Shown: one piece after another, positions 1 through 64,000 of the stretch
Layout: the number at the start of each line of letters is the position of its first letter
Position numbering within the stretch: position 1 is the first letter of the stretch
Origin: a virus
Virus record (IMG/VR): IMGVR_UViG_3300021389_000005
Span: 32,001-96,000 of that record
Length of the DNA stretch: 64,000 nt
Reading direction: 5' to 3' (one strand)
The notes under the pieces: generated by a model
Told to the model about the DNA's origin: nothing
The model's input: only the letters and a program-made list of their open reading frames with translations
Databases searched by the model: none
Translations under genes and position numbers: made by a program

Positions 1-1
1 T

Positions 2-3000
2 ACATATGCTATTTCTGTTCAGCCCACAAAAGGTGTTGCCACATTAGATACAGCTAATTCTACAGTTTCATATATACCAAACGGTGGTGAAACTGGACCT
101 GATTCAATAATATTGACTGCGACAGACAGCCAAGGATCTCCAACAGACACTAACATTACTATTGCTATTCAATTTCCGGCATATTTTGAAATTTTAGCAA
201 CTTCATTTTTTAATAATGAAGATGACGCATGTTTAGATCCTGCAACAGTTGCAGTTTGGTTTTCTACACAAAACGCAACACAAATAAGCGATCTTGCTGT
301 AGGTGACAAAATATACAACGATGCCAATGGAAATGGTGTTTATGCTTCTGGATTTTGTAAAATACAACAAGGATCTTTAGAAAAAGTTGTACAGATAGGA
401 TCTGATGGAGCTATTCTATCGATTGATAATTGTGATGCTCAATCTAATTTATTTCAATCAACTAGAGTTAGATATTCTGGGTCGGAAACAAATTTATGTA
501 ATGATCTTGGAGGTGAAGTAGTTGATATATTTTATGGAATTTCAAACCCTTCGGATCCATCACAAGACATAGCAACACTTGTTGCAAATAACACACCATT
601 GTTTGTTAGTAGTTATAGAGCAAATCAATATGCTAACGGATTTAACAATGATTTAGAAGGCTTAATACCTGCAGGTTTATATCAAGGACTCACTGAACCA
701 GTCTTTTATTTTAAAAGAGGTGGCGATGATTCTTGGATTACAGTCAATCCGAATGATTATCAATTCAAATGTCCTGATCCTATTGTATATGACACATTTA
801 GTTTAGGATTATTAAGCTATGATACCAGCGTTGACGATCTTTGTAATTCAAACACCGACAGCATTGAAATATTTTATAGATTACCACAAGTTGATGGATT
901 TTCACAGTCGGCTGCAACTCTACTTGAAATAGCACAAGGTAATATCCCAATATTTACAAGTGAAAGAGCGGCCACTGAAAACTTAATAGATGGTTTGGCT
1001 CCAAGTGGAGTATATTCTATTGATACGGATGAATATTTTGTATGGAACAACGAAGGTGATGGATTTGAATATAACTGGTATGGCTTTAATAGTCAAAATC
1101 AATTTGTAAAAGATTCACAAATTACACGACCTGGAAACTGTTCACAATATGTTAGACCTGACATGAGCAATAATGTAGGTGTAACAACAGGTGACGGTGG
1201 ATTAAATGACACTAATGTATATTATGCGTTTTATTCATGTGCTGCAAATACTGATCAAGAAAATATATTAGGAACCGTTTCTCAATACTGGAATTTATAT
1301 GTAGTAGATGCTGGCTTTGATATGACGCTAACAGATGAAGGTAATTCAGTAGAAGTAGGGGAAAGCCCACTTAAAGGATTTTTAGAAAGCCTTAACTTAG
1401 CACCTAATGAATCTGTAACAATTAAACCAAATGGATTTGATTGTTTAACATATGTACATACAGTATGGTCAGAAACTATAAGCGATGCAATAAATGTTCT
1501 TAAGGTTAAAGGATTCGATACAAATGGAATTAAGATATCTGCTACTAACGCGGTTGATCTAGGTTTTGGAAGTGAGAATGAAATTTATTCATATGCAGAA
1601 TCTGGATGCCAAGCATGTAAAGATGACGTTGCACCATTAGCGACATACACTTTACCGTTTATTGACGGTGATGTTATTGAAGCATTAGGTCCTAACTTTA
1701 ATCTAGAAACTAATTATAAATTAGATAATGTTTCTAGACCTCTTTTAAGAACAAATCCTAAACTTACAACAAATATTAAATTAGTAGTAAATGAAAGCGA
1801 TAATCTATATTTAGAAAGTATAAACGCAACTAAAGAATTGGCATCAATCGAGTATAAAAAGTTTCCAATTAATAAAGATGGAAAATATTCATATGACGTT
1901 GCTAATTTTTATAATGTAAACATGACTCCCAATAAGATCATGTTCCAAACTAAAAGAGATTATTCTGATATTACCGTTTTAGATAGTTATGAAAAACAAA
2001 TTGAGGAATCATATCAATATGGTGCTAATTACAACTTCTCTAAAGCACATGAAGAAGACTTTAGAATTTTTGCTCCAATTTGGTTAGATACACATATACC
2101 TAGAAATTTTGTTATCTACAGAGTTAACGATCCTGTGGGTTCTTTGGATCTAAAGGACAACGCTGCTGATAATTTTAGAAGAATACAAAATCTTCTTCAA
2201 AATGCAGAGATTATTAAATCATTTGATTTAACTAGAAATTCTAACATTGGTACGTATTTAAGAAACCACGTCCAAGATGAAACTTTCCCTAAATCTCCGA
2301 TTACTGTTAATTTTGAAAAGAAAGAAAAATCTAGTTTTAACGGTATAGATCTTATTAAAGGTGGATTTACTAGCAAGGGTGAATACTTATATAAAGATTA
2401 CATCTTAACTGATAAACCTTTAATAGAGGCTAATGATTATATCACAGATGCCTTTAGAAGAAATGAAATCGCATCAGCAAATCTAATTAATTTAGAATTT
2501 TTATTTAATGATAACCTAGCAGAAGACTATAGTGTAAATAGATATTTCGGATTATTCGTAGACGAAATAGATTCTGGATATGGTAGAATATTTTCAATAG
2601 ACGGTAAAATTCATCAGTTTAAAGAATTAAATTCTTTAGTGGATCCATCATTACCAGAAACAGCAATACCATCACATAAGCAAGTTACTACTATGCCAAT
2701 GTTGGCATATGCAAGCGCAGGTAATAGATTTTTCAATATTTCTAGCAACACAGTATATGATGATAGTGAATGGAAAGTTGCAATAGAAGATGGTGATAAT
2801 TACATATCTAGTCAATTAGGCATAAAACAAACTGGCAGGTCAATTGATCTGGTTGAAAACAATGATCATGGCTACGACTTCATTAAGCTAAATGTAGTAA
2901 ATACGCCGTACACTAACGATTCACTAGGGATCACTAATATCAAAGAGGAAGCTAATAAATTTACGTTTATTAAGCACGTCGAAGGTGAAGTAATTGTATT

Positions 3001-6000
3001 TGCTATTGATAATCCTTTAGATATAAATACACCTAAAACATTTTCAATAACAACATCTGCAGAAATGCCAGATACCGTTAAAACTATTTTTAATAAAGTA
3101 ACTGCAGGTACGGATTTAGATGGGCAACCTCTTAATGCTGGAACCGGAGTTGGTGAACTAGAAGATTCTGAATTATTTAGAGATATTTTTGATATAACGT
3201 TTGATAGCGTAAACCTAACGGGTGTTAAAAGTTTCTTTTTTACAGAAAAAATAGCAAATTTAGGTGATTTAAATCTAAGAATAATTTCACAGGGAGATTG
3301 TATTATTAGAAACGACGAAATCCAAACTAATTTAAATCTACAAAATAGCATATACAGGGCAGAATCACAATTAGAATCAAAAAGATTCGAAGGATATAGA
3401 TACTCCAATCAAGGTACATCTACCGATATAGCAGTAGCATTGGCAGCATGTATTGATAGTAACGAAACTAGGTTTTCAGCATATAATGTCGGATCTTCGG
3501 TTTATATTGTAAGCGCTGTTTCAGGTTATGAATTAATGCAATCTTGTTTACTATTAGGAAAGGGTAATGTTAATGAATTCTTAAGTATAGATAATGCTGA
3601 CACATTTAATAGATTACAATTAAGAGAATCTATAGACCTATTACCTGGTCATGCTATTCTAGAAAATTATGATTCTTATTTCTTATCTGGAGGAAATGCA
3701 CCTGGAAAATCAGTATTTGTAAATAATGAAACACTCAGCGAAATAAGCGCTAATGATTATATAGAAACAGAATATAAGGGCGTTTATAACAAGGTGATTG
3801 ATGTGGTAGAAGATATTACTAGAACCGACAGTGAATATTCTAAAATAATATTAGAAAACAAAAACGACTTAAAAGACGGTGACAGTAAAGTTTATTACGA
3901 AAACGAGGTTAGACTTGGTTTATTTTCTGCATACAACATATATGACTTAAACGTTGATTTTTATGACACTTCTAATTCTGATATAAAAGAGTTAGCGTAT
4001 GAAACTCAATCTGAAATAGATTATGAGCCTTACACGAATGCCATAAACAATGTAGATCCTACTACTGGAATTGAAACCACAATATTAGGAGCTAGAGATA
4101 TTTTTAGCGAGGATTTTGAATTAAACCCTATTGATTATTTTTCTAATCTATCTAAGATACTGACTGAAGAATCAGTTGATGATGAAGACGATGTTCAAAT
4201 AACTTCAGAATATGATAGACTTAAGGAAAATAACCTAAAACAATATGCTATTAATTCTAGAATAGTACCAAATATTAATAAATGGGTACTTAAAGATACA
4301 GTTACTGTAAGAGAGCAGCCATATTATTTAAATGTTAACGAAGCTTTTGGTAGAACTAATTTTTCTCCAGATTTAACTGTATCTGAAAGAAATAGAGAAT
4401 CAATGACACATGAGTGGTTTTACATTGAAAAACCACCAAAATATTTAAAGTATAACGAAATCAACGATACTTTTAGTTATGTTAATTTTATAGAGGGGTT
4501 TGATTTAAGCGCCAACTTATTTAGAAGCACAACTAATGATTATTTTAATGCATTTATGGTAAGTGATGGTTTTGAAAAAACACTTACTGAAGAAGATTTA
4601 GTAGATATTTACGATGATATTTTAGAAGGTGATCCTGAAATAAATTCAATAGGAGGTTCAATTACTTCGTTTATTAAAACCAATATACTAAAAAAATATT
4701 CATTAATAAGCGGTGGTAATAATATGTCACATGCTAGTACTATATTTAAAGGAATTAAAGTTGATTTTAAAAATAGAAAAGAATTTTTAAATCCAATTGC
4801 AACAGAAGTTGTGAAGAGTAGCGAATTTAATGGTTATAAATTTAGCGTATTGCTTAAAGTAAACGAAGACGCTAGTACGAATAGTATATCGTATGAAGTA
4901 ATTCAAAATAAAAAGTTTAAATTCGTTATAATGTACATTACATTGAATTTAGGTGATTATTGGATTGACAACAATATGAATAGAAAACTTCTTTATGAAT
5001 TAAATCACAAAATAGTGTTTGATTCTGACCAAGAAGATTTTACATACGCAGATACTAAATTTAACGGTGCATTACAATTTAATGACCCTTCTATTAACTG
5101 GTCAGACGAAGGACCTTACACAATTCCTGGTATATCGCACACAAATGGATCTTTACCAAAATTTGATTCTCAAATAACACTGGGCGATGATGGTCTATAC
5201 GGAGAGATTCTTTTAGATTTATTTCCGAATGACGATACTAATTCTATCTATAAAGTTTCAGTAACTGCAGTAGATTCAGATAATTCATTAAAAATATCTG
5301 GTAAGCCTGTCAATATATCTGATAGTACTGATATTTTAAATGTTGAATTCTTACCTAATTCTATCCAAAGAGGTGCAGAATACACATATGTCGGTGGTGG
5401 AGCCAACGCACATAAAGTTATTTTAGAAAAGCTAACGGCAAAATCAGTTGCAGATTTAGTTAACCTAAACAACGACGAGATTGTATACACTACTGTTGAT
5501 GTTGATGGAACAGTACATAACAATAGATTTGTTATAAACTTTAGTGATGGAACAGAAGTAATACAAAGGTCTGAGCTTAATATAGAAGAAGATACTGATA
5601 AGCCTAAAAGTTTTAAATTATTTAAAGGTAATATAGGTTATAATTTAATGTCAGAATCTGAATACTATCCATTTTTAATTAGACATAATGGAAACTACAC
5701 GGTAGACATGAAGCCTGTCGTTACATTTACAGATCCATATTCTCACTTTAAAGTTAATAGGTTGCATTTAACAAATAATGCAAATGAACTTAAATTTGAG
5801 GAATTACTATATAAACACTCTTTAACAAACTTAAGTGAATTTAATAGAGCAGATGCATATTATAGAAGATATAACAGGTGTGGTGTTATGTTTAACTTAG
5901 GTTTTATTAGTGATGATGGAACTCATGATTCAAATTGGGGATTAATTCAAAATCATTTCTATCATAAAGTAAATGAAATTAATCCGAGCGGTGTAACTAA

Positions 6001-6721
6001 ACTTTCAACAACGAGTGATAAGTTGCCACTATACCCACTTATTGGAGAGATTGCTATTGATAAAAAAGACATTAATGTATTTAGATCCTCTTGGGATTCT
6101 GAATATTATACTAGGTCATTAGCCGGTGGAAATTCTACCAATATACCTGGTACATTTGATACACATGAAGAAAGATCTTATTTAGCATCAACTATTATGA
6201 AGCCTAAATATTCATATGAACTTCTTGATTTTAATACATCTTATGTTAATTCTGAAGAAGAATTGGACGAAATTCTGATAAACAGTGCTAATACAAGTGA
6301 CGTTGTAGTATTCGAAAATATAAATTACATAATAGCAGATTTTTATGTGGCTGATATTTTAATTACTAAACTAGCAAAAGAAGGTGTACTAGAAAGTATT
6401 TCACAATACGTTACTCCATCTAATTCGGCTGGAAATAAAGAAACGTTAACGGACGATGCATTAATGTATGCTGAAAATAATTTAATAGAAACATATATTT
6501 TAGATTCTATTAGATTGTACACTAAACAATTTAAAGGTAAAGGTTCTAAGATTATAAATGCGGTAACTATTGATCAATTAGACAGTGACGGATTTACTCT
6601 TGATAAGAATAATTTTGCATATAGAAGTCATGTGCAAAAGCCAATGAATTTTAGGTTGATATATAATAAAAGATTAGGCTACTCTTATGATATAAAACCT
6701 ATGATAAAAATAAAGTCATAA
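2..6721 (+). CDS. Very large virion structural protein (tail/baseplate-associated), 5'-truncated, with Ig/cadherin-like and Cys-containing repeats at the N-terminus
   Basis: The frame is open from base 2 (TYAISVQPTKGVATL...VSYIPN..GPDSIILTATDSQG, a Big_9/cadherin-like pattern), so the TTG at 113 is not the true start. More than 2200 aa, followed by fibre genes. Confidence 0.6.
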   Translation, partial: TYAISVQPTKGVATLDTANSTVSYIPNGGETGPDSIILTATDSQGSPTDTNITIAIQFPAYFEILATSFFNNEDDACLDPATVAVWFSTQNATQISDLAVGDKIYNDANGNGVYASGFCKIQQGSLEKVVQIGSDGAILSIDNCDAQSNLFQSTRVRYSGSETNLCNDLGGEVVDIFYGISNPSDPSQDIATLVANNTPLFVSSYRANQYANGFNNDLEGLIPAGLYQGLTEPVFYFKRGGDDSWITVNPNDYQFKCPDPIVYDTFSLGLLSYDTSVDDLCNSNTDSIEIFYRLPQVDGFSQSAATLLEIAQGNIPIFTSERAATENLIDGLAPSGVYSIDTDEYFVWNNEGDGFEYNWYGFNSQNQFVKDSQITRPGNCSQYVRPDMSNNVGVTTGDGGLNDTNVYYAFYSCAANTDQENILGTVSQYWNLYVVDAGFDMTLTDEGNSVEVGESPLKGFLESLNLAPNESVTIKPNGFDCLTYVHTVWSETISDAINVLKVKGFDTNGIKISATNAVDLGFGSENEIYSYAESGCQACKDDVAPLATYTLPFIDGDVIEALGPNFNLETNYKLDNVSRPLLRTNPKLTTNIKLVVNESDNLYLESINATKELASIEYKKFPINKDGKYSYDVANFYNVNMTPNKIMFQTKRDYSDITVLDSYEKQIEESYQYGANYNFSKAHEEDFRIFAPIWLDTHIPRNFVIYRVNDPVGSLDLKDNAADNFRRIQNLLQNAEIIKSFDLTRNSNIGTYLRNHVQDETFPKSPITVNFEKKEKSSFNGIDLIKGGFTSKGEYLYKDYILTDKPLIEANDYITDAFRRNEIASANLINLEFLFNDNLAEDYSVNRYFGLFVDEIDSGYGRIFSIDGKIHQFKELNSLVDPSLPETAIPSHKQVTTMPMLAYASAGNRFFNISSNTVYDDSEWKVAIEDGDNYISSQLGIKQTGRSIDLVENNDHGYDFIKLNVVNTPYTNDSLGITNIKEEANKFTFIKHVEGEVIVFAIDNPLDINTPKTFSITTSAEMPDTVKTIFNKVTAGTDLDGQPLNAGTGVGELEDSELFRDIFDITFDSVNLTGVKSFFFTEKIANLGDLNLRIISQGDCIIRNDEIQTNLNLQNSIYRAESQLESKRFEGYRYSNQGTSTDIAVALAACIDSNETRFSAYNVGSSVYIVSAVSGYELMQSCLLLGKGNVNEFLSIDNADTFNRLQLRESIDLLPGHAILENYDSYFLSGGNAPGKSVFVNNETLSEISANDYIETEYKGVYNKVIDVVEDITRTDSEYSKIILENKNDLKDGDSKVYYENEVRLGLFSAYNIYDLNVDFYDTSNSDIKELAYETQSEIDYEPYTNAINNVDPTTGIETTILGARDIFSEDFELNPIDYFSNLSKILTEESVDDEDDVQITSEYDRLKENNLKQYAINSRIVPNINKWVLKDTVTVREQPYYLNVNEAFGRTNFSPDLTVSERNRESMTHEWFYIEKPPKYLKYNEINDTFSYVNFIEGFDLSANLFRSTTNDYFNAFMVSDGFEKTLTEEDLVDIYDDILEGDPEINSIGGSITSFIKTNILKKYSLISGGNNMSHASTIFKGIKVDFKNRKEFLNPIATEVVKSSEFNGYKFSVLLKVNEDASTNSISYEVIQNKKFKFVIMYITLNLGDYWIDNNMNRKLLYELNHKIVFDSDQEDFTYADTKFNGALQFNDPSINWSDEGPYTIPGISHTNGSLPKFDSQITLGDDGLYGEILLDLFPNDDTNSIYKVSVTAVDSDNSLKISGKPVNISDSTDILNVEFLPNSIQRGAEYTYVGGGANAHKVILEKLTAKSVADLVNLNNDEIVYTTVDVDGTVHNNRFVINFSDGTEVIQRSELNIEEDTDKPKSFKLFKGNIGYNLMSESEYYPFLIRHNGNYTVDMKPVVTFTDPYSHFKVNRLHLTNNANELKFEELLYKHSLTNLSEFNRADAYYRRYNRCGVMFNLGFISDDGTHDSNWGLIQNHFYHKVNEINPSGVTKLSTTSDKLPLYPLIGEIAIDKKDINVFRSSWDSEYYTRSLAGGNSTNIPGTFDTHEERSYLASTIMKPKYSYELLDFNTSYVNSEEELDEILINSANTSDVVVFENINYIIADFYVADILITKLAKEGVLESISQYVTPSNSAGNKETLTDDALMYAENNLIETYILDSIRLYTKQFKGKGSKIINAVTIDQLDSDGFTLDKNNFAYRSHVQKPMNFRLIYNKRLGYSYDIKPMIKIKS

Positions 6722-6722
6722 A

Positions 6723-8237
6723 ATGGCAATCAACATTAGAGAAATATTACATCCAAGTGATTCTGATTCTATTAAGTTTGAGAAAATCAACTATAATTTT
6801 GACCAGATACTTGCAAACGGAGGAGGTCCAAGAGGGCTAAAGGGACAAAAAGGTGATCAGGGAAATCCAGGTTTAACTGGAACCAAAGGTGATCAAGGAC
6901 TAAAAGGTGATCAGGGACTAAAAGGTGAAACTGGTACTACTAATACTCCATGGTCTTCTGTGGATCCAAGTAACGACACTACTTATAAAATTTTAAAACC
7001 AAAGAGATTAGGTTTAACTTATACTCCGGTGGTTTTTATAGGTGATGAAACCTTCGATGAAACTTTAACACAAGACGGAACAAACACTGGAATCAACTCT
7101 AAATTAACTATAAAGAAAGATTCTATTGCCTTTGATAATTATATTACATTATTAGATGACATAAGTGGTGAAAAAATAGTATTTACAGGATCATATGACG
7201 GTGGTCAATCTATAACTAGATTTGCTATTCAAAATGCGTTTCAAGCTTCTAATATTCAGTTTGCAATAAGCGTAGATTATATAGATTTAGATTCTAATAA
7301 TAACACAAATATTACAGGTGGAGCTGGTGTTAATATCCAGTCTGGAGGAGACTCTAACATTAAATTAGAAACTCTAGGAAATGGAATATTAGATGTAGAT
7401 TCGAATGCTGAATTTAAAGGGTATGTTAAATTAAATAATACATCTGATCCAATAGCACCAAGTGCTGGTATGATTAGATACAATTCAAACACCAATACAT
7501 TTGAAGGTTATTTTGCTAGCAATGAGTGGAAAGAATTATGTACTGAATGTGGAGCTGGAGTATCTAACTCTGTAATTATAGGCGGTGGAAATATAGATGC
7601 AAATGCAGATGGAACTCCAGTTAATAGTAATAGTATCTCTATCGGTGGTGGAAATACACCAAGTGGAGATATAGATGCAAATGCAGATGGAACTCCAGTT
7701 GGATCTTCTCCAACTCCGACACCGAGTTCGAGTGCAATACCTCCAACTCCGACACCGAGCCCGTCAGAATCGACGCCTGCGCCTAGTAGTATTAGCATAA
7801 CGTTAGATGATCATAATGATTCAAGTTCAAGATACGATGGCTCATATCCATACCTTATTGGATTTACATTAGCTGGTACTCCAGAAGGACAGTCGCCTGT
7901 TGATCCTGATAATGTATCTGATACTAATATTACTATGACGGTAGATGGCCAAATGATGGCACAACAAACCAATACTAGTAAAGGAATTGTAACTTCATGG
8001 ACGGGTGATTATTTAGTAACTAAAAATATATCACCTCTTAACACTGTAACTGATGATATTGAACTAACATATGCGGGTGTAGGAGTTGGTGAAAACTTCT
8101 TCTATGAAGTTCAAGGTTCTCAGGTTGGTAACAATAAGGGTAATTTTGTACCTGCAACACCAACTCCGACACCAAGTTCGAGCCCGAGCCCAACGCCTCC
8201 CGCTAGTGGCAATTTGCAATACAATGTCAAAGGATAA
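6723..8237 (+). CDS. Collagen-like tail fibre/baseplate appendage protein
   Basis: N-terminal D..KINYNF motif typical of T4-like baseplate/fibre proteins, 12 Gly-X-Y triplets, GMIRYN..FEGY fibre motif, Pro/Thr/Ser linkers; late-type motif at 6658. Confidence 0.7.
   Translation: MAINIREILHPSDSDSIKFEKINYNFDQILANGGGPRGLKGQKGDQGNPGLTGTKGDQGLKGDQGLKGETGTTNTPWSSVDPSNDTTYKILKPKRLGLTYTPVVFIGDETFDETLTQDGTNTGINSKLTIKKDSIAFDNYITLLDDISGEKIVFTGSYDGGQSITRFAIQNAFQASNIQFAISVDYIDLDSNNNTNITGGAGVNIQSGGDSNIKLETLGNGILDVDSNAEFKGYVKLNNTSDPIAPSAGMIRYNSNTNTFEGYFASNEWKELCTECGAGVSNSVIIGGGNIDANADGTPVNSNSISIGGGNTPSGDIDANADGTPVGSSPTPTPSSSAIPPTPTPSPSESTPAPSSISITLDDHNDSSSRYDGSYPYLIGFTLAGTPEGQSPVDPDNVSDTNITMTVDGQMMAQQTNTSKGIVTSWTGDYLVTKNISPLNTVTDDIELTYAGVGVGENFFYEVQGSQVGNNKGNFVPATPTPTPSSSPSPTPPASGNLQYNVKG
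6825..6935 (+). repeat. Collagen Gly-X-Y repeat
   Basis: GPRGLKGQKGDQGNPGLTGTKGDQGLKGDQGLKGETG. Confidence 0.9.
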
Positions 8238-8283
8238 GAAAGAATTAAATATAAATATAAAAAGAAATAAAACAAAATAAAAA

Positions 8284-9228
8284 ATGGCACATACATACAC
8301 AAGAACAGTAACAGTAGTTCCAAGCGATGATAATTATGAATGGCAGAATCCTGCAGGGTGGATAACCATTAATCAAGTTGGAAGCTCTGATACGTGGGAG
8401 ATTACAGTATCTGATAATACGACTAGTCAAAATAGGTCAGCAATATTAACGGTTAATCATTCTGATGGTGCAACTACTAATTCTATTACAGTAAATCAAG
8501 CTGGTACAGGTGGAATAACAGCATCTCCAACTCCACAGCCTAGTCCAAGTTCGAGTGCAATACCTCCAACTCCGACACCAAGTAATTCGGCAGCAGCTGA
8601 AACAATAGCTGTTACATTTAATAACACATCACTTGCTAACTTTTTATTAGATGATGATAACGGTGGAAAAGGAGGAGGGGCAGGCTCAGCCTCACTAACA
8701 TATAGCTATAATTATAGCGGTACGACATCTGGGAATTTAGTACCTGTAATTACACAAATCGATCCTAGGATTTCGGTTACTTTTGCTCACGGTACATCTG
8801 CCGGCGGAGTTACATACGGTTCAATCTACATTAACAGTATAGACACTGGTGGTTGTCCAGCACAAGGTTTAACATTAACTGATTTAATAATATCTCATCC
8901 TGGTAATAGTAATGCAACATATACTTTAAATGGTAGCTTAACGCAAGCCTTTGTCTGTAATGATTTCCAAGTCTATAAAGGCACTAGCCCATCGAATGCA
9001 TGTCTCCAAATAGGAAGTGGAGCAGATACATATTCATCAGCTGATGCAACTTGGCAAAATGGAACGATATTATTTGACGGAGCCAACGGTTCAATAACAC
9101 CAGCAGAAGAAGACAGATATTACATACACCCTCTTGTTTCTTCTAATGCTATTTGGTACAATAGAATAGGTGGACTAGGTTTAGAATTAAGTACATCTCA
9201 ATGTAGTGATTTTAGTACATCTTCTTAA
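8284..9228 (+). CDS. BACON-domain virion adhesion/fibre protein
   Basis: W..PAGWIT...ITVSDNTTSQNRSAILTV...SITVNQAG fits the BACON pattern (W-I-T, N, R, final V-x-Q); a PT linker follows. Confidence 0.7.
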   Translation: MAHTYTRTVTVVPSDDNYEWQNPAGWITINQVGSSDTWEITVSDNTTSQNRSAILTVNHSDGATTNSITVNQAGTGGITASPTPQPSPSSSAIPPTPTPSNSAAAETIAVTFNNTSLANFLLDDDNGGKGGGAGSASLTYSYNYSGTTSGNLVPVITQIDPRISVTFAHGTSAGGVTYGSIYINSIDTGGCPAQGLTLTDLIISHPGNSNATYTLNGSLTQAFVCNDFQVYKGTSPSNACLQIGSGADTYSSADATWQNGTILFDGANGSITPAEEDRYYIHPLVSSNAIWYNRIGGLGLELSTSQCSDFSTSS

Positions 9229-9247
9229 AATAATAATATTATAAACA

Positions 9248-10051
9248 ATGGAAGTAATTAAGAAAATATTTGGCAATAAGAACACCCTAACATTTGTACT
9301 GGGTGCTCTTTTTGTGTTGTTATTTTTAAGACAATGCAACCAAGTGGCCTCTTTGAAACAAGATGTTAAATATGCACAAGAAGATGCTAGTATTTCTTTA
9401 AATAATTTGTTAGCTGCCCAAGATTCTGTTACTGTTTTAAAAAATGATAACGGTGATCAATTGGCACAGATAAGATCTTATAAAGTTGATTTATCAATTA
9501 AAGATAATAAGCTTCTCAAGATGACTAATAAGTATAAAAAAGCACTAGACTTAAATGATGATTTATCAGATGTTAATTCCTTGATATCTGCTGAATTAGA
9601 AATTAAAGATAGTTTACTAGCAAACACAAGCGTAACTCAAATAGATTCAACTACTGCTGAAGTTAAATATGAATCATTTAAAGATTATGGTAACGGTAAC
9701 AGCAGATCTCTATTTGGAACTTCTACATTAAAATATGATTTCGGTCAATTTAGAGTTTTAGATAGTAAATTTGAATTAAAACAAACGCTGAGTTTATTTG
9801 CCGCTATAGAAAATGTAGATGGTGCGGATAAATTAAAATTAAGTACTAGTTATCCTGGTATAGAAATTAAAGACATTGAAAACATAAACTTAATCAACAC
9901 TCGTTTAAATAGAAAACTTGAAAAAAAATCAGGGTGGTCTATTGGAATTGGAGTTGGTTATGGAATAAACTTAAATAATAATCAAGTAATTAGTACTGGT
10001 CCTTCTATTGGTTTAGGAGTGTATTGGTCACCTAAATTTTTGAGATTCTAA
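9248..10051 (+). CDS. Membrane-anchored coiled-coil protein with C-terminal aromatic beta-hairpin; putative spanin/lysis protein
   Basis: N-terminal TM (LTFVLGALFVLLFL), coiled coil, C-terminus WSIGIGVGYG...GPSIGLGVYW..F as in Bacteroidota phage lysis-region proteins. Confidence 0.5.
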   Translation: MEVIKKIFGNKNTLTFVLGALFVLLFLRQCNQVASLKQDVKYAQEDASISLNNLLAAQDSVTVLKNDNGDQLAQIRSYKVDLSIKDNKLLKMTNKYKKALDLNDDLSDVNSLISAELEIKDSLLANTSVTQIDSTTAEVKYESFKDYGNGNSRSLFGTSTLKYDFGQFRVLDSKFELKQTLSLFAAIENVDGADKLKLSTSYPGIEIKDIENINLINTRLNRKLEKKSGWSIGIGVGYGINLNNNQVISTGPSIGLGVYWSPKFLRF

Positions 10052-10056
10052 ACAAT

Positions 10057-12123
10057 ATGGCAAAATCATCAAGATATTTCAGGATAGACGAAGACGTTTT
10101 ATTAGAATTCATATATCACGATCAAAGTAATCCAGACGCTACTAAAATTGAAGTAGACGATAACGGCAGTGAAGTAAAATTCTTAGATACTGTAAGAAAT
10201 GTACCGACTGCCTCTAGGCATTTAATAAATGAATTAGGTAGTGATGTTGTAAACTTTGACGTTACAACAATTAGTGGATATTTATCTATAGAAAACTTTG
10301 CTGCAAGAACTTTACTTTTGCAAAATGGTAAAACTTATAAATTTGATTTATCTGCATTAGATAGTCCAGAATTATTTTCAGTTAGTGGAACTTTAGGAAT
10401 ATGGTCATATTCAGCCGTTACTAAAATTGGTAAATATATTCCTAATCAAAATGGAACAGTTGAATATAATTACCCAAACCTTATTGGTGGTAAAATAATA
10501 GTAGATACCAGGGCAAATCCTCTGTTTTCTACACCAGATGAAGTTACTGGTAATGATATTAATCAACCAATTGGAAGATATCATGGCATTAGAGTACCTA
10601 ATGATGAATCTAGATATGCATTATTAGGATATGATTCAACAGGATATTATGAAATGTTTAATTACATAAATAACAATGCAGGTTGGACAGGTGGTAATGA
10701 AGCTGATCTTATTAATTATCAAGTAGAAGCTACTCAAAATATTAATTATATTCAGTATGATTCTATAAGATTGCATTTAAAAAGTGGATATAGTTTTTCT
10801 GCGAGAGACTATGAAGGTTTCTTATTAGAAGTTACAGCAGATAGAACAACTGGAATTAAAAATTATTTAACACAGTTAGTGTACCTTAACACTAGTAATT
10901 ACGAATATGCTAATCCAAGACCTTTTATTTTAGGTGAAACTTTATGGAGTAAATTTATTGAAATTAAAATTCCTTCTATTATAGGTCAGAATTCAGAATT
11001 TAAAGATAGATTTTATGGAGATGGAACAATAGGATCAAGTGATCTAGATCCAGCCACAAACTATGGAATAAGTTTTAAACTAATAGATAAATTAGAGGTT
11101 GGTAATGGTTTTGATTATTTTTACACAAGTGAAGAAAATAAGTTTAGTGTTTCTAGAGAAGATGAATATCAAGATTTTACAGTTGTAATAGAAGATGCAA
11201 ACGACGGAGATTATTTTAAAATATATGGTGAAAAAGATAACTCTATAGGAGCATTCGAAGCATATGTACTAGACAGGATTCAAACAACATCAGATGATAT
11301 AATAGCAATATTCGACGTAGATGTATTTGAACAAATAGGTACTGCATATGTAAAAACAAACGAATTAACTTTTACACAATATGAAGATTTTAATGATCCT
11401 ATATTGTTTAGACCTATTATAAAGAATGCAAATGTTGCGGTTAACTTTTCTATTGAAGTAACTATGCGAATTTACAATCAAACAGATAATACACAAATAG
11501 TCAAAAGAGCTAGTATGATTTTAAATCAGGCTGGTAAATACGGTAAAAAACTTTCGGCACTAAAAATCAATAGTCCTAACATAATGACTGAGGTTTATAA
11601 TATATTACCTAATTTATCAGGTAATAAAGTAATTAAAAGTTTGATTATGGATAGTGTGCCTAGATCTGTTAAAGTTGTGCCTGCATTTATGGAAAGACAC
11701 AATATTATAGCAACATCTTCCAAAGTTAAATTAGAAGGTGAAGGTGAAAATCCAATGATTAAAGATGTTGAAGAAATTGAAACTTCGGCATTCATGACAG
11801 AAGGCAATATTAAAATTAGTATTCCTCCATTTGCATGTTATTTTAAATTTGTAATTTCTAAAAAAATAGGAGATGATATTCAATTTATTTCCTTTGAAAA
11901 TGCTGAAAGATTAGTACTATCGTTTGGAGATGGTACAAATAAATTAGTATTTAATCATATATCCAATAAAGACATAGATATGGGTGAAGGTGAAGTTTTA
12001 TTTAAAATAAATGAAGCTAACGCTAAGGCAATTAGAAATATGAGTAATAACAGATTTTATATTAGCGTAGATAATGGCATTGAACAAACATACGTAACCT
12101 CTGGAGAATTTATAAAAGCATAA
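10057..12123 (+). CDS. Hypothetical protein, probably virion structural
   Basis: 688 aa beta-rich ORF inside the structural operon; no motif recognised. Confidence 0.45.
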   Translation: MAKSSRYFRIDEDVLLEFIYHDQSNPDATKIEVDDNGSEVKFLDTVRNVPTASRHLINELGSDVVNFDVTTISGYLSIENFAARTLLLQNGKTYKFDLSALDSPELFSVSGTLGIWSYSAVTKIGKYIPNQNGTVEYNYPNLIGGKIIVDTRANPLFSTPDEVTGNDINQPIGRYHGIRVPNDESRYALLGYDSTGYYEMFNYINNNAGWTGGNEADLINYQVEATQNINYIQYDSIRLHLKSGYSFSARDYEGFLLEVTADRTTGIKNYLTQLVYLNTSNYEYANPRPFILGETLWSKFIEIKIPSIIGQNSEFKDRFYGDGTIGSSDLDPATNYGISFKLIDKLEVGNGFDYFYTSEENKFSVSREDEYQDFTVVIEDANDGDYFKIYGEKDNSIGAFEAYVLDRIQTTSDDIIAIFDVDVFEQIGTAYVKTNELTFTQYEDFNDPILFRPIIKNANVAVNFSIEVTMRIYNQTDNTQIVKRASMILNQAGKYGKKLSALKINSPNIMTEVYNILPNLSGNKVIKSLIMDSVPRSVKVVPAFMERHNIIATSSKVKLEGEGENPMIKDVEEIETSAFMTEGNIKISIPPFACYFKFVISKKIGDDIQFISFENAERLVLSFGDGTNKLVFNHISNKDIDMGEGEVLFKINEANAKAIRNMSNNRFYISVDNGIEQTYVTSGEFIKA

Positions 12124-12124
12124 T

Positions 12125-12676
12125 ATGATTTTAAATAGTAGAAATAATACGTTTGACTTTAAGTTCCCTAGGAATTTTATACCAGCAGAAGTAGCTGAGA
12201 AATATAAAACATACCTGACAAAAGTACCTGGATCAATGTTAGCAGAACCTATAGATTTTGTTAACTATTCTATACAAGGTGTAAATATACCAGGTGTTTC
12301 TTTCGATCCTATATCGCAGGCAGATAACGATGGTTCTATAAGATATCAAAGAGGTGCAGTCCCTATTCAAAATACAATTGAGAGGCAATTTACAGTGACT
12401 ATGCAATTATTAGATGGTTTTATAAATTATTGGATAATGATGGACACTCTATTATATTATTATGCAAGATCAACTACAGAACCATATACAGAACCTTTAA
12501 CATTAAGAATTTTAGATTCTGAAGGTGCATCGGTTGCATATATGCAATTTGCTAAACCGATAATGAACTCTATTAATGAACTTAATTTAAATTTCTCAGA
12601 TAACATATCTGAATTTAGTACGTTTGAAATTAATTTTTATTACAATCAGCTTAAACTAAGAATAGAATTAGACTAA
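12125..12676 (+). CDS. Tail-tube-fold protein, gp3-like tail completion/terminator
   Basis: F.FKFP...FVNYSIQGVNIPGVS...FTVTMQL...NYW...LRILDS..F.INFYY resembles T4 gp3/gp19-family proteins. Confidence 0.55.
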   Translation: MILNSRNNTFDFKFPRNFIPAEVAEKYKTYLTKVPGSMLAEPIDFVNYSIQGVNIPGVSFDPISQADNDGSIRYQRGAVPIQNTIERQFTVTMQLLDGFINYWIMMDTLLYYYARSTTEPYTEPLTLRILDSEGASVAYMQFAKPIMNSINELNLNFSDNISEFSTFEINFYYNQLKLRIELD

Positions 12677-12686
12677 TATATACAAT

Positions 12687-13238
12687 ATGAAACATTTACT
12701 TACATTAGAAAGCTATTACTCTTATAAAGATTTTGAAAAAGGAAGATGGGGAACTCCATCTGAAATAGAAGAAGATTTACGTATGGGTATTATTAAATTA
12801 CTAACATATGGCGGAATTGCAGATAACTTAGATGACGTTATATATGTAGATCAATCAAGCGATAAAGGTATTAAGTGGGAAATTACTATTAAACACTCAG
12901 AAGGTAAAGATATCGTACACGCATATAAAAGAACTAATTGGAGAGGGCAATATGAATTCTATTTGAATAAGAAAAAGTCTTCTGAATATGAAATTCAACA
13001 AATGTTCTTACAAAAGTTTGTATCGCCACTAGATCAATATTTAGCTTCAATGAAGTCGTTTGATAAACACTATCAATATGCAGATGATAATAGATCCTAC
13101 AAAAGTGGGTCGGCACATGCCGAAAGATTAAGAGAAATGTATAAAATATTACAATCTTCGGACAAAAAGAAAGCATATAAAGAATTTAATAAAAAACATG
13201 GAACTGATTTACCGTTTAAAGACTTTTCAGGATCATAA
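12687..13238 (+). CDS. Hypothetical protein with capsid-targeting-like N-terminus
   Basis: Starts MKHLLTLESY; late-type motif directly upstream. Confidence 0.5.
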   Translation: MKHLLTLESYYSYKDFEKGRWGTPSEIEEDLRMGIIKLLTYGGIADNLDDVIYVDQSSDKGIKWEITIKHSEGKDIVHAYKRTNWRGQYEFYLNKKKSSEYEIQQMFLQKFVSPLDQYLASMKSFDKHYQYADDNRSYKSGSAHAERLREMYKILQSSDKKKAYKEFNKKHGTDLPFKDFSGS

Positions 13239-13258
13239 ATATCAAAGATATATACAAT

Positions 13259-13627
13259 ATGAAAACATTTAATAAATATTTAGTAGAGGAGAAGATCACA
13301 GAAAATGACATTGATGTTCTTAAAGAAAACCTACAGTCTGAGTGGACGCCTGAATTAGAATCTAAAATAGATGCAGCAATAGAGGAATTTTGTAAAACTT
13401 ACCAAAACGAAGATGGTACTTATGACTTAGACAAGTTAAATGAAGAAATAACTAACGAAGGTCTTTTAGGTTCTATTATAGGTGGTTTAACTGGATTTGC
13501 TCTAGGAAAATCAGTTGGTAAATTATTAGCTAGAGTACTAGGTATTCAAAAAGGTATATTATTTGATTTATTAACTTCAAGACTTGTAGGTGCTGCATTA
13601 GGTGCTAGTCTTGGTAAAAGATTCTAA
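13259..13627 (+). CDS. Capsid-targeted protein: acidic pro-region plus glycine-zipper membrane peptide
   Basis: Starts MKTFNKYLVE; C-terminal half is GLLGSIIGGLTGFALGKSVGKLLARVLG...VGAALGASLG. Confidence 0.55.
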   Translation: MKTFNKYLVEEKITENDIDVLKENLQSEWTPELESKIDAAIEEFCKTYQNEDGTYDLDKLNEEITNEGLLGSIIGGLTGFALGKSVGKLLARVLGIQKGILFDLLTSRLVGAALGASLGKRF

Positions 13628-14281
13628 ATGAATTACGTTTCAGTAGATTTTTCTTTAAATTCTCCAGGTATTTGTATTTTCAATACAGAATCCAACACAC
13701 ATCATTATATAAGTTACGTTAAACCGGGTTTAGGTACTAAGAAAGAACAAAAGCTTCAAGAGGACATTAGTCTACTAAGCGATGTTACTTTAGTATATCA
13801 ACAAGACTGGAAAACCACATTTGGTGATTACTCTAAAAATGAGCTAGCTAAGGTTAGAAGATATATGGCCACTGCTGACCAAATTATTAATATTATTTTA
13901 GGAATTACTAAAACTAAGAATGATTATATTATAGCATTCGAAGGAACTTCTTATGGTTCTAAAATGGGAACTAATAATATAATTGACATGGCTGCGGGTG
14001 CCGCTATTCTTAAAGAACAAATGATTTCTCAACTTCACGTTAAAGACATATTGACTGTTGCTCCTACTACAATTAAGAAGTTTGCTGGCAAGGGTAACAT
14101 GAATAAGCTTCAGTTGTTTGAGGCATATCAGCAAAATGTGAACGATGACCCAATCTTAGCTCGAAGCCCCTTGCATTCCATGATCAAAGATCTTGAAATT
14201 GGGAAAAAGATCCCGAAGCCGTTAGACGACCTAGTCGATGCGTATTTCTTGGTTACATACGTTTCAAACCCCTCGACCTAA
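13628..14281 (+). CDS. RuvC-like Holliday junction resolvase
   Basis: VSVDFSLNSPG, AFEG, PTTIKKFAGKGN.NK and DDLVDAY are RuvC catalytic motifs. Confidence 0.8.
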   Translation: MNYVSVDFSLNSPGICIFNTESNTHHYISYVKPGLGTKKEQKLQEDISLLSDVTLVYQQDWKTTFGDYSKNELAKVRRYMATADQIINIILGITKTKNDYIIAFEGTSYGSKMGTNNIIDMAAGAAILKEQMISQLHVKDILTVAPTTIKKFAGKGNMNKLQLFEAYQQNVNDDPILARSPLHSMIKDLEIGKKIPKPLDDLVDAYFLVTYVSNPST

Positions 14282-14308
14282 TCTTTCCTCCAGACTTAGA
14301 TAACATTT

Positions 14309-14337
14309 GTTATATGCTAGTTGTGAGAAACTGTTTC
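14309..14337 (-). promoter_or_regulatory. GAAAC-N18-TATAAC promoter-like motif, antisense to the resolvase gene
   Basis: Reverse complement reads TGAAAC agtttctcacaactagca TATAAC. Confidence 0.45.
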
Positions 14338-14373
14338 ATATTTTAATTATTTATTTTTAATGAGTCTCTCCAT

Positions 14374-14401
14374 GAAACAATTGGGAACTAAGATATATAA
14401 T
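14374..14401 (+). promoter_or_regulatory. GAAAC-N17-TATAAT promoter (overlaps a GATATATA motif)
   Basis: Matches the motif that recurs upstream of replication genes. Confidence 0.65.
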
Positions 14402-14429
14402 AAGTATAATAATTAAAGTATTAATTTAT

Positions 14430-14600
14430 ATGTTGATTACTATTGAATACCTTCGTCTAATTAAGATCCTCGAAAAAATGGTGATAGCGAACCAGCTTAC
14501 CGAAAAGGAAGCGTCAGAGTTACTTCACAAGTCAGGACTGATTAAGTTAGAGGAAAATAGATGGAAGGAACCTTCAGGAGCAATCTTAGCAATTAGTTGA
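14430..14600 (+). CDS. Small hypothetical protein (56 aa), not in the ORF track
   Basis: MLITIEYLRLIKILEKMV...WKEPSGAILAIS; lies directly downstream of a promoter motif. Confidence 0.55.
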   Translation: MLITIEYLRLIKILEKMVIANQLTEKEASELLHKSGLIKLEENRWKEPSGAILAIS

Positions 14601-14626
14601 AACTATTTATTATTATACACTATAAG
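14599..14626 (+). promoter_or_regulatory. GAAAC-N17-TATAAG promoter for gp32
   Basis: Motif match about 60 nt upstream of the gp32 ATG. Confidence 0.6.
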
Positions 14627-14686
14627 GTAACGAAAGAACATTAAAGTAATTTCAAGTATTAAACAATTAAACAATTTAAAGGTATT

Positions 14687-15613
14687 ATGAGCGAATCATT
14701 TGACATTTTTAACTTGGGCGTAGAAGACGTAGAAACGCATCAGCCCGAAAGAACAACAGTAAACGAAGTTTACAAGCCAACAGCCGATGACGGCAAAGAC
14801 GGAACTTATAAAGCGCTAATCCGCTTCGTTCCAAATCCAGAGAATCCAAGAAATTCTCTAATTCAAAAATACGTACACTGGTTAACTAATTCTAGTGGTG
14901 ACGGTAAATTGGTAGATTCACCATCTTCAATAGGTGAAAAATGCCCAATCGCAGATGTATTCTGGAAACTGAGAAAATCAGATTCAGCAGTAGATCGCAA
15001 GTCATCAGAGAAATTAAAGAGACGTCAGCAGTATTATTCTTTAATTAAGATCGTAAAAGATCCACAAAACCCAGAATTAGAAGGTACTTATAAAGTATTT
15101 AAATTCGGTTACAAGATTAAAGAAAAAATCGATGCTGAATTGAAACCAGATTTCGGTGAACCAACACAGGTGTTTGACCTATTTGAAGGCAAAAACTTCG
15201 AATTGATCATTACTCGCCAAGGTGAATATAATAACTACGATAAATCTAAGTTCTCTGCTAGTACTTCTGCAATTTTAATGGGCGATGCTCCAGCAGAAAG
15301 AAATAAAGAAACGATGACTGCAATCAAAGCTGAGCTTGAAAATGCACCATCTCTTGTGAACTATGATTACAAAGCATGGGACGAAGATACTAGATCTTTT
15401 GTAAATGATGTACTAAGAATGTACTTAAATCCTGGAGATTCTATCTCTGCGATGACAAGTAGTTCAACATCTACACCAAAGAAAGCTACTACAAGTGCAA
15501 CAACAGTAGTTGAAGCAGCAGCTCCGGCTCCTGCAAAGACAGAATCAAAAGAAACTGCTGCAGTTAGTACAGATGATGATCTTGATTCTTTCTTGAATGA
15601 CCTCGACATCTAA
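14687..15613 (+). CDS. gp32: Single-stranded DNA-binding protein (T4 gp32-like)
   Basis: ALIRFVP, CPI, IVKDPQNPELEG.YKVFKFG.KI, FD..EG.NF, YNNYDKSKF; acidic tail DDDLDSFLNDLDI. Confidence 0.92.
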   Translation: MSESFDIFNLGVEDVETHQPERTTVNEVYKPTADDGKDGTYKALIRFVPNPENPRNSLIQKYVHWLTNSSGDGKLVDSPSSIGEKCPIADVFWKLRKSDSAVDRKSSEKLKRRQQYYSLIKIVKDPQNPELEGTYKVFKFGYKIKEKIDAELKPDFGEPTQVFDLFEGKNFELIITRQGEYNNYDKSKFSASTSAILMGDAPAERNKETMTAIKAELENAPSLVNYDYKAWDEDTRSFVNDVLRMYLNPGDSISAMTSSSTSTPKKATTSATTVVEAAAPAPAKTESKETAAVSTDDDLDSFLNDLDI

Positions 15614-16679
15614 TAATAACATAGAGTTAACACAAGAGCTAAAGGAAAGAATAGAGTATGCGCTTATACAAGTAACTACTCAACAACATTCTAATCCAAA
15701 TAAGCAATCACTAAAGAGCATGCATGGGCGAATAACCCTTGCATGCCCTTATTGTGGTGATTCCCATAAAGATGATACTGCAAAACGTGGTAATATATTC
15801 TGGGACACATTACAATATCATTGCTATAATTGTGGTCACCATACAAATCTACACTCATTCTTAAAGGATCATGGTATTAAGCTTAGTAAAAGCGGTGATT
15901 CATTTGCAGTAATAGATTACATACAACAAAATAAATTACAAGTAAGATCAGAAAATGTTCTTAAACCTACTTTATTTGAAGATATACAAAAACATGCAAT
16001 AGACATTGATTTGTTTAAATCAAAGTTTAAAGCTAAATCTATTGAACCTGGAGAATGGATATGGTTTCAACTTAAAGACAGATTATTACATAAAAAACTA
16101 GACGAGTTCCTATATTCTGCCAAAGAACATAGATTATGGATTCTAAATTTAAGTACAGATAATAAAATTATAGGTGCACAAACTAGAAGAATGAAAGGAT
16201 ACGGTCAAAGATACCTTTCATATGATTTACCTAAGCTTTATGAAGAAATGGGCCAACCATTACAAATTGAAGAAGCAGAGTCTAATCAACTGGCAAAGAT
16301 TTCTACATTATTTGGAATTATGAGAGTTTCTTTTCAAAGGCCAGTAACTTTATTTGAAGGACCACTTGATGCTAAATTTATGTCAAACTCTTTGGCATTA
16401 GCAACTGCTGGAAGATCTACTGAAGAATTTGATGAAATCGAAACAGTAAGATATATGTTCGATAACGACGATACTGGTAAAAAGAAAATGATAGAGAAGC
16501 TTAAGAAAGGAAGGCCAGTATTTATGTGGTCCAAATTTCTAAAGGACAGTAATTTAGATACATATAATATCAAAGATCTTAATGATTTGATGATTAAATG
16601 TTTTGAGTTAAAGTCAGATGCCTTTAAAAATATCAATAACTATTTTACATCAAGCCAATTAGATTTATGGTATATTTAG
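15597..16679 (+). CDS. gp61: DNA primase (gp61-like)
   Basis: Zn finger CPYCGDS...YHCYNCG; TOPRIM motifs FEGPLDA and FDND; KDLND. Confidence 0.9.
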   Translation: MTSTSNNNIELTQELKERIEYALIQVTTQQHSNPNKQSLKSMHGRITLACPYCGDSHKDDTAKRGNIFWDTLQYHCYNCGHHTNLHSFLKDHGIKLSKSGDSFAVIDYIQQNKLQVRSENVLKPTLFEDIQKHAIDIDLFKSKFKAKSIEPGEWIWFQLKDRLLHKKLDEFLYSAKEHRLWILNLSTDNKIIGAQTRRMKGYGQRYLSYDLPKLYEEMGQPLQIEEAESNQLAKISTLFGIMRVSFQRPVTLFEGPLDAKFMSNSLALATAGRSTEEFDEIETVRYMFDNDDTGKKKMIEKLKKGRPVFMWSKFLKDSNLDTYNIKDLNDLMIKCFELKSDAFKNINNYFTSSQLDLWYI

Positions 16680-16894
16680 AAGAACTAACATTTATGGTTG
16701 AAGAAAACCTAGAAGATTTTTATAACGATAGAGACCGATTTAAAGGACACAAACTACTCATAGATTTTGAGGCAGTAGAAATTCCTGATGATCCGAACAC
16801 ACCTGATATTGAGTTTAGCAAACCTAAATTTAAGAAAAGGCAAACAACTTCTAAGCACATAAAACCAGATCCTAACAAAAAATCATTATTTTAA
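16667..16894 (+). CDS. Hypothetical protein ending in KKSLF
   Basis: Fills the gap between primase and UvsY. Confidence 0.55.
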   Translation: MVYLEELTFMVEENLEDFYNDRDRFKGHKLLIDFEAVEIPDDPNTPDIEFSKPKFKKRQTTSKHIKPDPNKKSLF

Positions 16895-17317
16895 ATGAGT
16901 AAAGAAAAGATATTAGCACTCGATGAAAAGTTGAGTTCACAAAGGGCTGGATGGTCAAAAAATATTAAAGACCTAGCAAGTTCTCTAAGAAATATAAATG
17001 CAATGGAAGAAACCATATCAGGAGTATTATCTTCTAGACAAACTATGGTAGAACAAATAGCATACCTAAATACCAAGGTTAAGGAACAAAAGAACAACAT
17101 AAATTCCAGGTGGAGAGAGGCGTATATCAGATACTTTGAATATGACTATAAGCTTGGTGAAAAACAAAAAGAACGTTTTATTGAAAACGATCTAGTACAA
17201 GAACATACAAAATTATCTCTTTTAGAAAATCAATTAGATTTTATGAAAGAATCGGTAAAAACCCTAGATAATATGGGATTTGCCATTAGAAACAGGTTAG
17301 CACTTAAAGACCTGTAA
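16895..17317 (+). CDS. uvsY: Recombination mediator UvsY-like
   Basis: 140 aa helical protein ending ...LDNMGFAIRN; immediately upstream of UvsW as in T4. Confidence 0.75.
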   Translation: MSKEKILALDEKLSSQRAGWSKNIKDLASSLRNINAMEETISGVLSSRQTMVEQIAYLNTKVKEQKNNINSRWREAYIRYFEYDYKLGEKQKERFIENDLVQEHTKLSLLENQLDFMKESVKTLDNMGFAIRNRLALKDL

Positions 17318-17342
17318 CTAAAAATAAAAAGTCCCATTAAAT

Positions 17343-18851
17343 GTGGAACTTAGTTTAACAGAAAATAGACAGTTGCTTCGTATTGATGATGCAACTGAAA
17401 TGGAGCTTGAACAACTTAATATCTCACTTAACAAGAGAATTGAATCATGGAGATTTAATCCATTAGTTAAGAAAGGATTGTGGGACGGTTACATATCGTA
17501 TATAAAAGATGACAAGTGGATTCCATCTGGTCTATGGAGAGAAGTCATGTCTGTATGTAAAGAATACGGATATGAACTTAAATTAAATGGTATAACTGTC
17601 CTGTTTGACACTGAAATAAACCAGGAAGAGTTTACAGAGTGGGCCTTAAAGTTCTTTGAGAAATCAGAAATAACTCCCCGCGATTATCAAATAGAAGCAG
17701 CATTTAACATTCTTAAATTTAGAAAATGTTTATCAGAGCTTGCAACCTCTGCAGGTAAAACATTAATATCATTTCTAACAGTAGCATATCAATTAGAGAA
17801 AAAGAAATCAGAAAGAATTCTTTTTATTGTACCTAATGTTTCACTTGTCGTACAGGCTAGTGAAGATTTCTTAGATTATAATTATAGAAACGCAGTAGAT
17901 ATAAAGGTACAACAAATTTATTCAGGTCAAAAAATAAGACCTGGTAGAAATGTAGTAATTGGAACGTATCAATCTCTTGTTAAAAAGAATAAAGAATATT
18001 TTGAACAATTTGATGCAGTAATAATTGACGAGACACATAAAGCCAAATCTACTTCAATTAAGACTATATTACAAAAGTGTGTAAATGCTAAATATAGATA
18101 CGGTTTATCAGGTACGATTCCAAAAGAAGGTACAATAGATAGACTTACATTAATGGCATACACTGGTCCTTTGATCACTGAAGTTTCTGCAAATTTCCTA
18201 CAAAACGAAGGACACATTGCAAAATGTAAGGTTAAAGTTATTAAAATGGATTATGCTCCTCAATCTACAAAGGACGCGTTTAGAGAAATGTCACAAAACA
18301 GATATGAAAGTAAAGATGTATTCAAATTTGAGCAAAACTATGTTATTAATTCCGAAGGGCGTCTTAATTTCATTTCGAACATTATATCCAGAGTACGAGG
18401 TAACAGTCTTGTTCTTTTCCACAGGATCGAACATGGTAAAAAACTATATGCTAAACTTAGGCAAGAAAGTGATAAAACAATATACTATGTTGATGGCGGG
18501 ACTGAAACCTCAATCAGAGAAGAGTACAAAAAGAAAATGGAAGAAAACGCAGATGTAGTCATTGTCGCGTCATATGGTACTTTTTCAACAGGAATTTCTA
18601 TAAAAAGAATACACAACATATTTTTTACAGAGTCCTTTAAATCAGAGGTTGTAATTAGACAATCAATTGGTCGTGGACTAAGGCAACATAGCTCAAAGGA
18701 TAGCGTAAATATCATAGATTTTGTAGATGATTTATCATCACCAGACTGGGATAATTATCTAATGAGACATGCTAAAGCTAGACAAGCCATATACAAAGAA
18801 CAGAAGTTTGCATACGATATAAAAAATGTGTCGTTTGAAGGAGATATATAA
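17343..18851 (+). CDS. uvsW: SF2 DNA helicase UvsW
   Basis: WDGYI, PRDYQ, ATSAGKT, DETH, GLSGT, STGISI, QSIGRGLR. Confidence 0.93.
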   Translation: MELSLTENRQLLRIDDATEMELEQLNISLNKRIESWRFNPLVKKGLWDGYISYIKDDKWIPSGLWREVMSVCKEYGYELKLNGITVLFDTEINQEEFTEWALKFFEKSEITPRDYQIEAAFNILKFRKCLSELATSAGKTLISFLTVAYQLEKKKSERILFIVPNVSLVVQASEDFLDYNYRNAVDIKVQQIYSGQKIRPGRNVVIGTYQSLVKKNKEYFEQFDAVIIDETHKAKSTSIKTILQKCVNAKYRYGLSGTIPKEGTIDRLTLMAYTGPLITEVSANFLQNEGHIAKCKVKVIKMDYAPQSTKDAFREMSQNRYESKDVFKFEQNYVINSEGRLNFISNIISRVRGNSLVLFHRIEHGKKLYAKLRQESDKTIYYVDGGTETSIREEYKKKMEENADVVIVASYGTFSTGISIKRIHNIFFTESFKSEVVIRQSIGRGLRQHSSKDSVNIIDFVDDLSSPDWDNYLMRHAKARQAIYKEQKFAYDIKNVSFEGDI

Positions 18852-18884
18852 TAAAATAATCATAATGAAATAAATATAATCATA

Positions 18885-20705
18885 ATGGAAAAACTAAAAT
18901 CATTTGAGCAGTTTGCTAAGATAAAAACTGAAAGCGATCAAGCTCAACTACAAGAAGAACAAAATGCAAAAAGAGAATCTGAAGCTAATACGTTTAAGGA
19001 TCTCTTATCAGAATTTAATGTTACATCTGTAAAAGAATTATCAGAAGAACAAAAAAACGAATTCTTTACTAAATTAAGAGGTGTTGAAATGAACGAAGCA
19101 TTCTTAATCATAGAAGGAACTAGAGGACAATTTGGTAAAATAGACAAAAGAGGTAACATAGAGTCTGTGTATACACATTATGATTCATATCCTGACAACA
19201 TGCTACCGCTTATTAAGAAAACATATTTAAAGGGTGGTTCACCACTAAACATGGTTCTTAAAAATGGAGATAATTCAGGTTTAGAAGCTGATCCAAGTGG
19301 AATGAACTACTATGGAGACACTGATAATATGAAAGGTAACGTTAAAAACATTGACAGATATATTTCAACTGCAGGTGATAAAGGTGGAGCTGAATTCATT
19401 TACCTTTTTGATGAAAAATCAGGAAAGTGGTTAATGGCAGACATATATGCAGGTGATAAAGATTTAAAACCAGCATTTGAATCTGTAGAAATTAATGAAG
19501 CTATTAAAGTAGAAGGTAAGAGAGATGCTAAGAAAGTAGTAACTCAATATAATCAAATTTTGTTTTCTAAATTAAATGCAATTGGTGCATCTAACGATAA
19601 GAAGACTTTATTGGGTGCAATTAAAAAATTATTCTTAGATTCAATGGAAGATGCTAATTTCCATAGAGAAAGAGAAAAGTGTGCAGGCGCTATCAAAGGT
19701 AATATAGGATCTATTCCTGTAATAGTTGATGGTTTAGGCAAAATGTCAGTAAACATCGGATCGACAAGAATTAAAGATGCATTAGAACAAGAATATTCTA
19801 GAATTTCAAATGCAGCTGGATGGTCAGGTCAAGGTATTGCAGAAGGAACTGCATTGTTCTTAGAGCAATGTGGCTTTGCTAAAATGGGACAAGATTTACT
19901 AGATAGATTTAACTCTTTCTTTGAAGGTGAAGTAAAAGACAACTTTGAATTTAGAATGTTCGAATCTATCAAATATGCAGAGGCTGTATTAGAGGCATCA
20001 GTGGTAATGGATGCAATGGATCCTGGATCTAAAGTATTAAGAAAATTACTTAAGAAGCATAAAGTAACAATGGAAATCATTGATAACGATGGACCATCTG
20101 GATGGCCAGAAGTTGAATTAACAGGAGACAGGAAAGATCTTGAAAAGGTACTAGCATCTGAAGATGGTTGGGACGATGCAGGTTTAGCAGAATACATTGA
20201 AGAATCTAACGGAACTTATACAGCTAAAGTTAAATCTTTAAATGAAGCTAAAAAGGACTTAAAGGTTGGAGATACTGGTATCGACTATAACGACAATATT
20301 GTAGAAGTTATAGAAATTGGTAAATTTGACAAAGTAGCAAAAAGCTTTAAAAAGGAAATGAAAGCAGATGCTGAAGATTATGGATATGAAAAAGCAGCAG
20401 GTGATTTCTATCTTACTAAAAATATTGAAGCAGCTGAAGGTAATGTTGGAGATTTAGCTATTTACCCGGTAAAATACGACATGTCTCAATATTGGGGAAT
20501 AAATCCTTTAAAAGAATCAGTAGTTACTGAAGCGGAAGTTACTTCCGATGAAGAATTTAAAGAATATGCATTTTCTGTATTACAAAAAGCTTTCGGCGAC
20601 GACTTTGACGAAGCTAAAGCACAGGAAGTAGTTGATGGATTAATTTCTAAAAACTCAGGAGATTACGGTGCTATGGTTGGTGCTTTAAAATCATCACTTG
20701 GGTAA
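18885..20705 (+). CDS. Multi-module internal head (poly)protein
   Basis: Starts MEKLKSFEQF; unrelated modules are separated by MNEA, IIEG, INEA, VLEA, IEES, LNEA, LKES and VTEA; late motif at 18843. Confidence 0.55.
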   Translation: MEKLKSFEQFAKIKTESDQAQLQEEQNAKRESEANTFKDLLSEFNVTSVKELSEEQKNEFFTKLRGVEMNEAFLIIEGTRGQFGKIDKRGNIESVYTHYDSYPDNMLPLIKKTYLKGGSPLNMVLKNGDNSGLEADPSGMNYYGDTDNMKGNVKNIDRYISTAGDKGGAEFIYLFDEKSGKWLMADIYAGDKDLKPAFESVEINEAIKVEGKRDAKKVVTQYNQILFSKLNAIGASNDKKTLLGAIKKLFLDSMEDANFHREREKCAGAIKGNIGSIPVIVDGLGKMSVNIGSTRIKDALEQEYSRISNAAGWSGQGIAEGTALFLEQCGFAKMGQDLLDRFNSFFEGEVKDNFEFRMFESIKYAEAVLEASVVMDAMDPGSKVLRKLLKKHKVTMEIIDNDGPSGWPEVELTGDRKDLEKVLASEDGWDDAGLAEYIEESNGTYTAKVKSLNEAKKDLKVGDTGIDYNDNIVEVIEIGKFDKVAKSFKKEMKADAEDYGYEKAAGDFYLTKNIEAAEGNVGDLAIYPVKYDMSQYWGINPLKESVVTEAEVTSDEEFKEYAFSVLQKAFGDDFDEAKAQEVVDGLISKNSGDYGAMVGALKSSLG

Positions 20706-20716
20706 AAACAATATAT

Positions 20717-20747
20717 AAACTAGAGAGCATAACACTCTCTAGTTTTT
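20717..20747 (+). terminator. Hairpin/intrinsic terminator
   Basis: AACTAGAGAG-cataaca-CTCTCTAGTT followed by T's. Confidence 0.6.
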
Positions 20748-20760
20748 ACTTTCAACTATT

Positions 20761-22032
20761 ATGAAAATATATACAGACTTTAGTACATTTATAACCGAAA
20801 GGGTTCACTTACAAGAATCTAATTTAATATTAGAAGGTGGAGCAGCCGGCCACATGTCACACCCGTTTGATAACAAGTCATTGACATTCGGCGATTTTAA
20901 AAAGCTTATAGAATCTGGATTAAGTGGAGAACTTAATTTTGAAGAAGACCCTACCGAAAAAACAGATGGTCAAAATTTATTTGCAACTGTTAAAGATGGA
21001 GAAACAATGTTTGCCAGAAATAAGGGTCAAATGAAAAATCCAATAGACCTAAACGGTATTATTAAGATGTTTACTGGTCACGCTTCTAAATTAGTAGAAG
21101 AAACATATATTTTTGCAGCAAAAGATTTAGCTGACGCTTTACCAAAACTTAAGGATCAATCAATGTTTGCAAACGGATTAAATTTCGTTAACATGGAATT
21201 GATCTACTCTAAAAACCCTAACGTGATATATTATGATAGAGATGTCATTCAATTTCACAATATAGTAGAGACAGACGGAGAAGGTAATCAAACAGGAACT
21301 CAAAACTTAGCAACAGAATTAGTAGGTGCTTTAAAAGAATTAAAGAAAGATGTTCAAAACACATTTACTATAATTCCACCACAAGTATTAAAGATTGCTA
21401 AAGACGTTGACTTTGAAGCAAACAAGTCAAAATTCATTAAACAAGTAGAAGCATTAAAGAATCGTTATAAACTAACAGATGCTGACGAAGTTTCCAGATA
21501 TCACGAAATGTGGTGGAGAGAAACGATAGACACAAATTTCCCTGATCTAGAACAAAACCACAAAGAAGGTTTATTATTAAGATGGGCATATGGTGATAAG
21601 AAGACTTTAAATTTAAGATCATTAGACAAAGCTATCGGTAAAGATAAAGCTGCACTAATTAAGAAGTTTGATAAAGAAGATGTTAAAAAGAAGTATAAAG
21701 AAAACATTAGACCATTTGAAGATCTATTCTTAGAATTAGGATCAGTAATTTTGAAAAACGCAAGTAACTTTGTAGCTGCATCGCCAGACAAAGAAATGCA
21801 AAGACTGCATAATCAAATTAGAACTGAAGCTGCTAAGATTAAAAAATCAGGTGGAATTGATCAAATTAAAAAAGTAGAAGCTGAGCTTGCTAGACTAGAA
21901 AGAATCGGTGGAATAGAGTCTATTATACCAACTGAAGGTTTAGTTTTTAAATACAAAGGACATACTTACAAATTAACAGGCACTTTTGCCGCAATCAATC
22001 AATTGATGGGAATCATCAAATACGGCAGATAA
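20761..22032 (+). CDS. ATP-dependent ligase-fold (KxDG) protein of T4-like marine phages
   Basis: EGGAAGHMSHPFD; motif I TEKTDGQN; NMELIY; EGLVF..K..YKLTG.F (motif IV/V-like); capsid-targeting-like start FSTFITE. Confidence 0.6.
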   Translation: MKIYTDFSTFITERVHLQESNLILEGGAAGHMSHPFDNKSLTFGDFKKLIESGLSGELNFEEDPTEKTDGQNLFATVKDGETMFARNKGQMKNPIDLNGIIKMFTGHASKLVEETYIFAAKDLADALPKLKDQSMFANGLNFVNMELIYSKNPNVIYYDRDVIQFHNIVETDGEGNQTGTQNLATELVGALKELKKDVQNTFTIIPPQVLKIAKDVDFEANKSKFIKQVEALKNRYKLTDADEVSRYHEMWWRETIDTNFPDLEQNHKEGLLLRWAYGDKKTLNLRSLDKAIGKDKAALIKKFDKEDVKKKYKENIRPFEDLFLELGSVILKNASNFVAASPDKEMQRLHNQIRTEAAKIKKSGGIDQIKKVEAELARLERIGGIESIIPTEGLVFKYKGHTYKLTGTFAAINQLMGIIKYGR

Positions 22033-22044
22033 AACAAAAATAAT

Positions 22045-23889
22045 ATGGCACTACAAAACCTAAAAACATATTTTGAATCTACTAATATCAATGACTTTAA
22101 TGAGTTATTGAGTAACATATGTGTTGTAACAGAAAAAGTGCAAGCATCAAGTTTTCACGTAAGAAGAGAAGAGGTTGGTAAATTTGAATTTTTTAAGAGT
22201 GGTTCAAAAATTGCAATGAATCGCGTAGATAGAACTCTCGTTAAATATTATGAAAATGCCATTAAACATTTTAACACTATTTCAGACGAAGCGTTAAATG
22301 AAATGCCAAAAGATTGGAAATTTGGATTTGATTACATGGTAGATAAGAAAACTATCGACATAGAATATGACTTATTACCAAAAAACAATTTAATACTAAC
22401 ACATATACAGGTACTTAACGCAACAGATCCTACGAGAGTTAAGAGAGTTATTAGAGATCCTAGAATTCTTGAGAAGTGGGCAACTAAACTAGAAGTACAA
22501 GAAATATCAGTTTTATTTGAAGGTCAATTAGCATTGAATCAAAAAGAAGATCTAATAGACTTATTGTCTTTAGGTGAATCAGAATTTAAAACTAAATTTG
22601 AGAAGGAATCATTTACAAGGTTAATATACAATATATTCGATAACGGTAGAAATAAATCAGCATTAAATCTAGATTTAGATAAAGATATTGATGCATTGGT
22701 AGTAAACTTCTACGAGAATAGAAATCCTAAGAGTTTTAAACTAGAAAGATTTGATAGAATTGAATCAGAGCCTAGAAAACCATCTGACATGTATCAAATA
22801 TCTATATTAGATTTAGTTGAATTTTTAACAAGTTTTGATATATCAGATATAGAATTAAAAGAAGAGGACGCAGATCTTAGATATGTAGAATTAATGTCAT
22901 CTATATTTAATGCTTACGTAGAAAAGCACGCAACTAAATATGTAGGCGCAGATTTTGATTCAGCAGATTTTGCAGAAGGTGAAAACTTTGAACTTAATAC
23001 AGCATATATCTCTAATGAGAAAACCCTCTCACTAGTACAAAACAAAGTGTTATCGGAACTTTTTAAAATAGCACTCGGTTCTTTTAGAAAAAAGAGAAGC
23101 AAAGAAACTGATATTATAAATTCAGATCTTATGTCTCAGATTAATGAAATAGTTGAAGAGATAGAAACTATCATAATGGGTAAAACAAACGAAAAAGATG
23201 TAATGGATTTTAAAAAATATCTAATTAATCAAAAACTAAATGGCGACGTAAGTCCAATAATGGAAGGATTAACTGTAGACTATCCAGATCAGGGTAAAAA
23301 GCTAGTTAATATGTTTGTTGGTAGATTTCAGCCGTTCACATTAGGACATGCTAAGGTAATAGACACTATTAGCAAACAAAACGGACATCCTGTTGTTGTA
23401 ATATTGATTAAATCAAAGACTAAGAAAAAAGAAGATGCTTTTAAAAGACCTTATGATGAGGAAACTCAATTAGCAATGCTTAATAAATTAAAGTCTAAAT
23501 ACCCAATAGAAAAAGTATACATTTTAGATAGAGCGGCAATAGATTATATGTTTAACGCAATGAGAGCCGATGGTTACGAACCGGTACTTTGGGGAACAGG
23601 AACAGATAGGCTCAAAACATATTCGTATCAAGTTGATAAACCAGAATATAGAGAATCTTTAAATTGTAGAGAAGATTTCGGTTTATTTGAAATCCCTAGA
23701 TCTGGTAAAAACATTTCAGCAACACAAGTTAGAAATGCAATGTTAGACGGTGATGAAAAGACATTTAAAAAATTAACACCTAGACCAATTCATGGTATGT
23801 ATACTGAATTGAGAACAAAATTAGAGGTTTCTATGGGTGTTGCAGAGTCAAAATTCATGACATTTGAACAGTTTGTGAAGAAAGACTAA
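22045..23889 (+). CDS. Degenerate ligase-fold domain fused to a HIGH-family nucleotidyltransferase (cytidylyltransferase/NMNAT-like)
   Basis: N-terminal VTEKVQAS (decayed KxDG); C-terminal GRFQPFTLGH, GTDR and ISATQVR. Confidence 0.72.
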   Translation: MALQNLKTYFESTNINDFNELLSNICVVTEKVQASSFHVRREEVGKFEFFKSGSKIAMNRVDRTLVKYYENAIKHFNTISDEALNEMPKDWKFGFDYMVDKKTIDIEYDLLPKNNLILTHIQVLNATDPTRVKRVIRDPRILEKWATKLEVQEISVLFEGQLALNQKEDLIDLLSLGESEFKTKFEKESFTRLIYNIFDNGRNKSALNLDLDKDIDALVVNFYENRNPKSFKLERFDRIESEPRKPSDMYQISILDLVEFLTSFDISDIELKEEDADLRYVELMSSIFNAYVEKHATKYVGADFDSADFAEGENFELNTAYISNEKTLSLVQNKVLSELFKIALGSFRKKRSKETDIINSDLMSQINEIVEEIETIIMGKTNEKDVMDFKKYLINQKLNGDVSPIMEGLTVDYPDQGKKLVNMFVGRFQPFTLGHAKVIDTISKQNGHPVVVILIKSKTKKKEDAFKRPYDEETQLAMLNKLKSKYPIEKVYILDRAAIDYMFNAMRADGYEPVLWGTGTDRLKTYSYQVDKPEYRESLNCREDFGLFEIPRSGKNISATQVRNAMLDGDEKTFKKLTPRPIHGMYTELRTKLEVSMGVAESKFMTFEQFVKKD

Positions 23890-23926
23890 TATATAGTATA
23901 AGAATATAAAATATAGAAAATTAAAA

Positions 23927-25447
23927 ATGAAAAAATTCGAAGAATTTATCGGTGAAGGTAAAATTACTCTAAAGAGAAAATATACTGAAAACCATCCAGC
24001 ACAAACTGCAGGAACCCACGCAAAAATTAGAAACAAAGTATTAGAAGCTATTGCTGACGGTACATTAACTCAAGAAGAATTTGATGCTATTTTAAAAGAA
24101 ATGTCAAACGATTCAGGAAGATGGATGAGAAGAAACGCAAAATACTTTAGTGTTTCTGAGGCAGGTGTTTCTCTTTCTAAGTTCGGACAAAGAGTATTAA
24201 CAACAATCAACATTTCTGAAGAAGTTGCAGAAGACGAAGTTGAAGAAGGAAATGCATTTGGAGATGCAGTAACTAAAGCTAAAGAAAACGGAGATAAAGA
24301 ATTCGAATTTGATGGTAAAACCTACCCAGTAAAAGAAGGTAGAGGATTTGTTGCGGCTGCTAAAAAAGCAAAAGACGCAGGTGAAAAAGAATTTGAATTT
24401 AATGGTAAAAAATATCCAGTACTTCTTAAAGAAGGTACTGATTTTGTCTATGAATCTTTTACTTCTTTTTTAGAAAACCTAAACGAGGCTTTCGGTTCAA
24501 TAAAACTATCTAAGTTATTCACAAGCACAAGAGGTAAAGTTGACAAATCTTTATCAGGCGCATTTTATGGTAAAACTAAAGTTGCTTTAGATAAAGTACA
24601 GGATGAAGATCTTATTGATACTGATCCAATGACAGCGTACAAGGCAAAACAAACAAACACTATTGTTTTTTATATCTCAGATACTGAGAAAGAAAATCCA
24701 CATGCACCATACGATACATATCAATCTAATAAACTCATTCCAGGTGGAGGTTATTTATTAGCGGTAGCAAGTGGAGGTAATGAATTTTACACTAACTCAT
24801 GGTCTAGCAGATACTCTGATAATAGGAACAGAACTTTATCAAAGTCTCCTAACAACTCAAGCGATACTATTGGTATTTCTAAGAAGTATAAAGGATGGGA
24901 CGCTACTGGACTTTACAATGTAAAGAGAATTGCAGAAGTTGCAGATAGAGCAGTTGTAATTAATATTGATTTATTACAACAAAAGTATTCTACAGCCAAC
25001 AAAAGAGATGAAAGATCAGCAGCAAAAGCAGGAGCGATTGCATTCAAATCTGATAAAGACTTCAAACAAGAAAACAAAAACAGATACACTCAAATTTTAG
25101 CTACTAAAGCAGCTGCATTACCATTAGATAAAATGGTATCAAGCGCAATTGATGAATTAGCTAAACAAATTCAAGACGGTTTAAAAGCTGGAGAGAAAAC
25201 TGAATACGGAGAAATCTATATCGGTAAAAACAAAAGAGGTTCTACTGTAAAATTAAAAGATGCTTCTTCACACATGTCATCTATTTTAGATGATTACTCA
25301 AGATACTGTGATTATATCGCAAGATCTGAAGAGTCTGAAAAGAAATACGGCACAGGTGAAAGATGGTACGAAAGAGAAGCTAAGACATATGCTAAATCTA
25401 TTAAAGATAGAATTAACAAAATCAAAACTTTTGATTACGCTTGGTAA
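23927..25447 (+). CDS. Multi-module internal head protein
   Basis: Starts MKKFEEFIGE; tandem AK..G.KEFEF.GK.YPV modules; internal ESFTSFLENLNEA. Confidence 0.55.
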   Translation: MKKFEEFIGEGKITLKRKYTENHPAQTAGTHAKIRNKVLEAIADGTLTQEEFDAILKEMSNDSGRWMRRNAKYFSVSEAGVSLSKFGQRVLTTINISEEVAEDEVEEGNAFGDAVTKAKENGDKEFEFDGKTYPVKEGRGFVAAAKKAKDAGEKEFEFNGKKYPVLLKEGTDFVYESFTSFLENLNEAFGSIKLSKLFTSTRGKVDKSLSGAFYGKTKVALDKVQDEDLIDTDPMTAYKAKQTNTIVFYISDTEKENPHAPYDTYQSNKLIPGGGYLLAVASGGNEFYTNSWSSRYSDNRNRTLSKSPNNSSDTIGISKKYKGWDATGLYNVKRIAEVADRAVVINIDLLQQKYSTANKRDERSAAKAGAIAFKSDKDFKQENKNRYTQILATKAAALPLDKMVSSAIDELAKQIQDGLKAGEKTEYGEIYIGKNKRGSTVKLKDASSHMSSILDDYSRYCDYIARSEESEKKYGTGERWYEREAKTYAKSIKDRINKIKTFDYAW

Positions 25448-25997
25448 ATAAACAATAAAAACAATTATGAAACATTTACAATTATTTGAAGAATTTCTAA
25501 ACGAAGCAACATTAAAAGAAGGAAGAGACGAAGCATTAGCTAATGCTATTCTTGCATACTTTTATGCAGTTGAAGGAACACCAGAAGGTGACGCTGTAAG
25601 AGCATTACCTGGAAATCCAATTAGATCTGATGAACCAGTAGGTGAACAAGGTGGTTTAGGCGGATGGGGAAAAGATGTTGTAAAAGATCTATCAGGTGCT
25701 AGAAGATGTCCTTCTGACTTCATGATGGGTAATGTTATATCAATAGCAGCAAACAACGGTAACTCATACTACTTTGATGGTGGTGAATTCGTAGAAGGTG
25801 ATAAAACTATTATTAAAGGAACTAATAAAATGAAATACAGAGAATTTATCGGCGAACTTATTAAGTTAAAGATAATCGAAACTCCAAAGTATTAATACTG
25901 ACAAATTCACTTGATTACGCTTGGTAATTAATAAATTTATACAAATAAAAATATAAAAATGAAACATTTACAATTATTTGAAGAATTTCTAAACGAA
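25431..25997 (+). repeat. Direct repeats flanking the 25467-25895 gene
   Basis: TTGATTACGCTTGGTAA at 25431 and 25911; the 39-nt ATGAAACATTTACAATTATTTGAAGAATTTCTAAACGAA at 25467 and 25959. Confidence 0.9.
25467..25895 (+). CDS. Capsid-targeted hypothetical protein
   Basis: Starts MKHLQLFEEFLNE. Confidence 0.6.
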   Translation: MKHLQLFEEFLNEATLKEGRDEALANAILAYFYAVEGTPEGDAVRALPGNPIRSDEPVGEQGGLGGWGKDVVKDLSGARRCPSDFMMGNVISIAANNGNSYYFDGGEFVEGDKTIIKGTNKMKYREFIGELIKLKIIETPKY

Positions 25998-26498
25998 AAG
26001 GCATATAGAATGACAGGTATCTATGCAGCTAAAGGCCTAGTAGGTAGAATAATGCAAGCGTTTAAACAAGAGATCAAAACGGTAAAATACGAAGGTATTA
26101 ATGTAGTAACCCAAGAAGAAGTTAATAAAGAATGGGCTAAGTTTGAAGATACTGCTAAGAAAATGATTTTAGATCAAGTAGAAAAAGGAGCAGGTGGTAT
26201 GGAAGGTGTTCTATATGTTACCGCTAATCTTTTTAATGGATTCGCTATAGATGAGGTTACTGGTTTAAATTCTGAAGAATCAGAGACGTTATACCTTGGT
26301 TATGAAGTTGTAATTAATGTAGGTTTCATGGACGATTTTAATGGCAAAAAGGTTTATAAGAAAATCGATAAAACTGGAATGATGAATTCCCCGTTAGCAG
26401 GTAAGAGGGATCTTATTTATGGTGAATATGATGCATCAGTTGGTAATAACAATCTTGAAATTAGAGAATCTGAATACATTCAGATTGACGGAAAATAA
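25959..26498 (+). CDS. Capsid-targeted hypothetical protein
   Basis: Starts MKHLQLFEEFLNE. Confidence 0.6.
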   Translation: MKHLQLFEEFLNEKAYRMTGIYAAKGLVGRIMQAFKQEIKTVKYEGINVVTQEEVNKEWAKFEDTAKKMILDQVEKGAGGMEGVLYVTANLFNGFAIDEVTGLNSEESETLYLGYEVVINVGFMDDFNGKKVYKKIDKTGMMNSPLAGKRDLIYGEYDASVGNNNLEIRESEYIQIDGK

Positions 26499-26507
26499 TA
26501 TTATAAA

Positions 26508-27779
26508 ATGGCAAAGATATTTTACGTAAGAGAAAGATCTGGAGATTATGCTCAGGTTAATTTTTTTAAAACAGAAAAAGAAGCATTAAACTACGGTATA
26601 TCTGAATGGCCAGACTTCGATATGTTCGGTGACGAAGAAGACGAAGACGATTCATATGACATGGATAATGATACATGGTGGGTTGGAGACTCAATAGACT
26701 TTAAGAAAGGTATTTTATTTTCGTTTGAAGAAGGACAGGTTTATGTTCAAGGAATGGACGATGCCGCTGCAAGAGAATATGTTAAAGAAGAAGTTGGAGA
26801 ATATGGCGCTGCTATGTTCTTTGCTAGTTTCAAAAAAGGAATGTACGGTTACTTAGGTAATGGTGCAGATGGAAGAGGTTTCAAATGGGAATGGGACGGC
26901 ATAGACTTAAATGAAAGTTCTAAATCTTTGTCTAGTAACAAATCTAATATAACACACAGTAGATCTTTTAATGCTTTTATTAATGAAAAGCATGTTGCGC
27001 CTAAAGAATATGACAATACTAAAAATTGGGAAAAAGAAGGTTCTAGATATCGTTATATTCCATTTGCGGAGTTTAAATCAAGACAAGCTGCAAAACCTGA
27101 TTTTAAAACAGGTAAAATGGAAGATATTGAAGTTGAACAGTGGTTTACAAGTATAGCTGGACAATGTGATGGTAGACTTCAAGCTAAAATATTAAAGGGG
27201 TTCGATAAACACGGAAAAGATTTCAAACAATCTGGTGATAATATGGAAACATATAAAAGCTGGATCGTTGCAGCAATGGTAAGATGTGGGTTTATGGTAG
27301 AAGGAGAAATTCAAGAAGATTTAATAGAAAATATTACACCTTCTAATATGTCAGGTATGGGACCAACTGCTTTACCAACAAGTGGAGCTGATGGTTCTGG
27401 AGATGTACCTGCTGGACAAGGCGATGCTGAAGAAGAATTTAAGAAAAGAAAAAAAGAAAGAGAAGCAATGCTAAAAAACGAATCACACATAAAAAGTTTT
27501 GAAGCTTTTTCATTTGATTTTGAAGGCGTAGATATTAAAAATCCATTTACAGATGAGACTGCAAGAATGGATGTAGATCCAAAACAGTATTATGGAAAGG
27601 AATACGCTAAGTCAGATATTAAGAAGATCATTGACGCAAGCGAAGAGTTTATTAGTAAATACAATGAATGGAAGGAATATCAACCATTAGACTCAGATGA
27701 AGATATGCATGCTGATTATGGAGAATTTGTTAAAGCATCTCTAGAAAAACTAAATGTATTAGTTAAGAAATTAGGATAA
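26508..27779 (+). CDS. Multi-module hypothetical protein with internal capsid-targeting-like motifs
   Basis: Internal RSFNAFINE and HIKSFEAF; LNES and LIEN sites. Confidence 0.5.
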   Translation: MAKIFYVRERSGDYAQVNFFKTEKEALNYGISEWPDFDMFGDEEDEDDSYDMDNDTWWVGDSIDFKKGILFSFEEGQVYVQGMDDAAAREYVKEEVGEYGAAMFFASFKKGMYGYLGNGADGRGFKWEWDGIDLNESSKSLSSNKSNITHSRSFNAFINEKHVAPKEYDNTKNWEKEGSRYRYIPFAEFKSRQAAKPDFKTGKMEDIEVEQWFTSIAGQCDGRLQAKILKGFDKHGKDFKQSGDNMETYKSWIVAAMVRCGFMVEGEIQEDLIENITPSNMSGMGPTALPTSGADGSGDVPAGQGDAEEEFKKRKKEREAMLKNESHIKSFEAFSFDFEGVDIKNPFTDETARMDVDPKQYYGKEYAKSDIKKIIDASEEFISKYNEWKEYQPLDSDEDMHADYGEFVKASLEKLNVLVKKLG

Positions 27780-27809
27780 TTTAAGTATCATCGAATTAAA
27801 CTAAATAAG

Positions 27810-27834
27810 AGCCCACTAGATGTGGGCTTTTTTT
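27810..27834 (+). terminator. Intrinsic terminator
   Basis: AGCCCAC-tagat-GTGGGCT plus T run. Confidence 0.85.
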
Positions 27835-27853
27835 ATGAAAAAAAGTGAGCCAG

Positions 27854-27890
27854 GATTTTTTTATGTCAAATATTTGTGGTATATTAGCAG
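27854..27890 (+). promoter_or_regulatory. Putative early promoter, copy 1
   Basis: GATTTTTTTATGTCAAATATTTGTGGTATATTAGCAG; near-identical copies at 28293 and 63236. Confidence 0.7.
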
Positions 27891-27893
27891 TAT

Positions 27894-28283
27894 ATGAATG
27901 AGTTAAAGTGCAAAAATATAATTGAAGAGGTCTACGATGATATAAAAAATCACTATGGCAGATCTAAGTATCAACATGAATTCCCAGAAGTTGAACTTCA
28001 CCATAACATTTATGTTAGAATAACAGGATGTGAAGAAGCTGAAGGTGATTGTGATCCAGATGCAGAATACGATAGACAAGAAAATAAAATAGTTGTATAT
28101 TACCCAAAGGCTGAAAATAAAGAATGGGTAATCTCAACACTATTGCACGAATATACACATTATTTACAGGACGGAGAAGAAATGCAAAGAATGTATGACG
28201 AAGATGGATATGAATATGACACTCATCCATTCGAGTTAGAAGCTATCGCTGCAGAAAAAAACTGGAAACTTTTTTTAAAATAA
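27894..28283 (+). CDS. HExxH zinc metallopeptidase-like protein
   Basis: TLLHEYTHYLQ...HPFELEA. Confidence 0.7.
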   Translation: MNELKCKNIIEEVYDDIKNHYGRSKYQHEFPEVELHHNIYVRITGCEEAEGDCDPDAEYDRQENKIVVYYPKAENKEWVISTLLHEYTHYLQDGEEMQRMYDEDGYEYDTHPFELEAIAAEKNWKLFLK

Positions 28284-28292
28284 GTCACTCCA

Positions 28293-28329
28293 GATTTTTT
28301 TATGTCATTTATTTGTGGTATATTAGTAG
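28293..28329 (+). promoter_or_regulatory. Putative early promoter, copy 2
   Basis: GATTTTTTTATGTCATTTATTTGTGGTATATTAGTAG. Confidence 0.7.
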
Positions 28330-28351
28330 AGTAATTAAAAGAGTAATAGAA

Positions 28352-28528
28352 ATGAAAAAAATCAAAGCAAAATTATTGACTTACTTATTCACTGATTGGG
28401 TAAAGTCAGAAACTGACGTTGAAACGTTGATCATGACAAGAAACATGATAGAGCAGCGTAAGAATAAAATAACTGGACATACTCCAGTTTTGGGTTTTAG
28501 AATGCATGGTACAACTAATATTAAATAA
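28352..28528 (+). CDS. Small early hypothetical protein
   Basis: In-frame ATG at 28352, downstream of the promoter (MKKIKAKLLTYLF...). Confidence 0.55.
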   Translation: MKKIKAKLLTYLFTDWVKSETDVETLIMTRNMIEQRKNKITGHTPVLGFRMHGTTNIK

Positions 28529-28529
28529 T

Positions 28530-28790
28530 ATGAACTATAAGAGATTTAACAGACACGATTGCTTTACGTCAGAAATGATGACAATGACAATGGACATTAT
28601 TAAAGCAACCGAAGACGATTCACTGAAAAACATGGCATACGGCCTCTTTGACGGTTATTTATATGATAATCTATTGCCTAAAGCAATCGAAGTTGGTGTA
28701 AGTAAAGAAATAGAAAACAAAATCAAAGGCCTAAAAAAAGCCATTGAGATGTATATTCAATTAACCGGTAATACAGTGACATATGTATAG
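28530..28790 (+). CDS. Small hypothetical protein
   Basis: In-frame ATG directly after the previous stop (MNYKRFNRH...). Confidence 0.6.
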   Translation: MNYKRFNRHDCFTSEMMTMTMDIIKATEDDSLKNMAYGLFDGYLYDNLLPKAIEVGVSKEIENKIKGLKKAIEMYIQLTGNTVTYV

Positions 28791-28947
28791 AACTACATTT
28801 TTTCTAAGAAGAGAAGACGAATATTCTCCAGAAATTATTTACGCAGTAAAACACTGCAAACGACCTGCTGCCACAAAGGCATATAAAAATCTTATCGGTA
28901 TGTTTAATCGAGGGGAAATAGCAGGATATGGTTGGAAACGAAACTAA
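28783..28947 (+). CDS. Small hypothetical protein (54 aa), not in the ORF track
   Basis: MYRTTFFLRREDEYSPEII...GYGWKRN; exactly fills the gap. Confidence 0.55.
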   Translation: MYRTTFFLRREDEYSPEIIYAVKHCKRPAATKAYKNLIGMFNRGEIAGYGWKRN

Positions 28948-28959
28948 AATCAATATAAC

Positions 28960-29262
28960 ATGAATACATTTGACAAAATTAAAATAGTTAAAGAAGCTGT
29001 ACAAAAATTCTTTGATGATAGTGCAGAACAATTTATACATGATAATGATATTATTTCATGGGAAGAAAATCATATCGTAACAACAGGTACCCAAATCATG
29101 TGTAAAAAATGGAATGTCAATGACATGGGAGGCGGATTTGTCCAATCAGTTATAGACAATGATTTAAGCAAAACAATGGCCTCAGCTGACAACATCAATA
29201 TGCACGCTGTCAGATTCTACTGTGCTATGATTTATAACGTATCTAAACCTAAACGTATATAA
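28960..29262 (+). CDS. Hypothetical protein
   Basis: GGGFVQSVIDNDL..A.A motif; 100 aa. Confidence 0.6.
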   Translation: MNTFDKIKIVKEAVQKFFDDSAEQFIHDNDIISWEENHIVTTGTQIMCKKWNVNDMGGGFVQSVIDNDLSKTMASADNINMHAVRFYCAMIYNVSKPKRI

Positions 29263-29328
29263 TGTTAGGAAACTAACGCTTTGCAGCCATCAGCGCGAGT
29301 GCAGCACTAAAAGAGTCGAATAAATAAT

Positions 29329-29356
29329 TAAACAAATTATACTTTGTGTGTATAAT
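29329..29356 (+). promoter_or_regulatory. TAAAC-N17-TATAAT promoter heading the DNA-modification operon
   Basis: One-mismatch variant of the GAAAC-N17-TATAAT motif. Confidence 0.55.
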
Positions 29357-29371
29357 AACTAAATAAATCAC

Positions 29372-29683
29372 ATGTCTAAAAATAAGAAATCAAACATTCT
29401 ATCTGAAGCTAACGACATCGTAAATAATCGTTCTGAAGAAAAATCACGCCAATATGGCCCATTCGAAGAAGGTATGAGACGCGCAGCAATGATATTCAAT
29501 GGTATGACCGGCCAAGACCTTAACGGTTCAGATATGTATGCTGCGTTAGTAGCTTTAAAGCTAAGCAGACATTCATACAACTATAAACAAGATAATTTAT
29601 TAGATGCAGTAGCTTACTTAGGTGCATTAGATAACTATGTAGATAAACATGGTTATAAAGAAAGCGAGGATCCATTAAAATAA
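29372..29683 (+). CDS. DUF6378-like all-alpha nucleotide pyrophosphohydrolase
   Basis: ILSEA..IV..R....YGP...LKLSR......DNLLDAVAY pattern. Confidence 0.7.
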   Translation: MSKNKKSNILSEANDIVNNRSEEKSRQYGPFEEGMRRAAMIFNGMTGQDLNGSDMYAALVALKLSRHSYNYKQDNLLDAVAYLGALDNYVDKHGYKESEDPLK

Positions 29684-29687
29684 AAGT

Positions 29688-30749
29688 ATGACAGAGTTAA
29701 CATTTTTTACAGAACAGGAAACCGATAAGTCGATTAAAGTCGGCATTTGTGCATTGGTTGGTAAAATTAGCCCAAAAATCTCATCACATAAAGGTGCGTG
29801 GGCCCATATGCTATTAAATCAATTGCAAAATGCTGGTTTTGAAAACGCAGAAGTAATCACATCTAATCAAACTGATTGGAACGACTATGACGCAATTCTT
29901 ATTGATCATGGTATGGAATTCAAAGGCACCTTCAATATATTTGGAGGATCTAATGATGATTTATATCACCAATTAATGAGGTTATTTACACCAGTCAAAA
30001 TGTATTCTTTACACCATGACATGCCAGATATTGGTAACTTAATTAAAACTAGACTTAAAGCCGGTACAGATTTATTTAAAACACTTGAATCTAGAATTGA
30101 AGAAGCTACAGAAATCTGTATGGAAATACAAAAGATTGATCATATTGAAAAAACTGAAAAATTATGTTTTGGTGATAGTCACTCTTTTGGAATGTATCAA
30201 GCAGGATATATGTGCCAAAGACACGATGGATTAACAATGCACGGTGCACTTAAGCGCGGTTTACAAAGCTATGTTTATCCATGGGTAAATGAACTTACAG
30301 TTTATATGGGTAATATCGATGTTCGACATCATCTAATGCGTCAGTCAAATCCAAGCGCTGCGGTTAAAGTACTTATAAAAAGATACGAAGAAGAACTTAT
30401 CGGATTAGGCATTAATAACATTGAAATTGTAAATGTTTTACCTATTGAAAACGAAAGTAGACCTTTACCAAAAACAGGGTACTATAAAGGAACACCTTTT
30501 GCTGGGACTTGGAATGAACGTACAGAATTAGTTAAAGAAATTAATACTGGAATAGAAGACATGGCACAAAGAAACAACTGGAAGGTTTATAAACACCCAG
30601 AAGTTTATTTTAACGCCAAAGGTGAATTAACTTTTGATGTAATGGAAAAACCTAAATCTGTACATATATCCAGAGAATATTATAGATGGAACATGGAAAA
30701 AAACGAAGCAAATAAAAATTTAATTAAACAAACACTATCTTTATTTTAA
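29688..30749 (+). CDS. SGNH/GDSL-like acyl hydrolase/transferase associated with DNA modification
   Basis: FGDSHS (block I), YMGNIDVRHH (block III-like), KSVH (block V-like); C-terminus QTLSLF. Confidence 0.55.
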   Translation: MTELTFFTEQETDKSIKVGICALVGKISPKISSHKGAWAHMLLNQLQNAGFENAEVITSNQTDWNDYDAILIDHGMEFKGTFNIFGGSNDDLYHQLMRLFTPVKMYSLHHDMPDIGNLIKTRLKAGTDLFKTLESRIEEATEICMEIQKIDHIEKTEKLCFGDSHSFGMYQAGYMCQRHDGLTMHGALKRGLQSYVYPWVNELTVYMGNIDVRHHLMRQSNPSAAVKVLIKRYEEELIGLGINNIEIVNVLPIENESRPLPKTGYYKGTPFAGTWNERTELVKEINTGIEDMAQRNNWKVYKHPEVYFNAKGELTFDVMEKPKSVHISREYYRWNMEKNEANKNLIKQTLSLF

Positions 30750-30898
30750 TGAAAGCAGACGAAAAATTCAACATAGAAATTACCTACAACGGATCAGGTA
30801 AAACCGAAACAATAGTAATAGAAACTAAAGACATCGAGTGGTCAATGACACAATTTCAAAGAAATAGACCATCGTTTAATTGGAAAATTATAGATTAA
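30749..30898 (+). CDS. Small hypothetical protein (49 aa), not in the ORF track
   Basis: TAATG-coupled start; MKADEKFNIEITY...TKDIEWSMTQFQRNR.. Confidence 0.55.
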   Translation: MKADEKFNIEITYNGSGKTETIVIETKDIEWSMTQFQRNRPSFNWKIID

Positions 30899-30899
30899 A

Positions 30900-31697
30900 A
30901 TGCAAATATCTCCAAATGAAATAGCTAGAATAGCACAAATAGCATTTGTTCTAGAACCTATAGCTAATAAACCTGGATTAACAACTAGATATGCCGATAG
31001 GAATAGAAACTTAAAGCTAGAAAACTTCCTAGTAGCTGGTATTAATACAGGAGATTCATTTAGAGAATTAGCAAAACGAGTTTACGAATCTAAAGATTTA
31101 CCAATAACGTATGATATTGCACTACAAGCTCAAAAAGATTCATTTAAAAATAGACAAGGTAGTAGACTTATATATGGCGGTATAATTAGTTTATTTCCAT
31201 TGATCATAACACAAACACATATCCGGTCAACTGATCCATATGCAATTCTAAGCAATGTAGAAGATGTATTAAAACAAACACACAGAGAAGATGCAGTACA
31301 TCTTCAAGAGTTAGAAAACTATGCTTATAGTTTTGGTATTAATCATAAACAATATATGTTTGAAGTAAAGGATGAATATGAAAATGTCTGGGATTATTTA
31401 GAAAAAGATTTGATATCAATAGGAGAAATAACACAAACACATTGGAAGGACAGAGCTAAAACAGGATCATCGAATAAAGAAATATTGAATGGATATCCTA
31501 TTGTAAAGGCCATGTTAGATATTTATTACAGTACTATAAAAAATAAAGAATGGCGAGGAATAAGTCAAACAACAGAAGAAATAGATTTCTTAATAAGAAG
31601 AGAATTTCCAAATGCACACATTCAGTGGTTAGCAGATCTACATGTATGTTTGATGTATTTGATCTTATGTCATGAAAATAAAGAATTTTTTGTATAA
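30900..31697 (+). CDS. Divergent CitG-like (triphosphoribosyl-transferase fold) protein
   Basis: IARIAQIAFVLE..NKPGL..R, ENFL, G.I.L.PL, T.REDAV and LAD match the archaeal-type CitG pattern; the NT(N/H) and NPG motifs are altered. Confidence 0.65.
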   Translation: MQISPNEIARIAQIAFVLEPIANKPGLTTRYADRNRNLKLENFLVAGINTGDSFRELAKRVYESKDLPITYDIALQAQKDSFKNRQGSRLIYGGIISLFPLIITQTHIRSTDPYAILSNVEDVLKQTHREDAVHLQELENYAYSFGINHKQYMFEVKDEYENVWDYLEKDLISIGEITQTHWKDRAKTGSSNKEILNGYPIVKAMLDIYYSTIKNKEWRGISQTTEEIDFLIRREFPNAHIQWLADLHVCLMYLILCHENKEFFV

Positions 31698-31709
31698 AAT
31701 AAAAAAGCA

Positions 31710-32918
31710 ATGAACATAACAACAACCAAATATTACGATGAATTCTTAAGATATTTTGAGCTAGCCAAAAAACAGCAAGATCTAAGTAATCTTGGTCATG
31801 TTCCACATGCAGAATCAAAACTAGATGACGAACTAATGCATCACATAGAATTATATGATGTAGTAGAACGTAAATATGCTGGATTTTCCCAAATAATCAA
31901 TGACTGTTTTTATGGTTGGAATTCAGATCATCCATATTGGTCAAGAATGGAAGCAGGATTATACACACCACAGCGAATGGAAGTGGCCACTAATTGGAAT
32001 TCTAAGAGAGACGAATTTGGCTTAGAAGAATGGCTTTACATCTTTATACTTCACAGAGTATGTGGATCTGCCATTAATTATGCTACTAAGCCTTCAGGAT
32101 ATCACAACACTATTTTATTTAATTTACACGAATGTGAAACTATAGAAGAAATGTGTGAAGTGATCAAACATCATCCTACACCCTTTTATACTTCAGTTGG
32201 TTATCAATTTCCAGCATTTCCAAAACCACCAAAACCAGAAGTTAATGAAGATTCATTCGTTGGCATGTCAGGTTTTACAAAACCAGAATATGTGTATAAA
32301 AGAGGTGGAGATTATTTCTTATGTGAATTTGCACCAAGAATGGCCAGAGACATGGCAAACTTCTTAAGAGAAGGTGGTAAAAAAGACTTAAGAGAATTGG
32401 GTGAATGGATGTTTAAGTGGAATGCAGATAATGGCTTAAGAGCTTATAGATTTCAATATGCTGCAGTTATTGCAGATGTTTGTGATTGGTACCCTGAATT
32501 TATGAATAGAGAATCAATGTTCTATTATGGTACTAACGCAGTGGAATGCATTGGCTATCTTGCAGATCCTGTAGAAAAGAAAGGTAAGAAGTCTGAAGAG
32601 TTTTTAGATGCAGTAATGACAAAGATTTATGAAGATACAGGCTCACTTCCGTATAATGCAGAAGATGTAGCATGTGACTTTATCAGATGGATAGAAAACT
32701 ATTTGAGACCTGGAAAAGATTATGCACATATAAACATGGACACTTTGTGGAATTCTTCTTCGATTATAGATCATCCATATGGTAGGCAAAAAGCTATGTT
32801 AGATTTAGGTTTAGTAGAAACATTCAATGACATGACTCAATTTCCATCAGACGACAAAGTATTACAAGGGGCAGGAGTCTCGGTTGAAGAGTATAAAAAA
32901 ATGGTAGCAAAAATATGA
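31710..32918 (+). CDS. Amino acid:DNA transferase-like protein (aGPT-Pplase, HhH-glycosylase fold), paralogue 1
   Basis: YDVVER, FQYAAVIAD, YGTNA..CI and AEDVACDFIRW correspond to the N-V-x-R, F..Q..D, GPGA and E..LCE..KY motifs. Confidence 0.65.
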   Translation: MNITTTKYYDEFLRYFELAKKQQDLSNLGHVPHAESKLDDELMHHIELYDVVERKYAGFSQIINDCFYGWNSDHPYWSRMEAGLYTPQRMEVATNWNSKRDEFGLEEWLYIFILHRVCGSAINYATKPSGYHNTILFNLHECETIEEMCEVIKHHPTPFYTSVGYQFPAFPKPPKPEVNEDSFVGMSGFTKPEYVYKRGGDYFLCEFAPRMARDMANFLREGGKKDLRELGEWMFKWNADNGLRAYRFQYAAVIADVCDWYPEFMNRESMFYYGTNAVECIGYLADPVEKKGKKSEEFLDAVMTKIYEDTGSLPYNAEDVACDFIRWIENYLRPGKDYAHINMDTLWNSSSIIDHPYGRQKAMLDLGLVETFNDMTQFPSDDKVLQGAGVSVEEYKKMVAKI

Positions 32919-34021
32919 GTGAAGAAGTAAAAGAAATCAAAAAAGAAATTAAGCAAGCACCCGATCAAGGTGTTTTGTTTACATTTGATGATGATATCAC
33001 ACAAGAGTACAGTAACATCACTTATGACGGAACTAATACAAATATAAAATTTAAGAAGAAGAAACCTGCAGAAAGTTGGATGAAAGACTGGTCAGAAGAA
33101 TTGAGATTAGCTAAATTCTTTGAATTCTGTCATGAGTTTGATAAGCGAGAAGATAGATTACTATTAGAAGATTATCAAATATTTTCCCATAGATTACACT
33201 GGCATGAACATCCTTATTGTTATATGATGCAACATGAGACAGATCTAGAAAAATTACTTTATTATACTATTGTGTTTTCATTCTCTAACGAACATTGGGG
33301 AACCATTACTAAATTAATTAATCAAGGTGAAGAAAAGACTAGAGCACATTTTGTAGAAAATAGACATGCTAGGAATGATTTATTTCAGATCTATTATCCT
33401 AAAGGTACAATAGTTAAAGATTGGTTAATTGAAGGACCTAAAAAAGCAGCTAAAGACATGGCTCATATTCTAGAAGATTTAGAAAGACCATACACAATGA
33501 TGGAGTTTGCTAAATTATTAGAAGCTTATTTTAAAGAACATCAAAACTTTAGATCACCTTTATATCCATGCAAAAACACAGCAAGATATGTAGCTATGAG
33601 TAGACCAGATCTTGTTGATCCTGAATCTATTTTATTCGGAGGTACTGGACATTTTGATGGTATGCAACAAATATTCGGTGGAGTTAATCTTAATGGTAAA
33701 GTAAAATATTCTATTGACTCAGATGGACAATTTATTGCAGAGAATAAACATGCTGAAGAATGGCTAAGACAAATGGATGTACTTGTAAATCATCCAAATA
33801 ATCCAATGGAAAGTCAAAAGTATTTAAACGTAGAAGATAAAACATGTTTCTTCTATAAACACATTGCAATTAGTCATGGCATAAAATCACCAACAAAAAG
33901 AATTCCATATACATGGATATTTGATGGTAAATTTAATTTAGCTAAGAATCCAGATAAAGAAATTAATGTTAACGCAGATACTACTCGACATTTATGGGGT
34001 AGAGATTATCCAAACGAATAA
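32915..34021 (+). CDS. Amino acid:DNA transferase-like protein (aGPT-Pplase), paralogue 2
   Basis: FF.F...FDKRE, FGGTGHFDG and NVEDKTCFFYK; ATGA-coupled to paralogue 1. Confidence 0.55.
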   Translation: MSEEVKEIKKEIKQAPDQGVLFTFDDDITQEYSNITYDGTNTNIKFKKKKPAESWMKDWSEELRLAKFFEFCHEFDKREDRLLLEDYQIFSHRLHWHEHPYCYMMQHETDLEKLLYYTIVFSFSNEHWGTITKLINQGEEKTRAHFVENRHARNDLFQIYYPKGTIVKDWLIEGPKKAAKDMAHILEDLERPYTMMEFAKLLEAYFKEHQNFRSPLYPCKNTARYVAMSRPDLVDPESILFGGTGHFDGMQQIFGGVNLNGKVKYSIDSDGQFIAENKHAEEWLRQMDVLVNHPNNPMESQKYLNVEDKTCFFYKHIAISHGIKSPTKRIPYTWIFDGKFNLAKNPDKEINVNADTTRHLWGRDYPNE

Positions 34022-34024
34022 AAT

Positions 34025-34921
34025 ATGGCACACGATAAACACACAACAAGTTCAATGAATCAAGATTTAAATCTTATGATGCCTAATAGACAGGCATGGT
34101 TAGATTTAGCAGGAGATTGGCAAGATCCACTAGATGATCCAATTATTGTGAATCATGAAGGATTTAATGTAGTAAGAGATGATATGATGGGCTTTGGATC
34201 TAAATGTAGATTTGGAGATATCTTAGTACAGAAAGCACCGACCGATACATTAGTATATGTACAACCTAGATTTGGATTCGCAGGAATTTCTCTTGCATAC
34301 TTAGCAAAAAAATATAATAAGAAATTAGTATTATTTATGCCATCTGGTAAAGTAATATCAGATCATCAAGCCATATGTATTGAAAGAGGTGCTATTGCTA
34401 AATTTAGAAGAATCGCAGCAATGCCTAATTTAAATAGAATTGCAAAACAATGGGCAGAAGATAACAACGCTACATTTATTCCACTAGGACTTAAACATGA
34501 ATTGGTAACTGCAGCTGCGGTAAAAGTTGCATATGATGTAGCAGAAAAACACGGATATCCGGAAGAAGTATGGTCAGCAATATCAACTGGAGTTTTACAA
34601 CGCTCTTTACAAATTGCATGGCCAGATGCTGAATTTAATGCAGTTGCAGTTTCTAGAAATATTCAGAACGGTGAATTGGGTAGAGCTAAAGTTTGGTCTC
34701 ATCCAAAGGCATTTGCATCAGATGTAAAACCAGAATTTGCCCCTCCGTTTCCATCAGCAATGAACTACGATGCAAAAGCTTGGGAATTTATGGTTAAGCA
34801 TGGAAATCAAGGAGCTTGGTTTTGGAATGTAGGTGGACAACCTTACCCAGAATCAGAAGAAACTAAAGAAAAAACAAATTCAAAAAGAGAATGGGGAGAA
34901 GTTTTAGAAATAGACAAATAA
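34025..34921 (+). CDS. PLP-dependent fold-type II (PALP) enzyme, probable decarboxylase/lyase acting on a DNA-linked amino acid
   Basis: VVRDD...GSKCR (PLP lysine), GFAGISLAYLA, STGV, YDAKAW, FWNVG. Confidence 0.8.
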   Translation: MAHDKHTTSSMNQDLNLMMPNRQAWLDLAGDWQDPLDDPIIVNHEGFNVVRDDMMGFGSKCRFGDILVQKAPTDTLVYVQPRFGFAGISLAYLAKKYNKKLVLFMPSGKVISDHQAICIERGAIAKFRRIAAMPNLNRIAKQWAEDNNATFIPLGLKHELVTAAAVKVAYDVAEKHGYPEEVWSAISTGVLQRSLQIAWPDAEFNAVAVSRNIQNGELGRAKVWSHPKAFASDVKPEFAPPFPSAMNYDAKAWEFMVKHGNQGAWFWNVGGQPYPESEETKEKTNSKREWGEVLEIDK

Positions 34922-34972
34922 AAACTGAAACTATCTCAAATAAGATCATAGGAATAATATACAAAAAAGAAC

Positions 34973-35437
34973 ATGGCGAACATAGACAACAAATGCGCAG
35001 ATCTTGATATTCAAGATTATCACAAAGATACCAAAGACACTTTTGGTTTACTCTTTGACAAACAAAAAGAATTACAAGCTAGATTAGGTTTTGACTTTAA
35101 AGGTTGGAGCATTAAAGAGATTGCAGATTTCTGGATGGTGAATAAACATGCAATGAGCGACGAGCTTAATGAAATGTTTGATGCACTTGGAGGAATTAAC
35201 GACGGAATCGGCAATGCAGGTTGGAAATATTGGAAAAAGGATAATGCTAAGACTCCTGAAATGAAAATTGAAGATCTTAGTGAAGAAGACAAATTAGAGT
35301 TATTTTATGAGTGGATTGACGGTCTTCATTTTTATATGAACTTTGCAATTTCAATTGGCATGACAAGTAAAGACATTGTTAACTTGTACATGGCAAAGAA
35401 CGCAGAGAATCACGACAGACAAGAACGAGGATATTAA
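34973..35437 (+). CDS. Dimeric all-alpha dUTPase/MazG-like NTP pyrophosphatase
   Basis: QKELQ, DELNE, WKYWK, EWIDGLHF, Y.AKN.EN..RQ.RGY. Confidence 0.85.
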   Translation: MANIDNKCADLDIQDYHKDTKDTFGLLFDKQKELQARLGFDFKGWSIKEIADFWMVNKHAMSDELNEMFDALGGINDGIGNAGWKYWKKDNAKTPEMKIEDLSEEDKLELFYEWIDGLHFYMNFAISIGMTSKDIVNLYMAKNAENHDRQERGY

Positions 35438-35458
35438 TCAACCAACACACTCAATCAT

Positions 35459-36862
35459 ATGCTATTAGATATAGAGCAAAAAGAAAACGAAGTCATAATC
35501 AGTTATTACGATAAAGAAGGCAAAGTATCATTTAAAAGATATTCTGTTAACAAATTTGAAAATTGGGTAGTTACTGAAGAAAAGGATCGTTGGAAAGATA
35601 TTAAATTTAGAAACTGGGATAATCGCCCAATTAAGAGATCTATCTCAAGAAGTTTTAATAAATTTAGTTTGCTCTATTTTATGGATTCTCTACCACAAAA
35701 GGATCAAGATGAAATCTTCGAATTTAATATGCCACGCACATACTTTGTGGATATTGAAACTGAAATTGTAGATGGTTTCCCAAAAGCAGAAGAAGCTAAA
35801 ACCAGAATTCTATCATTCTCTATCATTACACCTGAACGTAAAGCAATTGTTTTAGGTTTAGAAGATATGAGTTCAGATCAAATCAAAAAGATTGAAGATG
35901 ATACCAATGCTCATTTTAAAGATTATGATCAGGATTGGGAATTCAGTTATTACAAGTTTGATGACGAGTATAACATGGTATATACATTCTTACATAAGTT
36001 TTTACCTAAGTTCCCAATGATGACTGGTTGGAATTTCATCAACTATGACTGGCAGTATATAGTTAATAGGTGTAAAAGATTACAAATAGACCTGACTGAC
36101 GTGGCAATCACTGGATCTTTAGATAGAAACGATAGTAGACCATTACACATGGGAATATTAGATTATATGCAGCTATATGATAAATATGATAGATCAGTTG
36201 CTGTAAAAGAATCTAATTCATTAGACTTTGTATCTAGCGCAGTATTAGATGTTGCAAAGATTAAATACACTGGTGGTTTACAAGAACTATACGAAAATAA
36301 CTTCCAAAAATATATTTACTATAACGTGGTCGATTCATGTTTAGTATATTATATAGATAAACAACTTAGATCAATGGAAGTACTATTGACATTAGCAACT
36401 ATAACTAGAATGCCACTTTACAAAGCAGCATCTCCAGTGGCAGTAACAGAAGCGCTTATAGCTAGAAAGCTAATCGGTCAAAATAAAAAAATTGGAATGG
36501 AATGGAATAAAGAAGATGCAAAGAAAGACGGTAAATTTGAAGGAGCATTCGTTAAACAACCAATTGTAGGTTATTACTCTGGAGTTTCAGCGTTTGATTT
36601 TGCATCTCTATATCCATCAATTATGCGTCAATTTAATATATCTCCGGATGCATTTGTTGAACAAGTAAATGAAATGGATATTCCAGAAAGAAGAAAAGAT
36701 AAAGACGTAATCGTCTGTGAAAACGGAGTTGTTTATAAGAAAGAAGATAGTATTCTTAAAAAAATATTGGCAGATTTATATGGCCAACGTAAAGAATATA
36801 AAAAGACTTCTTATGAATATTATGAAAAAGCCCACGAACTAGAAAAAAAATTAAAGTCATAA
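35459..36862 (+). CDS. gp43A: DNA polymerase B, N-terminal subunit (exonuclease plus motif A)
   Basis: DIETE, GWN..YD, YNVVD, FEGAFV, FDFASLYPSIMRQFNISP; ends in the fingers (RKEYKK). Confidence 0.92.
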   Translation: MLLDIEQKENEVIISYYDKEGKVSFKRYSVNKFENWVVTEEKDRWKDIKFRNWDNRPIKRSISRSFNKFSLLYFMDSLPQKDQDEIFEFNMPRTYFVDIETEIVDGFPKAEEAKTRILSFSIITPERKAIVLGLEDMSSDQIKKIEDDTNAHFKDYDQDWEFSYYKFDDEYNMVYTFLHKFLPKFPMMTGWNFINYDWQYIVNRCKRLQIDLTDVAITGSLDRNDSRPLHMGILDYMQLYDKYDRSVAVKESNSLDFVSSAVLDVAKIKYTGGLQELYENNFQKYIYYNVVDSCLVYYIDKQLRSMEVLLTLATITRMPLYKAASPVAVTEALIARKLIGQNKKIGMEWNKEDAKKDGKFEGAFVKQPIVGYYSGVSAFDFASLYPSIMRQFNISPDAFVEQVNEMDIPERRKDKDVIVCENGVVYKKEDSILKKILADLYGQRKEYKKTSYEYYEKAHELEKKLKS

Positions 36863-37022
36863 ATTTAGAATCTCATGAATAATAAGCCGATATATAATAA
36901 CACTAGCAGCGCTGCTATTATTCTTACATACATCTAAATTATAGATTAGACTGGGTCTTAACTAAAGGCCCATTGTAGTCTCAACTGGATTCTGTAAAAA
37001 AACTAAACAAAATAATAGCAAT

Positions 37023-38033
37023 ATGTCAAATCTCTTTAAAGAACGTCTAGAATATAAACCGTTCGAATACCCTGAATATTACACCGAAGGTTGGCTTAAA
37101 CAAGCACAGGCTTTCTGGCTACACACTGAAATCTCAATGCAAGGTGATGTAAAAGACTGGAATGAAAACCTAATGCCACATGAAAAGAACTTAGTAGGCA
37201 ATATTCTTTTGGGTTTCGCCCAAACCGAATGCGCGGTATCTGATTACTGGACAAACATGGTTACCAGTTGGTTTCCTAAACATGAAATTAGACAAATGGC
37301 TATGATGTTCGGTTCACAAGAAACTATACACGCTGTTGCATATTCATATCTTAATGAAACTTTGGGTTTGGAGGATTTCGCAGCATTTCTTCATGAGCCT
37401 GCAACTGCCGAAAAATTTGAATTTTTAACTTCAACAACAGCTGATTACACACATGAAGATTTACAAACAAATCCTGTAGCAAGAAGGGAAGTAGCAAGAT
37501 CATTGGCTATTTTCAGTGCATTTGCAGAAGGTGTTTCTTTATATTCATCGTTTGCAGTACTTTACTCGTTTCAAATGAGAAACTTATTAAAAGGTATTGG
37601 ACAACAAATGAAGTGGTCTGTAAGAGATGAATCATTACATAGTAAAATGGGATGTCAGTTGTTTAGAGAGATGTGTAATGAATATCCTGAACTATTTGAA
37701 GAGATTCATGCAGATGTACTTAAAGCAGCCGAATACATGGTTGAAATGGAACACAAGTTTATTGATAAAATGTTTGAGCAAGGGGATCTTGCAAATATGG
37801 AAGCAGAAAATCTAAAACATTTTATTGTTAAAAGAGCTAACGAAAAAATCGCTGAATTAGGATATAAAGAAGGTCCATTTATGGAATTAGATAGTGAAAA
37901 GGCTAGTCATTTAGATTGGTTCTATCATTTAACAGGTGGACATACACACACAGACTTTTTTGCTATCAGACCTACTGATTATGCAAAAGCAGGAGAAGAC
38001 GAGAATTGGGACGAGGACGACTTATTCGATTAA
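37023..38033 (+). CDS. nrdB: Ribonucleotide reductase class I, beta subunit
   Basis: YKPFEYP, FW...E, AQTE, ETIHAVAY, AEGV.L.SSF, RDESLH. Confidence 0.93.
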   Translation: MSNLFKERLEYKPFEYPEYYTEGWLKQAQAFWLHTEISMQGDVKDWNENLMPHEKNLVGNILLGFAQTECAVSDYWTNMVTSWFPKHEIRQMAMMFGSQETIHAVAYSYLNETLGLEDFAAFLHEPATAEKFEFLTSTTADYTHEDLQTNPVARREVARSLAIFSAFAEGVSLYSSFAVLYSFQMRNLLKGIGQQMKWSVRDESLHSKMGCQLFREMCNEYPELFEEIHADVLKAAEYMVEMEHKFIDKMFEQGDLANMEAENLKHFIVKRANEKIAELGYKEGPFMELDSEKASHLDWFYHLTGGHTHTDFFAIRPTDYAKAGEDENWDEDDLFD

Positions 38034-38047
38034 TATAAATAATAAAA

Positions 38048-39880
38048 ATGAACAAAGAAGATAAAGTAAATTACGGAGCGTCCTTAGGTTGGGAGCTAGG
38101 TGTAGATTTCCCAACATGGGGAAACACAGAGATATATGTTAAAACAATAAGCAAAGGATATTGTTACCAAGATGAAACACCTAAAGATGCATACTGGAGA
38201 GTTGCAACTACGATTGCTAAAAGATTAGGCAAACCTGAACTTGCATCGAAATTCTTTGATTATATATGGAAGGGTTGGTTAAATCTAGCCTCACCTGTGC
38301 TTTCAAATACTGGATTAGAAAGAGGTTTACCTATTTCATGTTTTGGTATTGATGTTGCGGATTCAATTCACGATATCGGTGCTAAAAACCTAGAGATGAT
38401 GCTACTTGCCAAACATGGCGGTGGTGTAGGTACAGGAATTAATCAAATTAGACCAGCGGGTGCAAAAATTACAGGAAACGGTACATCAGATGGAGTTGTA
38501 CCTTTTTGCAAAATATTTGACTCTACGATACTTGCCACTAATCAGGGTTCTGTTCGTAGAGGAGCAGCAAGTGTTAACATTGATATTGAACATCCTGATT
38601 TCTGGGAATGGTTAGAAATTAGAGAACCTAAGGGTGATGTCAACAGACAATCATTAAATTTACACCAATGTGCAGTAATACCAGATGGTTTTATGCAAAA
38701 AGTTGAAGCTGGTGATAAAGAGTCTCGCAAAAAGTGGGCTGCGCTCTTAAGGAAGCGTAGATCTACAGGAGAGCCATATATCATGTACAAAGGAAATGTC
38801 AATAGAGCAAATCCAGAGGCATACTCTAAGAATGGATTAAAAGTTTATATGACTAACATTTGTTCAGAAATAACATTACATACTGACGAGAATCACTCAT
38901 TTGTTTGTTGCCTTTCTTCTGTAAATTTAGCAAAGTATAATGAATGGAAAGATACTGATCTGATTTACACTGCAACTTGGTTTTTAGATGGCGTTATGGA
39001 AGAGTTTATCCAAAAGGCTAAATTTATGAGAGGCTTTGAAAACTCAATTAGATCTGCAGAAAAAGGTAGAGCTTTAGGGCTTGGTGTATTAGGATGGCAT
39101 ACATATTTACAAGAAAAGAACATTCCGTTTGATTCTTTATCAGCTCAATTCGAAACACGTAAAATCTTTTCACAATTAAAGATAGAATCTGAAAGAGCAT
39201 CAAGAGATCTAGCTACAGAATATGGCGAACCATTATGGTGTGTAGGAACTGGAATGAGAAATACTCACTTAAGAGCTATTGCTCCAACAGTAACTAATTC
39301 TAAACTTAGTGGAAATGTTTCTCCAGGTATTGAGCCATGGGCAGCAAATCTATTAACAGAACAAACAGCTAAAGGTACTTTCATTAGAAAGAATCCAACA
39401 TTAGAACAAGTTTTAGATACAATAGGTAAGAATACTAAATCAACATGGGATAAAATACTAGAAGATGGTGGATCAGTATTAGGATTACCATGGATTGAAG
39501 ATTACTTTGTCTCATCATTTTCAGATAACGAAGGAACTTCAGGTATTCAAAAGCCACTAACTAAAAAGCAATTAGAAAAACTACCAACATTAGAACAAGC
39601 TGATTATATTCCAATGTCTGATGTATTTAGAACCTTCAAAGAAATTAATCAATTAGATTTAGTAAGACAAGCAGGTATTAGACAACAATATGTTGATCAA
39701 GCTGCAAGTTTAAATCTAGCGTTTCCAAAAGAGGCAGAACCTAAATTTATTAATCAAGTACATTTAGAAGCATATAGAAAGGGTGTAAAAACACTTTACT
39801 ACATGAGAACAGAATCAGTACTTAGAGGAGATATCGCTGCGGCAGCTACAGATCCAGATTGTGCTGCATGTGATGGATAA
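38048..39880 (+). CDS. nrdA: Ribonucleotide reductase class I, alpha subunit (no ATP cone)
   Basis: ASPVLSN, SCF, GGGVG, RRGA, TNICSEI, CCLSS, IAPT, KTLYY; C-terminal CAACDG. Confidence 0.94.
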   Translation: MNKEDKVNYGASLGWELGVDFPTWGNTEIYVKTISKGYCYQDETPKDAYWRVATTIAKRLGKPELASKFFDYIWKGWLNLASPVLSNTGLERGLPISCFGIDVADSIHDIGAKNLEMMLLAKHGGGVGTGINQIRPAGAKITGNGTSDGVVPFCKIFDSTILATNQGSVRRGAASVNIDIEHPDFWEWLEIREPKGDVNRQSLNLHQCAVIPDGFMQKVEAGDKESRKKWAALLRKRRSTGEPYIMYKGNVNRANPEAYSKNGLKVYMTNICSEITLHTDENHSFVCCLSSVNLAKYNEWKDTDLIYTATWFLDGVMEEFIQKAKFMRGFENSIRSAEKGRALGLGVLGWHTYLQEKNIPFDSLSAQFETRKIFSQLKIESERASRDLATEYGEPLWCVGTGMRNTHLRAIAPTVTNSKLSGNVSPGIEPWAANLLTEQTAKGTFIRKNPTLEQVLDTIGKNTKSTWDKILEDGGSVLGLPWIEDYFVSSFSDNEGTSGIQKPLTKKQLEKLPTLEQADYIPMSDVFRTFKEINQLDLVRQAGIRQQYVDQAASLNLAFPKEAEPKFINQVHLEAYRKGVKTLYYMRTESVLRGDIAAAATDPDCAACDG

Positions 39881-39933
39881 AAAATAAAGGTGTGGTTAAA
39901 TCCACGCTTTAGGACCGGGATAGTTCTCGGAAC

Positions 39934-39972
39934 GAGGCCAGACGTATCGCTACTGTCTGGCCTCACTTTTTT
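39934..39972 (+). terminator. Intrinsic terminator (last of three hairpins)
   Basis: GAGGCCAGAC/GTCTGGCCTC 10-bp stem plus T run. Confidence 0.75.
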
Positions 39973-40024
39973 AGCACCAATTATCATATTAACAATTTAA
40001 GGTTAATAAAATTAGATAAAATGT

Positions 40025-40052
40025 GAAACCTTTTTTATTTAATGGGTATAAT
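40025..40052 (+). promoter_or_regulatory. GAAAC-N17-TATAAT promoter for the OMP gene
   Basis: Exact motif match. Confidence 0.7.
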
Positions 40053-40195
40053 AGTCCAATTAACAAAGAAAAATGAACACAATTTCATTATACTTATTAA
40101 CAAAGTCTGCTAAAAATTACAGCAGCACGTCTATTTTTACTCCTAGAACTGTTATCACAGACTAATAGACTTATTTTAACCAAAACAATTTTAAT

Positions 40196-40612
40196 ATGAA
40201 AAATTTTATTTTAACATTAGCCCTTGCGGCTTTAACGACATTCGGTGCTAATGCACAGAATACAAAAGGTGACTGGTACGTAGGTACTGGCGATATTGCT
40301 AACACGGCTTGGACTGAACTATCAATCCAACCAACAATCGGATATGCATTCTCTGACAACTATATGGTTGGAATGAGTGTTGCACAGGCTGATTCAACTG
40401 AAGACATGGTCTTAGGTCTAGAAGGAAGATATTTCCACAAAGGATTCTTTGGATATGTAGCACTAAACGATTTTGATTTTGATCAACTTCAATTAGGTGT
40501 AGGTAAAATGTTCGCGTTCCATAAAGGATCTATGTTTGTAGATCCAAAGATCGTTTACGATTTAGGAATGGAAACAACGAACCTTCAAATCGGATTTGGT
40601 TTAAAGTTCTAA
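40196..40612 (+). CDS. Small outer-membrane beta-barrel protein, Bacteroidota type
   Basis: Sec signal peptide ending ANA|Q, alternating beta strands, C-terminal LQIGFGLKF beta-signal. Confidence 0.82.
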   Translation: MKNFILTLALAALTTFGANAQNTKGDWYVGTGDIANTAWTELSIQPTIGYAFSDNYMVGMSVAQADSTEDMVLGLEGRYFHKGFFGYVALNDFDFDQLQLGVGKMFAFHKGSMFVDPKIVYDLGMETTNLQIGFGLKF

Positions 40613-40637
40613 ACTAAAACTGATTTGGTTAAAAGTT

Positions 40638-40670
40638 AAGCCCAAGTTTCTAGGATCTTGGGCTTTTTTT
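40638..40670 (+). terminator. Intrinsic terminator
   Basis: AAGCCCAAG...CTTGGGCTT plus T run. Confidence 0.85.
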
Positions 40671-40672
40671 AT

Positions 40673-40700
40673 GAAACCTTTCGAAGCAATTCTATATAAT
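40673..40700 (+). promoter_or_regulatory. GAAAC-N17-TATAAT promoter for clamp/gp43B
   Basis: Exact motif match. Confidence 0.7.
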
Positions 40701-40729
40701 AATAAATCATTATCAAAAAACAAATAATT

Positions 40730-41473
40730 ATGAAACTTAAATTAGATCGTATTGACCAGCATGCTTTAACAGCATTCATCAACCGAGTAAAGCCAATTGA
40801 TTCTTTCATCTATATGAAAATTGCAGATGGAACAATTAATTCAACAGTTTATCTTCCACAAAGAGATGCAGTAAAACATCATTCTGTAGAAGCTAGCACC
40901 ATTTTTCAAGTAGAAGCATGGCCAGAAACTGACAAAGAAATGAAAATTGCATTCTTTGAGGGAAACAAAGTTATTGAAGCTATTAAGCACTTCGATGCAG
41001 ACGCAATTAAAGGTGAAATTGAATTCATCGAAAACGACAACGAATTAGTAGCAGCTTCGCTACGTATTTTTAATGACGAACTAGAAATTACTCTAGCTTG
41101 TTCAGAACCATCACTTGGCTTTAAAGATCTTACTCAAGAGCAAATTGATGTAATCTTTGCAAAAGAAGATAGTAAGTTTGACTTTAGCTTTGACACTCAC
41201 ATGATTGGTAAAGTTAAAAACTTATTTTCACTTGACAAAGACGAAACATTTAGTATTAAATCTGATGTTTCAGGTGTAAGTGTAAGTGGTAAATCATTTA
41301 GTGTTGTTATCAATCCAGATACAAGCGGAAATGGTGAAGTTACAGTATACAAAAAATACTTAAGCTTGCTTGACAAAGATGAACAAACAGTATATGTTTC
41401 AGGGTCAAAAGTTGTATTCAACTCAAATGACACAAACACATTACTAACAGTTTCAACTTGTCAAACAGCATAG
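40730..41473 (+). CDS. gp45: Sliding clamp (gp45/PCNA-like)
   Basis: 247 aa with a two-fold beta-alpha-beta pattern, directly upstream of the polymerase subunit; no exact motif recognised. Confidence 0.6.
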   Translation: MKLKLDRIDQHALTAFINRVKPIDSFIYMKIADGTINSTVYLPQRDAVKHHSVEASTIFQVEAWPETDKEMKIAFFEGNKVIEAIKHFDADAIKGEIEFIENDNELVAASLRIFNDELEITLACSEPSLGFKDLTQEQIDVIFAKEDSKFDFSFDTHMIGKVKNLFSLDKDETFSIKSDVSGVSVSGKSFSVVINPDTSGNGEVTVYKKYLSLLDKDEQTVYVSGSKVVFNSNDTNTLLTVSTCQTA

Positions 41474-41474
41474 T

Positions 41475-42683
41475 ATGAATATCGAAGAGCTAGAAAATAA
41501 ATCTATCGAGGAATTAAATGATAATGAGGCGAAGCTGCTTGTAGATCACTACAAGCAGCTTTCAGCCAAATACACTGCATATGAACAAGCAGTTAAGTTA
41601 ACACTAAACTCGATCTACGGAGCCTTCGGTAATAAGTGGTTCCACTTTTTTAATATTGACATTGCCGAGTCAATTACAAAACAAGGTAAAAACGCAATTC
41701 TTTATTCAGAAACTATTCTCAACAAATATGTTAATGAGTTTTGGCACAAAGATGCTGCAGTACATTCTCACTTTGGAATTAAAGTAAAAGGTAAAATAGA
41801 AAAGCCAGCAGTAATTTATATTGATACAGATTCATGTTATGTACAGTTTCAAGATTTATATGAATCTATAATTTGGCCAGAAGAAACAGAGAAAATGGAA
41901 ATCGATGTGTTTATTTTAGCACTTTATGGTTTCAGACTTAGAGATTACATTACTAAGTGTATGGAGAAATATGCAGATAAAAGAAACTCAGATAATTATT
42001 TGATGTTTGAATTAGAAGCGCTTGCATATAATGGTATTTGGATGTCTAAGAAAAAGTATATTCAGAACATTGCATGGGATGATAAATTAGAAACCACAGA
42101 CAGGCATACTTCATTAAAGAAAATTAAAACAATTGGTTTTGATACTATTCAATCATCTACGCCTAAATTTGCAAGAGAGAAACTAGTTGAAGCTCTTAAA
42201 ATTATATTTAAAAGTAGAGTAACTCCAACAGCAGAAGATCTTCAAACATTAGTTGTTTTCATGAAAGAAACAAAAAAGCAATTTAAACTTGCAGATATTG
42301 ACGAGATTTCTTTTAATAGAAGGACTAACAATATTGACAAATATATTGTTGATGATCAGAAAGAATTTCAAATAGGTCTAAAATGTCCAGCAAACGTTAA
42401 AGCAGCCGGATATTACAATTACTTATTGAATAACAATAAAAAATATAAAAACAAATATAAGGTTATCGGTAACGGTGAAAAACTAAAGATCTACAATTGT
42501 AAATCACCAATATCTGAAGTATATGCATATATGCCAGGAGATCATCCTTATGAAATTGCACCAGAAATTGATTACGATACTCAATTTGAAAAAGCAATGA
42601 TCGATCCTCTTAATAGAGTATTAACAGCGATTGGTCTACAAACACTAGATACTAACCTAATTTACGCATCGTCGTTATTTTAA
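41475..42683 (+). CDS. gp43B: DNA polymerase B, C-terminal subunit (motifs B and C, thumb)
   Basis: KLTLNSIYGAFGN, AESITKQG, YIDTDS, KKKY, SSTP; ends ASSLF. Confidence 0.92.
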   Translation: MNIEELENKSIEELNDNEAKLLVDHYKQLSAKYTAYEQAVKLTLNSIYGAFGNKWFHFFNIDIAESITKQGKNAILYSETILNKYVNEFWHKDAAVHSHFGIKVKGKIEKPAVIYIDTDSCYVQFQDLYESIIWPEETEKMEIDVFILALYGFRLRDYITKCMEKYADKRNSDNYLMFELEALAYNGIWMSKKKYIQNIAWDDKLETTDRHTSLKKIKTIGFDTIQSSTPKFAREKLVEALKIIFKSRVTPTAEDLQTLVVFMKETKKQFKLADIDEISFNRRTNNIDKYIVDDQKEFQIGLKCPANVKAAGYYNYLLNNNKKYKNKYKVIGNGEKLKIYNCKSPISEVYAYMPGDHPYEIAPEIDYDTQFEKAMIDPLNRVLTAIGLQTLDTNLIYASSLF

Positions 42684-42694
42684 AAAGAATTATT

Positions 42695-42853
42695 ATGACA
42701 CCAACATTTTACGAAACTATTTTGAGTTTAACAAAGCAAACACCAAATGACATGGAACTGGGTAATGCTCTTAGAAGATTAATTTGGAAGATAGAAACAG
42801 CAGAAGCTGCAGATCCAAACCAATTAACAATAAAATTTCCACAAGACAAATAA
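42695..42853 (+). CDS. Small hypothetical protein (52 aa), not in the ORF track
   Basis: MTPTFYETIL...PNDMELGNALR...; fills the gap. Confidence 0.6.
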   Translation: MTPTFYETILSLTKQTPNDMELGNALRRLIWKIETAEAADPNQLTIKFPQDK

Positions 42854-42854
42854 C

Positions 42855-43064
42855 ATGCACGTAGAATTAACAGATAGGCAAAAAGAATACGTCGAACAAT
42901 ATCAATTTATTCTTAATAGACTTGGCCAAATACAAGAGGATCTTGCTGAATTGGGAAAAGAATCATCTAGTCTTATAACAAGATTGCAAGAAATAAGAGA
43001 CGCTGAATCTGTAGAATTTCCAAACTCAAATTTAATAGAAACTCTTAAAGAAGCCGACGAATAA
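42855..43064 (+). CDS. Small coiled-coil hypothetical protein
   Basis: 69 aa ORF in the operon. Confidence 0.55.
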   Translation: MHVELTDRQKEYVEQYQFILNRLGQIQEDLAELGKESSSLITRLQEIRDAESVEFPNSNLIETLKEADE

Positions 43065-43076
43065 GTCGGTTTTTTT
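43051..43076 (+). terminator. Intrinsic terminator
   Basis: GCCGAC-gaataa-GTCGGT plus T run. Confidence 0.75.
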
Positions 43077-43081
43077 ATTTA

Positions 43082-43109
43082 GAAACAAAATAGGTTATTG
43101 TGATATAAC
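43082..43109 (+). promoter_or_regulatory. GAAAC-N17-TATAAC promoter for uvsX
   Basis: Motif match. Confidence 0.65.
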
Positions 43110-43131
43110 CTTAAACAAAAAGTATAATTAC

Positions 43132-44241
43132 ATGGCAAAGAAAGATTTTAGTTTTGAAGACATAAACTCAGAGTTAAAGACATTAAATCCAATGGGATCA
43201 ATTATGGCTGACTCTACATTTAGTGAAGTTACAGAATGGATAGACACTGGTAACTATCACTTAAACGCATGTGTTAGTGGTTCACTATTCGGTGGATGGC
43301 CTAACAGTAGAACATGTTCAATAGCAGGACCATCAGGAACAGGTAAAACATTCTTAGTGTTGAATTCTGTTAGAAAGGCAATCGAAATGGGGTATAATGT
43401 AATATACTTTGATTCTGAAGCAGCTGTTGATAAAGATCAGATGGAAAAGTTTGGAATTGACGTAACAAAAGTTAATTACCAGCCAATTAACACTGTTCAA
43501 GAATTTAGAACATCAGTTACTACACTTACTAGCAAAATGCAAGAAGTAAAACGTAATGGTGGAAAAACACCAAAGATCATGATGATTCTTGATTCTGCAG
43601 GTAACTTGGCAACACAAAAAGAAATTGACGATGCAAGATCAGGATCTGAGAAAGCAGATATGACCAGATCTAAGGTTTTAAAATCTATTTTTAGAATCAT
43701 CATGACACCATTGGCAGATCTTAAGATACCTTTTATTTTTACTAATCACACATATCAGACTCAAGACTTTATCTCAAGACAAGTCGCTGGTGGTGGAACT
43801 GGACCAGAATATGCAGCATCTATTGTTTTATATCTAGGAAAGGCACAGCTTAAAGAATCTAGTGGTGAAAAAGCAGGTATTATAGTAACAGCAAAACCTA
43901 ACAAAAACAGATTCGCAAAGCCACACAATATTAAATTCCATTTACATTTTACTGAAGGTATGAATGCATATGTCGGACTAGAACAATATATTGATTGGGA
44001 AGATATAGGTATTACTAAAGGTGTAATTGAAAAGGGTGAGAAGATCCCTAAGGCAACTTCAAGAAATTGGATCTGTAAGCATTTGGACAAAACAGTGCCT
44101 AACAAAGAATTCTTTTCAGAAAAAGTATTTACTCAAGAAGTCTTAGAGAAAATTGAAGAAAAGATTAAACACGTATTTAATTACAACACTGAAGAAAGAG
44201 AAATAGATTTAGATTCAATATTAGAAGAAGATGCAAATTAA
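43132..44241 (+). CDS. uvsX: RecA-like recombinase UvsX
   Basis: IDTG, AGPSGTGKT, FDSE, LDSAGNL, DMTR, TNHTY, GGG.GPEYAAS. Confidence 0.93.
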   Translation: MAKKDFSFEDINSELKTLNPMGSIMADSTFSEVTEWIDTGNYHLNACVSGSLFGGWPNSRTCSIAGPSGTGKTFLVLNSVRKAIEMGYNVIYFDSEAAVDKDQMEKFGIDVTKVNYQPINTVQEFRTSVTTLTSKMQEVKRNGGKTPKIMMILDSAGNLATQKEIDDARSGSEKADMTRSKVLKSIFRIIMTPLADLKIPFIFTNHTYQTQDFISRQVAGGGTGPEYAASIVLYLGKAQLKESSGEKAGIIVTAKPNKNRFAKPHNIKFHLHFTEGMNAYVGLEQYIDWEDIGITKGVIEKGEKIPKATSRNWICKHLDKTVPNKEFFSEKVFTQEVLEKIEEKIKHVFNYNTEEREIDLDSILEEDAN

Positions 44242-44530
44242 CCAGGATAATCTACCCATAAAATACATTATGGGCATTGAAAAAGATTTACCTGAATATC
44301 CAACCGGCTTCGATATACTTTACAAAGAGATTCAATTGTGTGTTAGAATGCCAGATAGACATAAAGGCAACTTTACACTACATGCTCTAAAAACCTATAG
44401 GTTCCAAGAAACAGAAGAGTCTAAATTATTAGATTCTATAAATGATCTAATAAACTTAGGTATAGTAGAAACAGTAAACACTGAGAAAGGTAAACTTTCT
44501 TGGAAAATAATTCAAAATCCATTCCAATGA
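44231..44530 (+). CDS. Hypothetical protein (possible winged helix)
   Basis: 99 aa, translationally coupled on both sides. Confidence 0.5.
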   Translation: MQINQDNLPIKYIMGIEKDLPEYPTGFDILYKEIQLCVRMPDRHKGNFTLHALKTYRFQETEESKLLDSINDLINLGIVETVNTEKGKLSWKIIQNPFQ

Positions 44531-45111
44531 TAGCAGTATTTGATAATTTTATAAAAGATGAATCTCTTTTAGCAGAGATAAGATCCAACATACCATATTT
44601 ATTTAATGATCCAGGTGTATACAAGTGGTATGACGGATGGTTTAATAATTCTCCTGCAAATAATACTGCAAAGAAAATAATTAAACAGATATGGGCCGAT
44701 AATTGTCCAATAACTGAAACATTCAATATTTCAGGTTTTGAATATTGGACCGGAATTCAAGAAGCTAAAGGAATGAGCGATGAATGGGAAGATAATTTAG
44801 AAATGCATTTTGATAAAGATGAAGCTTGGTTTGAAAAAACAGGAGAAGTAAAAGCACCCATAATAGGTTCTATTTATTATCCAGACCAAGAAGAATTTGA
44901 AGGAGGCATGCTAGAAATTTATACTAATGGTGAAGAGAATCCGCCTGAAATTGTTTACGCAAAACCAAATAGATTAATAATATTCAACGCAGGAAAAGAT
45001 GTACATAGGGTTACAGTTGTTACAAAAGGCCAAAGGCTGGCAATTGCCATAAATTTATGGGAAGAAATACCTTATAGTAAACAAATCGGTAGGTTTAACA
45101 TAGAAGGATAA
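44527..45111 (+). CDS. 2OG-Fe(II) oxygenase (prolyl-hydroxylase-like)
   Basis: HFDKDE (HxD), FEGGMLEI, PNRLIIF, VHRV..V..G.R.AIAIN; ATGA overlap places the start at 44527. Confidence 0.85.
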   Translation: MIAVFDNFIKDESLLAEIRSNIPYLFNDPGVYKWYDGWFNNSPANNTAKKIIKQIWADNCPITETFNISGFEYWTGIQEAKGMSDEWEDNLEMHFDKDEAWFEKTGEVKAPIIGSIYYPDQEEFEGGMLEIYTNGEENPPEIVYAKPNRLIIFNAGKDVHRVTVVTKGQRLAIAINLWEEIPYSKQIGRFNIEG

Positions 45112-45121
45112 ACAATAATAT

Positions 45122-46438
45122 ATGCAATTCGGTCAAGATTTTGAAAAAATATTCTTTAGGTTATCTTTAGTAAAGCCTAAATACTTACAAGCTATTAATA
45201 AAGGCTTTTATACATCTGAAGAGATAGATCTATTAAGTTATTTGTCTAATAAGTTTTATGATAAATTTCATGAGACTCCAAGTAAAGATCAATTATGGCT
45301 ATTAATAGGCAGACATCCAAGAGCTAAAGAAAAAATTAATGAAGATTTACTAGATTTAGTTTTTAAAACAGATCTTGATCAATACGATGAAGAATGGTTA
45401 ACTACTACAGCTGAATCTTGGATCAAATGGCGCACATTTGACACTACACTAATAGATACTATAGAATTTATTAAGACTACTAAGGTAACACCTGAGAACG
45501 CAGATACTGTGATCCAAAAGGTTAAAAGTCTTATTAATGATAGAAACAATATATCATTCAACTCTGATCTTGGTCTAGATTTCTTTGATGTTGATGCACA
45601 TGATCAAAAAGAAACAGAAAAGGTAAGCTCAGGATATAACTTTATAGATAGAATGCTAGGAGGTGGATATGATAAGGGAGGTAATCTTATTGTATATGCA
45701 GGTGAACAAAACATCGGTAAGTCAATATACTTGGCAAACGATGCAGCTAACTTTGTAAAAATGGGAACCAATACTGTAGTAATTACCGCAGAAATGGCTG
45801 CACATAAATTTGTAAAAAGAATTGGATCAAATTTACTTAGTGTTAATATCAGTGAATATCCAGAAAAAGCAAAGAATAAAGATCACATTAAAAGAAGATT
45901 AGAAACCGTTGGTGATGGATTTACACCACCTGGACAATTATTCATTAAGCAAATGCCAACATCTCAGGCTACAGTATTAGATATTGAAGCATATGTTAGT
46001 CAAATTGAAGAAGAGCGTCAAATAAAAGTTGGTGCAGTAGTAATTGATTATATCAATATTCTTGCCAATTATAGAAATCTAAATACTGAAAATACTTATA
46101 TGAAGATCAAGCAGATTGCAGAAGATCTTAGAGCTATGGGTATTAGAAATGATTGGTTAATAGTTACTGCAACGCAGATAAACAGAAATGGCTATAACTC
46201 ATCAGATATTACAATGACAGATATTGCAGAATCAGCTGGACTTTCTCATACAGCAGATATAATGTTTGGTATTATTCAAGATGATTTAATGAGAGCAAAT
46301 TCAGAGTATTGGCTAAAGGTCTTAAAGATCAGAGATGGTGAAGGTAAGGGTACCAAATGTAAATTGAATATTAATTGGAATTACATGAGGCTTATTGAGA
46401 CAGATGACATTACTAATTCAAATTTACACGGAATATAA
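45122..46438 (+). CDS. gp41: Replicative DnaB-like helicase
   Basis: AGEQNIGKS, TAEM, IDYINI, IAEDLR, TATQINR, AESAGL..TAD, LKIRDG. Confidence 0.92.
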   Translation: MQFGQDFEKIFFRLSLVKPKYLQAINKGFYTSEEIDLLSYLSNKFYDKFHETPSKDQLWLLIGRHPRAKEKINEDLLDLVFKTDLDQYDEEWLTTTAESWIKWRTFDTTLIDTIEFIKTTKVTPENADTVIQKVKSLINDRNNISFNSDLGLDFFDVDAHDQKETEKVSSGYNFIDRMLGGGYDKGGNLIVYAGEQNIGKSIYLANDAANFVKMGTNTVVITAEMAAHKFVKRIGSNLLSVNISEYPEKAKNKDHIKRRLETVGDGFTPPGQLFIKQMPTSQATVLDIEAYVSQIEEERQIKVGAVVIDYINILANYRNLNTENTYMKIKQIAEDLRAMGIRNDWLIVTATQINRNGYNSSDITMTDIAESAGLSHTADIMFGIIQDDLMRANSEYWLKVLKIRDGEGKGTKCKLNINWNYMRLIETDDITNSNLHGI

Positions 46439-46447
46439 AAAACAACT

Positions 46448-46885
46448 ATGGCAGCAAACGACAAAATATTTAATAATTCATTCGACTCACCCGACTTCGA
46501 ATTAACAGACATAACTTTTGATTTAGATCCATCTTTTAAAGATAATCGAGATGAAGAAATAAAAATTCATTTCGAAATGATATCTACTAAGATTCATGAA
46601 CTAATTGAAACATCTAGATTTAAAAGCTTTAATAAAGTAGATGATTTGGGAAGATGTAATAAACTAAAGAAATCTGATATCAACGATGTATACGGATATA
46701 TCTCAGACGAGATGGCTGCTAAATTTAGCCGTATAGATTTATTCAGTGAACTTTGTGTTTATTTCGATATTAACCCAACCAAATTTTATAGCTCGCTCTC
46801 TAACGTATATAAAGAAGATCTTATACAAGAATTAGATAAGAAAACAGGAATTTTAGGAAAAAAGAACATTAATAAATTATTTTAA
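46448..46885 (+). CDS. Putative late-transcription coactivator (gp33-like)
   Basis: C-terminal IDLFSELC.YFDI......LS..YKEDLIQE...KLF parallels the gp33 pattern ID...C....I.......S...KE.L..E. Confidence 0.5.
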   Translation: MAANDKIFNNSFDSPDFELTDITFDLDPSFKDNRDEEIKIHFEMISTKIHELIETSRFKSFNKVDDLGRCNKLKKSDINDVYGYISDEMAAKFSRIDLFSELCVYFDINPTKFYSSLSNVYKEDLIQELDKKTGILGKKNINKLF

Positions 46886-48000
46886 TGATTGATCAAAAGA
46901 CGTTAGGTCAAGAGGTCAATAGAGTTTGGGTTCTTGGCGATTTACATTTTGGTGTAAGAGCCAATTCAATGGAGTGGTTAGATATTCAAAAAGATTTCTT
47001 TGAGAATTTATTTATACCTACATTAAAGGAACACGTAAAGCCTGGAGATGTTCTAGTACAAGTAGGCGATACATTTGATAATAGACAATCAATCAATATC
47101 AAAGTATTAAATTATGCAGTTAATCTATTTGAAAGACTAGGTGAAATATTGCCAGTCCATATTATATGTGGTAATCACGATATATGGGCTAAAAAATCGA
47201 ATGAGATAACATCAATCGATAGTTTAAAATGGATTCCTAATGTTCAAATCTATAAAGAACCTGAATTATTAAATTGGAATAATAGAAAGATATTAATGAT
47301 GCCATGGAGAAGAGACGCAGAGCATGAAACTCAAACTCTAGCAGATTTCCCACAAACAGATATTGTATTTTGTCATTCTGAGGTTAAGGGCATTTATCTT
47401 AACGCTAAAGTTAAGAACGAACATGGTACAGATTCTAATGTATATGATAAATACACACGAGTATACTCAGGACACATCCACTTTAGACAAGAACGTGGTA
47501 AGTTATTAATGGTTGGAACACCATATCAGTTGACCAGATCTGACGCAAATAACTCTAAGGGCTTTGATCTTGTAGATTTATCAAATATGGAAGAATCATT
47601 TTTTGAGAATCATATTTCCCCCAAATTTCTTAAGTACAATGTAACACAATTATTTGACATTACTTTAGGAACGTTCAAATCACAAATTAAAAATAATTTT
47701 GTTGATTTATTTGTACCCAGCCAGATAGCTACGACAAATGCACTTAGTCAATTGATTAATAAAATACAACACATTAGTCGTAAATTAGAGCCAAATATTT
47801 ATCAAGAAGAAAATTACATTGATAAAGACTTTCATGACATAGAAGAAATAGAAGAGATGTATAAAAATTACAATATCTTAAATCTATGTGATATGTATGT
47901 TGATAGCATTGGCGATGATGAAGAGATGAAACAAAAGCTTAAAGCAAAGTTAAAACAATTGTACACTCAATGTGCATACAACTACGATACTGAAGCATGA
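46885..48000 (+). CDS. gp47: Recombination endonuclease subunit (Mre11/SbcD-like)
   Basis: GDLHFG, GDTFDNR, GNHD, SGHIH, GTPYQ. Confidence 0.92.
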   Translation: MIDQKTLGQEVNRVWVLGDLHFGVRANSMEWLDIQKDFFENLFIPTLKEHVKPGDVLVQVGDTFDNRQSINIKVLNYAVNLFERLGEILPVHIICGNHDIWAKKSNEITSIDSLKWIPNVQIYKEPELLNWNNRKILMMPWRRDAEHETQTLADFPQTDIVFCHSEVKGIYLNAKVKNEHGTDSNVYDKYTRVYSGHIHFRQERGKLLMVGTPYQLTRSDANNSKGFDLVDLSNMEESFFENHISPKFLKYNVTQLFDITLGTFKSQIKNNFVDLFVPSQIATTNALSQLINKIQHISRKLEPNIYQEENYIDKDFHDIEEIEEMYKNYNILNLCDMYVDSIGDDEEMKQKLKAKLKQLYTQCAYNYDTEA

Positions 48001-49667
48001 GAATAGATTTTATAGAATTTAAGAACTTTGCAAGTTATGGAAACCAATTACAGAGAATAGATTTTGAAAAAACAAATTCAGAATTATTCTTAACACTTGG
48101 TAAAAACGGTGATGGTAAAACTACTATTGCTAACGCCATGATATATGCTCTTTATGGTAAAGTAGAAGGTGTTAAATTATCAGATTTACCAAACAGAATT
48201 AACAAAGAACTTTACGTACGTATAGGTTTAAAATGCGGTGCGCTTCACATAGAAATAGAAAGAGGTTTAATGCCAAATAAATTTAGTGTTAAATTAAATG
48301 GAGTTGAATTCGATAAGGCAGGTAAAAAATCTGTACAGGACTATTTAGAAGAAGAGGTATTTGGTATTCCATATCATGTATTTAAAAACATAATTATTTT
48401 ATCAGTAAATGATTTTAAATCATTTTTAACGATGTCTAATCAAGATAAAAAACAAATTATCGATAAGATGTTTGGTTTTTCTATTCTTAATGATATGCAG
48501 CGTCAAATAAAGGACGAGCGTAGACAAGTTAAGATGGATATTGATTCATATGAAAGTGAACTTAATGAAATAATGAATTCTATTGGCTCTGTTAGAGGCA
48601 GACTTAACACACTTCTAGAAGAATCAAACACTGCTAATAAATCAAAAATAGAAGAATTAAAAACAAGTTTATTATCACTGAAATCTAGCGTAGAAACACT
48701 AGACACAGAGCGAACTAGTGCTGAAGGTGAAATGAATAAATTCAACACACAATATAACGATAAACATTCTGACGCTAAAGATATTAAAAGAGAAATAGAT
48801 TATCTAAATAAAAAACTCAAACTGTATGAAAGCGGTCATTGTCCAACATGTGAAACCAAATTAGATTCAGAATGGCACACAAACCAAAAGTGTGAATTTG
48901 AAGAAAATATCAAAACTAACATGGACAGTATCAAATCTCTTAAAACAGAGATGGATGTTTTATCAGAAAAGGTAACAGATGCAAGATACGCTAAACTAGA
49001 TTTAGAAGGACAAATATCAGATCACAAGGTCACAATGCGTGGACTTAAAGAAGAACTAATGAAATTAAAGAATACTTCAGGTGGTAAAGACTTTGATCAT
49101 TTAAGAAATCTTATTACTGAGTTCGAAGAAAAAGAAGCTACTAAATCCAAAAGCAAAGACACTTTAAATGGTGATTATAGTTTTATGGAAGTAGTAGAAC
49201 AAATATTAGGAGAGGACGGAGTTAAAAACTTAGCTGTTAAGACTATTTTACCAGGACTTAATACCAATATCGCTGCGATGGCACAAACAATGCACTTACC
49301 GTTTCATATTAGATTTGATGAGAAGTTCAATTGTATTATTAATCATTTAGGCGAGGACATTAATCCAATGACTTTATCTACAGGTGAGAGAAAGAAAGCA
49401 GATTTTATTATTATCATTGCGATCATCAAAATACTTAAATTAAGATTTCCGCAATTAAATATGTTATTCTTAGATGAATTATTATCATCAGTTGATCATG
49501 ACGGTGTTTACAATATACTTAAGATATTAAATCAGGTAATTAAAGAAAATAAGATCAATACGTTTGTGATCAATCACACAGTATTGCCACATGAAATCTT
49601 TGATAAAAAGATTCAGATATACAGAGAAAATGGCTTTTCAAAATTATCTATAGAAAGCATAGAATAA
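47997..49667 (+). CDS. gp46: Recombination ATPase subunit (Rad50/SbcC-like)
   Basis: FKNFASYG, GKNGDGKT, coiled coil with CPTC hook, LSTGE, LFLDE. Confidence 0.93.
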   Translation: MRIDFIEFKNFASYGNQLQRIDFEKTNSELFLTLGKNGDGKTTIANAMIYALYGKVEGVKLSDLPNRINKELYVRIGLKCGALHIEIERGLMPNKFSVKLNGVEFDKAGKKSVQDYLEEEVFGIPYHVFKNIIILSVNDFKSFLTMSNQDKKQIIDKMFGFSILNDMQRQIKDERRQVKMDIDSYESELNEIMNSIGSVRGRLNTLLEESNTANKSKIEELKTSLLSLKSSVETLDTERTSAEGEMNKFNTQYNDKHSDAKDIKREIDYLNKKLKLYESGHCPTCETKLDSEWHTNQKCEFEENIKTNMDSIKSLKTEMDVLSEKVTDARYAKLDLEGQISDHKVTMRGLKEELMKLKNTSGGKDFDHLRNLITEFEEKEATKSKSKDTLNGDYSFMEVVEQILGEDGVKNLAVKTILPGLNTNIAAMAQTMHLPFHIRFDEKFNCIINHLGEDINPMTLSTGERKKADFIIIIAIIKILKLRFPQLNMLFLDELLSSVDHDGVYNILKILNQVIKENKINTFVINHTVLPHEIFDKKIQIYRENGFSKLSIESIE

Positions 49668-49711
49668 TATTATGATATATAGAATAACTATTAAATATAC
49701 AATTTAACTAA

Positions 49712-50767
49712 GTGGCTACGTATAATCTCAAATACAACAAAGACGATAGTGTTATCAGGCATATTATTATAGGTCTATTAGCAGATCTTAATAGTAAATT
49801 AAGTTTTAAAAGACAATTAAGCAATGATAATAGAGTTATCATTGACGTGCCGTTTTTTTATTCGGTAAGCGGTGATGAGAACTTTTTAAAAGATGCTTTT
49901 TTATTTTCTAATGCTAACGGAATTGGGTGTGATCCAGATGGAGAATATGCAGATGGAAATTATGATAAAGTACCAAGAGGTATTGTAAACTTAACTTCAT
50001 TTGCTGTAGATCCTTCTAAATTAGTTAATAAAAGAAATTTAGGTAACTACAATAGGATCAATGATGAAGGATTTATGGAAGGATTTGTTGCAGAATTTCA
50101 AATGATTCCAGTTGTCGTAGGTGTCGACATTGAAATTTTAGTTTCTAGTCAGTTAGATTTATTTAAAGTAACTGAAGCATTAATTAAAAAAATGTATAAG
50201 GCTAATTTCTATCATGTAGATGCTGGTCATATTGAAGACGGAACTTATAGAATAAGCTCTCAATATATGATGCCAGATGATTACACACAAGAAAGACCAG
50301 TTGAATATGGTTTTGACGATAAGGGTAATCATAAAGTAACATTCTCACTAGAGATAAACTCATTTCTCCCTGACTTTAATTTTGAAGAAGATCAAATTAG
50401 AAAATACACTACAGATTACTTTGCACTTGGTGCAATTGGTGATTATGTAGATCCTAATGGATTTATTTCAGGCGTATCAGTTGGTCACATATATTGTGAT
50501 AATGGAACAGGTGCAAAATGGGAATATAATGGAACAGCTTGGATTCAAATAGGTATATGTGGAGATGACGAGAATCAAAACCTTGGTGAGAAACTAGAAA
50601 CAAAAGAAGAGGTTGTTAATGTAACCAGAAGAAGAAAACAAAGTAACAGAATGTTTACACTTGGTAACTCTTCAATAAACTTAGAAGATAAGCTAACAGA
50701 TCAAGAAAGAACAATGTTAGGCGATAATTATAAGGTCACAGGACGTGACTTACCATTCAAAGAATAA
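49712..50767 (+). CDS. gp15: Tail sheath stabilizer/terminator (gp15-like)
   Basis: IRHII....F, I.VPF.Y, VPRG, D.SK, PV.V..D.EI; late motif at 49674; GTG start. Confidence 0.65.
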   Translation: MATYNLKYNKDDSVIRHIIIGLLADLNSKLSFKRQLSNDNRVIIDVPFFYSVSGDENFLKDAFLFSNANGIGCDPDGEYADGNYDKVPRGIVNLTSFAVDPSKLVNKRNLGNYNRINDEGFMEGFVAEFQMIPVVVGVDIEILVSSQLDLFKVTEALIKKMYKANFYHVDAGHIEDGTYRISSQYMMPDDYTQERPVEYGFDDKGNHKVTFSLEINSFLPDFNFEEDQIRKYTTDYFALGAIGDYVDPNGFISGVSVGHIYCDNGTGAKWEYNGTAWIQIGICGDDENQNLGEKLETKEEVVNVTRRRKQSNRMFTLGNSSINLEDKLTDQERTMLGDNYKVTGRDLPFKE

Positions 50768-50806
50768 TAGAATGATATATAAAGTAAATAAAAAATCTTA
50801 AACAAG

Positions 50807-51994
50807 ATGGCAAAATTAAATAAAAACATTATTTCACCAGTATTAGAGCATACAAACGGGTATGTTTTCAACGTTGCTGGCCAAAATTTCAAAGTAGTTG
50901 GGAGCCACATAGGTATGTTCAACGAATCAAATTCGGCTTTTGCAGATTTACTTTCTGGTCAGAAAATGTTTAACATCAGTGAAAACACTGTTGATTTCAT
51001 ATATGACTATAATAGAAAAAGCATAGTTTCTTCAATAGACGAAAATGCATTCGATAACTTTAATAAAACACTCGAGGCTCAAGAAAAATTAGCGTTTCTA
51101 AAAGAAAGTACTAAAACCGTAAAACTAGGAGGAGGATCTAGCGCAGATGCTTTAAACGAAGCAAAGAATGAAGTGGCTCTTTTAGAAGCATTTCTTTCTA
51201 CAATGAATAAATCTCCTAGAGGAATAAAGTTTACATACAACGTTAACGAAAATAGATATTTTGCAAATAACGTTGAGTTATTAAATCACAGTAATTCTAT
51301 AGTAGAAACAATCGTAGCTTCAGGTTATATCAAATACCAAGACAAATCATTATTTAGTTTATTTGAAAATACTTGTAAAAACCACGGATCTTACAAAAGA
51401 TTAGATTTTTTAGTAGAATCAAGAAATAACAACATATCTGTTACTACTATGAAGGCAGGTCACAACGTGTATGTTTGGAGAATGAATGAAACTACGACTC
51501 TTGGTAAATTTAGTAAATTTTTACCTGACACTGCAATAGAATACGTATCAGAACAAACAGGAGCTGATGTAACATATTTAGTTGAAGATTTATTAGAATC
51601 TTTTTCAGAAAGAAGAGAAGCTAAAAGAAATAAGATTTCGCTAATGCATGAAATGATTGCTTTCTTAAAGGATCAAAAGGGTAGAATTGCAGAAGCAGAC
51701 AGAAATCTTCCAGATATTAAAGCAGCTGATCAGTTGATCAATACAGAAATCACTAGATTAAGTGAAGAACTTACAGACGCACAAAACGAAGAATTACTTG
51801 GACTTTCTGATGGTTATTTAGATGCTACAGTTTCTAGAGAAGCAGAAGGTTTAAAAGAAGGTGATCCAATTAAAGTAGATGCAGTAGAATATGCTTCAGC
51901 TGGAAAAGATGACACATTAACTGTTTTTGCAAACGACGAGCCTCTTAGAATTGAGAAATTCAAAGTTGCCTTAGAAGCAGGTGCAGGAGTTTAA
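50807..51994 (+). CDS. Hypothetical late protein
   Basis: 395 aa with a coiled coil; GATATATA at 50774. Confidence 0.5.
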   Translation: MAKLNKNIISPVLEHTNGYVFNVAGQNFKVVGSHIGMFNESNSAFADLLSGQKMFNISENTVDFIYDYNRKSIVSSIDENAFDNFNKTLEAQEKLAFLKESTKTVKLGGGSSADALNEAKNEVALLEAFLSTMNKSPRGIKFTYNVNENRYFANNVELLNHSNSIVETIVASGYIKYQDKSLFSLFENTCKNHGSYKRLDFLVESRNNNISVTTMKAGHNVYVWRMNETTTLGKFSKFLPDTAIEYVSEQTGADVTYLVEDLLESFSERREAKRNKISLMHEMIAFLKDQKGRIAEADRNLPDIKAADQLINTEITRLSEELTDAQNEELLGLSDGYLDATVSREAEGLKEGDPIKVDAVEYASAGKDDTLTVFANDEPLRIEKFKVALEAGAGV

Positions 51995-52017
51995 TACTCA
52001 TATATAAATTATTAATT

Positions 52018-52048
52018 AAAGCCCGTTTGGAAACAAATGGGCTTTTTT
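52018..52048 (+). terminator. Intrinsic terminator overlapping the gp55 promoter
   Basis: AAAGCCCGTTTG-GAAA-CAAATGGGCTTT plus T run. Confidence 0.8.
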
Positions 52049-52057
52049 GTGTATAAA
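52030..52057 (+). promoter_or_regulatory. GAAAC-N17-TATAAA promoter for gp55
   Basis: Motif match. Confidence 0.6.
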
Positions 52058-52077
52058 CTTAAACTAAAAGGAATTAA

Positions 52078-52455
52078 ATGCCTAGAAAAAAGAATTACCT
52101 CAATAACAAAGATCTTTATAACGCAATAGTAGAATCTAAAGATCAAGATAAGTTAACACCTACAGCAGAGAAGATGTTAATATTACTTGCAGAAAGAGCA
52201 ATAAATAAATTAACATACGTAAATAGCGACGATAGAGATGATTGCTTACAATTTGCCATGTTAGATTTACTAAAATACTGGCGTAATTTCAATCCCAAGT
52301 ATACTAATGCATTTGCATATTTTACAGAGATAGCAAAAAGAGGATATGCTAAAGGTTGGAATAAAATACACCCACAAAAATATAAAAACACACTTTCTAT
52401 GGATAAGATTTCTTCAAAGGATTCTAGTGGAGACGGTGGAATGTTCAATATCTAA
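52078..52455 (+). CDS. gp55: Late-transcription sigma factor (gp55-like)
   Basis: NYLNNKDL, LAER, NFNP..TNAFAYFTEI. Confidence 0.85.
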   Translation: MPRKKNYLNNKDLYNAIVESKDQDKLTPTAEKMLILLAERAINKLTYVNSDDRDDCLQFAMLDLLKYWRNFNPKYTNAFAYFTEIAKRGYAKGWNKIHPQKYKNTLSMDKISSKDSSGDGGMFNI

Positions 52456-52928
52456 TGTCAATAAAAAATGTCAAGCCAACTAATAATTCAGGATTTGTAC
52501 AAGGATATTTTATTCCAACAAACCCAGAAAAATATATTGGCCCGACACCCATTATATACAGATCATCTTGGGAAAGAAAGTTCATGATAATGTGTGATAC
52601 TAAAGATAATGTCGTTAAGTGGGCAAGCGAGCCTGTTGAGATTAAGTATATATGGTCTTTTGATAAAAGAGAACATAAGTATTATCCTGACTTCTATATG
52701 AAAACAAAAACAGAAGAAGGTTTTGAAGAGTTTCTAGTTGAAATAAAACCCGAAGCTCAGATAAAAAAACCCCAGCCTCCTAAAAAAAGAAGCAAGGGTG
52801 CCATTAAATCATATAAGTTTTTAGCAGAACAGTATGTTAAGAATATGGATAAATATAAGTACGCCAGAGCTTGGTCAGAAAACCGAGGATGGAGATTTAT
52901 CGTACTTACAGAAAAGTCACTTAAATAA
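52455..52928 (+). CDS. gp4: Head completion nuclease (TnsA-like)
   Basis: NPEKY.G, YRSSWE, WASE, YYPDF, VEIKP, F.VLTE. Confidence 0.9.
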   Translation: MSIKNVKPTNNSGFVQGYFIPTNPEKYIGPTPIIYRSSWERKFMIMCDTKDNVVKWASEPVEIKYIWSFDKREHKYYPDFYMKTKTEEGFEEFLVEIKPEAQIKKPQPPKKRSKGAIKSYKFLAEQYVKNMDKYKYARAWSENRGWRFIVLTEKSLK

Positions 52929-53521
52929 TGGGTCAAATTAAAAAGGACATAAAACAATTATCTAAAAATGCCGGTAGCATGAATAAAGCTATTAATGAGG
53001 CTAAAAAATGGTTTGATAAAGGCAAGACAAAAAGTATCGCAGATACTCGTAGGCCATTTGAACCGGGTAAGATATATGTCTTTGAATATAAAAAACCTAA
53101 ACACATTGACAGGATCGCATGGTTTGATGCTAATCCTGTTGTTCTAGCATTAGATCCAACAGATTTTGGAAACGATTGTGGCATTAACTTAAACCTTTTA
53201 CCCCCTAAAATTAAAGAAGATTTATTGGATTTTGTATATGAACAAATGAAAGGACAAATAGAGAATCAAAAAAAGGGAGGTACTGCAGATAACGCAAAAA
53301 AACAAAGTGAACTTAAGTTTACATATGAAGGTGCAAAGAGATTTTTAAAAGATTATGGTTTTGATTTTGCAATAAGACAGTATATTCCAAACCTTAAGTC
53401 AAATCAAAAAGTTGTTTCCTATGAAAGTTGGGCGAAGATAGCGATTTTAGACTTTGCAGACATAAATGGTAGCGACTTGAATAAGATCCAGGAAGCATTT
53501 AGAAACCACTTAAAGAAATGA
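52928..53521 (+). CDS. gp2: DNA end protector protein
   Basis: PGKIYVFEY, WFD..P.V, GINLNLLPP, IRQY. Confidence 0.8.
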   Translation: MGQIKKDIKQLSKNAGSMNKAINEAKKWFDKGKTKSIADTRRPFEPGKIYVFEYKKPKHIDRIAWFDANPVVLALDPTDFGNDCGINLNLLPPKIKEDLLDFVYEQMKGQIENQKKGGTADNAKKQSELKFTYEGAKRFLKDYGFDFAIRQYIPNLKSNQKVVSYESWAKIAILDFADINGSDLNKIQEAFRNHLKK

Positions 53522-53551
53522 GATATATAAAACATAACATAAATTAAAAGT

Positions 53552-55150
53552 ATGGCAGGATTTACAGAAAAAAGAAACGGGCCATTGAGCGTCAATACAA
53601 AACCGTTTAGCCTCTCAAGCGCACTTAAAACCTTGAGTAGCTTCGGTATGCGCTATGATGATTTAGTACTTAGACAGTCACAAGCCATTGGTCCAATGGA
53701 GGACCAGATCGGTTATGGGGAAATGAACCCATTCGGTTTCGACAACGATGATATTTACGGAGCATTTGCAGCAATGTCAATGACCGATATTAATCTTAAG
53801 AAGAATATACCATTCTTTGATAAAGATTACATAAGTAAGAGAGATGAATTGAGAAGATTCTCAACCAACGATGAGATCGAAGATATTTTAGATATTCTTT
53901 GTGATGAGACTATAGTATACGATGAGAAGAATTTCTTCGCTCAACCTGAAGTTTTAGGACTTGATATATCTGATAAAGTAAATAAAGACCTTAACAGATA
54001 TTTCAGACAGATCTATCACTACTTTGGTTTTACAGAAGATCAATCAGCATGGTACTATTATAGAAAATTCTTAATAGACGGTTACTTATCATTTGAGATA
54101 ATTTATTCCCCAGACCAAAAAGAGATTATAGGTTTTAAAGAACTTGATCCTGTTACGTTAATCCCTGGATATAATAACGACGATGGTAAAAAAGTTTGGG
54201 TACAATATAAAGATGATCCAGTAAAAGAAAGAAAGCTTTATGATTCACAGATCATATACATATCTTATTCTTCTATTACAACAGCATCGAGAGTCTCTTA
54301 CTTAGAAAGATTAGTAAGAGCATTTAACCTACTTAGAATTATGGAACACACTAGAGTGATCTGGTCTGTTACCAATGCTTCATTTAGAATGAAGTTTATT
54401 ATCCCAGTTGGTGGTAAATCTAAAACAAGAGCAAAGCAATCACTTTCTCAGTTAATGAATTCTTATAAAGAACAGGTTGATTTTGATTGGGACTCAGCTT
54501 CTCTCTCAACTGATGGTAAACCTATGCTCCAGTTTAGTAAAGAATATTGGTTACCTTCTAAAGACGGTGATTCACCAGAAATCGAAACACTTGGTGGTGA
54601 AGGTCCAGAATTAAATGATACAGAAGCACTTAAATATTTCTCAGATAAATTAAAACATGTATCTAAGATTCCGTTTAATAGATTCTTGTATGAAGATGGT
54701 GGTGGGGAATTTAACCTTGCAGCCGACGGTATGATTAGAGATGAGATCAAGTTTGGTAAATTTATTAAGCGTTTAAGATCTACATTCCAAGAAATATTAG
54801 TTAAGCCATTGTATTTACAAATCTGTTTAAAATATCCAGAATTTGTAGATGATCCACAATTTAAAACTCAAGTAGCTCTAAGATTCAACGAAGAAAATAT
54901 GTTTGCAGAAATGAAGCATATGGAAATCATGGAAAAAAGACTTGAATTTATTGGTAACATGAGAGATAGTTTAATGACAACTAATCAAGAAACTATGGAA
55001 GAAGAGTATTACTTCGACCAAGAATACCTAGTCAAAAAGTACTTAAAGCTATCTGACGACGAAATAAGATCTAACGAAGCAGCCAAAGCTGCAAAAGCTA
55101 GAGAAGAAGCAGAAGAACCAGAGGAAGAAGACGATGGAATGGGCATCTAA
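53552..55150 (+). CDS. gp20: Portal protein
   Basis: IDG, ELDP, SYLE, N.LRIME, YWLP..DG..EIETLGG, YF..KL...K.P.R, I.RDEIKF.KFI.RLR. Confidence 0.93.
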   Translation: MAGFTEKRNGPLSVNTKPFSLSSALKTLSSFGMRYDDLVLRQSQAIGPMEDQIGYGEMNPFGFDNDDIYGAFAAMSMTDINLKKNIPFFDKDYISKRDELRRFSTNDEIEDILDILCDETIVYDEKNFFAQPEVLGLDISDKVNKDLNRYFRQIYHYFGFTEDQSAWYYYRKFLIDGYLSFEIIYSPDQKEIIGFKELDPVTLIPGYNNDDGKKVWVQYKDDPVKERKLYDSQIIYISYSSITTASRVSYLERLVRAFNLLRIMEHTRVIWSVTNASFRMKFIIPVGGKSKTRAKQSLSQLMNSYKEQVDFDWDSASLSTDGKPMLQFSKEYWLPSKDGDSPEIETLGGEGPELNDTEALKYFSDKLKHVSKIPFNRFLYEDGGGEFNLAADGMIRDEIKFGKFIKRLRSTFQEILVKPLYLQICLKYPEFVDDPQFKTQVALRFNEENMFAEMKHMEIMEKRLEFIGNMRDSLMTTNQETMEEEYYFDQEYLVKKYLKLSDDEIRSNEAAKAAKAREEAEEPEEEDDGMGI

Positions 55151-55174
55151 AATAAATTGAATATATAAATTATT

Positions 55175-55543
55175 ATGAAAGTAATTAAAACAATCGAATC
55201 ATTTGCAAAAGAATCTCGCTACAATAGAGTTATTGAAGCGGCAGTAAAGGCAGGTGAAGAATCTAAAGTCTATGTCGACGATATCGATACAGACTCTGGT
55301 AAAACAGTAAAAGCTGTTGAAATCATCGGAGCTATTGCAGCTTATCCTACAGAGAAAGAATTTAAAAAGTATTTCTATGATCAATACGGAGAAAATGCAT
55401 TTGGTGAAGGTGAAATTGAAGTGATTATTAAATATTACAATGACGTCAAAGCCGAACAAGCTGAAGCTGAAAAAGAAGCTGAAAAAGAAGAAGGCGGAGA
55501 AGGTGAAGAAGGTGGTGAAGATGATCCACTGGCAGACATCTAA
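55175..55543 (+). CDS. Prohead core protein (gp67/gp68 position)
   Basis: Small, acidic tail, lies between portal and protease; starts MKVIKTIESF. Confidence 0.5.
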   Translation: MKVIKTIESFAKESRYNRVIEAAVKAGEESKVYVDDIDTDSGKTVKAVEIIGAIAAYPTEKEFKKYFYDQYGENAFGEGEIEVIIKYYNDVKAEQAEAEKEAEKEEGGEGEEGGEDDPLADI

Positions 55544-55605
55544 AGGTAATAAGATAATTACATAATAACTAAAGGATATATATTAAAAATAGAAAATCCA
55601 TAAAT

Positions 55606-57921
55606 ATGAAAAAAGCAAAGGATTTGCTAATCGTTGAAATGTCGTCAAAGGCTCTGAATGTAACATCATCAGAGGAGAAAGATTATGTTCTCGAAGGAGT
55701 ATTTGGTCAAATTGATCAAAAAAATAGAAACAATAGAATCTACACTGAAGATGAGTATGTTCCTCAAATTGAGGCTCTTCAGCAGAAAATTGAATCTTCT
55801 AAATTGTTAGGTGAATTAGATCATCCACAGCAATTTGATACTTCATTGAAAAACGTATCACACATCGTTGAAGAACTTTTTTATGATAAAGAAAGCAAAG
55901 AAGTAAGAGGTAAAATCAGATTATTAGATACTGATGCAGGTAGACAAGCTAAAGCATTAGTTGATGCTGGTGTACCATTACAAATCTCATCAAGAGCAGC
56001 AGGAGCTGTCGAATCAAACGGTAAAGTAAAAATCAAGCAATTATTCACTTATGATCTAGTAGCTGACCCAGGTTTTGAAAATGCAGAACTTAAGAGAGTT
56101 AATGAATCTTATGGATATACAACAGATAATGGTTTGTACATTTATGAAATGGGCGAAGCAAATGTTACCGAAAATATTGAAACTCAAAACACAAACATAG
56201 AAATAAAAGAAAATAAAAACATGGAGGAATTCGTAAAAGCCGAAGACTTTAATAGATATTCTGAATATCTAGCAAAAGAAATTAAAGGCATAAAAGAGTC
56301 AATGGACGCTAAAGCTGCCGATGCTAGTGAAGACATGACTGTAGAAAACATTAAATCTCACAATGATCATATCGCTGATAACGTTAATACATTATCAGAG
56401 TATGTTACTTATTTAGCTGAGAAATTAGACCAATCTATTCAATATTCTGAGCATGTTGCTGAGAAAGCAGATCAAGGTATATCATATACTGAGAACATTG
56501 CTGAGAAAGTAGATCAAGGCATTCAATATTCTGAGCATTTAGCTGAGTCTATTACTAAAGTAAAAGATTTCGCTAACTATTTAGCAGAATCTCATAACGA
56601 AGGTGCTGATTCATCAGCTAATCTTTTAGGTTATGTAGAATATTTAAGAGAAAACTTACAATCTATTTCAGAATACGCAGAATACATTGCAGAATCAATC
56701 AACGAAAACTTAGTAGTTGAAGATGGTGCAGGTGTAGATGCAGAAGATATGGAAGACGAAACTGTTGATGAAACGCCAGACGTTGTTGATGGTGACGGAG
56801 AAGAGTACGCAAAAGCTGACGATAGAGCAGAAGATAATTCAGACGAATTAGAAGATGAAATCGAAGCAGGTGAAGAAGGTGCTAAAGAAGTTACTGAAGA
56901 CGAAGGTGAAGAAGCTGGTAAAGAAGTTGAAGAAATCGAAGATGATGCAGCTGAAGAGCTTGAAGAAGACAAAGCTGAAGAAATTGAAGACGACATTAAC
57001 GATAAAGGTGAAGTTGAAGATCTAGACGACAAAGTAGAAGATACTGAAGAAGAAGTTGAAAATGCAGAAGATCACGTAGACGAAGAAGACGAAGCTGCTG
57101 AAGAAGAATCTGAAGAATCTGAAGAAGCTGAAGGCGAAGAAGCAACTGAAGAAGTTGAAGAGTCTGAAGAAGGTGCAAAAGATTTAGAAGAAATTGAAGG
57201 TGAAGAAGTTGAAGCTGGTGATAATTCAGAAGAAGGCGACGTTGATGCACATGAAGCTGGAGAAGAAGCTGAAGATTTAGAATCTGATTTAGATAACAGT
57301 GATCAAGAAATTCCACCAACAGGTAATACTGACGAAGTAGAATCTGGTGAAGGTGAAGAAGAAGCAGAAGGTGAAGATGGAGCACAAGATCCATTAGAAG
57401 CTTATAAAAGTGAAATCTCTGCAAAACTAAACAATTTGATTGAAACTGCTCAAATTAAAGAAAATGAAAATCCATCTTTCTTTAGAGTTGTATCATCATC
57501 TACAATAGAAAAGTACAATGCTCTTAACGAGGACGCTAAAACAGAAGTTAGATCAGCAGTATCTAAAAGAGGTTTTATGACTGAAAGAGAAATTACATCT
57601 ATTATTGAATCATCTCAATTAATCGTTGAGAATAAAAACGCTGAACCATTTTTCTTAGCGGCTATGCCACTAGAATATAAAGAAACATGGACAAACTTAA
57701 GCGAAGCTAAGCAAAATCAAGTTGCTGCACAATCAAAGTATCATACTTTAAATACTGAGTATCAAGTAAGAAACTTCTGGCAAACTAGAGATCTTAGAGA
57801 AACTAAAGTTGATTTAGATAAAGTAGCAATGGTTACAGAATCCAAAAAAGAAGACAAGCCAACGCTTGGATATGACGCTGGAATCTACGCTGATGCTATG
57901 AAGAAAAGATTCAAGAAATAA
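55606..57921 (+). CDS. gp21: Prohead protease (gp21) fused to a scaffold (gp22-like) region
   Basis: EGVF.Q, NRNNRIY, LGELDHP, VSH, ISSRAAG, YDLVADPG; then about 570 aa of coiled-coil repeats and a D/E-rich tract; no separate gp22 before gp23. Confidence 0.88.
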   Translation: MKKAKDLLIVEMSSKALNVTSSEEKDYVLEGVFGQIDQKNRNNRIYTEDEYVPQIEALQQKIESSKLLGELDHPQQFDTSLKNVSHIVEELFYDKESKEVRGKIRLLDTDAGRQAKALVDAGVPLQISSRAAGAVESNGKVKIKQLFTYDLVADPGFENAELKRVNESYGYTTDNGLYIYEMGEANVTENIETQNTNIEIKENKNMEEFVKAEDFNRYSEYLAKEIKGIKESMDAKAADASEDMTVENIKSHNDHIADNVNTLSEYVTYLAEKLDQSIQYSEHVAEKADQGISYTENIAEKVDQGIQYSEHLAESITKVKDFANYLAESHNEGADSSANLLGYVEYLRENLQSISEYAEYIAESINENLVVEDGAGVDAEDMEDETVDETPDVVDGDGEEYAKADDRAEDNSDELEDEIEAGEEGAKEVTEDEGEEAGKEVEEIEDDAAEELEEDKAEEIEDDINDKGEVEDLDDKVEDTEEEVENAEDHVDEEDEAAEEESEESEEAEGEEATEEVEESEEGAKDLEEIEGEEVEAGDNSEEGDVDAHEAGEEAEDLESDLDNSDQEIPPTGNTDEVESGEGEEEAEGEDGAQDPLEAYKSEISAKLNNLIETAQIKENENPSFFRVVSSSTIEKYNALNEDAKTEVRSAVSKRGFMTEREITSIIESSQLIVENKNAEPFFLAAMPLEYKETWTNLSEAKQNQVAAQSKYHTLNTEYQVRNFWQTRDLRETKVDLDKVAMVTESKKEDKPTLGYDAGIYADAMKKRFKK
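56710..57400 (+). repeat. Low-complexity Asp/Glu-rich tract (GAA/GAT-rich)
   Basis: About 230 aa of mostly E/D/A/G. Confidence 0.85.
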
Positions 57922-57924
57922 AAA

Positions 57925-57932
57925 GATATATA
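57925..57932 (+). promoter_or_regulatory. Putative late promoter GATATATA (representative copy, gp23)
   Basis: RATATATA also at 6658, 12675, 13247, 18843, 23888, 36889, 49674, 50774, 53522, 55160, 55575 and 59530, nearly all upstream of structural or late genes. Confidence 0.7.
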
Positions 57933-58024
57933 ATAATATAATCGACGAAACGGGTGACAGAAGCAGAAAACCCAAGCATGTCGAGTTTAACTATAAACAC
58001 AAACAAAAAAAGAACATTTACAAA

Positions 58025-59446
58025 ATGGCAAATTTAATTAATGAATCTGAAATCAGAGGTACTTGGGCTCCTATTATTGAGGAAGCAACAGGGATCAATG
58101 AATCAGAAAAGCTAGCTTGGATGTCGACTTACTGTCACAATCACAAGCTTTATGAAGACGCTCAAATGATGGCGTTAAACCCAAATAGCCCAGGATCTAT
58201 GAATATAGGTGGTATGGGTAGTGTATCTTTTCCTTCACAAGTTGGAAACGGTGCCGATGTAGGAACTAACGGTTCTGGTGACAAGTCTCCAACGTTATTA
58301 CCTTTAGCAATGCAAGTTGCTGCACAAACTATCGCACTAGACTTAGTACCAGTTGTACCAATGGCTGGACCAATGGGTCTTTTATCTTACCTAGACTTCG
58401 TATACGAAGGAGGTAGATTAGATGGTGGTGTTGCTCCAACTTACATTAAGTCAGAAAGTACTGACGGTGCAGCTGAAGCAGACGGTTACAAATTCACTAA
58501 ATTAGACAAAGCATCAAGAATTGATGGTTTTGCTATCTATGAAGTTGAAGAGACAGGTGTACACGCTGGTACTTTACTAGCTGCATTCGAAGCAGGTACT
58601 GCTGCAGATAAAGGTATCGAATTAGTAAAAGCGTTAGAAGATCACATTCCAGGATTCTCAGGTGCAACAGGTGATACTGTTAAGCCAATGTCAAGAGAAG
58701 TTGGTGAAAGAACTCCGGACAAATTAATGGGTCTATCTTTATTCTCTAAAAGTGTTGCTGCTGAAACTTTCCAAGTTGCTGCTGCAGTTACTAGAGAGCA
58801 AGTACAAGATCTTAAACAATTCGGTGTTGACGCTGTTGCTCAAGTAGAAGCAGTTTTAACTAACGAATTGACTCAGTCTATTAACCAACACATCTTAGCA
58901 GAAATGAGAAGATTAGGTGGTGTATCTCCAGCTTCTGCTGAAATGACTGCTGTAACATTGGATTATGATATGGTTGGTGGAAACACTTTCGGTGATCATA
59001 ACAGAAGAATCTTAACATACATCTTAGCTCACGCTAACTTTATTGCTAATAAAGGTAGAAGAGGTGCTGGTAACTTCGCAGTTGTTTCTGCAAAGGTTGC
59101 TTCAGTATTACAAGGTGTTGCAGGTTTCGTACCTAACCCAATGGCTAATACAATTAACCAAGTTGCAGGTGCAATCTATCCATTAGGTTCAGTTGCAGGT
59201 ATCAACATTTACACTGATCCAACGCAAGCGTTTGAATCAGGTGAAATTTTAGTTGGTAGAAAAGGTGACGGTAATTCTCCTGGACTAGTATTCATGCCAT
59301 ATTTAATGGCTGAATCAGTTCAAACTATCGCAGAAGGTACTATGGCTCCGAAAGTAGCTGTAAAATCTAGATATGCTTTAGTTGAGGCTGGATTCCATCC
59401 TGAAACTCAATATTCTTCATTCGAAGTGACTGGTGTACAACTATAA
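58025..59446 (+). CDS. gp23: Major capsid protein
   Basis: WAPII, DLVPVVPMAGPMG, K.V.AET, EQVQDLK, L.NE...SIN, RRGAGNF, FMPY, PKVAVKSRY. Confidence 0.93.
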   Translation: MANLINESEIRGTWAPIIEEATGINESEKLAWMSTYCHNHKLYEDAQMMALNPNSPGSMNIGGMGSVSFPSQVGNGADVGTNGSGDKSPTLLPLAMQVAAQTIALDLVPVVPMAGPMGLLSYLDFVYEGGRLDGGVAPTYIKSESTDGAAEADGYKFTKLDKASRIDGFAIYEVEETGVHAGTLLAAFEAGTAADKGIELVKALEDHIPGFSGATGDTVKPMSREVGERTPDKLMGLSLFSKSVAAETFQVAAAVTREQVQDLKQFGVDAVAQVEAVLTNELTQSINQHILAEMRRLGGVSPASAEMTAVTLDYDMVGGNTFGDHNRRILTYILAHANFIANKGRRGAGNFAVVSAKVASVLQGVAGFVPNPMANTINQVAGAIYPLGSVAGINIYTDPTQAFESGEILVGRKGDGNSPGLVFMPYLMAESVQTIAEGTMAPKVAVKSRYALVEAGFHPETQYSSFEVTGVQL

Positions 59447-59471
59447 TCTTTGAATAGCAATATTTAATATT

Positions 59472-59502
59472 AAAAGGCCCTCTTTTTGAGGGTCTTTTTT
59501 TT
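59472..59502 (+). terminator. Intrinsic terminator after gp23
   Basis: AAAAGGCCCTC-ttttt-GAGGGTCTTTT plus T run. Confidence 0.85.
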
Positions 59503-59567
59503 GCTTTAAACTTTAGGCTTATTTAAGAAGATATATAAACCATAGACATTTTAAAAAATACACATAA

Positions 59568-61697
59568 ATGATGAAACTTAATAAAAAAATCATGCTGCTT
59601 GAAGATTTCGCAGGAACTGCAATGGACTCTTCAAATAATACAGCGCCAGCTTCTAAAACCGTAACAGGTTCAGTTGCCGTTGATAAGACTAATGTTAAAT
59701 CAGACGATGCTGTTAAAAAAGCAGAAGGTGAAAAAGTAAGAGCCGACGTTATTAAAGACGTAGATGCAATCCTAAATAATTTATCTAAATTATCAAACCA
59801 GATCAAAGAACATTATATGATCAATGAAGAGGTTTCTGTGGAAAGCGTTTTAACTTCTCTTAAATCTTCTTATGCTATCGCTAAATGTGAAACTAAACTA
59901 GGAAAGTATAAAAAGATTGCATTGATGGCAAATAGCAATCAACAAGCTGCAGACAATATGCAGGCTGAATTTAAAACAATGACTAAGTTTGATAAGAAAA
60001 TAGAAGCAGCAGAAGGTGAAAAAAAGGTAAAACTTAAAGAAGCTAGAGCCAATGCTAAAACAGAATTAGACCATTCTAAAGATGTTAACGCTGAAAAATT
60101 AAAAAATGCTCTTAGCGAATTCGAAACTGAATTAGGAGAATCTGAAGCAAACATAGCTAAAGACAGTCCTTTGGGAAAGGTATATTTTAAAAGAAAACAA
60201 GTTTTAAAGAATATGGTCGCAGAAGAAGGTTTAGAGAATAAGGCGAAGGTACTTAAAGCTATGGGTAAAAAAGATGCTGCACTAGCTGCCGCAGGAGAAT
60301 TAAAACAAGTTCAACAAAAAGGAAAAGATTTAGCTAAAGCAATTGCAGATGGTGAAAAAGAAGCATCTGACGATCTTAAAGATTTAGAAGGTGTTAAAGC
60401 ATTCCTTCCTGAAATTGAAGCTATTCAAAAAACTTCGGTTGCTATAAAGAAAATTGGAGATCAAGCAGACGCACATATAAATAAATTAAAACCTAAGAAG
60501 GAGGAAGAAAAGGAAGAAACACCAGAAGAAAAAACAGCTAGAGAAGAAAAAGAAGCAGCGGCTAAAACAGATGATGTTAAAACAGATGATGGTAAAACAG
60601 ACGATGGTAAAACAGGTGAAACAGATGATGCAGCGGCTAAAGAAGCTGCTGAAGCAGAGGTTACTAAAGCTAAAGCTGATTATGATAATGTAAAAGACGG
60701 CGAAGATGAAAAGGCCAAATTACAAGCAGAGATTAAATTTAAACAAGCACAGCAGAAAAAAGCTAAGCTAGAAGGCGACGATGAATTATATCAAGGTTTA
60801 GGAGATGACATCGGAGAGATAATGAAAAAGATAGAAGACGCTGGTAAAGTAAAAGAAGAATCATTAGACATAGACAATGTTGTAGAAAATGCTAAAGTAG
60901 AAGATCTTTATTCTGCGGCAAAAGGTGCTAATGATGAAGGAGCTTTAAACAAAGCTAAAGAATTAGCATCATCTTTAAAGGCAGCTGCAGCTGAAGAACT
61001 TGCTGCAAAAACTGAATTAGCAAACAAAATTTCAGGAAAAGAAGTTCCTAAAACTATTATAATTCTAGCAGGTGGAGATGATGAGTCTGCAAAAGAAGGT
61101 GAGGATGGCTACACATTAGGTAATTTTATTGACAAATATGGAGGTGGATCTTCCATAGTCGGTAAAGAAGATTATTCACCCATTAAAATAGCAGATGAAA
61201 TTTTAGCTAGCGTAGATGACGCAATTGCAAGTGCTACCGGTAAATCAGAAGACGACACTACCACCGATGATGACACTAAAGGTGACAATAAGAAAAATCT
61301 AGGTGCTGATGGTGAAAAACTAGGCGATGAAGATAACGATGATAAAAGAAAAGCGTTTGATGATCAAATAGAAGCGCTTACTGCAAAAATTAAAAGTGCA
61401 GAAGATAAATTAGCAACTGGAAAAGATGGAGATAAAGAAATTCCAGAAAAAGCTAAAGAAGGTATTAAAAAGAATATTGAATCATTAAAGGCTAAAATAG
61501 AAGATTTTAAAACTAAAAAATCTGAAGTAGGAGAAGCATATGATACTGTAATGTTAGATATGAAATCTCTTGAAGAAGAGATCGATACTTTGATAGATGA
61601 AATGTTTACAGTTGTAAATGAATCAGAAGAACTACCTAAGAAAGTTAAGCTTTATGTGGGTATGTCAATTGCTGATAGATTTAAAGCATTAATGTAA
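59568..61697 (+). CDS. Lys/Glu/Ala-rich coiled-coil protein, probable internal head protein
   Basis: KIMLLEDF near the start; INEE, KEES, VVEN, VGEA and VNES sites; KTDDG repeats; late motif at 59530. Confidence 0.5.
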   Translation: MMKLNKKIMLLEDFAGTAMDSSNNTAPASKTVTGSVAVDKTNVKSDDAVKKAEGEKVRADVIKDVDAILNNLSKLSNQIKEHYMINEEVSVESVLTSLKSSYAIAKCETKLGKYKKIALMANSNQQAADNMQAEFKTMTKFDKKIEAAEGEKKVKLKEARANAKTELDHSKDVNAEKLKNALSEFETELGESEANIAKDSPLGKVYFKRKQVLKNMVAEEGLENKAKVLKAMGKKDAALAAAGELKQVQQKGKDLAKAIADGEKEASDDLKDLEGVKAFLPEIEAIQKTSVAIKKIGDQADAHINKLKPKKEEEKEETPEEKTAREEKEAAAKTDDVKTDDGKTDDGKTGETDDAAAKEAAEAEVTKAKADYDNVKDGEDEKAKLQAEIKFKQAQQKKAKLEGDDELYQGLGDDIGEIMKKIEDAGKVKEESLDIDNVVENAKVEDLYSAAKGANDEGALNKAKELASSLKAAAAEELAAKTELANKISGKEVPKTIIILAGGDDESAKEGEDGYTLGNFIDKYGGGSSIVGKEDYSPIKIADEILASVDDAIASATGKSEDDTTTDDDTKGDNKKNLGADGEKLGDEDNDDKRKAFDDQIEALTAKIKSAEDKLATGKDGDKEIPEKAKEGIKKNIESLKAKIEDFKTKKSEVGEAYDTVMLDMKSLEEEIDTLIDEMFTVVNESEELPKKVKLYVGMSIADRFKALM

Positions 61698-61699
61698 GA

Positions 61700-62200
61700 T
61701 TAAAGAGAGCGCTTAGCGTTCTTTTTAGCCAACTTAAGAAACTCCTCTCGTTCTGCGAGCAGGAGTTTTTTACATTCTTTACGAAACTCAATTGAAGATT
61801 TAAGTATACGACTATCAACCATCGGCGCATCGAGTGCTTCGTAATATTCTGGATGAACAAAGTTTTCTAAATCAAAGTTCATAAATTTAGACTTAATTGG
61901 TTTTAGACTTATCGCACAGATCCAGTCCACTGTATTATAAGATCGATGCAATGTCTCAATATCGACGACCTCGTTGGTGCTATGATCCCAATATAATTTT
62001 AAACTACTAGCAGATCTATTGGTAGTTTTTTCCATTCTTAAAATACATCCTATAAATTGATCATCTTTAGACCATTTCTTAATGTGTCTATGTTCTATTA
62101 AGAATTTGCGATGATGTTTCTTAAGACAACCCAATATAATCCCATATCTGTTTCTAGGGTTTGGTCCATTGGTTCTTACTATTTTAGGTGGTGTTGCCAT
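61700..62200 (-). CDS. Basic hypothetical protein; the only credible minus-strand gene
   Basis: 166 aa filling an otherwise empty gap, convergent with 59568-61697; GATAAATA lies 6 nt upstream of the ATG on the minus strand. Confidence 0.7.
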   Translation of the reverse strand: MATPPKIVRTNGPNPRNRYGIILGCLKKHHRKFLIEHRHIKKWSKDDQFIGCILRMEKTTNRSASSLKLYWDHSTNEVVDIETLHRSYNTVDWICAISLKPIKSKFMNFDLENFVHPEYYEALDAPMVDSRILKSSIEFRKECKKLLLAEREEFLKLAKKNAKRSL

Positions 62201-62217
62201 ATATTATATTTATCTTT

Positions 62218-62246
62218 GAAACTTTAACGCGGTTAAGGTGTATAAT
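62218..62246 (+). promoter_or_regulatory. GAAAC-N18-TATAAT promoter for gp44
   Basis: Motif match. Confidence 0.65.
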
Positions 62247-62263
62247 TACCAAAACATACATAT

Positions 62264-63220
62264 ATGCAATCAATAAATCAACTCTTTACAGAGAAGTATC
62301 GTCCAAAAAACTTAGATGATTTGATCTTACCAGATCGAGTAATGGCAAAATTCAAAGATGGATTAGTCCAAAACATGTTATTGTCAGGTTCTCCTGGAAC
62401 TGGTAAAACTTCATGTGCAAAGGCAATTGTAAATCAATTTGAATTACCGTACCTTTATATAAATGCATCTACAGATACTTCAGTTGATGTTATTCGTACC
62501 AGAATTACAGATTTTTGTTCAACTGTTTCTATTATGGATAAGCCTGGAATGTTTAAGGTAGTAATACTTGATGAGGTTGATGGTGTATCAGATCAATTCT
62601 TTAAAGCATTACGTGCTACAATGGAAACATTTGCATCTAATTCTAGATTTATTGCAACGTGTAATTACATTAATAAATTACCAGATCCTATTTTATCTAG
62701 GTTTGAAGTTATTAACTTTGACTTTGATAAAGAAGAAGAATCTGAATTAACTAAGAAATATATTAAAAGAGTTTATCAGATATGTGGAAATGAAGATATG
62801 ACAATTGAAAAGCCAGCATTGGTAGAATTTGTCAGACGTAATTTTCCAGATTTAAGAACTACACTTAATAAATTACAAGGATATAAAACTCAAGGTACTT
62901 CTAATATTACAGTAGAAGATGTTAAGAAGTTTAATTCTGTTTATAAAGATGTATTCGAGCTTATATTTAATGAGACTGATCCTGCTAAAAATTACCAGTT
63001 ACTTGTTAGTAATTATGGAAATAAAGTAGATGATGTTTTACAAACATTAGGCGAAGAATTTGTTGAATATATACAACAAGAGAAATTACAACATGTTAAA
63101 CACATTCCTCAAATTATCATTACCGTTGCTAAACATCAAGCACAAAGAGTACATGTTATTGATCCAGTGATTACAATGTTAAGTTGTGTATATGAAATAC
63201 AATCTATTGTTAACTCTTAA
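62264..63220 (+). CDS. gp44: Clamp loader AAA+ subunit
   Basis: EKYRPK, GSPGTGKT, INAS, ILDEVD, ALR..ME, TCNY, SRF, FPDLR. Confidence 0.93.
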   Translation: MQSINQLFTEKYRPKNLDDLILPDRVMAKFKDGLVQNMLLSGSPGTGKTSCAKAIVNQFELPYLYINASTDTSVDVIRTRITDFCSTVSIMDKPGMFKVVILDEVDGVSDQFFKALRATMETFASNSRFIATCNYINKLPDPILSRFEVINFDFDKEEESELTKKYIKRVYQICGNEDMTIEKPALVEFVRRNFPDLRTTLNKLQGYKTQGTSNITVEDVKKFNSVYKDVFELIFNETDPAKNYQLLVSNYGNKVDDVLQTLGEEFVEYIQQEKLQHVKHIPQIIITVAKHQAQRVHVIDPVITMLSCVYEIQSIVNS

Positions 63221-63235
63221 AAATAAGTTAGTATA

Positions 63236-63272
63236 AATTTTTTATTGTCATTTATTTTTAGTATATTGGCAG
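63236..63272 (+). promoter_or_regulatory. Putative early promoter, copy 3
   Basis: AATTTTTTATTGTCATTTATTTTTAGTATATTGGCAG aligns with the copies at 27854 and 28293. Confidence 0.6.
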
Positions 63273-63292
63273 TAGATAAAAGAAATAAAGAT

Positions 63293-64000
63293 ATGAAAGT
63301 GGGAAAACACACATTATTGATTGACGGTAACTATTTTGTATTTAGTAGATTATTTGTCCTACCTAAACCAAAGAATGGCGAATTGCTATTAGGTGATGAT
63401 AAGCAAAAATCTCAATTTATGCGAAAATTGGCCATTGACTTTGCATCAGAGATGCGTAAGTTAAAAATGTTCGTAGATGACGTTGTATTAACGGTTGATT
63501 CTAAATCGTGGCGTAAGGATCTATATCCTGAGGCAGATTACAAAGGCACTAGAAAACAAAGTTCATCTGTAGATTGGACTGCAGTTTACAGTGTATATGA
63601 AGAATTCCAAAAAATTGTTGCCAAAAAAGGTGTTACTGTACATCAAATACAAGGCGCAGAAGCAGATGATGTTATCTTCGGATGGTCTACGATGCTTAAT
63701 GCACGTGGTAAATCATGTATTGTGTGGTCTGGTGATAAAGATCTTATTCAGTTAGTTAACTACTCTAACACTAATGACGCACATACATTATGGTACTACA
63801 ATACTAGAAAACAGTTGTATGCATACAAAGGATTCGAACAAGATATGGCAACCTCAGCCGCTGCAGATTTATCTACCGATGATATGTTATTTAACATGGG
63901 CGGACAAACAATGCTTAGAGACAATTATCAAGGAGATATTGTCGGTTGGATTAATGCTAATAAAATTTCTATAGAAGAGATTGACTGTGACGAGTTTATT
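63293..64000 (+). CDS. rnh: T4 RNase H / 5'-3' exonuclease (FEN family), 3'-truncated; not in the ORF track
   Basis: MKVGKHTLLIDGN...VDSKSWRKDLYP..YKGTR...GAEADDVI...SGDKDLIQL. Confidence 0.9.
   Translation, partial: MKVGKHTLLIDGNYFVFSRLFVLPKPKNGELLLGDDKQKSQFMRKLAIDFASEMRKLKMFVDDVVLTVDSKSWRKDLYPEADYKGTRKQSSSVDWTAVYSVYEEFQKIVAKKGVTVHQIQGAEADDVIFGWSTMLNARGKSCIVWSGDKDLIQLVNYSNTNDAHTLWYYNTRKQLYAYKGFEQDMATSAAADLSTDDMLFNMGGQTMLRDNYQGDIVGWINANKISIEEIDCDEFI

Follow-up and report, generated by a model that had tools for sequence, protein, structure and literature searches.

Results

Organization of the operon

Seven ORFs form an operon on the + strand just upstream of the DNA polymerase gene of an uncultured marine T4-like phage, within the 64,000-nt stretch of viral DNA analysed here (the window). 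A recheck of the window placed all seven on the + strand, at the coordinates given in an earlier, sequence-only reading (Table 1). The genes are separated by spacers of 4, 12, −4 (an overlap), 3, 51 and 21 nt, together with a single apparent gap of 150 nt (30750-30899). This gap corresponds to a conserved 49-aa ORF; two relatives (L011 and L050) have 54-aa ORFs at this place, with 46-52% identity to it. Because a conserved ORF fills the spacer, and the motif TATAAATA has no occurrence in 28901-36000, we rejected its interpretation as a promoter or an insertion scar.

Table 1. Genes of the operon, with positions in the window and the basis of each assignment
Feature	Position	Strand	Basis
DUF6378 protein, 103 aa, opening the operon	29372..29683	+	Pfam PF19905
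ORF2, 353 aa, two-part protein, C-terminal half bearing the SGNH-type motifs	29688..30749	+	motifs GDSH/GNID
Conserved 49-aa ORF, start overlapping the ORF2 stop codon	30749..30898	+	homologues in relatives
CitG-like protein, 265 aa, between the 49-aa ORF and ORF4	30900..31697	+	Pfam CitG PF01874
ORF4, 402 aa, core protein of the AADT/aGPT-Pplase fold, presumed to be a DNA base transferase	31710..32918	+	predicted fold
ORF5, 368 aa, optional second protein of the AADT/aGPT-Pplase fold, distantly paralogous to ORF4	32915..34021	+	predicted fold
Fold-type-II PLP enzyme, M6 gp52 family, presumed adduct decarboxylase	34025..34921	+	phrog_7093
T4 gp56-like dCTPase/dUTPase, 154 aa	34973..35437	+	BLASTP to T4 gp56, Pfam dUTPase_2

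The source record is a 126 kb fragment with a CheckV completeness of 43%; it begins at a point equivalent to about 59 kb in a 212-kb relative, and the whole genome is expected to measure about 280-290 kb. Neither megablast of the operon nor tblastn of ORF4, ORF5 and the CitG-like protein found a match in 50,697 phage records. Searches of PDB sequences with phmmer gave nothing for ORF4, ORF5, the DUF6378 protein or the CitG-like protein, and NCBIfam gave nothing on the operon proteins beyond one 17-bit dUTPase match. In the article texts consulted, we found no published account of this cassette.

Conservation among relatives

Gene content was counted over 35 well-flanked relatives. ORF2 and ORF4 were present in every one of them and the PLP enzyme in 34, and these three genes are the conserved core of the module. 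The gp56-like gene (31/35) and the DUF6378 gene (30/35) are also frequent, ORF5 is optional (22/35), and the CitG-like gene was found within the operon in two relatives. ORF4 has 939 homologues. The slot between ORF2 and the PLP gene takes other nucleotide-type inserts as well, LOG-like in L011 and L055 and cytidylyltransferase-like in L033.

Protein families of the core and of ORF5

ORF4 and ORF5 had been read as two aGPT-Pplase-like paralogues, a label for which HMM searches gave no support: neither protein matched Pfam PF18724 (ADDT) or PF18723 (HMUDK_hel) at E≤10, the two models had zero matches in the whole record at that threshold, and none of 24 ORF4-family members matched them. HMUDK_hel did match 3 of 17 ORF5-family members, with a best E of 0.0038. 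Direct BLASTP of ORF4 against ORF5 gave E 0.21, and hhalign of the ORF4- and ORF5-family profiles gave E of about 0.5 against the single M6 gp51 sequence and E 0.78 and 0.15, respectively, against a 7-member alignment of the M6 gp51 clade. What upholds the label is the predicted fold, along with a weak match between the two family profiles (hhalign, E 3.2e-4). The models of both proteins have the HhH-glycosylase-like AADT fold and the two-helical-bundle architecture of PaMx11 gp46/PUGT (PDB 8z2m). PUGT was the top PDB match for both models; for ORF5, Foldseek against the PDB returned nothing at E≤0.001, with 8z2m at rank 2 (E 0.44). The closest neighbours in BFVD and the Atlas are annotated AADT/Pplase.

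The target-base pocket of PUGT and M6 gp51 contains an invariant E-x3-C motif (E243/C247; PMC11472151). A candidate counterpart is invariant in the ORF4 family (E318-x3-C322) and conserved in the ORF5 family (E307-x3-C311); in both it lies in a late long helix and the two are aligned with each other by hhalign. ORF4 is presumed to be a DNA base transferase.

The fold-II PLP label was confirmed by a match to phrog_7093 (E 4.6e-39, profile positions 14-278 of 279), the PHROG to which M6 gp52 also belongs (E 2.2e-159), the Pfam PALP match being below the gathering score (22 bits, with 35 needed). PMC8989533 gives K36 as the Schiff-base lysine of M6 gp52; K60 of the window protein aligns with it and is invariant in 7/7 sequences, and a C-terminal motif, PFP..YD.K.W..WN.G, is invariant in the alignment. 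The lysine region weakly matches the PLP-lysine region of cysteine synthase (E 0.021). The protein is presumed to decarboxylate an amino-acid adduct.

ORF2 had been called SGNH-like, and here the motifs hold while the family match does not reach threshold. GDSH (162-165) and GNID (208-211) are invariant in 9/9 homologues, down to 33% identity, and supply both GDS and GxND, which we take to be blocks I and III of SGNH/GDSL hydrolases; Pfam Lipase_GDSL stayed below its cut-off on ORF2 (E 0.024, 15.2 bits against 23.6) and was matched in 2 of the 9 members. The protein falls in phrog_13881/17781 (E about 1e-58), and its profile found nothing relevant among PDB sequences, the sole match being a pectate lyase (E 0.94). 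A faint resemblance to T4 beta-glucosyltransferase (BLASTP E 8e-4 at 19% identity; hhalign E 0.021, probability 2.3%) is too weak to build on and is retained as a lead only. We regard ORF2 as a candidate activating or tailoring enzyme.

The DUF6378 and dUTPase family labels were both sustained. The DUF6378 protein, presumably a nucleotide-pool enzyme, matches PF19905 above the Pfam cut-off (E 4.3e-12) and phrog_474 (E 1.6e-12). The dUTPase-like protein matches dUTPase_2 (E 1.1e-8) and is more exactly a T4 gp56 homologue, full-length, with 33% identity over 145 aa (BLASTP E 1e-24).

The substrate base

The sequence-only reading framed the operon as acting on 5-hmU and reported neither a dUMP hydroxymethylase nor a 5-hmU DNA kinase. 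We likewise saw no TS-family gene and no 5-HMUDK in the 126-kb record, but at a completeness of only about 43% the missing hydroxymethylase carries no weight.

In three compact relatives (L062, L075 and L068) a gp42-type dCMP hydroxymethylase adjoins the module, with 50%, 60% and 52% identity to T4 gp42, respectively, and the motif RSNDVVFG-YxND. The column that sets pyrimidine specificity was referenced to T4 gp42 D179, presumably the cytosine-specifying residue; thymidylate synthase and the M6 dUMP hydroxymethylase have Asn there. All five module-linked divergent TS-family genes, including those of L088 and L089, have Asp and not Asn at this column. Walker A proteins, P-loop kinases included, were absent both from the operon ORFs and from the clusters of the three compact relatives. 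Across five incomplete records (32-76% completeness), the 5-HMUDK of M6 (gp54) found no match at E≤1, Tet_JBP and ThyX were each absent (0/5), and phrog_800 gave two 19-22-bit fragments with stops, in two of the five. Since relatives have this gene set next to an hmC-making enzyme, and in no case next to the DNA kinase that is customary elsewhere, the phage DNA probably holds a decorated cytosine that has not yet been described. The 5-hmU framing is thus probably wrong, given gp42-type linked hydroxymethylases with Asp and an operon pyrophosphatase that is a gp56 homologue.

The Asp in all five genes, three of them closely gp42-like, and the lack of 5-HMUDK, Walker A and Tet_JBP proteins in the records and clusters just described render unlikely a classical thymidine hypermodification, in which phosphorylated 5-hmU would be the substrate of ORF4 and ORF5, following the pattern of M6, ViI and PaMx11. 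Under that alternative the dUMP hydroxymethylase and 5-hmU DNA kinase would be encoded in the 57% of the genome that the record lacks, as its incompleteness allows, or hm-dCMP would be deaminated to hm-dUMP; L062 and L075 do carry a dCMP-deaminase-family gene immediately upstream of ORF4, and another occurs in the record itself. The AADT fold and the M6 gp52-type PLP enzyme would suit it too, as would the statement in PMC8989533 that 5-PmdU is the substrate of all characterised AADTs. A modified cytosine nevertheless remains our preferred reading.

The CitG-like gene

The match to CitG (PF01874) is above the Pfam cut-off (E 8.2e-11, 42.5 bits against 27) and spans profile positions 1-195 of 284, and the N-terminal motif E..KPGLT.R is kept in 15/15 aligned homologues; in these two respects the protein resembles CitG triphosphoribosyl-dephospho-CoA synthase. 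It differs from the CitG system in its partners and setting, with CitX/MdcG and the acyl carrier CitD/MdcC absent among the Pfam matches of the record's scanned ORFs and of the neighbours at other loci. The family is small, with 17 homologues in 5.8 billion proteins, and comes only from phages or marine metagenomes, with varying neighbours; the operon context was seen in IMG/VR in the two closest contigs only.

The CitG label thus stood, but the idea that the gene belongs to a conserved chemistry did not, with an operon copy in 2/35 relatives and unrelated neighbours in 10/10 loci examined outside the operon. Judged by this distribution, it is a lineage-specific, recent insertion, predicted to be dispensable for the core chemistry and to add at most one lineage-specific step. 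These counts, and the lack of CitX or acyl-carrier partners, make it improbable that the enzyme is integral to the module, for example by transferring triphosphoribosyl or ribosyl to the hydroxymethyl as an activating group or final decoration, so that the base would differ from that of CitG-less relatives. Such a role would be in keeping with the position of the gene inside the operon, between spacers of 1 nt and 12 nt, with the strict conservation of its motif, and with the nucleotide-type inserts of L011, L055 and L033.

Discussion

The sequence-only reading of a DNA-hypermodification-type operon is supported: it would have failed had ORF4 and ORF5 not modelled as HhH-glycosylase/aGPT-Pplase folds, and both did so. 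Of its proposal that the activation chemistry differs, one part survives: a non-canonical step is plausible, ORF2 being universal and a P-loop kinase not found, whereas the share assigned to CitG was not supported. We propose that the operon encodes a post-replicative, kinase-independent base-hypermodification module, most likely of 5-hydroxymethylcytosine, and put the probability of this at roughly 55%. It is very improbable that ORF4 and ORF5 are instead divergent HhH DNA glycosylases (for repair or attack on the host), and that the neighbouring enzymes are nucleotide-metabolism genes with no connection to them, collected around the replication module, since PUGT heads both PDB lists, the nearest BFVD/Atlas neighbours are annotated AADT/Pplase, and the strict coupling of ORF4 to ORF2 and the gp52-type PLP enzyme, and to gp42 in three lineages, is the pattern of known hypermodification clusters.

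From the gene content, predicted folds, family memberships and synteny observed here, and from the gp42 linkage in relatives, we infer as follows which base is the substrate, in what order the steps run and what ORF2 does. A gp42-type hydroxymethylase from another part of the genome, together with the gp56-like dCTPase/dUTPase, would bring a 5-hydroxymethylpyrimidine, most likely 5-hydroxymethylcytosine, into DNA, the DUF6378 and gp56-like proteins adjusting the nucleotide pool. With no P-loop DNA kinase of the usual sort involved, the hydroxymethyl would then be turned into a leaving group, possibly by ORF2, for example through acyl transfer. ORF4 would flip out the base and substitute an amino acid or amine, and ORF5, where present, may carry out the same reaction with a second substrate or in another sequence context. 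Finally, the PLP enzyme would decarboxylate or otherwise trim the adduct.

Only tentatively do we suggest a more specific version, in which hmC replaces cytosine in abundant marine T4-like phages, an SGNH-fold acyl transfer by ORF2 activates it free of phosphorylation, a very divergent amino-acid:DNA transferase clade installs an amino acid, and gp52-type decarboxylation yields an undescribed aminoalkyl- or aminoalkoxy-methylcytosine, with the CitG-like enzyme adding or changing a step in its own lineage.

Thymidine hypermodification clusters of phages have reportedly been described by Lee et al. As listed in PMC8989533, those of M6, PaMx11, ViI, PhiW-14 and SP10 comprise a dUMP hydroxymethylase, 5-HMUDK, AADT/aGPT-Pplase, PLP decarboxylase and rSAM or flavin tailoring enzymes. 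Our module resembles such clusters in its paralogous pair of AADT-type folds, its PLP enzyme from the M6 gp52 PHROG with the same lysine, its place beside replication and nucleotide-metabolism genes and its combinatorial accessory genes. It differs in that the (incomplete) records that bear it yielded no 5-HMUDK, and that relatives link it to a gp42-type hydroxymethylase whose specificity column has the cytosine Asp. An SGNH-motif protein, moreover, completes the core in every well-flanked relative, neither Pfam models nor M6 gp51-clade profiles detect ORF4 or ORF5, and the carrier is a T4-like marine myovirus.

The T4 hydroxymethylcytosine pathway runs through gp42, gp56 and gp1, followed by glucosyltransferases. 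Shared with it are the gp56 homologue in the operon, the gp42 homologues by the module in the three compact relatives, and the ORF2 family, which is also found in gp42-bearing Aeromonas phages that lack glucosyltransferases, among them the cultured phages 31 and 44RR. No glucosyltransferase family matches the module, however, and for it we predict an amino-acid-derived decoration, made by AADT-fold and PLP enzymes. Another comparison is with metavirome clusters of C5-methyltransferase and TET genes with a P-loop kinase and an aGPT-Pplase, for which Burke et al. 2021 (PMC8256090) proposed the chemistry only. Common to both is the idea that aGPT-Pplase-type enzymes can receive 5hmC besides 5hmU; those clusters would make 5hmC post-replicatively and have a kinase, whereas neither Tet_JBP nor a kinase was found in the records with our module and the linked hydroxymethylase is a pre-replicative, gp42-type one.

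If our reading is correct, a widespread marine cassette brings this transferase fold and this PLP enzyme into the hmC route, with an esterase-type partner replacing the kinase. All characterised amino-acid-type DNA hypermodifications are, to our knowledge, on thymine and start with a P-loop DNA kinase; the module would extend this chemistry to cytosine and provide a new route for activating a hydroxymethyl base. For phages that have gp42 but no glucosyltransferase, such as Aeromonas 31, 44RR and 25, it could explain the fate of the hmC, which Petrov et al. 2010 reportedly left open. It would also predict bases that skew the sequencing of marine viromes and their restriction analysis.

Genome and operon organization

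The source record (IMG/VR; 126,361 bp, GC ~32%), whose bases 32001-96000 form the window, is 43% complete according to CheckV and carries nearly all its genes on the + strand. We found the T4-type hallmarks gp32, UvsW, UvsX/RecA, a gp41-like helicase, gp46/47-like proteins, portal gp20, prohead protease, gp23, clamp loader, terminase and sheath, and therefore consider the phage a T4-like myovirus. The completeness estimates of its 212-kb (76%) and 150-kb (53%) relatives imply a full genome of ~280-290 kb, and since the start of the record maps to position ~59 kb in the larger of these relatives (G001), a large share of the genome is unseen.

All seven operon ORFs lie where the sequence-only reading had placed them, and Pfam supports its labels for DUF6378 (E 4.3e-12), CitG (E 8.2e-11, 42.5 bits where the cut-off is 27) and the dUTPase-like protein (dUTPase_2, E 1.1e-8). 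In two relatives (L011 and L050), the place of the 49-aa ORF following ORF2 is taken by 54-aa ORFs with 46-52% identity to it. The 49-aa ORF has the motif D-I-E-W-S-M-x-Q-x-Q-R-N-R..F.W.I-I and matched no NCBIfam family. The CitG-like gene starts 1 nt past its end; with the apparent gap thus accounted for, the operon is packed throughout.

The two polymerase halves are separated by nrdB, nrdA and two small ORFs. This split is kept in close relatives, and the clade of the compact relatives L068 and L075 has a single polymerase gene of 824-847 aa. Lee et al. (PMC8989533) saw the Amidoligase_2 family, also encoded on the record, adjoining hypermodification genes.

Features of the window, the source record (G000) and related loci
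Feature	Location	Strand	Remarks
614-aa protein, C-terminal cytidylyltransferase-like domain	window 22045-23889	+	
Conserved 49-aa ORF	window 30749-30898	+	between ORF2 and CitG-like gene; fills sole apparent 150-nt gap
Family-B DNA polymerase, N-terminal (exonuclease) gene	window 35459-36862	+	
Family-B DNA polymerase, C-terminal gene	window 41475-42683	+	
2OG-Fe(II) oxygenase (PF13640)	window 44500-45111	+	
dCMP-deaminase-family gene, own record	G000:C1:1670-2176		
Amidoligase_2 protein	G000:C1:16751-18061		
Fpg/Nei glycosylase	G000:C1:117335-118186		
dCMP-deaminase-family gene, compact relatives	L062:4106-4633; L075:9120-9710		directly upstream of ORF4
Compact cluster	L062		TS-like (2554-3300), 163-aa ORF, dCMP-deaminase-family gene, ORF4, ORF5, PLP, ORF2; L075, L068 similar
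CitG-like loci in marine phage-like contigs	L109, L111, L112, L114, L116-L119, L121, L122		neighbours vary
ORF2-like region	L082, Aeromonas phage 31 ORF233c		first third of 795-aa protein without Pfam match

ORF4 and ORF5 are predicted to resemble amino acid:DNA transferases

ORF4 and ORF5 had no match in Pfam, PHROG, NCBIfam or PDB sequences. Their structures were modelled from a shallow alignment of 24 sequences for ORF4 (pLDDT 72.9) and from 17 diverse homologues for ORF5 (pLDDT 86.4). The ORF5 model had five BFVD matches at E<=0.001, including two annotated "Amino acid:DNA transferase domain", one Pplase1 and one HMUDK_hel (phiRSL1), with PhiW-14 and SP10 proteins directly below the top matches. 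For ORF4, the top BFVD match likewise carries the annotation "Amino acid:DNA transferase domain" (56% identity, E 1.1e-33), and ORF4 also matched a relative of ORF5 (E 0.042). Among ESM Atlas neighbours of the two proteins, PF18723/PF18724 are annotated on 11-57% of members. Between the ORF4 and ORF5 families there is a weak match (hhalign E 3.2e-4, probability 39%, 127 columns), which pairs the motifs P-x-x-V-(D/N)-x-E-S...G-T and N-x-E-D-x-x-C. Taken together, these matches, with AADT-annotated neighbours in both BFVD and the Atlas, do not refute the sequence-only reading, against which lack of an HhH/aGPT-Pplase fold would have counted.

Several results speak against membership in the curated AADT families. 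Pfam AADT-type models match nowhere on the record, none of the 24 ORF4-family members matches PF18723/PF18724, HMUDK_hel is matched by only 3 of the 17 members of the ORF5 family (E 0.0038 at best), and neither family profile matched the alignment of the M6 gp51/PhiW-14 gp109/SH-Ab 15599 clade (E 0.78 and 0.15). We therefore assign ORF4 and ORF5 a predicted AADT-like fold and predict that they work like AADTs, rather than placing them in a curated family. An invariant E-x3-C, which may be equivalent between the families, occurs at E318/C322 in the ORF4 family, E307/C311 in the ORF5 family and E243/C247 in the gp51 clade; in PUGT, E243 and C247 touch DNA and the target nucleoside (PMC11472151).

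A conserved core and a mobile CitG-like gene

We found 939 ORF4 homologues at E<=0.001, none of them named and for the most part from marine metagenomes. Eighty viral loci around such homologues were fetched, of which 35 were well flanked (ORF4 with at least 3 kb upstream and at least 4 kb downstream). At a distance of up to 9 kb from ORF4, ORF2 was present in all 35, the PLP enzyme in 34, the polymerase N-terminal part in 33, the gp56-like gene in 31, DUF6378 in 30, ORF5 in 22 and the CitG-like gene in 2. Distant phages with an unsplit polymerase carry a reduced set, ORF4-(ORF5)-PLP-ORF2 in L062 and L075 and ORF4-unknown-ORF2 in L068. In other relatives the same region holds different inserts: L011 and L055 have a LOG/SLOG-like gene there, L033 a cytidylyltransferase-like one.

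The CitG-like gene had been read as a hypermodification component and is a distinguishing feature of this operon, but its distribution is that of an accessory insertion. It has only 17 homologues among 5.8 billion proteins, and in IMG/VR it occurs in the two closest contigs only. A metagenome scan gave 16 loci, of which 10 were examined, leaving out L108 (identical with the L002 contig) and five of 1.0-1.6 kb (L110, L113, L115, L120, L123). In these 10 loci we saw no operon genes beside the CitG-like gene and no CitX or acyl-carrier partner near it; its neighbours include an 815-aa cytidylyltransferase-DUF6267 protein, a GSCFA protein, an NAD-epimerase/glycosyltransferase and a methyltransferase, and an ORF of 77-84 aa often comes before it. 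This rarity and these operon-free contexts show a mobile accessory gene inserted into the operon, and provide no evidence for a role in the core chemistry.

The PLP enzyme belongs to the M6 gp52 family

The PLP label is weak in Pfam (PALP, 22 bits against 35) but holds in PHROG, where the 298-aa protein matches nearly the full profile of phrog_7093 (E 4.6e-39), of which M6 gp52 is the founding type (E 2.2e-159). According to Lee et al. (PMC8989533), M6 gp52 decarboxylates DNA-bound C-alpha-glycinylthymidine, with K36 as the likely Schiff-base lysine. K60 of our enzyme aligns with K36, and both K60 and the C-terminal motif PFP..YD.K.W..WN.G are invariant in the same 7 of 7 sequences. A gp52-type PLP domain also lies inside an ~810-aa "DNA modification methylase", gp1 of Erythrobacter phage vB_EliS_R6L (L081), as well as in ZS04 and Microcystis phage Mae-JY30; this fusion again connects the PLP family with DNA modification.

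The module is linked to the hydroxymethylcytosine route in relatives

The sequence-only reading had noted that a hydroxymethylase was absent. This holds for the 43%-complete record, which has no TS-family gene, ThyX or Tet_JBP, but much of the genome is unseen and gp42-type genes occur in relatives' clusters. Of 5 large relatives, 2 have a PF00303 match, as do 3 of another 20 records; the latter three matches all lie within the compact clusters (L062, L075, L068). The TS-like proteins encoded there share 50%, 60% and 52% identity, respectively, with T4 gp42 and have Asp in the T4 D179 column, a position at which Asn stands in G001's canonical ThyA and in M6 dUMP hydroxymethylase. Asp versus Asn distinguishes cytosine from uracil specificity in T4 dCMP hydroxymethylase and thymidylate synthase. 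The own-clade TS-like genes of G004 and G001, 43% identical to one another, have Asp too. Like gp42, the Asp-type proteins fall far under NCBIfam thymidylate-synthase cut-offs. These gp42-like genes inside the clusters show that the module is physically tied to a hydroxymethylcytosine route in relatives, and we infer the same link in our phage. The dCMP-deaminase-family gene adjoining ORF4 in two compact clusters, which may act on dCMP or on hm-dCMP, makes a uracil route possible. For the hydroxymethylcytosine reading, the last operon gene, a homologue of T4 gp56 (dCTPase/dUTPase; 33% identity, E 1e-24), is weakly telling, since gp56 homologues are near-universal among T4 relatives (PMC2993671).

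The Asp-type gene of G004 adjoins guanylate-kinase-like and dTMP-kinase-like genes. That of G001 is split over two frames and lies in the 41%-GC stretch that opens this relative (G001:C1:1-15000; L087, L089, L100) together with the canonical ThyA (scoring above its cut-off in NCBIfam), a canonical PALP enzyme, a LOG-like gene, ClpB fragments and ClpP; the stretch may consist of auxiliary genes taken from a host or may be a chimera produced in assembly.

ORF2 and the activation step

The reported absence of a kinase for 5-hmU in DNA (5-HMUDK) extends to the relatives searched: in 5 incomplete records including our own, the M6 gp54 query matched nothing, and the 5-HMUDK PHROG matched only two short P-loop fragments containing stop codons. 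Walker A motifs are absent from the operon ORFs, and the sole match in the three compact clusters falls within an ORF5 homologue.

ORF2 is the one universal extra member of the module. Its SGNH-like label is weak in Pfam (GDSL, E 0.024) but is favoured by GDSH and GNID, which we take to be SGNH blocks I and III, kept in the C-terminal half of nine homologues down to 33% identity. The N-terminal half is conserved separately in the same nine; its likeness to T4 beta-glucosyltransferase was under significance and was set aside. Cultured phages with an ORF2 homologue comprise 38 Aeromonas, 3 Tenacibaculum and 2 Stenotrophomonas records. Aeromonas phage 31 encodes a homologue of gp42 (55% identity) and shows no beta-glucosyltransferase match, and Petrov et al. 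(PMC2993671) list phages 44RR, 31 and 25 as having gene 42, lacking a glucosyltransferase, and with the fate of hmC unknown. Given its universality, its SGNH-type motifs and its homologues in such a phage, we propose that ORF2 may act on the hydroxymethyl group, where it would, for example, transfer an acyl group to create a leaving group, or perform ester tailoring.

The predicted AADT-like folds, the gp52-family PLP enzyme and the conservation of the module bear out a real, conserved DNA-hypermodification operon. It resembles AADT-type pathways in the predicted AADT-like fold and the gp52-type PLP enzyme, but differs from them in that it most likely acts without a kinase and on 5-hydroxymethylcytosine. 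We found no description of this cassette in the literature searched (main texts, mostly outside subscription journals). Burke et al. (PMC8256090) speculated that a P-loop kinase and an aGPT-Pplase might act on TET-made 5hmC, and a pelagiphage study reports TS with Pplase1 in podoviruses and TS without Pplase in marine myoviruses (PMC9599517). In the cultured Aeromonas phage 31, ORF233c is a candidate for an enzyme that modifies hmC. The metavirome mining by Lee et al. used 5-HMUDK queries only (PMC8989533), so kinase-less clusters would have escaped it.

Follow-up and report, generated by a model that had tools for sequence, protein, structure and literature searches.

What does a gene of the CitG type do in a marine phage, placed within a group of genes that resembles a DNA-modification operon, and does it belong to that pathway at all? 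The gene is found in record IMGVR_UViG_3300021389_000005, from which we analysed a window of 64,000 nt (record positions 32,001 to 96,000; all coordinates below are those of the window) together with the rest of the 126-kb record. This record is a fragment, 43% complete according to CheckV, of a large marine myovirus that carries T4-type portal, capsid, gp32, UvsW, UvsX-like, and clamp-loader genes, and its capsid protein is closest to those of an uncultured 462-kb phage (51%) and of the Lak phages (38%). An initial annotation, made from the letters of the window alone, had described the gene as a divergent CitG that lacks its usual partners and lies inside a DNA-modification locus, and had proposed that it was repurposed to act on a nucleotide or a DNA base, or to replace a kinase in activating a hydroxymethyl group. 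As will be seen, the description has held and the functional proposal is left unsupported.

The gene (30900..31697, plus strand, ATG start) encodes a protein of 265 aa that matches the Pfam CitG family (PF01874) with 42.5 bits, against a curated cut-off of 27 (E 8.2e-11), in an alignment spanning residues 9-213 of the protein and positions 1-195 of the 284 of the profile. The CitG-type motifs that had been quoted for it are all readable in the translation (IAQIAFVLEPIANKPG, GGIISLFPL, HREDAV, and WLADL), with the correction that four residues, and not two, separate LE from KPG. Structure prediction, which had been proposed as a check, returned the all-helical CitG-type fold: the AlphaFold2 model, built from 79 homologues, has a mean pLDDT of 94.7 and a pTM of 0.93, and its top Foldseek match in the PDB is 3h9p (probability 1.00, E 1.1e-2), a putative triphosphoribosyl-dephospho-CoA synthase from Archaeoglobus fulgidus. 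Alignment of the model to 3h9p with VIA-align gave a Z of 16.0 and an rmsd of 2.8 A over 182 residues at 18% identity, and the next chain reached a Z of 3.7, so that this entry is the closest solved structure and the sole convincing PDB match of the predicted fold. The profile of the clade also finds 3h9p, at E 5.8e-14 and with R30, D131, and the ADL motif aligned; a phmmer search of the PDB sequences with the protein itself returned nothing, 3h9p being reached only through profile and fold searches. We know of no published function for this protein which, unlike the one in the window, is an archaeal cellular protein, and because its own substrate is not established it transfers no function to the phage protein.

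Relatives of the window protein are numerous in an exhaustive HMMER search (116 representative clusters at E <= 1e-3, of which 71 also pass E <= 1e-10); its PHROG search matched no family and tblastn against 50,697 phage records gave no match at E <= 1e-3. In an alignment of 79 sequences of the clade, E19 is invariant and K24, T28, R30, N49, D131, A245, and D246 are kept in at least 90%, and all these clade-wide conserved residues are intact in the window protein. Ten pairwise comparisons among five copies of the gene gave dN/dS values of 0.08-0.24, which indicates that it is under purifying selection and, as far as sequence can tell, functional. The window protein is a genuine, very divergent member of the CitG superfamily, as had been noticed at the outset, and its clade is distinct, deep, and uncharacterised.

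CitG and MdcB are ATP:dephospho-CoA 5-triphosphoribosyl transferases (EC 2.4.2.52) that produce triphosphoribosyl-dephospho-CoA and adenine, the 2'-OH of an ADP-type nucleotide being their natural acceptor. The window protein shares with them the Pfam family above its cut-off, the all-helical fold, and an N-terminal K-P-G-L-x-x-R and a C-terminal A-D-L that align locally with E. coli CitG. In these local pairings K-P-G-L-T-T-R corresponds to K-P-G-L-V-D-R and WLADL to PGGSADLL, both inside alignments that are insignificant, as the clade profile compared with E. coli CitG has an hhalign probability of 0.5% and an hmmsearch score of -1.9. In contrast to CitG and MdcB, the window protein has no PGG before ADL (HIQWLADLH where E. 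coli CitG has SPGGSADLL), which confirms the altered PG position reported earlier, and it matches no NCBIfam family at E <= 0.01, including the models that name triphosphoribosyl-dephospho-CoA synthase; its gene is phage-borne, moves as a single ORF, and is accompanied neither by a citrate-lyase, malonate-decarboxylase, or ACP partner nor by CitX/MdcG. Pfam scans of the window and of the remainder of the record, that is, of 126 kb at 43% completeness by CheckV, detected no CitD, CitE, CitF, or CitX, in agreement with the initial annotation, and these four were also absent beside those CitG-like homologues whose neighbours were scanned with Pfam. Because the clade profile misses E. coli CitG and citrate-lyase genes are absent, we place the protein in the superfamily only, since it fails the tests for CitG/MdcB proper (NCBIfam model, partner genes). 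An ordinary CitG or MdcB making 2'-(5''-triphosphoribosyl)-3'-dephospho-CoA for a citrate lyase or malonate decarboxylase of the host would agree with the Pfam match and with the fold, but these same negatives render it very improbable. Any chemistry ascribed to the phage protein, whose clade is uncharacterised, is extrapolated from relatives, such as E. coli CitG, that its clade profile does not reach significantly, a point against the reading that we favour below.

The CitG-like gene is part of a long same-strand array, in which it begins 1 nt after an ORF of 49 aa and ends 12 nt before an ORF of 402 aa. For the genes of this array (all on the plus strand) we give the number of occurrences among 80 viral loci, each encoding a relative with 60-99% identity to the 402-aa protein. 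The conserved block opens upstream with a DUF6378 protein (29372..29683; Pfam DUF6378, 46.6 bits against 27.1; 65 of 80 loci), followed by a 353-aa GDSL/SGNH-like protein with FGDSHS in its C-terminal half (29688..30749). This protein matches phrog_13881 and phrog_17781 (E ~1e-58), both annotated without function, and its score against Lipase_GDSL (15.2 bits) is under the cut-off of 23.6; its gene is present in 78 of the 80 loci and is the most constant partner of the gene for the 402-aa protein. The 49-aa ORF (30749..30898; 59 of 80), the stop of which lies 1 nt before the CitG start, is kept in relatives with and without CitG and has no Pfam or PHROG family.

Downstream of the CitG-like gene, the 402-aa protein (31710..32918) is assigned as AADT-like (aGPT-Pplase/AADT) by its fold. 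It has no Pfam match of its own, and its model (pLDDT 78.4) has as best match in BFVD an 'Amino acid:DNA transferase domain-containing protein' (E 5.9e-40, TM 0.83/0.86, 57% identity), with a second AADT-named match at E 5.3e-3; part of its look-alike clusters in the Atlas carry PF18723 or PF18724, and 939 homologues were found at E <= 1e-3. The next protein, of 368 aa (32915..34021; 55 of 80), may be a second AADT-like protein, an assignment that we regard as a lead only: one cluster among its Atlas look-alikes is named 'putative Amino acid:DNA transferase domain-containing protein' and others carry PF18723 or PF18724, but it has no Pfam match and BLASTP against the 402-aa protein is insignificant (E 0.21). 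In tblastn against the 50,697 phage records, neither protein gave a match at E <= 1e-3. There follow a PLP enzyme of the tryptophan-synthase-beta/threonine-dehydratase type (34025..34921; phrog_7093, E 4.6e-39), which scores 22 bits against Pfam PALP, under the cut-off of 35, and was found in 64 of the 80 loci, many of which are incomplete at their ends, and a MazG/dUTPase_2-like NTP pyrophosphohydrolase (34973..35437; dUTPase_2, 36 bits against 22.9; phrog_173, E 9.5e-23), beyond which lies the N-terminal half of a split family-B polymerase. Searches of the PDB sequences with the SGNH-like and PLP proteins yielded nothing useful. Regulatory signals did not exceed chance (30 promoter-like sites where 42.1 are expected, and the genes have no terminator-like site between them), and contigs of RNA run X15 cover 30845-30991 and 31241-31390, which does not imply transcription as such libraries can contain DNA.

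According to the main text of Lee et al. (NAR 2021, PMC8989533), the thymidine hypermodification clusters of phages M6, ViI, PhiW-14, and SP10 combine a 5-hmdU DNA kinase, an AADT (aGPT-Pplase), and a PLP enzyme. The window resembles them in its AADT-like proteins and its PLP enzyme, and the record also encodes an NTP pyrophosphatase and, elsewhere in its 126 kb, a dCMP deaminase and a guanylate-kinase-like dNMP kinase. It differs from them in that the SGNH-like protein is the constant partner in this lineage and in that neither a P-loop DNA kinase, in the Pfam scans of the cluster and of the 126-kb record, nor a thymidylate-synthase-like dUMP hydroxymethylase (PF00303, same record) was detected, the record being 43% complete. 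PF18723 (HMUDK_hel) and PF18724 had no match in the record either, and both models also miss the AADT-like genes that are present there. From the AADT match of the 402-aa protein and its PLP and MazG-like neighbours, the surrounding genes are a probable thymidine-hypermodification operon, and in this sense the gene does lie inside a probable DNA-modification locus. The cluster, which pairs AADT-like and PLP proteins with a constant SGNH-like protein and in which no 5-hmdU DNA kinase could be recognised in 126 kb, is abundant in marine viromes, as judged from the AADT-like homologues, and may merit its own study.

Location inside such an operon is not sufficient to make a gene a member of the pathway, and the anatomy of the locus shows how this one came to be there. 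DNA alignments of the window with three CitG-less phages (L011, L028, and L012) have identical break points and delimit one clean block of 810 nt (30906..31715, plus strand), absent in most relatives, that opens at codon 3 of the CitG-like gene, takes in the 12-nt spacer, and closes at codon 2 of the 402-aa gene. In the CitG-less phages the AADT-like gene, with ATGCAAATAACA... at its start, comes next after the stop of the 49-aa ORF; the window has the same ATGCAAATA there as the opening of the CitG-like gene, and its AADT-like gene starts 810 nt further on. Similarity to the CitG genes of two phages with other neighbourhoods (L089 and L091) likewise begins at ATGCAAATA, that is, at the ATG, and stops just past the stop codon. 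Because the block is clean and this similarity is limited to the ORF from ATG to stop, a single ORF was inserted precisely where the first AADT-like gene has its start codon, probably by way of a short sequence in common. Public reads confirm the insertion independently. In seawater run X5 a contig with a word depth of 81 joins position 30905 to 31716, omitting exactly the 810 nt (3 letters fit either side), and a second contig of depth 13.8 carries the junction of the 49-aa ORF with CitG, so that both alleles occur in one run; the depths are rough and give no population shares. In run X7 the CitG-bearing form spans both junctions.

The distribution of the gene agrees with this anatomy. Co-occurrence with aGPT-Pplase genes had been suggested as a test, and we found the CitG-like gene in 2 of the 80 AADT-like loci (L009 and L010, which are the same contigs as L001 and L002), which is not the pattern of a component of the cluster. 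In 66 of the others the gap between the SGNH-like and AADT-like genes, of 2-367 nt, is too short to hold it, 8 have a different gene order without CitG, and 4 have no coverage of the upstream side. One of the CitG-less phages (L011) has flanking proteins 98-100% identical to those of the window. The CitG-like gene is thus an optional and not a fixed part of the operon, and its role there is doubtful. Nucleotide identity to the copy in L001 is 93.6% for the gene and 94.5-95.1% for its flanks and, as the two divergences are similar, the gene must have been kept in place for some time, a retention that counts against the reading favoured below. The operon is also a hot spot for other inserted genes in the relatives: a LOG-family (PF03641) gene immediately precedes the PLP gene in 24 of 80 loci, 2 loci have a cytidylyltransferase-like gene and 1 has a NUMOD3 homing-endonuclease-like gene, and small ORFs without family occur in 5. 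Since the LOG-family and cytidylyltransferase-like genes handle nucleotides, this cargo may not be random; insertions related to the pathway would fit it, and to that extent it favours an enzyme that tailors the modified DNA.

For the initial annotation, homologues that occur independently of modification loci would count against its proposal, and as far as the contigs reach this is how they occur. Among 21 metagenome loci with a CitG-like gene, 3 repeat the arrangement of the window (L088, from the very contig of L001, and two fragments, L102 and L108) and the other 18 have none of the cluster genes in the locus DNA examined. The homologues with 83%, 78%, and 75% identity (L089, L091, and L092) have no neighbour gene in common with the window and adjoin a tail-fibre chaperone domain, GSCFA, DUF6267, holin, and terminase, although their contigs extend over no more than 4.4, 10.3, and 40 kb, which leaves room for an AADT cluster in other parts of those genomes. 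Three small neighbour families are conserved around the homologues of 56-83% identity (in 6, 5, and 3 loci), with no Pfam match, only phrog_29277 (no assigned function) and a weak structural-protein match to describe them, and no match in the record of the window phage. More distant homologues adjoin glycosyltransferases, a methyltransferase, a sulfotransferase, an epimerase, and 2OG oxygenases. In the case of a 42% homologue on a contig of 118.6 kb (G001, 45% complete), ThyX is encoded and no match to the AADT-like profile was found; PF18723 and PF18724 had no match there either, being models that also miss the AADT-like genes of the window record.

Beyond these loci, members of the clade in marine phages are standalone proteins, and those of ultra-small bacteria and ultra-small archaea, as well as of other phages, are fused to HD- or HAD-type phosphatases. 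Among 30 clade representatives that were scanned, 10 have an N-terminal HD phosphohydrolase, 1 has HAD_PNKP, and 1 (P0098) has a cyclic-nucleotide-binding domain; L100 has HAD_PNKP fused to the CitG-like domain, and L103 has it as an independent gene at a distance of one ORF. The HD fusions, represented by 22 genome loci, come from Woesearchaeota, Yanofskybacteria, Saccharibacteria, and other small-genome lineages. These proteins of CPR bacteria and DPANN archaea have 28-38% identity with the window protein across the full CitG-like domain and share its conserved positions, differing by the extra HD domain. A gene for a B12-type radical-SAM protein adjoins only 1 of the 22 genome loci, with another at metagenome locus L104, and the best neighbour family occurs in only 5 of 23 loci; as there is no conserved neighbour, the HD fusions look self-contained. 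A phosphatase joined to a CitG-like domain would fit a phosphate-bearing product, and this is the main, if indirect, support for a CitG-type chemistry.

We therefore return to the question of function with a gene that is intact, selected, and optional. Our preferred explanation, to which we give a probability of about 0.55, is that it encodes an autonomous, mobile accessory enzyme for ATP-dependent ribosyl-triphosphate transfer, which is neither the activating nor an obligatory step of hypermodification. The gene, for an enzyme of CitG fold, landed as an 810-nt single-ORF cassette at the point where translation of the first AADT-like gene starts, is probably now expressed within the tightly packed array of SGNH-like, AADT-like, PLP, and MazG-like genes, and is optional there, near-identical sibling phages being without the cassette and both alleles circulating in the same seawater. 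The most likely chemistry, by analogy with CitG/MdcB and from the phosphatase fusions, is that ATP would serve as donor of ribose 5-triphosphate, adenine would be expelled, and a hydroxyl group of the acceptor would be glycosylated. The acceptor would be something other than the precursor of the citrate-lyase cofactor and probably a widely available, nucleotide-like molecule; as the gene travels as one ORF between unrelated phage neighbourhoods, the enzyme probably works alone.

The alternatives that keep the enzyme within DNA modification do less well with the distribution of the gene. It might be an optional tailoring or precursor-supply enzyme that adds a strain-variable decoration to the DNA by transferring a (triphospho)ribosyl group onto the hydroxyl of 5-hydroxymethyl-dU, onto an appended side chain, or onto a small-molecule donor. 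The insertion in frame on the same strand directly before the AADT-like genes, the recruitment of nucleotide-handling genes by the locus, and purifying selection with a divergence like that of the flanks are all consistent with this, and hydroxyl glycosylation of the CitG type would suit a hydroxymethyl group or a hydroxyl-bearing adduct. We consider it possible though unlikely, as 78 of the 80 cluster-bearing loci do without the gene, its close homologues lie in unrelated neighbourhoods, the ThyX-encoding contig has no match to the AADT-like profile, and the distant homologues adjoin glycosyltransferases, a sulfotransferase, a methyltransferase, and an epimerase, and no DNA enzymes. The same figures leave the proposed repurposing for DNA modification unsupported. 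In a more specific and rather doubtful version, the gene would be a strain-variable add-on to the DNA armour, placing an ATP-derived (tri)phosphoribosyl group on the hydroxymethyl or side-chain hydroxyl of a hypermodified thymidine and so producing a ribosylated DNA base; its presence and absence would then mirror an arms race with host nucleases, much as the sets of glucosyltransferases differ among T-even phages. Very improbable, too, is the proposal that the enzyme substitutes for the 5-hmdU DNA kinase by placing a triphosphoribosyl leaving group, instead of a phosphate, on the hydroxymethyl. The absence of an HMUDK_hel match from the record and of a P-loop DNA kinase from the cluster is what speaks for it, and this is weak evidence in a record of 43% completeness searched with models that overlook AADT-like genes known to be present. 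The 66 CitG-less loci in which the junction is visible keep their AADT-like and PLP genes and likewise have neither a kinase nor a substitute for it at the locus, what these siblings do keep being the SGNH-like gene, so the pathway is independent of CitG. We have rejected the CitG-like protein as a core step or as a kinase substitute, the cluster being kept without it in 78 of 80 loci.

A different kind of explanation, conjectural throughout and in our opinion about as doubtful as the DNA-armour version, is that the operon provides only expression and that the enzyme serves counter-defence or host takeover, by ribosylating, or by cutting the N-glycosidic bond of, a host nucleotide, a metabolite of the NAD/ADP-ribose type, or an immune signalling nucleotide. 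A sporadic, allele-like spread and the movement of a lone ORF between unrelated contexts are typical of arms-race accessory genes, an ADP-type nucleotide is already the natural acceptor of CitG, and P0098 carries its cyclic-nucleotide-binding domain within this clade; but no conserved partner points to a target, even the best neighbour family of the HD fusions being confined to a minority of loci.

Literature searches on phage CitG-like enzymes, triphosphoribosyl, and PF01874 found no description of such a phage enzyme. The main text of PMC8989533 contains neither 'CitG' nor 'triphosphoribosyl', and its supplements could list metavirome clusters with such genes. If our preferred explanation is correct, marine phages, CPR bacteria, and DPANN archaea would have in common an uncharacterised branch of the CitG superfamily that probably transfers ribosyl-triphosphate from ATP to a substrate other than the citrate-lyase cofactor. 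[quoted passage not shown] The natural plus and minus alleles in near-identical phages would offer a ready-made comparison in the search for that substrate.

The most constant partner of the AADT-like gene encodes a 353-aa protein (window positions 29688-30749), one half of which is SGNH/GDSL-like with an FGDSHS motif. We found this protein in 78 of the 80 viral loci that encode a relative of the window's 402-aa AADT-like protein, and these loci show three different gene orders. The PHROG families that it matches carry no known function. A 5-hmdU DNA kinase was not found by a PF18723 search of the phage's own 126-kb record, which is 43% complete, and this model also misses AADT-like genes that are present. 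The SGNH-like protein is a candidate for the activating or processing step that the cluster appears to lack.

Other genes enter the same cluster in the related loci. A LOG-family gene immediately precedes the PLP gene in 24/80 of them, including L018 (10351-11025) and L073 (9206-9877), with matches to Pfam Lysine_decarbox (PF03641) of up to 125 bits and to SLOG cluster 4; it has no counterpart in the window or anywhere in the 126-kb record. We note that it is a nucleotide N-glycosidase-type enzyme recurring within the AADT/PLP cluster. In two of the 80 loci, the PLP gene is separated from the second AADT-like gene by an inserted cytidylyltransferase-like gene (151 aa; L040:3217-3672 and L032:10315-10467; PF01467, 56.7 bits), and in one more a homing-endonuclease-like ORF bearing NUMOD3 (L047:10406-11011) has been inserted in the same operon, which shows that the AADT/PLP operon is a general hot spot for insertions.

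CitG-like genes are also found in metagenome loci with other surroundings. In two phage-like contigs a HAD_PNKP phosphatase accompanies the CitG-like domain: in L100 (68-1168) as a fusion partner, and in L103 (2214-4092) as a gene of its own, located one ORF upstream of the CitG-like gene. The clusters in which the domain lies there include genes for a TehB-like methyltransferase, DUF6071, glycosyltransferases and a sulfotransferase, and these neighbourhoods hint at the decoration of a glycan or small molecule. The metagenome fragment L108 (1-3691) carries the 49-aa ORF that directly precedes the window's CitG-like gene, and after it just the start of that gene, covering its first 45 residues at 73% identity; no further window gene was detected downstream. 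The fragment may be chimeric through misassembly, or it may represent a third allele.

The window also encodes a 423-aa protein (20761-22032) and, adjoining it, a 614-aa protein with a cytidylyltransferase/NMNAT-like domain (22045-23889). The former shares 43% identity with part of an 828-aa protein encoded 2.7 kb from the CitG-like gene of metagenome locus L092. The relatives in L091 and L092 have a cytidylyltransferase-like N-terminal region, according to weak phrog_395 matches, and that of L091 additionally bears DUF6267. Such genes may thus recur, if loosely, near CitG-like genes.

As for the phage itself, its family-B DNA polymerase is divided between two ORFs (35459-36862 and 41475-42683) some 4.6 kb apart; the stretch between them holds two unknown ORFs as well as ribonucleotide reductase genes (37023-39880). 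A protein with a TnsA-like endonuclease N-terminal domain (52455-52928; 65.8 bits) is encoded just upstream of the portal gene. Finally, the presence of a BACON-domain protein (8284-9228), together with a capsid protein (58025-59446) that most resembles those of an uncultured phage of 462 kb and of the Prevotella Lak phages, suggests a large phage with a Bacteroidota host; the G+C content is ∼32%.
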